Assembly (NCBI GenBank): GCA_050012475.1
Contig: JBEKHC010000060.1
Location: 1 to 32,049, forward strand
Length of the DNA stretch: 32,049 nt
Origin: Candidatus Velthaea sp.
GTDB lineage: Bacteria; Vulcanimicrobiota; Vulcanimicrobiia; Vulcanimicrobiales; Vulcanimicrobiaceae
Direction of reading: 5' to 3'
Part shown: piece by piece, positions 1 through 32,049 of the stretch
Layout: each line of letters starts with the position of its first letter
How positions within the stretch are numbered: position 1 is the stretch's first letter
Program-made: the position numbers and the translations under genes
Notes under the pieces: generated by a model
What the model was told of the DNA's origin: nothing
Seen by the model: only the letters and a program-made list of their open reading frames with translations
The model's database searches: none

Positions 1-134
1 CTTTGTTGGAGTGAGGCATATACTGACGCCATCCGCGAACGTCGCACTCGGGCCGAGCGGAGCGTGATCCTCAAGAAAGCCCCTTGGACTTCTCGGGTTC
101 GCGGAGCGTTAGAAATGGCATCGCAATGTCGGGA

Positions 135-2795
135 TCAGGCATTCGTGACGGCAGAATACGGGCGTACGCCATCGGTAGAAGGCCCCGCCGCGCCATCGGG
201 CCTGCACGGGATGGAAAACGAGAACGAAGCACCGGGGCCATCATTTGCGGACGCCCAAATTCGGCCGCGATGGCTCTCGATGATCGAGCGACTGACCGAC
301 AGCCCGATTCCCATTCCTCCCTCCTTCGTGGTGTAAAAGGCCTCGAAGAGTTTGTTGGCGGCCTCGGGTTCGATCCCGACGCCCGCGTCTTGCACGGTCA
401 GACGAACACGATCACCTTCGTCTGGCTGTGTCTTGATTACGATTTGACGCGGACGATCGTGGATCCGGCTCATCGCATCAGAAGCGTTGAGCAGCAGGTT
501 CAGTACAACTTGCTGAAGTTGGACGCGGTCGCCCATCACGCGAGGGATTTCGGTGGCGAGCTCGTCGCGCAGCACGACCCGATTTGCTTGAAGTTCACCC
601 CACGAAAGCGCGATGACCTCTCGCGCAGCCTCACTCAGGTCTATCGGTTCGCTGGCACCGATCTTTTTGGCAAAGAGCGAGCGCAATCGCGTCATCACAT
701 CGGACGCACGTTTGCCGTCACGAATGATGCGCTGCGTGGTTTCGCGAGCGTCATCGACGTTTGGAGGATTCGTGGCCAGCATTCGCTGGCACGTGCCGGC
801 GTTGAGGATGATGCTCGATAGAGGCTGCTTTATTTCGTGCGCGATCGACGCCGTCATTGCTCCGAGGGTGGTGACCCTTGCCACGCGCGCGAGCTCAGAA
901 CGAACCTTTCCGAGCGCGTCTTCCGAAAGGCGCCGTTCGGTGATGTCCTGAACGGCACCAATGATCTCCAACTGGCCATTGGGGTCTTGGGTCGCGTAAG
1001 CTATCGTATGCAGGTACTTGACCGAGTCATCCGGCATTCGCAGGCGTATCTCGTAGTCAAGGTCACTGCCGGCCGTTCGTGCCTGGCCCAGCTTTTTAGA
1101 AAACGACGTGATATCTTCCGGGTGGACTCGGCCACCCATCCGCTCCAGCGTCACGGGCTCATCCTGCTCAAAATCGAATATGCGATAGAGTTGCTCCGAA
1201 AACACGATCTCGTCCGTGTTCACGTGCCAGGAAAAGGTACCCGTTACGCTCAGGCGTTGGCCTTTTGCGAGAAACGCCTCATTGAGCCGGAGCTTCTCCT
1301 CGGCCCGTTTCCGATCATCGATATCGGTGTTGGTCCCGTACCATTTGACGGTGTTGCCGAATTCATCGCGGAGCGGATTCGTGCGCAACAAAAACCAGCG
1401 GTACGCCCCGTCAAACCGGCGCAGTCGAGCTTCGACCTCTCCTGCCTCGTCGACGGTCGTGATGCGTTCCCACGCACCGGATAGATGGTCGAGATCGTCA
1501 GGATGAACCGCGGCCGTCCAGCCCCAGTCCTGCGCCTGTTCCGCAGAGAGGCCCACGTAGTCGAGATAGTGCTGGTTGAAGAATTCGGCGGAACCATCTG
1601 GGCGAGCAGACCAGGCGAGGGCAGGAATGGTGTTGATGATCTGCTTGAAATGTTGCTCGCTCGCCCGAATCGCATCCTCGGCGTGTTTGAAGTCGTCGAT
1701 ATCCGTGAGCAGGTCGTACCACACGGTGATACGAGCATCGGCATCTCGGACCGGAAGACCGCGCACCTGGAACCACCGGTACACGCCGTCGGCTCGGCGG
1801 AAACGGCATTTAACTTCGTACGGAGTTCCGGCCGTTGCTGAATTTGCAAAGGCTGCGATCACCCGAGACTGGTCATCTGGATGAACGGCTTCGCTGGTCG
1901 CCCAGCCTTTCAATTCCTCAGGCGTCTTGCCAAAGTATTCCAAGACTTGCCGGTTGAAAAGTTCCACCTCACCGGAGGGACTCATCGTACACAGAAGTCC
2001 GGGTATGCTGTCGATTATCTGGCGGAGATGAAACTCGCTCGCGCGGAGAGCTTGTTCGGCTCGCTTTTGATCGTCGATGTCCGTTTGCAAAACGTACCAG
2101 CGGGTCACGGCGGCTGAGCTGTCTTTAAGCGGCAGTCCGCGCGCCCGAAACCAGCGATACACACCATCGGCACGGCGCATGCGGTGCTCGATCTCGTAGG
2201 GCTCTCCCGTGTTTACCGATCGTGTCCATGCAGCAACGATCGCTGGAAGATCATCGGGATGACAGAAGTCACCGGTCGTCCACGCTTTGAGCTCGTCGAG
2301 GGTCGCGTTGAAGTATTCGAGGACATGGCGGTTGACGTTCTCGACCGCGCCCGTCGACGACATCACCGCAATGAGGGCTGGAACGCAGTCGGCAATCGCA
2401 CGAAATTGACTCGCGCGCTCGCGCAACTCGTCCTCGGCGCGCTTGCGTTCTTCAATGTCGGTGTTAATGCCGCACCATTTGACGATCCGTCCGGACGGAT
2501 CGAGCACTTGACGCTCGCGGAAAGCAAACCAGCGGTACACGCCGTCGAAGCGTCGCATGCGCGCTTCCAATTCACGCGGCTCACCCGAATCCAGGATGGA
2601 CTGCCAGCCCGCTAACAGCCCTGCCAGGTCATCGGGATGGATTGCCGCCAGCCATCCGCGCCCGTAGGCTTCGTCTACGGTGAGCCCCGTATATTCGCAC
2701 CAGCGCTGATTGACGAAATCGGCTTCCCCACTCGGACGTGCGGTCCACACCAAACCGGGTAAGGAATCCACGACGCGGCTGAGCTCGCTCTCCAT
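135..2795 (-). CDS. Cytoplasmic multi-PAS sensor histidine kinase (5 PAS/PAC + HisKA + HATPase; NodV/TodS-like)
   Basis: Tandem PAS-PAC units (HPDD...RRxDGxYRWF...TDIDD), H-box SIAHEIKQPL, N-box QVVLNLLLNA, G1 DAGVG, FYTTK, G2 GMGIGL; no TM segments. Start set at ATG 2795 (MESELSRVVD) because it matches the paralog start MDSDLSRVVD at 9075 and a promoter-like TGGACG-18-TATACT lies just upstream. Confidence 0.93.
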   Translation of the reverse strand: MESELSRVVDSLPGLVWTARPSGEADFVNQRWCEYTGLTVDEAYGRGWLAAIHPDDLAGLLAGWQSILDSGEPRELEARMRRFDGVYRWFAFRERQVLDPSGRIVKWCGINTDIEERKRAEDELRERASQFRAIADCVPALIAVMSSTGAVENVNRHVLEYFNATLDELKAWTTGDFCHPDDLPAIVAAWTRSVNTGEPYEIEHRMRRADGVYRWFRARGLPLKDSSAAVTRWYVLQTDIDDQKRAEQALRASEFHLRQIIDSIPGLLCTMSPSGEVELFNRQVLEYFGKTPEELKGWATSEAVHPDDQSRVIAAFANSATAGTPYEVKCRFRRADGVYRWFQVRGLPVRDADARITVWYDLLTDIDDFKHAEDAIRASEQHFKQIINTIPALAWSARPDGSAEFFNQHYLDYVGLSAEQAQDWGWTAAVHPDDLDHLSGAWERITTVDEAGEVEARLRRFDGAYRWFLLRTNPLRDEFGNTVKWYGTNTDIDDRKRAEEKLRLNEAFLAKGQRLSVTGTFSWHVNTDEIVFSEQLYRIFDFEQDEPVTLERMGGRVHPEDITSFSKKLGQARTAGSDLDYEIRLRMPDDSVKYLHTIAYATQDPNGQLEIIGAVQDITERRLSEDALGKVRSELARVARVTTLGAMTASIAHEIKQPLSSIILNAGTCQRMLATNPPNVDDARETTQRIIRDGKRASDVMTRLRSLFAKKIGASEPIDLSEAAREVIALSWGELQANRVVLRDELATEIPRVMGDRVQLQQVVLNLLLNASDAMSRIHDRPRQIVIKTQPDEGDRVRLTVQDAGVGIEPEAANKLFEAFYTTKEGGMGIGLSVSRSIIESHRGRIWASANDGPGASFSFSIPCRPDGAAGPSTDGVRPYSAVTNA

Positions 2796-2832
2796 TCCCG
2801 CCCCTTGCAACAATTCGTCGCAATCGTGCAAG

Positions 2833-2877
2833 AGTATACAGCACTCTCCGAGCGCACGTCCATATGACTTTGTCCCG
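2833..2877 (-). promoter_or_regulatory. Putative promoter of kinase 1 with a degenerate copy of the island box
   Basis: Minus strand reads CGGGA-CAAA-GTCAT-ATGGACG, 18 nt, TATACT; same geometry as the other box-containing promoters. Confidence 0.5.
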
Positions 2878-3175
2878 GAGCCGCTCGGAGTGCGGGCCGT
2901 ATGTGAAATCATATCGGCGCCGGAAAGCAGGAGAAGAAGCCGTTATGCCATCAGTAGGTCGTCCAAGGAGAGAAGGGCCGACCGCCGGCCAGGACGTTGT
3001 TCTGCACGCAGCCTTTTGACGGGCCTGCGCGCACCGCTAAGGTTAAGAGGAATGAAGTCGTCGCCGATGAGTCTATTTGCGGGCCGAACGGCGGCGCGTC
3101 GCTCATGCGGGATACGCGTGACGTTATGACGGTTCGAGCGTACGAACGTAGGGCTGCTGCCGGCGCCTACGACTG

Positions 3176-3772
3176 CTAATCCTGTTCACCGAGAGTTTGG
3201 ACGTACGTTTTGCCGTATGGATAGAAGAGTTCGTTGCGGCCTTGCTGCCACGCCGCTCTGAGTTCGGGCGCGGTAATGTCCCAGTCCGGCCGGCATTTTT
3301 TGCTAACGGCACGTAGATCCTGACGGAGATCTTCCATCGTTGGTCGGCCGAAGAACCAGTAACCGTTGTAGATCTTATAAACGACCAGACTGGGTTCGAG
3401 GACGATCACGTGGGGGATCATCGGATTATTGACAGGGTCCGTGTATTCGGCGATGTCGAGGTCTTTCTGGACGATACGGCCCGCGTCGGAGAGGAAAGGC
3501 CAATGGGCGCCGACTCCGCTGCGATATTCGTTCGTCTGCGTAATATTGTCGGTGCTAATGGTAACGAGCCGGCAATAGGCGACCTCGAGCTCACGATGGA
3601 GTGCAACGAGCCCTTCAGCCTGCCGGCGGTCCTTCGGACAGTATCCTCCTCGGCTGAGGACGAGAACCATCGGATGTTGTCCTTGCAGCTCAGAGAGCTT
3701 TCGGCGTTTCGCGGTGTGGTCGGAAAGCTCAAAGTCCGGGAAGATCGCGCCCGGAACAATCTCAGATCGCAT
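3176..3772 (-). CDS. Redoxin / AhpC-TSA-like thioredoxin-fold protein
   Basis: PGAIFPDFELSDH...LSELQG..PMVLVLSRGGYCPKD...FLSD..R pattern; single active-site Cys (CPKD); GAGAGGA RBS before ATG 3772. Confidence 0.8.
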   Translation of the reverse strand: MRSEIVPGAIFPDFELSDHTAKRRKLSELQGQHPMVLVLSRGGYCPKDRRQAEGLVALHRELEVAYCRLVTISTDNITQTNEYRSGVGAHWPFLSDAGRIVQKDLDIAEYTDPVNNPMIPHVIVLEPSLVVYKIYNGYWFFGRPTMEDLRQDLRAVSKKCRPDWDITAPELRAAWQQGRNELFYPYGKTYVQTLGEQD

Positions 3773-4065
3773 TCGAAAGGTTCCTCTCGGGCATCCGTCC
3801 GCAGCTGCTTGAAACTCGTTGCCGTGCACGAAGCTGATGGCGGCTTCTTTTCCCCAGGCGCAGCAAGCAAAATCGCAATCGCCCGTCTCGAGGCCGGAGC
3901 GAGCCGCAAAGATTGACTGAAACCGACGATAAGCTTCCTTGCCCGGGATCGATTCTCTTTCGACGGTGTCCTTGAGCTGCCGGTCCTTGCCCGGGTCGTG
4001 TGCCTTCGCCGAGACTCTCGAGTGCCAACTCGAGCGGAACCATGCACGGCCGCGGGAACGACAAA

Positions 4066-4152
4066 GGACTCGCGTACCGAAGCGTCGTCATCAACGACAA
4101 AAACCGTCGCCTCGGACTTCAGTTGAGGAGTGCGCTGCGTCGAAGCCATCAT
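4066..4152 (-). pseudogene. N-terminal remnant of a FixJ/NodW-type response regulator
   Basis: GGAGA RBS then MMASTQRTPQLKSEATVFVVDDDASVRES, which matches [15 protein letters not shown] of the intact regulator at 13476; similarity stops abruptly after about 29 codons. Confidence 0.7.
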
Positions 4153-4193
4153 TCTCCGATATCTTTGAGGTGCGGAATGTTTTGCGTAAACGG

Positions 4194-4595
4194 TCATGCG
4201 GAGGGCGAGTGAAGTTCCGCGTTCAGGGCTTTGAAAACAGTCTCGAGCAAAACGTTGTCATCGAAGGGCTTATCCAGGAACTCGATCGCGCCCGCACGCA
4301 TGGCCTGCGTTCGCATCCACTCTTCTCCATATGCGGTAATAAAGATGATCGCGACGCGGTCACCATCGTGTGCTAACTTCGCTTGCAAATCAAGACCGCT
4401 CATCCCCGGCATTTGGACGTCGGTGATCAGACACGCAGTGTCGCTCCGTATTCCTGAATTCAAAAACTCATCCGCTGATCCGAACGAGCGAGCTGTCAGG
4501 CCGACTGATTTCAGCGCCTCGTGGATCGCGCTGCGCACGGACTCGTCATCGTCCACGACGGCGACTAGCTGTCTCTTCGGCGCTGCGTTCTTCAC
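4194..4595 (-). CDS. Single-domain response regulator (receiver only)
   Basis: VAVVDDD, CLITDVQMPGMSG (phospho-Asp), IIFITA, FLDKPF; GTG start by alignment with paralog 14201-14578. Confidence 0.9.
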   Translation of the reverse strand: MKNAAPKRQLVAVVDDDESVRSAIHEALKSVGLTARSFGSADEFLNSGIRSDTACLITDVQMPGMSGLDLQAKLAHDGDRVAIIFITAYGEEWMRTQAMRAGAIEFLDKPFDDNVLLETVFKALNAELHSPSA

Positions 4596-4652
4596 ACCGG
4601 GAAGATAACACGCCGATTCGGAGGCGGCAATTATTCTCTGGGACGTCTTAGC

Positions 4653-4666
4653 TATACCAAAGTATA
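4653..4666. promoter_or_regulatory. Palindromic regulator box TATAC-CAAA-GTATA
   Basis: Perfect 5-4-5 inverted repeat 58 bp upstream of the receiver gene; near-identical to 14129-14142. Confidence 0.7.
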
Positions 4667-4830
4667 CTAACGATGCTTTCTTCCCATTTGACATCGATGG
4701 GCGACAGGCACGCTTTGCTCCCCACAGCGTCCTGGTAGTCGTGGTCGAGGTTGTCACCGATGGTCTTGTAGGCGCGGCGACACACTGCTGAAGCGAAGCT
4801 CGTCGGAGAGCGAATCTTGAGCGCAAAGTC

Positions 4831-4850
4831 CATACTAAGGTCTAATGGAC
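4831..4850 (+). promoter_or_regulatory. Island box abutting a -35-like element upstream of the cytochrome gene
   Basis: CATAC-TAAG-GTCTA-ATGGAC. Confidence 0.62.
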
Positions 4851-4904
4851 ACTGCTTCGCGCGTGATGCAGCATGCTGTCAGAAGCTGGAAGGGGGACGA
4901 CCTT

Positions 4905-5396
4905 ATGCGAAAACTCGCGTATTTGGTGATGGCGGTGTTGGCATTAGCTGCCGTACCAATTGAAATGGTTGACGCCACTGGAGAACTTCCCTCCGGATAC
5001 CGGGACTGGAAGCTGGTGACCGTTGCCCACGAAGCAGGCAACAACAACGACCTTCGCGCCGTGCTCGGTAACGATGTAGCGATCAAGGCCTTCCGGGAAA
5101 AGAAATTGCCGTACCCGGACGGCACAATCATCGTCCGGCTGGCCTGGCGCTACGTTCCGTCGCCGGAGAACGACAAAATCTTCGGCCGTGCCCAGTCCTT
5201 CGTTGCCGGATCCCCCATTAACGTACAGTTCGAACGGAAAGACTCAAGAAAATACGCCTCGACGGGCGGCTGGTCGTTCGTTCAACTCAAGGACGGCAAA
5301 CTTGCCGACGCGGCGGTGCAGCGGACCTGCTTCCCCTGCCACCAGCTTGCCGGGACGAAGGATTTTGTCTTCACTCACTACTCGCCCTCGCCCTGA
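4905..5396 (+). CDS. Cytochrome P460 / c'-beta family periplasmic c-type cytochrome
   Basis: Signal peptide, P.GYRDW, PDGTIIV, KD..KY..TGGW, C-terminal heme motif CFPCH followed by DFVF; AGGGGG RBS before ATG 4905. Confidence 0.85.
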   Translation: MRKLAYLVMAVLALAAVPIEMVDATGELPSGYRDWKLVTVAHEAGNNNDLRAVLGNDVAIKAFREKKLPYPDGTIIVRLAWRYVPSPENDKIFGRAQSFVAGSPINVQFERKDSRKYASTGGWSFVQLKDGKLADAAVQRTCFPCHQLAGTKDFVFTHYSPSP

Positions 5397-5580
5397 TGTG
5401 CTTGCCGCGCTACGTCTATCGAAGTCGAACGGTGAATGCGCCCGACCGCAACGATCGTGAGACGGCTCGCTTACGAGTGCCTGCTCAAGATTCGTTGAAT
5501 CCCGTACTGCGCTGCTTTTCGCGCATTGTCGGTACGATATTCGACGTAAGTCAAAGGACAAAGACGTTCAGCCGCTAGGC

Positions 5581-5625
5581 GATACCAAAGTATAATGGAC
5601 GGCTGGTTGGAGCTTGACATATTCT
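5581..5625 (+). promoter_or_regulatory. Island box plus promoter upstream of the epoxide hydrolase
   Basis: GATAC-CAAA-GTATA-ATGGACG, 18 nt, TATTCT. Confidence 0.65.
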
Positions 5626-5734
5626 GGTGACCTGGGCGAGCGTCTCGATCGGGCGGCAAGAAGACGCTCCAAGCCGGTTTCCAAGTGGGAAGCAGACGAT
5701 CTTTCCCGTCGTCGATGTGTCCGGAGTGACTCCA

Positions 5735-7084
5735 ATGTCGAAAAATCTGGTTCTCGATCGCCGTGGCTTTTTAGGAATTGCAGGGGCAGCCATTGTCGCC
5801 GGTCCGCTCGGTCTCTCGGGGTTTGCGGAGCGGCCCAACGTGATGACGGAAGTTGCAGAACTGACGCCGAAAAGCGGTTCCGCCGTTCGTCCCTTTCGAG
5901 TAAACGTTGCGGACACGGATCTCGACGAACTGCGCAAACGCATTAAGGCGACGCGCTGGCCCGACCAAGAACCAGTCGCAGATAATTCACAAGGCGTGCC
6001 GCTGGCGATGATTCAGGGGGTTGCGAGTTACTGGGCGACGGACTACGATTGGCGAAAGTGCGAGGCGAAGCTCAACGCCTTGCCGCAATTTCTGACCGAG
6101 ATCGATGGGCTCGACATTCATTTCATACACGTTCGGTCGAAACATAAAAACGCGCTGCCGTTGATCGTCACGCACGGCTGGCCCGGGTCGATCATCGAAC
6201 AGCTGAAGATCATCGAACCGCTGACCGATCCGACGGCACATGGGGGGAGTGCGTCGGATGCCTTCCATATCGTTGTTCCCTCGATACCAGGGTACGGTTT
6301 TTCGGGACGGCCGACCGTGACCGGATGGGGTACCGAACATACGGCACGCGCCTGGGTCGTGCTGATGAAACGCCTTGGCTATAAGCAGTTCGTTGCGCAA
6401 GGCGGCGACCTTGGTTCGGTGGTTACGACGTTGATGGGCGAACAAGCCGCGCCGGAACTGCTGGGGATTCATACGAGCCTGCCGGCAACCGTGCCGCCTG
6501 CCATTGCAAAATCGCTGGCCAGCGGCGACCCCGCGCCGGGCGATCTTTCAGCCGATGAAAAGCACGCCTACGAGCAGCTCCAGCTGCTGTATGGGAAGCA
6601 ATTCGCCTATGCCGCGTTCATGCATACACGGCCGCAAACGCTCTACGGATTGGCTGATTCCCCCGTGGGTCTGGCGGCCTGGCTTCTGGATCATGGCGAC
6701 GGCAACGGCCAACCGGCGGCTGCTGTCATCTCCGCGCTGGCTGGGCATACGATCGACGGTCATAGCGCCGGAGATCTGACGCGCGACGACGTCCTCGACA
6801 ACATCACCCTGTACTGGCTGACGAATACCGGGATTTCTGCGGCCCGGTCGTATTGGGAAAATAAGACCAGCCCGATCAACGCCGCCAACGTCGCCATCCC
6901 GGCTGCCGCAACCGTGTTCCCCGACGAGATCTATGAGGCTCCGCGCAGTTGGACGCAGCTCGCGTTTCACAAGCTCATCTATTTCCATAAGGCGGAAAAG
7001 GGCGGTCACTTTGCAGCCTGGGAGCAGCCGCAAATCTTTTCCGAAGAGGTTCGCGCTGGTTTTCGATCGCTGCGACAAGCGTGA
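5735..7084 (+). CDS. Epoxide hydrolase (EHN domain + alpha/beta hydrolase) with Tat signal
   Basis: DRRGFLG twin-arginine motif, RPF.V...TRWP, HGWPGS, QGGDLG (Asp nucleophile), GGHFAAWEQP; GGAG RBS before ATG 5735. Confidence 0.92.
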   Translation: MSKNLVLDRRGFLGIAGAAIVAGPLGLSGFAERPNVMTEVAELTPKSGSAVRPFRVNVADTDLDELRKRIKATRWPDQEPVADNSQGVPLAMIQGVASYWATDYDWRKCEAKLNALPQFLTEIDGLDIHFIHVRSKHKNALPLIVTHGWPGSIIEQLKIIEPLTDPTAHGGSASDAFHIVVPSIPGYGFSGRPTVTGWGTEHTARAWVVLMKRLGYKQFVAQGGDLGSVVTTLMGEQAAPELLGIHTSLPATVPPAIAKSLASGDPAPGDLSADEKHAYEQLQLLYGKQFAYAAFMHTRPQTLYGLADSPVGLAAWLLDHGDGNGQPAAAVISALAGHTIDGHSAGDLTRDDVLDNITLYWLTNTGISAARSYWENKTSPINAANVAIPAAATVFPDEIYEAPRSWTQLAFHKLIYFHKAEKGGHFAAWEQPQIFSEEVRAGFRSLRQA

Positions 7085-7186
7085 CGTGGCCCGAATGCAA
7101 GGTGCGGCGCATCGCCGGCACGGCTGGGCGCGCGCAATGGGTCGAAGGAACGGGATGACATCGGCGCGGCACTAGTAACCGCGCGC

Positions 7187-7771
7187 GTGCTGGAGCGGGC
7201 AGAGCTGCCCGTCGATACCGTCCGGCTCGCACGTTTTCTCATCGGCAAACTGCTCGTGCGGATACTGGCTGAAGGCGCGGCGGGCGGCCGTATCGTCGAG
7301 ACCGAGGCCTACGACATCGGCGACCTCGCGGGCCACGCCTATCGCGGCATGACCCCGCGCACCCGGGCGCTCTTCCTCGAGCGCGGACACGCCTACGTGT
7401 ATCTCGCCTATGGCAGGTCATTCATGTTGAACGTCTCCAGTGAGGCGGCCGGCGTGGGCGCGGGTATTTTGATCAGGGCGATCGAGCCAACGGATGGCAT
7501 CGCCATCATGAAGCACAATCGTGGAACTCAGCGGGTGCGTGACTTAGCGCGCGGTCCGGGACGATTGAGTGCGGCCTTGGCGATCGATCGCCGGCTGGAT
7601 GGAATCGACCTTTGCCAGGTCGGCCCGCTGTGGCTGGGTTCCGACGGTCGGGCGCCGGACGAAATCGGACAGAGCAAACGGATCGGCCTTACGCGCGCGG
7701 CCGACCGTCTACTGCGATTCTACGTTCGGGGCAATCGTTTCGTCAGCGGTCCACTGGCGCTCAATACATGA
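7187..7771 (+). CDS. mpg: DNA-3-methyladenine glycosylase (AAG/MPG family)
   Basis: GRIVETEAY, GHAYVYLAYG, LIRAIEP, RGPGRL, RIGL motifs; true start uncertain (RBS-backed ATG at 7156 is out of frame). Confidence 0.9.
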   Translation: MLERAELPVDTVRLARFLIGKLLVRILAEGAAGGRIVETEAYDIGDLAGHAYRGMTPRTRALFLERGHAYVYLAYGRSFMLNVSSEAAGVGAGILIRAIEPTDGIAIMKHNRGTQRVRDLARGPGRLSAALAIDRRLDGIDLCQVGPLWLGSDGRAPDEIGQSKRIGLTRAADRLLRFYVRGNRFVSGPLALNT

Positions 7772-7775
7772 GCGT

Positions 7776-7870
7776 TCAAGGCGTGTCGCGCCAGAAGGAG
7801 AGGATCGCCGCGGCGAGTTCGTCGGGACACTCCTCGGGCAGAAAGTGTCCGCAGCCGGCGACAACCGCGC
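7776..7870 (-). pseudogene. C-terminal remnant of an alpha/beta hydrolase
   Basis: AVVAGCGHFLPEECPDELAAAILSFW* is a typical catalytic-His C-terminus; no hydrolase N-terminus is present upstream. Confidence 0.65.
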
Positions 7871-7914
7871 AAGGCCTAGCCGGAAGCCGGTGCGCCGGGC
7901 GGTCGTGCTCGGCG

Positions 7915-8349
7915 TTAACGGCTCGCGACAGCGGGACCGCCGCGCCAGACGCTCCCGTCGGCAAAAATGACTTCCGATACGTTGCATGTTGCGTTCGGAG
8001 CGTCGATGGGATTGGCGATCGCGAAATGGTGTCTGATCTGCGCGCCGGAAGTAAACGTTCCTTTGTCGACGATGATCTGCGTCGATTGTCCGGCATTGAC
8101 CGCGAACTTCACGAGCGTTGCCGCGACGGTGCCGGTGTTAACGAACTTGATGTTGATGTCCGTATCGATGAACTGCGGGGCTTGCTCGACGTCGGCGATG
8201 GCGCCCGGCGTATAAAGTTCTCTGACGCCAAACGACGAGATCGCTATGGGCGACTTGACCGCGTAGGAGATGTTCTGTGCTTGTGCCAGGGCCGGTGCGG
8301 CGGCGACGAATGCGGCTGCCGCGCAGAATTTGAGAACGTGCTTCGACAT
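7915..8349 (-). CDS. Secreted beta-strand-rich hypothetical protein (144 aa)
   Basis: AAGGAG RBS, Sec signal ending ALA/AQA; motif I.FVN...A..V.F......DKGTF..G..I.H.F...TC.V..V.FADGS.W; a paralog fragment lies at 14879. Confidence 0.82.
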   Translation of the reverse strand: MSKHVLKFCAAAAFVAAAPALAQAQNISYAVKSPIAISSFGVRELYTPGAIADVEQAPQFIDTDINIKFVNTGTVAATLVKFAVNAGQSTQIIVDKGTFTSGAQIRHHFAIANPIDAPNATCNVSEVIFADGSVWRGGPAVASR

Positions 8350-8431
8350 GGATCCTGCTCCTTGTATTTTGACGGATATTGAAATAGCGCTGGCTCTCCG
8401 CCCCGTCTTCGTGGCCAACGCCGGAACACAA

Positions 8432-8475
8432 GGATAGGTCACGGTGCCGTAAGAGGTCCATCGTACTTTGGTGTC
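8432..8475 (-). promoter_or_regulatory. Island box plus promoter for the secreted protein gene
   Basis: Minus strand GACAC-CAAA-GTACG-ATGGACC, 18 nt, TATCCT. Confidence 0.62.
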
Positions 8476-8591
8476 GCTCCGTGGCCGCTATGCGCACCCG
8501 CATCAACCGCGCCGACAACGCTTACGCGCGGGCGGGGCCAAGCGCGTCGATGCCTTCCCGTGTGCGATGGCGCGCTGTTGTGGCGCGGATC

Positions 8592-8635
8592 TACACCAAA
8601 GTCTAATGGACGTGTTCTGCGGAGTACATTACTAT
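8592..8635 (+). promoter_or_regulatory. Island box plus promoter for the 50-aa small protein
   Basis: TACAC-CAAA-GTCTA-ATGGACG, 17 nt, TACTAT. Confidence 0.65.
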
Positions 8636-8743
8636 CGGTCCAAGATCCGGCTGATATCCGATCCGCTCCGCAGACGTCTCCGCACCGACGGCGATGATTG
8701 TGCGCGCAGAGGGTAAGCCGTCCACGACTGCGAGGCAAATACA

Positions 8744-8896
8744 ATGGCAGGCATCATGGTCTTTTCTTCCATCGGCGAGGCAATGCGGGCAGGCTTTCAA
8801 GTGTACGATCGAACGAGCAACGGGTATCTCGTGCGAACGCGCACGGCTCACGGGTGGGCGCTCGCGATCGTTGACGTCGTAAGCCCCGAGAGCTAA
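8744..8896 (+). CDS. Small 50-aa protein MAGIMVFSSIGEAMRAGFQVYDRTSNGYLVRTRTAHGWALAIVDVVSPES (absent from the ORF track)
   Basis: Translated by hand: GAGG RBS at 8732-8735, ATG 8744, TAA 8894-8896, own box and promoter upstream; globular-looking helix plus beta-strand pattern. Confidence 0.75.
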   Translation: MAGIMVFSSIGEAMRAGFQVYDRTSNGYLVRTRTAHGWALAIVDVVSPES

Positions 8897-9019
8897 GCCG
8901 AGGCGTCGCTCCCGCCGGCAGTCTGAGCGAACCGAGACGGACGAAGAGTCGTTCGAATGCCGAGGCTCCAACCTGGTGACCGGCCGTCGCCTCCGGCGAC
9001 GGGCTTGCACGAAGCCCGC

Positions 9020-9048
9020 TGGACGTTCTGAGTAGTGTGGCATATCCT
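9020..9048 (+). promoter_or_regulatory. Putative sigma70-type promoter of kinase 2
   Basis: TGGACG-17-TATCCT followed by CTTG; resembles the kinase 1 promoter TGGACG-18-TATACT-CTTG. Confidence 0.45.
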
Positions 9049-9074
9049 CTTGTCACGGCCACAAGAGGACGGCA

Positions 9075-12000
9075 ATGGACAGCGACTTGAGCCGCGTCGT
9101 CGATGCGCTTCCCGACCTGGTTTTTCGTGCGCTCCCCGACGGGCAAATCGACTTTTTCAACCAACGCTGGTGCGAGTACACGGGTCTTCGGGTTGACGAA
9201 GCGTGTGGCCGGGGGTGGCTGACTGCGATCCACCCGCAAGACGTGCCGGAGCTGCGCGAGCGTTGGCGGTCGATGCTGACGTCCGCCGTGCCGCATGAAT
9301 TCGAGGCGCGGCTGCGGCGCGCCGATGGAGCTTACCGCCGGTTCCACTTCCGAGCCGCTCCGGTAACCGATGCCGCTGGAAGCTTGGTAAAGTGGTGCGG
9401 AACGTGTACCGATATCGAGGACCGCAAACAGGCCGAGGAGGCGCTACGCGCGCGTGAGCACCATTATCGCTCGATCGTCGATAGCATCCCGGCCCAGATT
9501 TCTACGATGACGCCGTCCGGCGCAGTCGAAAGTGCTAATCGCCTCACCCTGGAATTTTTCGGCGCTACGCTCGATGAGATCAAGAGTTGGGCGACCGCCG
9601 ACCTCGTGCATCCGGATGACCTTCCCGCTGTGGTAGCTGCATGGACGCGTTCCGTCCAATCTGAGGAAGCATACGAGATCGAGCACCGGATGCGCCGCGC
9701 CGACGGGGTTTATCGCTGGTTCCACGTGCGCGGTCTGCCGCTTCGGGACAGCGAAGGCCAGGTCGTCCGCTGGCACGTTCTGGAGACCGACGTCGATGAC
9801 CGCAAACGAGCTGAAGCTCTGCTTGCCGGTGAAAAGCGGTTTCTCGAAATGGCCGCAGGCGGTTTGTCGATGCGGGCGATCCTTGAAGCGCTCTGTGAGT
9901 TTGTCGAAAGCACGGACGGCGGATGTTATTGCAGCGTCGTCCTAACCGATCCGAGCGGAACGCGTCTTGAATACGGGGCCGCGCCGAGCCTGCCGGCGAG
10001 CTTCCTCACCTCGATAGTCGGTCGGCCCGTCAGCGTCGATGCGGGTCCGTCCGCGATGGCGGCATGCCTGAACGAACAAGTCATTGCTGCTGACCTCAGC
10101 TCGGAAACACGCTGGGCGGCGTACGATTGGTGCCCGATGGCCCTGGCTCATGGGCTGCAGGCGTGCTGGTCGACGCCGATCGCATCCTCGACCGGTAAAA
10201 TCCTAGGCGCGTTCGCCATTTACTACAACGTGCCCAAAACGCCGACGCTGGAGCAGAAGGCCCTGATCGACCAGTTCAAACACATCGCGAGCATTGCCAT
10301 CGAACGAGCGCAAAACGACGCAGCGCTCAAGCATAGCGAAGCGCGCAAGGCAGCGATCCTGGACTCGGCACTCGACTGCATCATGACAATCGACCACGAG
10401 GGGCGGCTCACGGAGTTTAATCCGGCTGCGGAGCGCACGTTCGGGTATCGTCGAGACGAGGTCATCGGCAAGGCGCTTGCCGACGTCATCGTCCCGCCGT
10501 CGCTCCGGGAGAAGCACCGTTTGGGGTTCGTACGTTATTTGGCGACCGGCGAGGAGCGAGTGATCGGGAGGCGCATCGAGATAATGGCGCTGCGGGCCGA
10601 CGGGGTGGAATTCCCGGTCGAGCTTGCGATCACTCGGATCCCGTTAGACGGGCCGCCGTCCTTCACCGGGTACCTGCGCGACATAACGGAACGAAAACAG
10701 AGTGAAGAAACCTTCCGCGCGATCGTTGAGACCACACCTGAGTGCGTCAAGCTGGTCGCACGCGACGGCACCTTGTTGCGCGTTAATTCGGCTGGACTGG
10801 CTATGGCGGGGGCGGACCCTACGGACCATGTCGTAGGTCGAAGCTTCTACGACTTCCTCGCCCCGGAAGATCGCAGCCGATATCGCGAATTCAACGAGCG
10901 CATTTGCTCCGGGGAGAAGGGATTTCTGCAGTTCGATATCATCGGTATGCGAGGCGATCGCCGGCAGATGGAAACACACGCAGCCCCGTTGCGAATCAAC
11001 GACGGATCCGTCGTGCAGCTTGGAGTTACTCGCGACATCACGGAACGCAAACGGTCGGAAGAGAAACTGCGGCGCAGCGAAGCGTATCTGGCGGAAGCTC
11101 AAAAACTGAGTCTAACCGGAAGCTTTGGCTGGCGTGTTTCCACGGACGAGCACGTTTGGTCGGACCAGACCTTCCGCATTTTTGAATATGAGGTCACGAC
11201 GGAGATCACACTCGAGCGGATATTAGAACGAGTTCATCCGGCGGATAAACCGCTCATGCAGCAGGCCGCAGCTCTGGCAGCGGAGGGCAGAGATTTTGAT
11301 TACGAATGTCGCCTCTTGATGCCGAGCGGATCGGTGAAATATCTTCACATCGTAGCGCATGCGTCTCGGGATCAGGATGGCCGTGTAGAGTATATCGGCG
11401 CGGTTCAGGACATAACCGAGCGCCGACTCTCGGAAGAAACGCTCGGCAAGGTCCGCTCCGAGCTCGCGCACGTCGCTCGGGTCACGAGCCTCGGAGCGTT
11501 GACGGCATCGATCGCGCATGAAGTCAACCAGCCATTGTCAGGTATCATCACCAACGCCGGTACTTGCCTGCGGATGCTCGCTGCCGATCCTCCGAACGTC
11601 GACGGCGCGCGCGAAACTGCGCAGCGCACGATTCGCGACGGCCACCGTGCATCTGATGTGATCAAACGGTTACGTGCGCTCTTTAGCAAAAAGGATGCTG
11701 CTACGGAATTGGTGGACGTCAACGAAGCGACGCGGGAAGTGCTTGCGCTGTCGTGGAGCGAGCTCCACCGAAGCGGCGCGACTCTACGGACGGAGCTGGC
11801 CGCCGACCTTCCGGCTGTCACAGGCGATCGTGTCCAGCTTCAGCAAGTCATTTTGAACCTGCTGCTCAACGCTTCGGAAGCGATGAGCAGCATCGACGAT
11901 CGTCCGCGTGATCTGCTGGTTCGAACCCAACGAGAAGAACCCGAGCGTGTCCGGCTGAGCGTGCAAGATTCGGGCGTGGGTCTCGGGCAAACTGAGGGTA

Positions 12001-12227
12001 AACTCTTCGAGGCGTTCTTCACAACGAAGAGCGGCGGTATGGGGATCGGGCTTTCCATCAGCCGCTCGATCATCGAGAGTCATCGCGGACGCCTCTGGGC
12101 ATCGCCGAATGACGGCCCGGGCGCCACCGTTTCATTTTCCATTCCCGTTGGAGTTGAGAGCTTCACGGATGCCTCTGCCCCGGGTGCCATTCGCACGGTA
12201 CTTTTGCGCGACGGTCAGTCGTTGTAA
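9075..12227 (+). CDS. Cytoplasmic sensor histidine kinase PAS-PAS-GAF-PAS(FixL-like)-PAS-PAS-HisKA-HATPase
   Basis: PAS repeats, GAF (AAPSLP...ACWSTPI...GAFAIY), H-box SIAHEVNQPL, FFTTK, GMGIGL; AGAGGA RBS; close paralog of 135-2795. Confidence 0.95.
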   Translation: MDSDLSRVVDALPDLVFRALPDGQIDFFNQRWCEYTGLRVDEACGRGWLTAIHPQDVPELRERWRSMLTSAVPHEFEARLRRADGAYRRFHFRAAPVTDAAGSLVKWCGTCTDIEDRKQAEEALRAREHHYRSIVDSIPAQISTMTPSGAVESANRLTLEFFGATLDEIKSWATADLVHPDDLPAVVAAWTRSVQSEEAYEIEHRMRRADGVYRWFHVRGLPLRDSEGQVVRWHVLETDVDDRKRAEALLAGEKRFLEMAAGGLSMRAILEALCEFVESTDGGCYCSVVLTDPSGTRLEYGAAPSLPASFLTSIVGRPVSVDAGPSAMAACLNEQVIAADLSSETRWAAYDWCPMALAHGLQACWSTPIASSTGKILGAFAIYYNVPKTPTLEQKALIDQFKHIASIAIERAQNDAALKHSEARKAAILDSALDCIMTIDHEGRLTEFNPAAERTFGYRRDEVIGKALADVIVPPSLREKHRLGFVRYLATGEERVIGRRIEIMALRADGVEFPVELAITRIPLDGPPSFTGYLRDITERKQSEETFRAIVETTPECVKLVARDGTLLRVNSAGLAMAGADPTDHVVGRSFYDFLAPEDRSRYREFNERICSGEKGFLQFDIIGMRGDRRQMETHAAPLRINDGSVVQLGVTRDITERKRSEEKLRRSEAYLAEAQKLSLTGSFGWRVSTDEHVWSDQTFRIFEYEVTTEITLERILERVHPADKPLMQQAAALAAEGRDFDYECRLLMPSGSVKYLHIVAHASRDQDGRVEYIGAVQDITERRLSEETLGKVRSELAHVARVTSLGALTASIAHEVNQPLSGIITNAGTCLRMLAADPPNVDGARETAQRTIRDGHRASDVIKRLRALFSKKDAATELVDVNEATREVLALSWSELHRSGATLRTELAADLPAVTGDRVQLQQVILNLLLNASEAMSSIDDRPRDLLVRTQREEPERVRLSVQDSGVGLGQTEGKLFEAFFTTKSGGMGIGLSISRSIIESHRGRLWASPNDGPGATVSFSIPVGVESFTDASAPGAIRTVLLRDGQSL

Positions 12228-12332
12228 GGAGCCGCCGGCGAGAAGCTTCGGCCTGCGCCGACGGCTGCTTCCACCTAGCCCGGGCCGGTGAGGACTCGCG
12301 CCTGTTCGGTCTCGCCCCGGACGACTGGGCGC

Positions 12333-13091
12333 CTTCGTGAACGTCATCGGTTCGTTCTCGAGGAATGCCCAGGTGTTGAAGGAGTCGTGCGCCATCACAC
12401 CATGGACTTTGCGCCGCTGCATCCCGATGTTGCCGGCATCGTAGATCGGAAAACAGAGCGCTTCACGCATGTACTTTTCGAGCGGATTTTCGCGGTCATA
12501 ACTGTTTACGCCCATGACTCGCATACATGTGTAGACAAGATCGACGCACATTTCGCCGCCGTAGATTTTGGACCAAGCACCGGGCACGTGTCCCTCGCTG
12601 TCGTAGAGGTCGAGATAGTGGGCAGCCTTCCAAGACTAATAGCGTGCCGACTCGATCTTCATGGCGATGTCCGAAAGCAAATAGGCAACGTGCCGGTGTT
12701 GAATAATTGGCTGAGAGCCGCCTCCGGTGTGCTCTTTCGCCCAGCCGAGCGTATATTCATAAGCTGCTCTTGCCACGCCGACTGCGGCGATTGCAGCGAC
12801 CGGGCCCGACCAGGTAAAGGCCTTGCTGATGACCAGGTCGCCGTTGCCCTTCGTACCGGAAATGACGTTTTCTTCGGGCACGATGACGTCCTCGAAGACG
12901 AGCGATGCATTCGAACAGAGGCGGTGCCCCATCTTGTCGATGTAGGCCGGTTTCGTTTTCGCGAACGACTCGTGTGGATCGCTCGACGCGTCCGCCTCTT
13001 TGACGAGCGGGGCAAGGATGTTTTGCGCGAAGTCACGAGCACCTTCGCGCAGCTCTTGCTGCTTTTCGGTAAGCGTGAAGTCTATTGGCAT
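12333..13091 (-). pseudogene. Disrupted acyl-CoA dehydrogenase-family gene, nitroalkane-oxidase-like
   Basis: MPIDFTLT N-terminus joined directly to IDKMGHR (middle domain missing), in-frame TAG at 12636-12638 (ARY*SWKAAH), C-terminal PIYDAGNIGMQRR. Confidence 0.85.
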
Positions 13092-13475
13092 GCGTTCACC
13101 CTCTGTGTGGTCAGGGAGTTCGAGAAGTGCTCGGGCGGCCTGATGCAGCTCGTGAAGCGACCTCTCCCGGAAAAATTGCAAGCCGCTTTGCGACCAAGTG
13201 TCGGGGGATGATTCGGTTACCCGGTGCCGCTCGGTTGGGGACATGGTAAGGGGTGTTCCCGCCCGGCGTTCAGCGGCGACGTTCGAGTGGAATTAAGGGC
13301 AGGCGCGCTTTGCGGCGCGTCAAGCCATATTTTGTGGGCTTTCGATGAGCCCGCCGATTGTCTACGCTTATCGCGGACGGGTTTGGACGGCACCAACCGG
13401 TTTTCATTGCCAGGATCCTGCGGGGCAAACGCGATGGGAAGACGACCGAACGGCGATTAGGACACGGGAGAGCGT

Positions 13476-14099
13476 ATGTCTGAGGACCGGCCGACGGTTT
13501 TTGTCATCGACGATGACGTTTCCGTTCGCGAGGCGATCGAGGGCATGGTAAAGTCCGTCGGGCTGTTTGCCCGGACGTTCACGTCCGCACAAGACTTTCT
13601 CCGAAATCCTCCGATCGACGGACCCAATTGCCTCGTTCTCGATGTCAGACTGCCGGGGCTGAGCGGGCTTGACCTCCAGCATGAGCTAACCGCCGCGGAT
13701 ATCCAGATCCCGATCATTTTCATCACCGGGTTTGGTGACATCCCCATGAGCGTGCGAGCGATGAAGGCCGGCGCCGTTGAGTTTTTGACGAAACCCTTCC
13801 GCGACCAGGACTTGCTGGACGCGATTGCGCACGCACTCGAAAGGGACCGCGTCATGCGGCGCCAGCGTTCCGAGCTCGTGGCGTTGCGGGAGCGCTTCGA
13901 GGCGCTGACCGAGCGCGAACGCCAAGTACTGGCCATGGTCGTCGCGGGCAAGCTAAACAAGGTGATCGCGGCTGAGTTGGGTACGAGCGAGATAACCGTC
14001 AAGGTTCAACGCGGCCATGTCATGCGCAAGATGCAAGCGGAGTCGGTTATCGACTTGGCGAGAATGGCCGAGAAACTCGACCTTCGCCCGCCGAAATAG
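13476..14099 (+). CDS. FixJ/NodW/StyR-type response regulator (REC + LuxR HTH)
   Basis: [35 protein letters not shown]...[35 protein letters not shown]. Confidence 0.95.
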
Positions 14100-14127
14100 C
14101 TTGCTGCCGTGATCGCCGCTATACGCG

Positions 14128-14143
14128 CTATACGTTGGTATAG
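14128..14143. promoter_or_regulatory. Palindromic regulator box CTATAC-GTTG-GTATAG
   Basis: Perfect 6-4-6 inverted repeat about 58 bp upstream of the receiver gene; an extra GTATA half-site at 14159 abuts TTGCAC (-35-like). Confidence 0.7.
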
Positions 14144-14200
14144 GTTATCGGCCTCTGCGTATAATTGCACGGCGCCCTGTCCCAGTGATAGCTTTCAGCT

Positions 14201-14578
14201 GTGAACCCCGAGCCGAAAACTCGCCTGGTTGCCGTAGTGGACGATGATGAATCCGTGCGCGGTGCGATCCATGGTGCGCTGGCGTCGGTCGGCCTGCAAG
14301 CCCGGTTGTTTGGCTCAGCGGAAGACTTCTTGGACTCCGAACTGCACAGCGACATCGCCTGTTTGATCAGCGATATCGAGTTGCCTGGAATGAGCGGTCT
14401 CGAGCTTCAAATCAAATTGGCGGAAAGCGGTTGGCGCGTGCCGATCATCTTCATCACGGCGTTTGGAGATCCAATGATGCGAGCGCAGGCAATGAGAGCC
14501 GGTGCTACTGAGTTTCTTGAAAAGCCGTTTGATGGCGATTTCTTGCTCGATACGGTGCGGGCAGTTCTGGGGACCTGA
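14201..14578 (+). CDS. Single-domain response regulator (receiver only)
   Basis: VAVVDDDESVR, CLISDIELPGMSG, IIFITA, FLEKPF; paralog of 4194-4595. Confidence 0.92.
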   Translation: MNPEPKTRLVAVVDDDESVRGAIHGALASVGLQARLFGSAEDFLDSELHSDIACLISDIELPGMSGLELQIKLAESGWRVPIIFITAFGDPMMRAQAMRAGATEFLEKPFDGDFLLDTVRAVLGT

Positions 14579-14600
14579 GCCCGCCGATACGTCGTCCGGT

Positions 14601-14772
14601 AACAGACTCACCCCGCGCGAACGAGACGTGATGGAGCACGTCGTCGCGGACCTGAACAAACGGAACGAGCCTAGCATCAGCCTCTGCGGTGAAAAGCACA
14701 GCGGGTAGCTCGATGCGAAAAATGAAAGGAACCTCGTTAGCCGAATTAGTCCTGATGCCCGTAAGACTTTGA
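14601..14772 (+). pseudogene. Degenerate LuxR-type HTH remnant of a FixJ-like regulator
   Basis: RLTPRERDVMEHVVADLNK in one frame, then MRKMKGTSLAELVLM in another; matches the C-terminus of 13476-14099. Confidence 0.75.
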
Positions 14773-14878
14773 CTCTCGCGCGTGCTCCAGACGGCGACGT
14801 GCGTTCCTTACCGATCGAACGCCGCTCCTCATGTTGGCTCCGCGCCGTTGTTCTTCGTTGCGCAGCGAAGAGCGATGC

Positions 14879-15229
14879 CCGGTAACGGGTGTGACGTTCC
14901 TGGTGAGCAATGGCCATGACACGCAAAGCATCGTGGACAAGGGAATCTTCAGTCCGGGCGTTCAGATAAAACATACGTTCCCAATCGCCAACGCCCTCGG
15001 CGAGTTCTCCGACGCCACCTGCGAGGTTGCCCAAGTCGACTTCGCTGACCGCAGTGCCTGGCATGGCGTTGACGGATACACCGCCACCGAGTCCGCTGGG
15101 ATGACGGCCGCGAATAAAGCCGATGCAGCGCAACACCCCGACTCGAGGCCCAAACATCGGGCCGAGCTGGGACGATCGGGCAGCGCGCAGCGTGACCTGC
15201 TCTTCCGCAACCAAAGCACGAGCCTTTAG
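14879..15229 (+). pseudogene. 5'-truncated paralog of the secreted protein at 7915-8349
   Basis: VTFLVSNGHDTQSIVDKGIFSPGVQIKHTFPIAN...ATCEVAQVDFADRSAW aligns with VKFAVNAGQSTQIIVDKGTFTSGAQIRHHFAIAN...ATCNVSEVIFADGSVW; signal peptide and N-terminal half absent. Confidence 0.7.
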
Positions 15230-15274
15230 CGAACGCAACGTAAGAGGCCGTAGCAGTGGCCTCTTTGGGTTCGT

Positions 15275-16801
15275 TTACACCGGCGTGAGAACGGGCTGCG
15301 GTCGAGCGGCTTCACTACCGAGCGAATCCAGCGGCGCGATTTCCAGCCAGCCATCGCCGTTGAACTCCAGGAGCGCATCGGCCGCACGCGGACCGGCGCT
15401 TCCGGCCTCGTATGACTCGGGCGCTGTCCGATCGCGCGACCATGCGTCGAGCACGCCTTCGACCGCCGCCCACTCGCTTTCGATCATGTCGGCTCGCTGG
15501 AAAAGCGCGGACTGACCACACATCGCGTGATAGAGCAGAGTTTCATATCCCACGTTGGGTGGCTCGTCGAACGTCGTATCGTAGCGGAAGGTGAGGCTCG
15601 CCCGGCCTAAGTGCAGGTCCACTCCCGGGCGTTTGGCGGCGAAACGTTCGATGAGACCACGCTGCGGGTCGATGCCGAACACCAAGAGATGCGGACGCGG
15701 CGAACGGTCGTCGAGCGGCCCGTCCGGCGGCCGCAACGTGAGGGCGATCGTCGTCACGTGAGCGCTCAATCGCTTTCCGGTCCGAAGATAGAACGGGACG
15801 CGGCGCCACCGCTCGTTGTCGATGTGCACGCGCAGCGCCGCATAGGTCTCGGTCCGGCTGTCCTGCGCCACCTTGTCTTCATCACGATAAGCGCGCACGG
15901 ATTGTCCGTCGACCGTGCCAGCCGCATATTGCCCGCGAACCGCGTCCTGCGGCCCCAGCGGTTGCAGCTTCGCAAGGAGCGCCGCCTTCGCGCCGCGCAC
16001 CGCATCCGCCTCGAATGAACCTGGCCGATCCATCGCGAGGAGTGTGAGCAAACTGAAGAGATGATTGGGAACCATGTCGCGCAATGCGCCGGTCGTCTCA
16101 TAGAACGCACCCCGCTCTTCGACGCCGACGGTTTCCGCGGCCGTGATTTGAACGCTCGCGATATGCTTGCGGTTGAGCAGCGGCTCGACGACCCGGCTGC
16201 CGAAGCGCAGCGCGGGTATGCCTTGCACGGCTTCCTTGCCCAGAAAATGGTCCACGCGATAGATTTGCGTTTCGGTTGCCACCGACTTCAGCGCCGCGTT
16301 CAGCCGACACGCCGACTCAACGTCGCGCCCAAACGGTTTCTCGATCAGCATGCGTCGAAAGCATCCCGAACGCTCCGCCAACAGTCCGGCGTGGGCCAAG
16401 CCGTTTGCAATCGGCTCGAAGAATCGTGGCGAAACGGCTAGATAGAACAGCACATTTCCGCTGCCGTGCAGCCGATCGGACAGTTTGCCATAATCGCCCT
16501 CGGTCGCAAAATCGAGTTGAATGTAGTCCAACCGCTCGGCCAACGAGGACCAGACCCGCTCATCGATCGCCGCCTTGAATTCCGCGCCCTTTTCGCTCGC
16601 AAAGTGGTGCAGCGCATCGCCGATTTCACGCCGCCAGCCGGCGGCATCGCGCTTGTTGTGGTCGGCTCCGATGATCTGGGTTCTCGCGTCGAGAAGTTCG
16701 GACGCCGCAAGGTCGTACAGAGACGGCATCAGCAGCCGTTTCGTGAGATCGCCGGCGGCACCGAAGATGACGATGGTGCACGACGGAGCCGATTGCGTCA
16801 T
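15275..16801 (-). CDS. zwf: Glucose-6-phosphate 1-dehydrogenase
   Basis: IFGAAGDL, EKPFG, YRVDHFLGKE, GALRDMVPNH, VPFYLRTGKRL; start at 16801 or 16810. Confidence 0.95.
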   Translation of the reverse strand: MTQSAPSCTIVIFGAAGDLTKRLLMPSLYDLAASELLDARTQIIGADHNKRDAAGWRREIGDALHHFASEKGAEFKAAIDERVWSSLAERLDYIQLDFATEGDYGKLSDRLHGSGNVLFYLAVSPRFFEPIANGLAHAGLLAERSGCFRRMLIEKPFGRDVESACRLNAALKSVATETQIYRVDHFLGKEAVQGIPALRFGSRVVEPLLNRKHIASVQITAAETVGVEERGAFYETTGALRDMVPNHLFSLLTLLAMDRPGSFEADAVRGAKAALLAKLQPLGPQDAVRGQYAAGTVDGQSVRAYRDEDKVAQDSRTETYAALRVHIDNERWRRVPFYLRTGKRLSAHVTTIALTLRPPDGPLDDRSPRPHLLVFGIDPQRGLIERFAAKRPGVDLHLGRASLTFRYDTTFDEPPNVGYETLLYHAMCGQSALFQRADMIESEWAAVEGVLDAWSRDRTAPESYEAGSAGPRAADALLEFNGDGWLEIAPLDSLGSEAARPQPVLTPV

Positions 16802-17636
16802 ACGAGGCATGGTACCAACATCGGGCGTCCGTCAAGCAATAAGTGGATAGGCGTTCGCTCACTCGCCGGTCACTGTTCGGTTGCTGAGGGTCGTAGCTTT
16901 TTCATTCTCGCACACGCGGAGGCACTTAAGCGCCAAGGTCGTCCCGGCGAAATAATCGCCGCACGCGCGCTCCCGGATCGCGTCAGCTTATGGCAGTAGT
17001 TGCGGCATCGGCACCGATTTGTATCGGAATGGCGAGCAGCATCGCACAGGTGTGAGCGCGCGCACCGGTTCTGAGACGCTTTATTCGGTTATTGACGTTA
17101 ATCTCAGGAGCCGTCTTGCCGAAAGTTAACACATCGGAATCGGCGATTGAGACCCAAGAAGTCGAAGGGATGTGTACGGTGCGTGGAGCGCGGAAAACGG
17201 AACGGGCGCGGCTGAATGCGTTACTTGACGCTATATGGGGACGAGATCGGCCCATGACGGACCCAAAGTCCCACTTCGATGCCACGTCGATCTTTGCAGC
17301 CAAGCTGCTGCGGGTTTCAACGTGCTGCTCGCCGAGGGCGCGCCCCTCGCCATAGAAACCACCTCGGGGTTCACCTGGCCTCCCGCGCCCGGCGACGCGT
17401 CAATATGACTTGAACGGGGTCGATCCGCCGATGTTTTCGGTAAGCGAGATCTTACGAAAGCTCTTCGTCAACGTGTTTCGGCGGTGCCGCAAGACGGCTC
17501 GATCCGCGATGACCAAGCGTTGGCGTCGGCGCAGACGCGCGGTAACGACAAGGTCGAGCCGGCGAAAGCGCGCAACGCGCAAACCGAAACGAGTTCATCG
17601 CACCCTAAGCTCCGTTGCGGCGGATGGAAGGCGCTT

Positions 17637-19166
17637 TCAAGGTGTGCCGAACCAATCGGAGAGCGCTTTTCGCAGCGCGACAACGGCAGTTTCGGTCGGT
17701 TCGTCGCTGGTTGCGGCCCAGGCGATGTGCGCGTCGGGACGGATCAGAAGAGCGTCGGCGGGTCGATCTTCGGTTTCCGCGGAGTGGATGTCGATGCGCT
17801 GCAGCCAGTCTCGCGCGGTCGTGCGCAGGTCTGTGCGGTCAGCGAGGTCGAGCAGGATAGGCCGCGCCGTGCGCGTGAGTTCCGCGACGCTGGTTGTACC
17901 CCGTTCAATGTTTAGGGTGAGATCGGGTGTGAAGGCGCCGGTCAACGCGTGTTGGTTCGGATTCGGGAGCGGATAACGGATGTCGGTGCCGGCGATGAGG
18001 GCTCCGAGGCGGCGCAGCGGCTGCTCATCGACCAACAGTTCCTGAACGACTTCCCGCAAGGCTCGCGCGGCTTGGTCTCGCCCGCGGCGCAGCGCGAGCT
18101 GGGCTTGAGTTTGAAGCATTGCGCGCGCGCCGGCAAAATGTCGCTCGTCGTGATACGTATCCAGCAGGCCGGCCGGCGCCCACCCGTGGATGTCGGCCGC
18201 CACCTTCCACGCAAGGTTGACCGCGTCGAGCATGCCGACGCCCAGCCCGATTCCGGTGGCGGGAAACTGATGAGCCGCATCGCCGGCCAGCAGGATCCGC
18301 TTGTCGCGGTAACGTTCAGCTTGCCGCGCGTGCAGTCGGTAGCGCGTCAGCCGAGTCGCGTCTCCTACCGGGAGCGGCGCCCCGAGCACCCGGCGGATGC
18401 TGTCTTGGAACTCGACAAGGGTCAACGGTGCGTCATCGTCGACGTCGATGCGTTCGTCTTCGGTGGTTTGGATGCCCAGAACCCCGGGCTTGAGATTGTT
18501 CGGAGCAAACGCAAAAACGCCGCGTTCGGTCGGCGTGAAACCGGGATGGATTCGACCCACCCCGGGGACGTCGAGGTCACCGTTGTCGAGCTGGATCGTC
18601 GAATCGATCAGCGTGACCTGGGCGAGGCGGTTGACCTCGGGACAGGCCGCGCCGGGGAACGGGATGCCGGCGAGGTCGCGGACCTTGCTGCGCGGGCCGT
18701 CACAGCCGACCACGTATCGGGCCGTCATCCGGGAGCAGCCGTCGGGGCCGTCCACATCGGCGGTTATCCCAGCGTCGTCCTGGCCCAATCCAACGAGTTC
18801 GTGCCCGCGGCGAATGTCGCCGCCGAGTTCGCGAGCGCGTTCGTCGAGCAGGCGCTCGAGTAGCGGTTGCGGGAGGGGCATTCCCATCGGCGGATCTGCC
18901 AGGCCGGTGAAGTGCAGATACACATTGCCGAACGGGTATCCGGAAGCCGAGTGGCCCGACCCGGGACTGGCTGCTTCGAGGCGTTCGAGCAGGCCGCGGA
19001 ACTGCAGCAGCTGCAGGATCTGCCCGACGAGAGCGTTGGATTTCCCGATGTCGCCGAATTGCGGCCGCCGATCCAAGACCACCGTTCGCACTCCAGCCAG
19101 GCGCAGTTCACTAGCCAACATCAGGCCGGTCGGTCCGGCTCCCACAACGATCACGTCGGCGTTCAT
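17637..19166 (-). CDS. FAD-dependent monooxygenase (PheA/TfdB/FAD_binding_3 family), rifampicin-monooxygenase-like
   Basis: GAGPTGLMLA, VVGCDGPRS, RILLAGDAAH, DAVNLAWK, LLIRPD.HIAW; AGGAG RBS; RAE-like palindrome upstream. Confidence 0.9.
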   Translation of the reverse strand: MNADVIVVGAGPTGLMLASELRLAGVRTVVLDRRPQFGDIGKSNALVGQILQLLQFRGLLERLEAASPGSGHSASGYPFGNVYLHFTGLADPPMGMPLPQPLLERLLDERARELGGDIRRGHELVGLGQDDAGITADVDGPDGCSRMTARYVVGCDGPRSKVRDLAGIPFPGAACPEVNRLAQVTLIDSTIQLDNGDLDVPGVGRIHPGFTPTERGVFAFAPNNLKPGVLGIQTTEDERIDVDDDAPLTLVEFQDSIRRVLGAPLPVGDATRLTRYRLHARQAERYRDKRILLAGDAAHQFPATGIGLGVGMLDAVNLAWKVAADIHGWAPAGLLDTYHDERHFAGARAMLQTQAQLALRRGRDQAARALREVVQELLVDEQPLRRLGALIAGTDIRYPLPNPNQHALTGAFTPDLTLNIERGTTSVAELTRTARPILLDLADRTDLRTTARDWLQRIDIHSAETEDRPADALLIRPDAHIAWAATSDEPTETAVVALRKALSDWFGTP

Positions 19167-19243
19167 TGCTTGTCAATCTCCTCGCGGTTTCTCGGCGCGG
19201 CGTCATGCACCGATCGATATCCGGCGATTATGCGCTATGACCC

Positions 19244-19262
19244 GGGGCTTGCCGCAAGCCCC
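19244..19262. promoter_or_regulatory. RAE-like (rifamycin-associated element) 19-bp palindrome GGGGCTTGC-C-GCAAGCCCC
   Basis: Perfect 9-1-9 inverted repeat 78 bp upstream of the monooxygenase; the GCTTGCGGCAAG core matches the recalled actinobacterial RAE; CATAAT lies 19 bp after TTGCGG on the gene strand. Confidence 0.75.
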
Positions 19263-19364
19263 CCTGCGTGCTTTAATCTAAAGTGGGAAGCGTCGGTAAA
19301 CCGATTTTTGGCGCGTCGATTCCGCAGGGTTATTTATCCACCGCGACCCCGGGGTCGGATACCG

Positions 19365-20189
19365 TCATCGAGCGAGCGCGTCAACGAACGCTTCGTGCGC
19401 GCGCTTGTTTACAACGCAAAGATGCGTGTAGTGCGCTGCACGGCCGGCGTCCATCGGCGTCGGCATTTCGATGGCGTTCGCTGAATCGGAATTGTCATCG
19501 GCGCGCTTAGCGACCCGTTCGATCGTCGCGATCCATGCCGGTGCGCCGTCTTGGCCGTGAAAGTTCGTCTGGATCCGGTCCGGTTGGATGGCGATGACCT
19601 TCCATCCATTGCCGGGGTTGAACGCCGCTCTAAGTTCTTCTTGACTGACGGGGTGCGGACCGGTTCCGGGTCCATCGTCACTGAAGCACAACACATACAG
19701 TGTTGCGTCGTGTTCGGTCACCGACGCTAGGCTTGCGAGGTATCTCGGTCGCTCGTCGCCGTCGAAGCTATGGAATAGTCCGCAGTCCAGCACCGTCTGA
19801 AACGTGCGTCCCAAATGCTCCAACTCAAATGCATCACCGGCAACAAACTCAACCGCGAGCCGACGTTCGACGGCTTTCTTGCGGGCGATCGCCAGCGCCG
19901 TTTCAGCGACGTCGACGCCCCGAACCGGCAATCCCAGCGAGGCGACGTGAAGAGCGTTTTCACCGGTCCCGCAGCCCGCATCGAGCACCGCTCCGACGAA
20001 TCCGCCTTGGGATGCCACGCGCACGATTGCCGGCTGCGGCCGGCCGATGTCCCAGGGCGCCGGGCCGTCGCGATACGACGCATCCCAGGGCTGACCCGAC
20101 ATACGTTCGTGACTCGTGGGCCGCCGGCCAATGAGCGTATCGCCAGGTAAGCGTCCTAATTCTTCTGACAACTGCGTCTCTTCACGCAA
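19365..20189 (-). CDS. Class I SAM-dependent methyltransferase
   Basis: APWDIGRPQP, VLDAGCGTGE (motif I), GVDVA, GDA, VLDCGLFH; start uncertain and C-terminus probably extended by readthrough. Confidence 0.88.
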   Translation of the reverse strand: MREETQLSEELGRLPGDTLIGRRPTSHERMSGQPWDASYRDGPAPWDIGRPQPAIVRVASQGGFVGAVLDAGCGTGENALHVASLGLPVRGVDVAETALAIARKKAVERRLAVEFVAGDAFELEHLGRTFQTVLDCGLFHSFDGDERPRYLASLASVTEHDATLYVLCFSDDGPGTGPHPVSQEELRAAFNPGNGWKVIAIQPDRIQTNFHGQDGAPAWIATIERVAKRADDNSDSANAIEMPTPMDAGRAAHYTHLCVVNKRAHEAFVDALAR

Positions 20190-20236
20190 TAGAAGGATTT
20201 GTGAGCGCTACCGAAATCGTTATCGGAGGACGGCCG

Positions 20237-20743
20237 TCAGTCTTTGGCTGCGTCAGACGACATTTGATTCGTCACGGGTCCCATCGCGCTCTGAAGGTAA
20301 TTTTGGAGCCCGAGTTGCTGTACGAGATCAAGTTGACGCTCGAGAAAGTCGACGTGCTCCTCCGAGTCGACCAGGATGCGCGTTGCGATATCTCGGCTGG
20401 CGTAGTCCGTCTCTCGTTCGAAGAGCGTAATCGCCGCTACCGTATCATTGCGCGCGATCATCTCCAAGGCGAGATCGTTCTGCAGCACGTCGGCCGCGTT
20501 CTGCCCGATCGTTAATTTGCCGAGATGTTGAAGATTCGGCGATCCGTCAAGAAAAAGGATCCGCTCGATAAGCCAGTCGGCGTGACGCATTTCGCCGACG
20601 GACTCTTTGAAGATGATGTCTCCCAAGTCATGGAGACCCCAATGCCGAAGCATCCGTGCGTGTAAGAAGTACTGATCGATTGCGGTCAACTCGTTCAGGA
20701 GCATTTTGTTGAGCGCGTCGATTGCGTCGCGACTGCCTTGCAT
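20237..20743 (-). CDS. bfr: Bacterioferritin
   Basis: MQG..., E18, QYFLH, EMRH (E51/M52/H54), ERILFLDG.PN, E94, H130, QNYLQ. Confidence 0.95.
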   Translation of the reverse strand: MQGSRDAIDALNKMLLNELTAIDQYFLHARMLRHWGLHDLGDIIFKESVGEMRHADWLIERILFLDGSPNLQHLGKLTIGQNAADVLQNDLALEMIARNDTVAAITLFERETDYASRDIATRILVDSEEHVDFLERQLDLVQQLGLQNYLQSAMGPVTNQMSSDAAKD

Positions 20744-20925
20744 CCGGTCAACTATACCGCCGGCGCAGGGCTTTCCTCGCGGGCCGGTCCCCGATATGGC
20801 GCCCAACGGTTAGCGTTCGGGAGCGCCGGCACACCTGACGCTCCCTCGCTTACGAGCAACACCGGCTGCTCTGGGGCGATGCGCTCCTGCCCAGGAGCGT
20901 CGCAGCACGGGCCCGCATCGCGCGG

Positions 20926-21245
20926 TTAATTGTCGTGGTAGCGATACTTTTGCCATCACGCGCCGGCCCGCTTTTGCCTTGATCGCGGGAACGGTTGTAT
21001 CCACGCTAAGCCCGTAGAGATAACCGCTGCCGTCGAGCACGAAGAGCCAGAGCCCGTCGGCGCTGGGTGCCATGCGCAAGTTGTCGACCGTCGTGAGCAA
21101 CGGCGCGCCGCCGCCCAAGACGGTTCCCCGTGGTGGCGTCAACGGCCCATAATGCGCCGCCGGGAACGCCGGGGGTTCCGCACCCGCCGGTTCCATTGGG
21201 CGTGCACGGCGTGCCCATGAAAACGACGCCGCCGGCCGGTGCGCC
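20926..21245 (-). pseudogene. Frameshifted C-terminal remnant of a PQQ-like beta-propeller protein
   Basis: AGGVVFMGTPC...GGALWAVDATTG in one frame continues as TVLGGG.PLL...MAPSADG.WLFVLDGSGYLYGL after a 1-nt shift near 21125; no N-terminus. Confidence 0.55.
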
Positions 21246-21434
21246 TGATAGACGGTGCGCCGCTTAACGTCGAGCGTGAACGACCGACGGGTGAAAGCAT
21301 CGGACGCGCGGCGGAGTGCTCGAAGATGTACCTTCGGTCCACCATTTGCCATGTAATCCAGCCGGAGCCGTTCCGAATTGTGCGACTCGTCAACGATCAT
21401 GCCGGCCGTGGCCGTGCCCCAGCATCCGTCGTCG

Positions 21435-22466
21435 TCAGTGACCCGTCAGAGCATCTTGCGTCAGTATGACCTTGCCGCTTTCGACGTCGCTGACGCGAAT
21501 CGCGGGGTAACCAACCGACGAGTTCTCACTTGCAGCCCATGCGTCGGCGGTTAGATCGCGCAGCATCGTCGCGCCCGCCGCGAGCCGCGTAATGACGAAT
21601 GCGGCGGCCTGGGGCGATGCGGCATCGATGGCGCCGGCCGCTTCGAGCTGGTAAATGCGCGGTACTCCGGCAAGCGATGCACGCAAATAAGCGGCGATGC
21701 GGGCCGGAACCGGTGTCGTCGACGGCACGTAGTCGCCGACAGCAGCTGCGACGCGTTCGTCGGTAGCGACCGCGTCGACCAGCGTCGTCTCGAAGCGCGC
21801 GTGGATCGTAGGCGAATTCGAATAGCCGTTTGGATTGGGATAGTTGCCCCAGCCGTTATAGTGCACGCTGATATGCAGCGGTTGCGAAGCGTCGCCGACG
21901 AAATGACTCCAATAGCCGATGTCGCGCAGGGTCAAGGTTTCACGCAGCAGCCGATCCGCATGAAAGAATTCCTTGCCGGCTGCGGTTGCTGCGCTGCGTT
22001 CGCCGACGCTGTCGACGCGCCAGTAGGCGAAGTCCGTCACGACCTGTTCGTAGCCGTCTAGGATTTGGTAAGGCAAATAACCGACGCGGTATTGGTCGGT
22101 TCCCGCCGAGCGCAGCAGCGTGTCGTACGCCTCGCGCGTCGGCGGCAATGCATCGAGCGAGACGACAGCCGCGACCATGCCGTCATCGCCGATGTCGACG
22201 AAATGACCGTGGTCTTCGTCGGCGTCCCATGATTCGCCCGAGCCTTTGAGGCGGTCCGCCTCGGGTCCCAGTGCGCCGATCTCGGCAACGGCGGCGGCGC
22301 TGCGAACGAAGGCCGGCACCGACGCGGGAAGTTTCTCGGCCGCAACATGACTAACGAGGCGATGTCCGAGCGCTCCCCAAGCGCTTGCCGGTTCGGTGGC
22401 CGCAACGACGACGCCCGCGGCCAGCAGCATCATTCGACCGAACACGTTGATCGGTGAGTCTTGCAT
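21435..22466 (-). CDS. Secreted S1/P1 nuclease-family (phospholipase C/P1) zinc enzyme
   Basis: Signal peptide ending ASA followed by mature WGALGH, EAD, HFVD, HFVGDASQPLH, IHARFE. Confidence 0.85.
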   Translation of the reverse strand: MQDSPINVFGRMMLLAAGVVVAATEPASAWGALGHRLVSHVAAEKLPASVPAFVRSAAAVAEIGALGPEADRLKGSGESWDADEDHGHFVDIGDDGMVAAVVSLDALPPTREAYDTLLRSAGTDQYRVGYLPYQILDGYEQVVTDFAYWRVDSVGERSAATAAGKEFFHADRLLRETLTLRDIGYWSHFVGDASQPLHISVHYNGWGNYPNPNGYSNSPTIHARFETTLVDAVATDERVAAAVGDYVPSTTPVPARIAAYLRASLAGVPRIYQLEAAGAIDAASPQAAAFVITRLAAGATMLRDLTADAWAASENSSVGYPAIRVSDVESGKVILTQDALTGH

Positions 22467-22732
22467 CGTACGAGGGAGCTTTCACGCCCACTCGGCCGAG
22501 TCATGCGGTCTCGACGAAGGCGCCCGTGTACTCGCCGGCTCCGTGCAGACATCCGAAGACTGACGCTGCGTCGGCGCCGGCGCTCTTTTGAACAAGTGCG
22601 GACCTTGGCACAACGCGTGTCGCAGAGTTTATCACGGGTGAGCACGAGCGGCGCGCACGTGCGCAGCGAGCCGATCGGACGTCACCCCGCGCTCTGCGCC
22701 ATACGCGGTCGAAAGAGCGCGGTCGCGATCGC

Positions 22733-23347
22733 CTACCACGCGCAAGACCAGGGCGGACCCGGGTGGTCGTCGTCCCGCAAGCTCGCGTCGACGCCGTGAC
22801 GTGCTTCGATCACGCGCGCGCACAGCCACAGAACGTCGCTCAAGCGGTTGAGATACTCCAGCACCGTTGGCTGCACGATCCCGCCGTTGGCCACATAGCG
22901 CACGTTCGCGCGTTCGGCACGGCGGCATATTGACCGCGCGACATCGAACGGCGCCGACTCCTCGAACTCGCCCGGGATCGACCAGTCACGCAGCACGTCG
23001 GGCTCCCCCTCGAAGCGCTCGACCAGCTCGTCAAGCCGCAGGACCATGGCTTTTGAAATCTCCGGGACCGGCTTTGTTGCTTCCGGCCGGGTCGAAACGG
23101 CCGAGCCGACCACGAACAGGTCCCGCTGGATCGAGCGAATTTCGCGGCAGATCTCGGGATCGTTGCAGCGCGACCGCGCAAGCCCGATGACGGTATTGAG
23201 TTCGTCGATGGCGCCGTACGCTTCCACGCGCGCGTCGGCCTTTGAGATTTGCTCGCCGCCGCCGAGGCGCGTTACCCCCGCATCGCCTTTGCGCGTCGAT
23301 ACCGACGCCTGCCGACGGGGTTCCCGAGTGTTGTCGTTCATGTGCAT
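22733..23347 (-). CDS. pduO: ATP:cob(I)alamin adenosyltransferase, PduO/MMAB type
   Basis: TRKGDAG.T, RVEAYGAIDELN, ARSICRRAER, YLNRLSD.L; start at 23347 or 23341 (the longer ORF N-terminus is not credible). Confidence 0.92.
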   Translation of the reverse strand: MHMNDNTREPRRQASVSTRKGDAGVTRLGGGEQISKADARVEAYGAIDELNTVIGLARSRCNDPEICREIRSIQRDLFVVGSAVSTRPEATKPVPEISKAMVLRLDELVERFEGEPDVLRDWSIPGEFEESAPFDVARSICRRAERANVRYVANGGIVQPTVLEYLNRLSDVLWLCARVIEARHGVDASLRDDDHPGPPWSCAW

Positions 23348-23910
23348 ATCATCCGTTCGGGCGTGTCGTTCAAGGATTCGGCGGGAATCTCCGCGCCGAT
23401 GGCCACGCCGGCCGCGCGTAACATCACTCCTATCCGTGCGATGTCGACGTGATTCGGGCGCAAGACTGCCTCGTTTCCTCGTTCGATCGCAGAGCCGGAA
23501 CCGAAGAGGGTGTGCTTGCGAAGTGCGACCGCATCGGAAGATCACGATCGCGCTTTCGGTTGTAGCCGGGGTGCGAGGAAATCCGGGCTCGATGAAACGG
23601 TGCGCTCCGCTAAATCCATCGGATGAGTTTTTCTGACGAAGGGCGGCTGGTGATTGGCACGCTCTTCGGCGGAGAAGCACTCAAGCTCGTGGACAAGGTC
23701 CCGCCGCTCTGGAAGGACACGACGTGAGCGATTCCGCCGGGGGGCTGGCCGAGTCGTCTGACCGACGGGCGAACCCGGCATCGGCGGGACCGTAATATAC
23801 CACTTTCCCGTGCCGGCTGCCTCGCTAGACCGAAAACGAGGCCCCAATGGCGTCGCGCTGTGCGCGAAACCGGGTGCTCCGCCCAGCTTCGCAGAACTGG
23901 ACGCCCTACA

Positions 23911-25815
23911 ATGGAAACGCGCGGTCGATTAAACCTGATCGATGACTTTCCCGCTACTTCCACCGAGCAGTGGGAACAGCTCATCCTCGCGGATTTGCAT
24001 GGCGGGGACTACGAGAAGAAGCTGCTCTGGAAGAGCGATGAGAACATCGTCATCCGGCCGTACTATCGCGAAGACGACCTTCGCGGGCTGGAAGGCCATT
24101 TAAATAGTGCGCCCGGCGAGTTTCCGTTTATTCGCGGCTGGCGAAAAACCAACGGGTGGATCATCAGCCAAGGCATCGATGGCACCGCCCTCGCTGAGGC
24201 CAATGCGGACGCTCGCGATGCGTTAGCGCGCGGCGCTGAGGCCATCACCTTTCACATCACGCGCCAAGCCGGCAACGTCTGTGGCCCATACCCGCAAAGT
24301 TCCGTCGACCTTACAACCCTCACTGCGGGGATCGACGCCCCGATCCACTTCAGAGCGCGCGATCTCGCCTTTGAAATTCTCCGGCTGCTTCAGCAAGACG
24401 GACAGCGGACGGGCATCGTTCGCAAGGGATCCGTCGATGTCGACCCGCTGAACGACGTACTGTTGACCGGCCGTTCGTCCAAGACGGCAGACGAACTGAT
24501 GCACGCGGCGCATGATGCCGTAACGGCATCGGCTCAACTCGGCGGCTTGCGGACGTTGGCCGTCCGCGGCTGGCAGATTCAAGAGTCGGGCGGAACCATC
24601 GTCCAGGAGCTTGCCGCGGCGATCGCTGCGGCCGCCGAATATGCTGCGGCACTCACGGAGATGGGGCTGAGCATTGCCGAGATCGCCGCCGCGCTTCACT
24701 TCGATCTTGCCGTCAGCTCTAATTACTTTTTCGAGATCGCCAAGCTGCGGGCGCTGCGTCTGCTGTGGTCGCAAATAGCACGTCAGTTCGGCGCCGCGGC
24801 CGAAGCCGATTCTCAAACGGTCAAGGCCTGCATCATCGCGACGAGTTCACGTTGGGATGCCACGATCTACGATCCGCACATCAACCTGCTGCGTGGGACC
24901 ACTAAGGCGATGTCGGCGGCACTGGGCGGCGCCGATGTGATCGAGATCTTGCCCTTCGACGTCGCAGCGCGCGCGTCCGATGACTTCAGCCGTCATCTCG
25001 CGCGCAACACGCAGATTCTGCTCAAGAAGGAATCGTATTTCGACCGCGTGGCCGATGCCGGCGCCGGTTCGTATTACCTCGAGTCGCTGACCGATTCGCT
25101 GGCCCGCGAAGCCTGGAAGCTCTTCCAAAAGATCGAGGAGCAGGGAGGGTATCTCAAGGCATTGCAGGCCGGATTCTTGCAAGCTGAGGTCAACGCAGCG
25201 CGCGCCCGCAAGGACAAAGGGATTAGCGGACGCTCCCGCACGCTTTTGGGCACCAACCAGTTCCCCAACGCTAAGGAAACGGCGCTCGAGCGGGTCGAGC
25301 CGCCCGCGACCGTCGGCCTCGTCGCCGAAGTCGCGTCCGCTCCGGGTATCACCGTCGTTCCGCTCACGCCGTACCGCGGCGCCGAGGGGTTCGAGAACGT
25401 GCGTCTGCGCACCGAGCGATTCGTCAGCGAGGGCGGACATCATCCGCGCTTCCTGTTGCTCGAATACGGTGATTCCAAGATGCGCAAGGCGCGGGTCGGA
25501 TTCAGCCAGAATTTCCTTGCCTGTGGCGGCTTTGACGTCGTCACCCGCGCCAGCCAAAGCGAACCGGCCGCAGCTGTCGCGGTGGTTCGCGAATCCGGCG
25601 CCGACGCCGTGGTTCTCTGCAGCTCGGATGACGAGTATTTACCGATGGCAAAGCCGCTGATCGAACAACTCGGGAGCAGCGTACCAGTGCTCGTGGCCGG
25701 AAGCCCGTCAACTGCGGAGCAGCTCAGGGCGGACGGCGTTACCGACTTCATCCATCTCGGCGTCAACGCACTGGACGTGTTGTCTGCCTGGCAAGAGCGG
25801 TTGGGGGTGCGATAG
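23911..25815 (+). CDS. mutA: Methylmalonyl-CoA mutase small (non-catalytic) subunit
   Basis: MCM-like fold ([41 protein letters not shown]) lacking the DxHxxG B12 motif; 2 bp before the large subunit. Confidence 0.9.
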
Positions 25816-25817
25816 TC

Positions 25818-27983
25818 ATGCGTCCGGATTTCACGAAGATCGGTTACGATGCGGGGCTCGGTCCCGCGCAACAAGCCCAGGCCGCCGCCGCGCCTGACAG
25901 TTGGACCACTGCCGAGCACATCGAGGTTCCTTCGTATCTCAGCCGGCACGTCATCGAAGGATACGCTCACCTCAACTACGCCGCCGGCATTCCGCCGTAT
26001 CTGCGCGGTCCGTACGCGACGATGTACACGCTGCGCCCGTGGACGATTCGCCAGTACGCGGGCTTCTCGACGGCCGAAGAGTCCAACGCGTTTTACCGGC
26101 GCAATCTGGCTGCCGGTCAAAAAGGTCTCTCCGTCGCCTTCGACCTGGCCACGCACCGTGGCTACGACTCCGATCACGAGCGCGTCACGGGCGACGTCGG
26201 CAAGGCGGGCGTGGCCATCGACTCCATTCTCGACATGAAGGTTCTGTTCGACCAGATTCCACTCGAGCAGATGTCCGTGTCGATGACCATGAACGGGGCG
26301 GTGCTGCCCGTGCTGGCGTTCTACATCGTTGCCGCCGAAGAGCAGGGGGTTCCGCTCCAAAAGCTCAGCGGCACCATTCAGAACGACGTGCTCAAAGAGT
26401 TCATGGTCCGCAACACGTACATCTATCCGCCCACGCCCTCGATGCGGATCATCGGCGACATTTTCCGGTATTGCTCGGAGAAGATGCCGAAGTTCAACTT
26501 CATCAGCGTCAGCGGCTATCATATGCAAGAGGCCGGGGCCACCGCCGACATCGAGCTGGCCTACACGCTCGCCGACGGCGTAGAGTATTTGCGCACTGGC
26601 GTCAAGGCCGGCCTCAGCGTGGACGACTTTGCGCCCCGCATCTCATTTTTCTGGGATATCGGCATGAACCACTTCATGGAGATTGCCAAAATGCGCGCCG
26701 CCCGCATGCTGTGGGCCAAGCTCGTCAACGGGTTCCAACCAAAGAGCGTAAAATCGCTGGCGCTGCGCACGCACTCGCAAACCTCCGGCTGGAGCCTGAC
26801 CGCCCAGGATCCGTTCAACAACGTGATGCGCACCTGCATCGAAGCCATGGCGGCTGCTCTGGGCCACACGCAGTCACTGCACACCAATGCCCTCGATGAA
26901 GCCATCGCGCTGCCGACCGACTTCTCCGCGCGCATCGCGCGCAACACACAGCTTTACATCCAGCAGGAGACGGATATCTGCCGCGTGGTCGATCCTTGGG
27001 CCGGGTCGTATTACGTGGAGTACCTGACGAAGAGTCTCGCGGATCGGGCCTGGAACCTCATCGGCGAGGTCGAGCAATTAGGCGGAATGACGAAAGCCAT
27101 CGAGACCGGCGTGCCGAAAATGCGGATCGAAGAAGCCGCGGCCCGCAAGCAGGCTCGCATTGATTCCGGCGTCGAGACCATCGTGGGCATCAACGCCTAT
27201 CGATTGGACCACGAAGCGCCGCTCGATGTGCTCGACATCGACAATACGGCGGTGCGCGAGTCGCAGATCGCGCGGCTCAAAAAGCTCCGCGCCGAACGCG
27301 ACAGCGAAGACGTGCGCCAGGCGCTCGACGCGCTCACCGCCTGCGCGGCCGGCGGCGACGGCAACCTCCTCGCGCTCGCCGTCGATGCTGCGCGCAAACG
27401 CGCATCGCTGGGAGAGATCTCGTCGGCCTTGGAAAAGGTATACGGACGGTATCAAGCGGTGATTCGATCGATCTCCGGCGTGTATGCGACGGAAAGCCAC
27501 GATGACTCGGAGTACCAGAAGGCCTGCCGAATGGTCGAGGAGTTCGCGGCCTTGGAAGGGCGCCGTCCGCGCATCATGATCGTCAAGATGGGCCAAGACG
27601 GCCACGACCGCGGGGCCAAGGTGGTCTCCACCGGCTTCGCCGACATCGGTTTCGATGTCGACATCGGCCCGCTGTTCCAAACGCCGGCCGAAGCCGCGCG
27701 GGCCGCCGTCGAGAACGACGTCCACTTCCTGGGCGTCTCTAGCCTCGCCGCCGGCCACAAAACCCTGGTCCCCAGCGTGATCGCGGAGCTCAAGAAATTG
27801 GGCCGCGAGGATATCCTCGTGTTCGTCGGCGGGGTCGTCCCCCCGCAGGACTATCAGTTCCTCTACGACGCCGGTGCGGTCGGAATCTTCGGTCCGGGGA
27901 CGTCGATCCCGGTCTGCGCTCAGCAAATCTTGCAGCTCCTTTTACACTCGTCGCAAGGAGCAGTTGCGGATGCACTCGTCTGA
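25818..27983 (+). CDS. mutB: Methylmalonyl-CoA mutase large (catalytic, B12-binding) subunit
   Basis: [11 protein letters not shown] (Tyr typical of methylmalonyl-CoA specificity), [26 protein letters not shown]. Confidence 0.97.
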
Positions 27984-28016
27984 AGCATCGGTACGCGGTG
28001 GTGAAGTGATGACGAA

Positions 28017-29084
28017 TTGGCCACTGAGAAAAACAGCGCTCTATCGGTAAGTCCCGGAGTCGCGAACCCGCCTTCGATCGTCGAGCCGAAGGCGGTTCGG
28101 CGCCGCCGGCTCTCGTTGCAGGAGTACGTCGGGGGAATTCTGCGGGGGGACCGCATGGTGCTGGCCAAGGCCATCACGCTCATCGAGAGCACGCTGCCCG
28201 CGGATTACGACCTCGCGCAGGACATTCTGCAGGCGTGTCTGCCGAAGGCCGGAAACGCGCTGCGCATCGGAATCACCGGTGTTCCCGGCGCCGGCAAGAG
28301 CACATTTTTGGAGGCGCTGGGAACGCGGCTTGCCGCTGAAGGAATGAAGCTCGCCGTGCTCGCCGTTGATCCCAGCAGCGAGCGCTCCGGGGGAAGCATC
28401 CTGGGCGACAAGACGCGGATGGAGAAGCTCTCCACGAGCGAGAGCGCGTTCATCCGCCCGTCTCCGGCCAGCGGCTCGCTGGGCGGAGTGGCGCGCCGTA
28501 CGCGCGAGACCATGATCCTCTGCGAAGCCGCCGGCTTCCGCACCATCTTTGTGGAAACGGTGGGCGTCGGCCAGTCGGAGACACTGGTGCACGGCATGGT
28601 GGATTTTTTTCTGCTGCTCATGATCGCTGGTGCGGGCGATCAATTACAGGGTATCAAGCGCGGCATCATCGAGATGGCGGATATGCTGGCCATCAACAAG
28701 GCTGACGGCGACAACCGTTCGAGCGCCGAGGCGGCGCGCCAGGAGTTTGCCTCGGCTATGCACATGTTCGCGCCGCGAGCTGACGGCTGGATTCCGCCGG
28801 TACGAACATGTTCTGCGCAAACCGGCGCGGGAATACAAGATATCTGGGAGACGATCACGGGCTTCGAGCTGCGGGCGAAGAAGAATGGTTTCTTCCAAGC
28901 CAATCGCCGCAATCAGCGGATCCGCTGGCTCACCGACAGCATCGATAGCAACCTGCTGATGGAATTCTGGAATGACCCGCGGGTCAAAGCGCAGTTCGCT
29001 TCGATTCAGAACGAGATCGAAAACGGCGATCTGTATTCCGGACGTGCGGCGCGGCGGCTCTTGGAAGCATTCAGGAGCCGCTAA
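28017..29084 (+). CDS. meaB: Methylmalonyl-CoA mutase-associated GTPase
   Basis: GITGVPGAGKST, VDPSS..SGGSILGDKTRM, ETVGVGQSE, NKADG. Confidence 0.96.
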   Translation: MATEKNSALSVSPGVANPPSIVEPKAVRRRRLSLQEYVGGILRGDRMVLAKAITLIESTLPADYDLAQDILQACLPKAGNALRIGITGVPGAGKSTFLEALGTRLAAEGMKLAVLAVDPSSERSGGSILGDKTRMEKLSTSESAFIRPSPASGSLGGVARRTRETMILCEAAGFRTIFVETVGVGQSETLVHGMVDFFLLLMIAGAGDQLQGIKRGIIEMADMLAINKADGDNRSSAEAARQEFASAMHMFAPRADGWIPPVRTCSAQTGAGIQDIWETITGFELRAKKNGFFQANRRNQRIRWLTDSIDSNLLMEFWNDPRVKAQFASIQNEIENGDLYSGRAARRLLEAFRSR

Positions 29085-29333
29085 TCGCGCAGGCGCGCAA
29101 TCGTCGTCGAGGGCTACCGCGCCCCGGTCGCGTTTGACTGCAGTTCCACCGGACCAGCCTTCTCCGCTCAGACGAATGTCGCACCCGGCCGTCGACGTCC
29201 GGCGGTGCAGCGATTCCGACCTTCTCACTCGGGTAGCGCGGTGCTTTGGGACTTGCGTCACCAACAAAGGCGACGCGGTAACGTACGATGATGTTGCGGC
29301 GTCGGAGTGCCGCCTTACCGTCGAGGTCTTATT

Positions 29334-31064
29334 TTGCGCATCTTGATGATCCAGCCGAACTATCATGCCGGGGGCGCGGAGATCGCCGGAAACTGGCCGC
29401 CGGGCTGGGCGGCGTATGTCGGGGGTGCGATCCGCCACGGTGGATTCCCCGACGTGGAATTCCTCGATGCGATGGCGTTCTATATCGAGCATGACGAACT
29501 GCGCGAGCGCATCCGCGAGAAGCAGCCCGACGTCGTGCTGGCGACCGCAATCACGCCCATGATCTACAAGGCCCAAGAAACCCTCAAGGTCGCGAAGGAG
29601 GCCTGCCCGGGCATCCTGACAATTTTGGGCGGCATTCACCCGACGTTCATGTACGGCCAAGTCCTGTCCGAGGCGCCCTGGATCGACTACATCGTGCGCG
29701 GCGAGGGTGAAGAGATCATCGTCAACCTGCTGCGGTCGATCGAAGCCGGAACGATCGAAACGGATCGCGGCACGATCAAAGGGTTGGCGTATCTCGAGGA
29801 CGGCAAACTCGTCGCTACGCCCGCGCATCCCGTCATCGCCGATCTCGATACGCTCACGCCCGACTGGAGCCTGCTCAAGTGGGATAAGTACATCTACATT
29901 CCGCTCAACACGCGCGTCGCCGTTCCAAATTTCGCGCGCGGCTGCCCGTTTACATGCCGCTTCTGCTCGCAGTGGAAATTCTGGCGCAAATACCGCACGC
30001 GCGATCCGATTAAATTCGTCGACGAAATCGAGATGCTCGTCCGCGATTACAAAATCGGCTTCTTCATTCTCGCCGATGAGGAGCCGACGATTCACCGCAA
30101 AAAGTTCATTGCTTTCTGCGAAGAGATGGTTCGGCGCAACGTCAAGGTCCATTGGGGCATCAACACGCGCGTGACGGATATTCTGCGCGACGCGGAGTAT
30201 TTGCCGCTGTTCCGCAAGGCCGGACTGCTGCATATTTCGCTCGGCACCGAAGCCGCCGCTCAAATGAAGCTGGATCTCTTCCGCAAACAGACCACGATCG
30301 AACAGAACAAGAAGGCGATCAAGCTGATCCGCGATGCGGGGATGGTTGCCGAAGCGCAATTCATCATGGGACTCGAGGGGGAAACGAAAGAAACGATCGA
30401 GGAGACGTACCGGCTCGCCCTCGATTGGGAAGTCGATATGGCGAACTGGAACATGTACACGCCGTGGCCGTTCGCCGAGCTGTTCGAGGATTTGGGCGAT
30501 CGGGTAGAGATCCGCGACTACTCCAAGTACAACTTCGTCACGCCGATCATGAAGCCCGACGAGATCGAGCGCGAAGACGTGCTCAAGGGCGTGCTCAAGA
30601 ACTACGCACGCTTCTATATGGGCAAGGCGTTCTTCAAGTATCCCTTCATCAAGGACCGCTTCAAACGCAAATACATGCTGGGCTGCCTCGTGGCATTCGC
30701 GAAGTCGACGGCGACCAAGAAGTTTTACGATCTCGAGCGCCTGAAATTCCGCGGTTTGAAGACCGAAGTGCAGTTCGGCTTCGATGAGACGAAGATCCTC
30801 ACACGTGAGCAGATCGCGGATCAGAAGATCGCCGAACCGAATCTGAGCGCAGCCATCACGTACACCGCAGCGCGCCCAGGAGCGCCAGCCCTGCCGTCTT
30901 CGTCGGCAGTGAGCGCATGCGGAGCGCCGAACGACTTGCCCGACGCGGACGCCTTGATCGCTGCAAAAGCGCAGGCGGAACAGGCGAACGGCGTTCTGAG
31001 CCCGTGCGGTGCGCCCAATGACCTGCCCGCTCCGGCCGACGAACTTGCGGAGGTGCGCAGCTAA
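29334..31064 (+). CDS. bchE: Anaerobic Mg-protoporphyrin IX monomethyl ester oxidative cyclase (B12-binding radical SAM)
   Basis: Characteristic N-terminus MRILMIQPNYHAGGAEIAGNWPP (TTG start, GAGG RBS), ARGCPFTCRFCSQWKFWR, ILADEEP, DMANWNMYTPWPF, YNFVTPI. Confidence 0.93.
   Translation: MRILMIQPNYHAGGAEIAGNWPPGWAAYVGGAIRHGGFPDVEFLDAMAFYIEHDELRERIREKQPDVVLATAITPMIYKAQETLKVAKEACPGILTILGGIHPTFMYGQVLSEAPWIDYIVRGEGEEIIVNLLRSIEAGTIETDRGTIKGLAYLEDGKLVATPAHPVIADLDTLTPDWSLLKWDKYIYIPLNTRVAVPNFARGCPFTCRFCSQWKFWRKYRTRDPIKFVDEIEMLVRDYKIGFFILADEEPTIHRKKFIAFCEEMVRRNVKVHWGINTRVTDILRDAEYLPLFRKAGLLHISLGTEAAAQMKLDLFRKQTTIEQNKKAIKLIRDAGMVAEAQFIMGLEGETKETIEETYRLALDWEVDMANWNMYTPWPFAELFEDLGDRVEIRDYSKYNFVTPIMKPDEIEREDVLKGVLKNYARFYMGKAFFKYPFIKDRFKRKYMLGCLVAFAKSTATKKFYDLERLKFRGLKTEVQFGFDETKILTREQIADQKIAEPNLSAAITYTAARPGAPALPSSSAVSACGAPNDLPDADALIAAKAQAEQANGVLSPCGAPNDLPAPADELAEVRS
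30912..31028 (+). repeat. Duplicated S(A/P)CGAPNDLP peptide in the BchE C-terminal tail (87-nt period)
   Basis: Copies at 30912-30941 and 30999-31028; synonymous codon differences with the peptide conserved. Confidence 0.8.
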
Positions 31065-31082
31065 CCTGCGCGTTCGTCGAGC

Positions 31083-31370
31083 TTACGACGGGGGTTCGAT
31101 GATTTGAACCTGGGGTGCAAACGTGATGTACCCGGTGATTTCATCGATATCGAGCGGCGCCGGATAGAACCATGCCGCGTCGGCCAGCAGCTTGCCGGCG
31201 ACATCGAGATGGTAATAATTCGCGATTCCGCGCTGCGGGTCGGTCGTGTGCGTATCCGATGCCCGAAAATGACGATAGTCGATCGAATAGGGTGGAAAGA
31301 AGTGCTTTCCGTCGACGACCTCCGTTTCGTCACTCTGGGCGAGAACGGCTCCGTTCCACAGCGCCTTCAA
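31083..31370 (-). CDS. DUF427-family protein
   Basis: MKALWNGAVLAQSD, FFP, G.A.YY, AAW.YP.P, I.GY..F pattern; TTG start with GGAGG RBS. Confidence 0.8.
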   Translation of the reverse strand: MKALWNGAVLAQSDETEVVDGKHFFPPYSIDYRHFRASDTHTTDPQRGIANYYHLDVAGKLLADAAWFYPAPLDIDEITGYITFAPQVQIIEPPS

Positions 31371-31626
31371 TCGTTTCGTTACGCCTCCGCTGATGCTTCG
31401 CGATCAGACTGTTGTTCAGTCGTTCGCGTTCATCCTCGTGACGCGATCGCGCGATCAGCTGCCTCGCCTTCGATCCGAATGGGCCGCGCCGGGTTGGGTA
31501 AAGCCGCGCAGGCACGCGGCCGGAGAATCATCGGCGAACCCATTTGTGTGTTCGAATGGGACCCGGCAGGGACGAGATATTTGCGATCCAGGAGGTTTCC
31601 AAAAAAAGGACCATCCGGGCCGAGCG

Positions 31627-32049
31627 TTAGCCGTATGTGAGGTCTGTGGTCTGTCCGACCTCGATAATATAACCGTCAGGATCGCGGATGTAGCAGCGAA
31701 TCTCGCCGTACTTGGGAATCGGCTCGGTGATGAACTCGGCCCCTCGACTCTTCCATAGTTCATAACACGCTTGAATATCCGCAACGCGGATATTCATAAA
31801 GCTGCTGATCTCATCCGGGTCGGCGAGGACGCTGAGCGTTACCGTCGGCTTGTCCGGGGTGGGCCCGCCCCCGACGTTGACAATGAGCCACGTGTTCGCA
31901 ATCTGAATGTGCCCGGACGCACCCTTGCTGTCGCCCAGGCTCAGAACGCGGCTGCCGAAAATCCTTTCATAAAAACGAGCCGATCGGTCGATGTCGGCGA
32001 CGGTGATGAAATGCGTGACGGTGAACCCCTCCCGCGGGGGCATCTCATA
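31627..32049 (-). CDS. VOC / glyoxalase-bleomycin-resistance family protein (true start possibly beyond the window edge)
   Basis: ITVADIDRSARFY..IFG, NIRVADIQ, GAEF, YIRDPDGYIIEV; frame is open to the window end, first ATG at 32043. Confidence 0.88.
   Translation of the reverse strand, partial: YEMPPREGFTVTHFITVADIDRSARFYERIFGSRVLSLGDSKGASGHIQIANTWLIVNVGGGPTPDKPTVTLSVLADPDEISSFMNIRVADIQACYELWKSRGAEFITEPIPKYGEIRCYIRDPDGYIIEVGQTTDLTYG

Follow-up and report, generated by a model that had tools for sequence, protein, structure and literature searches.

Two classes of conserved promoter box likely mark a two-step signalling cascade in soil bacteria

The boxes between the genes of this island belong to two classes of conserved promoter element, A and B, rather than being the one box shared by the whole island that had originally been predicted from its sequence. 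In the reading that we favour, at a probability of about 0.7, the two classes would be activator sites for two paralogous StyR-like regulators acting in series, of which the one with the recognition helix KAHRG would be run by the island's kinases 1 and 2. The boxes likely mark a two-step signalling cascade that is widespread in soil bacteria, its range comprising Acidobacteriota, Alpha- and Betaproteobacteria and this lineage.

The window, i.e. the whole stretch of DNA analysed (32,049 nucleotides), contains all seven boxes that had been described, and their sequences, coordinates and strands were verified, as was the geometry of their -35 and -10 elements. Each box lies outside genes and upstream of a probable start codon, three of them inside mechanically extended ORFs. 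Six of the seven are strong, while the box at 2877 retains the right half alone; its class-A score is -6.7, and its right half plus tail is equalled or beaten at 45 genome positions. With up to two mismatches, TATAC-N4-GTATA occurs six times in the window against 1.38 expected, a count equalled in 1/100 shuffles; the boxes at 8475 and 2877 fall outside this set. AC-N4-GT-N3-ATGGAC with up to one mismatch occurs four times, all exact, against 1.29 expected, which was equalled in four shuffles. Genome-wide (5.36 Mb), two of the three perfect TATAC-N4-GTATA sites and four of the seven CAAAGT-N3-ATGGAC sites are in the window. Because they are inside genes, one of the six TATAC-N4-GTATA matches, at 12522 in a broken acyl-CoA dehydrogenase, was set aside as probably due to chance, and weak matrix matches at 1926 and 6283 are likewise regarded as chance. 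The original prediction had overlooked a bare core before kinase 2, one of three cores with 17-bp spacing in the genome, the other two of which are boxed, as well as six further class-A boxes on contigs C5, C39, C105 and C148. In total, the genome has ten near-consensus class-A boxes spread over five contigs. Rfam gave no family in the window or at the leaders; its sole match was a fluoride riboswitch on contig C39.

Class A reads RAYAC-CWWN-GTMYA-A-TVGAY followed by a -10 box 17 or 18 bp on, and its members in the window are 4831, 5581, 8475, 8592 and the decayed 2877. Class B reads YATAC-CAAN-GYATR followed by A-TTGC. Neither of its two members, 4653 and 14129, stands alone; both are distal members of 21-bp tandems whose degenerate proximal sites abut A-TTGC, with a -10 box 17 or 18 bp further on. 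Both boxes precede receiver-only genes beside regulators with a K-V/I-H/Q-R-G helix, including the regulator encoded at 13476. Each box stops one base short of a defective -35 hexamer, which precedes the -10 box by 17 or 18 bp. Among 76 distinct metagenome sites selected by the box alone, the hexamer.A...T was found at spacer 17 in 44 and at spacer 18 in 25, every other spacer giving at most 13. Moreover, the start codons of long ORFs lie exactly 50 or 51 nt from the box start at 19/70 class-A and 27/29 class-B sites. The predicted +1 is at this distance, and from the clustering of start codons we therefore place the box centre at -43.5/-44.5. An inverted repeat with a 4-bp spacer and this inferred centre falls in the range of NarL/FixJ-family activators (near -40 to -45). 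The claim that these are StyR/TodT-like activator sites is supported, as conserved sites abutting a predicted sigma70-type -35 element.

Table 1. Features of the island (coordinates refer to the window)
Feature	Coordinates	Strand	Remarks
Kinase 1, soluble multi-PAS histidine kinase, KAHRG-linked clade	135..2795	-	Pfam, tree, identities; 886 aa from probable ATG
Decayed class-A promoter of kinase 1	2833..2877	-	CAAA-GTCAT-A-TGGACG, 18 bp, TATACT; left half-site lost
AhpC/TSA-family redoxin	3176..3772	-	without own box
Truncated response-regulator N-terminus behind receiver 1	4063..4152	-	fragment does not allow subtyping
Receiver-only protein 1	4194..4595	-	predicted leaderless, GTG 7 nt past -10
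Class-B tandem promoter	4602..4666	-	distal palindrome 4653-4666, degenerate proximal site (end GAATA), A-TTGCCG, 17 bp, TATCTT
Class-A promoter of cytochrome P460	4831..4874	+	weak -10
Cytochrome P460 family protein	4905..5396	+	
Class-A promoter of epoxide hydrolase	5581..5625	+	genome's strongest site
Epoxide hydrolase (EHN)	5735..7084	+	twin-arginine-like N-terminus
Methylpurine-DNA glycosylase (mpg)	7187..7771	+	without own box
Predicted secreted protein, lineage family	7915..8349	-	G003 homologue likewise class-A boxed
Class-A promoter of secreted protein	8431..8475	-	
Class-A promoter of 50-aa protein	8592..8635	+	
50-aa protein	8744..8896	+	G003 homologue boxed
Bare class-A promoter core of kinase 2	9020..9048	+	TGGACG, 17 bp, TATCCT; box decayed
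Kinase 2, soluble PAS/GAF histidine kinase, KAHRG-linked clade	9075..12227	+	one FixL-like PAS domain
Probable 3'-end remnant of kinase gene directly upstream of 13476	13335..13397	+	weak: 52% over 21 aa, pairwise E 0.002
Response regulator 13476	13476..14099	+	K-V-Q-R-G helix; first tier, predicted class-B reader
Class-B tandem promoter	14129..14194	+	distal palindrome 14129-14142, proximal half-site GTATA, A-TTGCAC, 18 bp, TAGCTT
Receiver-only protein 2	14201..14578	+	predicted leaderless
Decayed C-terminal HTH remnant of response regulator	14592..14778	+	best matches all KAHRG-type, E 2e-7

Regulator 13476 and its paralogue on contig C5 each consist of a receiver and a LuxR-type HTH, with the phospho-accepting aspartate present. 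The recognition helix is KVQRG in 13476, KAHRG in the C5 regulator and KVHRH in StyR; the residue changed between the clades is the DNA contact of StyR Val176 and NarL Val189, and is Ala in the C5 regulator. The KAHRG regulators form one clade with a support of 98 (this and other tree supports are FastTree values and not bootstraps). The gene on C5 is the only intact KAHRG copy found, and, apart from a class-A box directly behind it, no recognisable box or kinase adjoins it; no relatives of this regulator were found in viral contigs. Within the island itself, a dead regulator remnant lies behind each of the two receivers, and one of these remnants resembles KAHRG regulators best. The upper tier is partly decayed in this genome.

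Across several phyla, class A tracks the KAHRG clade. Regulators adjoining motif-selected metagenome class-A sites were of the KAHR type in 26/27 distinct cases. A class-A matrix trained solely on ten sites of G000 gave 35 matches in 13/14 KAHRG loci versus seven matches in 7/99 other loci, i.e. 93 per Mb versus 3.7 per Mb (about 25-fold), a comparison for which Fisher values overstate significance because related genomes are not independent. In held-out Bradyrhizobium KAHRG loci, the matrix matched 17 times in 8/10; the link needed the matrix there, as the strict pattern occurred in 1/10 of these KAHRG genomes. In one acidobacterial class, the strict pattern was present in 3/221 genomes, all three among the five in which identity to the C5 regulator reaches 64% or more. 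By contrast, 80 loci of 13476-like regulators contained no exact ATGGAC-class site, and we dropped the reading of a single motif with a single regulator, given that the ATGGAC tail is absent from these loci. There are counter-cases: genomes G183, G575 and G633 have a single strict class-A match without a clear KAHRG regulator (no family member was found in G183, which is 95% complete; the best identity is 53% in G575 and, full-length, 45% in G633), and the motif-selected locus L102 has a V/I regulator alone. Class-B boxes were found at 52/65 receiver-only genes versus 1.7% of random windows, with a matrix whose training set included 29 of the sites scored. The box plus RTTGY was present near 37/106 V/I regulators and 0/15 KAHRG regulators.

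The kinases follow the same division. Kinases 1 and 2 fall in a clade (support 97) that holds 18 KAHRG-linked and 0/59 V/I-linked kinases, and their best identities are 74% and 70% to KAHRG-linked versus 53% and 51% to V/I-linked kinases. By Pfam, each has one HisKA/HATPase and is without a receiver; kinase 1 shows no clear membrane-spanning segment (hydropathy at most 1.63). One PAS domain of kinase 2 is FixL-like; its alignment includes the haem histidine but not the position of the distal arginine. The C5 regulator and the two kinases are intact and keep their phospho-accepting residues. Assembly completeness is 93.8% and contamination 5.3%, so that a kinase or regulator absent here may have escaped assembly.

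Altogether, the original prediction is partly supported. A regulon with kinases, receivers and detoxification-type genes is supported. Regulator 13476 as the reader of all seven boxes and the partner of both kinases is not supported: the ATGGAC class tracks the KAHRG clade. Because both kinases belong to the KAHRG-paired clade and the only intact KAHRG gene is on C5, 13476 is likely the wrong regulator for five of the seven boxes, to judge from these sequence comparisons. Nor is the response self-contained, as six more boxes and the intact KAHRG regulator sit on other contigs.

In the proposed cascade, phosphorylated regulator dimers would bind at -43.5/-44.5 and recruit RNA polymerase, like NarL at yeaR. 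Kinases 1 and 2 would phosphorylate the C5 regulator, which in turn would switch on the genes for P460, the epoxide hydrolase, the secreted protein and the 50-aa protein as well as six promoters on other contigs, and would weakly activate kinases 1 and 2, giving positive feedback. Regulator 13476 would activate both receiver-only genes, whose products (67.5% identical) likely serve as phosphate sinks, which would damp the loop. The intact layout in genome G003 (kinase, V regulator, B box, receiver, KAHRG regulator, A box, secreted protein) may be ancestral, with the KAHRG gene carried in the receiver operon; it is the inclusion of this gene in a class-B operon that suggests a cascade.

Predicted targets comprise signalling genes together with epoxide hydrolases, glyoxalases, cytochrome P460 and oxidoreductases. 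By manual tally, 27 of the 64 ORFs behind class-A sites are signalling or regulatory, 22 are detoxification or redox enzymes and 15 are without a Pfam match. A class-A box precedes 12/14 P460 homologues in other loci; 0/6 paralogues of the 50-aa protein elsewhere in the genome are boxed, and the single mpg homologue seen in related loci is unboxed. Matches to kinase 1 and the epoxide hydrolase were found in 34/80 and 12/80 loci, respectively. The regulon likely defends the cell against reactive electrophiles and oxidants, the signal being read from target annotations alone. More tentatively, with slightly less than even confidence, we propose an undescribed, widespread two-tier cascade in which the Val/Ile versus Ala helix residue and two -35 defects (TTGC versus TVGAC) separate the paralogues, and in which the lower tier is an autoamplified electrophile/oxidant defence that is served by several soluble multi-PAS kinases, is damped by leaderless receivers and still works in trans after the island lost its own regulator copies.

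The alternative closest to this cascade is that both paralogues, or a heterodimer, read both classes as a shared regulon, the -35 tails reflecting promoter history. The 14-bp cores are indeed close: the class-B matrix gives the class-A sites 5581 (23.4 bits) and C39:169 23 bits and even the StyR site STY2 11.9 bits, so that cross-binding is plausible, and the recognition helices differ at few positions. Overexpressed NwsB can substitute for NodW according to the available text of PMC5793154, a precedent for cross-talk between paralogues, and the operon of the V-type kinase in G003 has a class-A box in front of it, so that the tiers are interlocked. We nevertheless regard shared reading as rather improbable, since class-A boxes are so much denser in KAHRG loci, the class-B tail is missing near KAHRG regulators and the kinases split by regulator type. 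That 13476, phosphorylated by both island kinases, activates all seven promoters is unlikely. While it is the sole intact DNA-binding regulator in the island, lies amid the boxes and might have been rewired, given that its own kinase is gone and the local second regulators are dead, and while a matrix from its relatives' loci recovers 6/7 boxes (8475 weakly), the lack of exact ATGGAC-class sites in those loci, the clade of both kinases and the C5 regulator with its adjacent box all speak against it.

It is very unlikely that the boxes are vestiges of an island in decay and no longer in use. Remnants of two regulators and of a kinase, the broken dehydrogenase and the decay of the box at either kinase would fit this reading; however, the near-consensus boxes on five contigs, the intact signalling proteins and the retention of boxes before lineage-specific genes, with 0/12 unlinked paralogues boxed, would not. 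Extremely unlikely is an operator of an unrelated protein, e.g. a CsoR/CstR-family repressor, or a promoter of an alternative sigma factor. Thermus TTHA1953, of the CsoR family, binds TACNNTAC-N4-GTANNGTA (PMC10318464, in part) and has the TAC-N4-GTA core in common with the boxes, and the genome has one CsoR-family gene and 32 sigma70-region-2 matches. However, the outer TAC and GTA repeats that TTHA1953 requires are found in 0/57 and 1/57 class-A sites, the CsoR gene is on another contig, and the box adjoins the -35 element without covering it and follows the regulator-kinase module across phyla.

By analogy, the proposed cascade would work like StyR/TodT with a variant box. Among solved structures, StyR (PDB 1yio) matches 13476 best, and StyR of P. 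putida S12 is 50% identical to 13476. The StyR/TodT consensus, ATAAAC-N4-GTTTAT (excerpt of PMC5874301), is an inverted repeat with a 4-bp spacer as in the boxes here, and StyR-type activation occurs from about -40 (excerpt of PMC2442086). As in StyS/StyR-type systems, a box just after the regulator gene is combined with soluble multi-PAS kinases. However, the half-sites are TATAC or RAYAC in place of the TAAAC of StyR, TodT and TmoT, and of the recognition residues Lys175, Val176 and His179, the last is Gly in both regulators and in 58/63 relatives. Moreover, the kinases are without the double-kinase hybrid layout of StyS/TodS (two transmitters and an internal receiver), the targets are many scattered promoters instead of one aromatic catabolic operon, and the receiver-only partners and the second regulator tier are additional to StyS/StyR, TodS/TodT and TmoS/TmoT.

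NodV/NodW and NwsA/NwsB of Bradyrhizobium have regulators that presumably belong to the same group as those here. The flavonoid input and nod targets of NodW/NwsB, by description, set them apart and are without counterpart here. NodW action at nod-box promoters is described as unclarified in the accessible part of PMC5793154, and that of PMC5596368 contains no NodW site. NarL, of the same HTH family, makes base contacts by K188/V189/K192 and has binding centres at -43.5 and -44.5 at E. coli yeaR and ogt (PMC10853779, in part), equal to those inferred here; its motif differs and its NCBIfam match is distant (71 bits versus a cut-off of 250). FixJ is the best NCBIfam model for both regulators, yet with scores of 211 and 187 versus a cut-off of 255; FixL gives 365 and 357 versus 850, and although its haem PAS is matched by one PAS domain of kinase 2, there are no nif/fix targets here. 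Finally, Shewanella orphan motif 48 (TTtaTAcCTAGgTAtaAA) has the TAC-N4-GTA core and no assigned factor (PMC2532739, in part) and, unlike the boxes here, is without a -35 tail.

Literature searches, which included the literal motif strings and covered mostly non-subscription papers, with figure logos (e.g. P. aeruginosa DAP-seq, PMC8599809, in part) lying beyond text search, yielded no paper assigning these boxes to regulators of this family. Such islands occur commonly in rhizobia, Burkholderiales and Acidobacteriota and are annotated only as generic response regulators. With two motifs, predicted start sites, pairings of kinases with regulators and lists of targets, the family can be tested directly in cultured strains; it is also a natural example of insulation between paralogous regulators that have almost identical DNA sites. 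Should NodW or NwsB fall in the V/I clade, class B would be a candidate binding site for them. The genome scan found at least 551 relatives, and kinase-receiver-regulator islands gave tblastn matches in 343 plasmid records (E 1e-50).

All seven boxes claimed in the original prediction were found in place, and the window is far richer in them than the remainder of the host genome (5.36 Mb). A scan of this genome located four of its seven CAAAGT-N3-ATGGAC sites and two of its three perfect TATAC-N4-GTATA sites inside the window; relative to window shuffles, there were six matches to TATAC-N4-GTATA with at most two mismatches (1.38 expected) and four to AC-N4-GT-N3-ATGGAC with at most one (1.29 expected). 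The third perfect palindrome lies off the island on contig C92 (18552-18565). The gene content was likewise borne out: both kinases are soluble multi-PAS proteins, a single regulator combines a receiver with an HTH, two proteins are receiver-only, and cytochrome P460, epoxide hydrolase and mpg are present. The island additionally holds an AhpC/TSA redoxin as well as an acyl-CoA dehydrogenase gene that is broken (Table). Box scoring found no strong boxes in window positions 15275-32043, which encode glucose-6-phosphate dehydrogenase, an FAD monooxygenase, a methyltransferase, a ferritin-like protein, an S1/P1 nuclease and a B12 cluster (cobalamin adenosyltransferase, methylmalonyl-CoA mutase, MeaB and B12 radical SAM).

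Conservation in orthologous loci had been proposed as a check, and the box recurs beside relatives of the window regulator (hereafter 13476). Among 80 loci of these relatives, the majority from Acidobacteriota, TATAC-N4-GTATA was the most enriched 5-N4-5 inverted repeat (10 loci versus 0.06 expected). A matrix trained on 29 such sites placed a box at most 300 nt from 52 of the 65 receiver-only genes, 51 sharing one orientation, compared to 1.7% of random windows (n=1974). In the reverse approach, metagenomes were scanned for nothing but the DNA pattern, which matched at least 120 stretches; among the 80 loci fetched, a full-length family regulator was present within 3 kb in 29, a receiver in 47 and a related kinase in 34. 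By manual tally, the downstream ORF was a signalling gene in 58 of 76 scanned metagenome loci (receiver 36, kinase 17, MEDS sensor 5). The boxes are very probably activator sites of this StyR-like response-regulator family.

The prediction that 13476 acts on all boxes was not supported, and the reading of the boxes as one motif was dropped: the ATGGAC tail was not seen in any of the 80 loci of its relatives. There, the box is followed by A-TTGCG and either stands singly or forms the distal half of a tandem with a period of 21/22 bp. Window boxes 4653 and 14129 are of this tandem kind (class B, YATAC-CAAN-GYATR then A-TTGC; class A, RAYAC-CWWN-GTMYA-A-TVGAY). Contig C5 encodes a second regulator, 52% identical to 13476, with the helix KAHRG versus KVQRG. 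KAHR was present in 26 of the 27 distinct regulators beside ATGGAC-selected sites (one locus listed twice was counted once). In loci not selected by motif, a box with AT(G/A)GAY lay within 4 kb of 7/15 KAHRG versus 3/106 K-V/I-H/Q-R-G (V/I) regulators, and a box with RTTGY within 4 kb of 0/15 versus 37/106, leaving out 21 unclassified rows. A matrix from the 10 strong host sites alone gave 35 matches in 13/14 KAHRG loci versus 7 in 7/99 others. Of 10 Bradyrhizobium KAHRG loci that were in no training set, 8 contained a total of 17 matches. KAHRG regulators form one clade (37/38 rows, FastTree support 98). The Val-to-Ala position is a named DNA contact in StyR (PMC5874301) and also in NarL (PMC10853779), and we infer that this change relaxed the class-A half-sites.

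The strict class-A pattern was present in 3 of the 221 genomes from the class that contains Edaphobacter, all among the five encoding a protein at least 64% identical to the C5 regulator, and in 0/24 others of this class with a weaker match, including G419, which is also KAHRG. Among 251 genomes of the window's phylum, 11 of which had family regulators, it occurred in the host, the same-genus genome G003 and G183. Counting against the link between class A and KAHRG, G183, G575 and G633 have one strict match each without a clear KAHRG regulator, and only 1/10 KAHRG Bradyrhizobium genomes has the strict pattern; moreover, in locus L102, class A lies beside a V/I regulator. The two cores overlap enough to make cross-binding plausible, and related genomes are not independent of each other.

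The boxes lie within promoters: at 76 distinct metagenome sites, a.A...T hexamer followed the box with a spacer of 17 at 44 and of 18 at 25, and with any other spacer at most 13 times. Counted from the box start, a long-ORF start codon lay at 50/51 nt in 27/29 class-B and 19/70 class-A sites, and just 3/66 class-A sites in related loci lay inside long ORFs. Because start codons cluster at the predicted +1, many transcripts, including those of both window receivers, are likely leaderless, and the box centre is predicted at -43.5/-44.5. These positions match those of NarL at yeaR and ogt (PMC10853779).

The window kinases had been proposed as partners of 13476; however, both fall with KAHRG-linked kinases. 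On a tree of operon-linked kinases, KAHRG-linked and V/I-linked types separate, and both window kinases are in a clade (support 97) with 18/20 KAHRG-linked and 0/59 V/I-linked kinases. The kinase type typical of the nearest relatives of 13476 was not found in the host assembly; a weak, probable kinase remnant lies at 13335-13397. Receiver 1 is followed by a truncated regulator N terminus and receiver 2 by a decayed HTH, for which every best match is of the KAHRG type. In G003, the order is intact, i.e. kinase, V regulator, B box, receiver, KAHRG regulator, A box and secreted protein, and further A boxes precede the 50-aa protein, epoxide hydrolase, glyoxalase and V-type kinase. In many metagenome loci, a KAHRG regulator and receiver diverge from P460 with one A box per direction. 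The secreted protein is partially duplicated (52%) at 14885-15067 (+), where G003 has the intact gene with its box.

We favour, with a probability of about 0.68 for the whole, a mechanism in which kinases 1 and 2 would respond to a signal in the cytoplasm, perhaps in part a gas detected by a FixL-like PAS domain, and would pass phosphate to the C5 regulator. Positioned at -43.5/-44.5, this regulator would activate class-A promoters, whose -35 element lacks its second T. 13476 would activate the class-B receiver promoters and ancestrally also the KAHRG gene behind them, while the receivers likely drain phosphate. The proposed working mode resembles StyR/TodT, but recognition residues, operator and kinase layout differ; scores for FixJ and FixL were below cut-offs. 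The CsoR operator (PMC10318464) and an orphan Shewanella motif (PMC2532739) are look-alikes. No assignment of the boxes to the StyR-like family was found in the literature searched, mostly the text of non-subscription papers.

A class-A matrix of 19 sites from other genomes, chosen with a window-trained seed, gave 10 host sites of at least 23 bits (next best 17.3), and shuffling the columns four times yielded no site at 17 bits. Four of the 10 are in the window and six on other contigs (Table); the response is not self-contained as had been proposed. Unlinked paralogues of window targets had a box in 0/12 cases. Related loci contained 66 class-A sites; by manual tally, 64 downstream ORFs (two left out) comprised 27 signalling or regulatory genes, 22 detoxification or redox enzymes and 15 without hit. 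The enzymes include epoxide hydrolases, glyoxalases, nitronate monooxygenases, GMC oxidoreductases, flavodoxin-fold reductases, OsmC and DJ-1. Operons headed by class-A boxes in S. fredii encode three epoxide hydrolases, and also a VOC protein, GST and msrBA.

Selected features of the window and strong class-A sites on other host contigs
Feature	Contig	Positions	Strand	Remark
Kinase 1	window	135-2795	-	
Receiver 1	window	4194-4595	-	
Kinase 2	window	9075-12227	+	
Acyl-CoA dehydrogenase pseudogene	window	12228-13091	-	internal stop, middle apparently missing; between kinase 2 and 13476
Regulator 13476	window	13476-14099	+	
Receiver 2	window	14201-14578	+	
Class-A site	C5			before DUF305-glyoxalase pair
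Class-A site	C5			before HTH gene
Class-A site	C39			before DipZ-like thioredoxin
Class-A site	C39			facing 3' end of kinase gene
Class-A site	C105			before DUF4331 gene
Class-A site	C148			before metallo-beta-lactamase-fold gene

Window positions 1-146 match the start of C39 (3-149) at 88% in reverse orientation. Given this end match and only two family kinases in the assembly, C39 probably adjoins the window as a divergent haplotype. If so, a strong class-A box at C39:169(-) just before base 1 would direct a transcript of ~110 nt, possibly a small or antisense RNA, toward the 3' end of kinase 1; this region had no Rfam match.

Some acidobacterial loci (L291, L292, L294) have class-A boxes before genes of the sigma70 family and before a sigma54 activator, which may point to another tier downstream. 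Beside the C5 regulator (locus L001, 12776-14491) lie two HTH_31 genes, one HTH gene being class-A boxed, and a single-domain globin; the glyoxalase region at window 31650-32049 is 81% identical to a copy at C5:68822-69219, in the cluster near the KAHRG regulator. A fluoride riboswitch lies on C39 (locus L002, 5009-5072). Finally, on C105 (locus L003), a leader of ~420 nt separates the class-A promoter from the DUF4331 gene, and within it a segment of ~110 nt appears by eye to be duplicated (about 905-1150).
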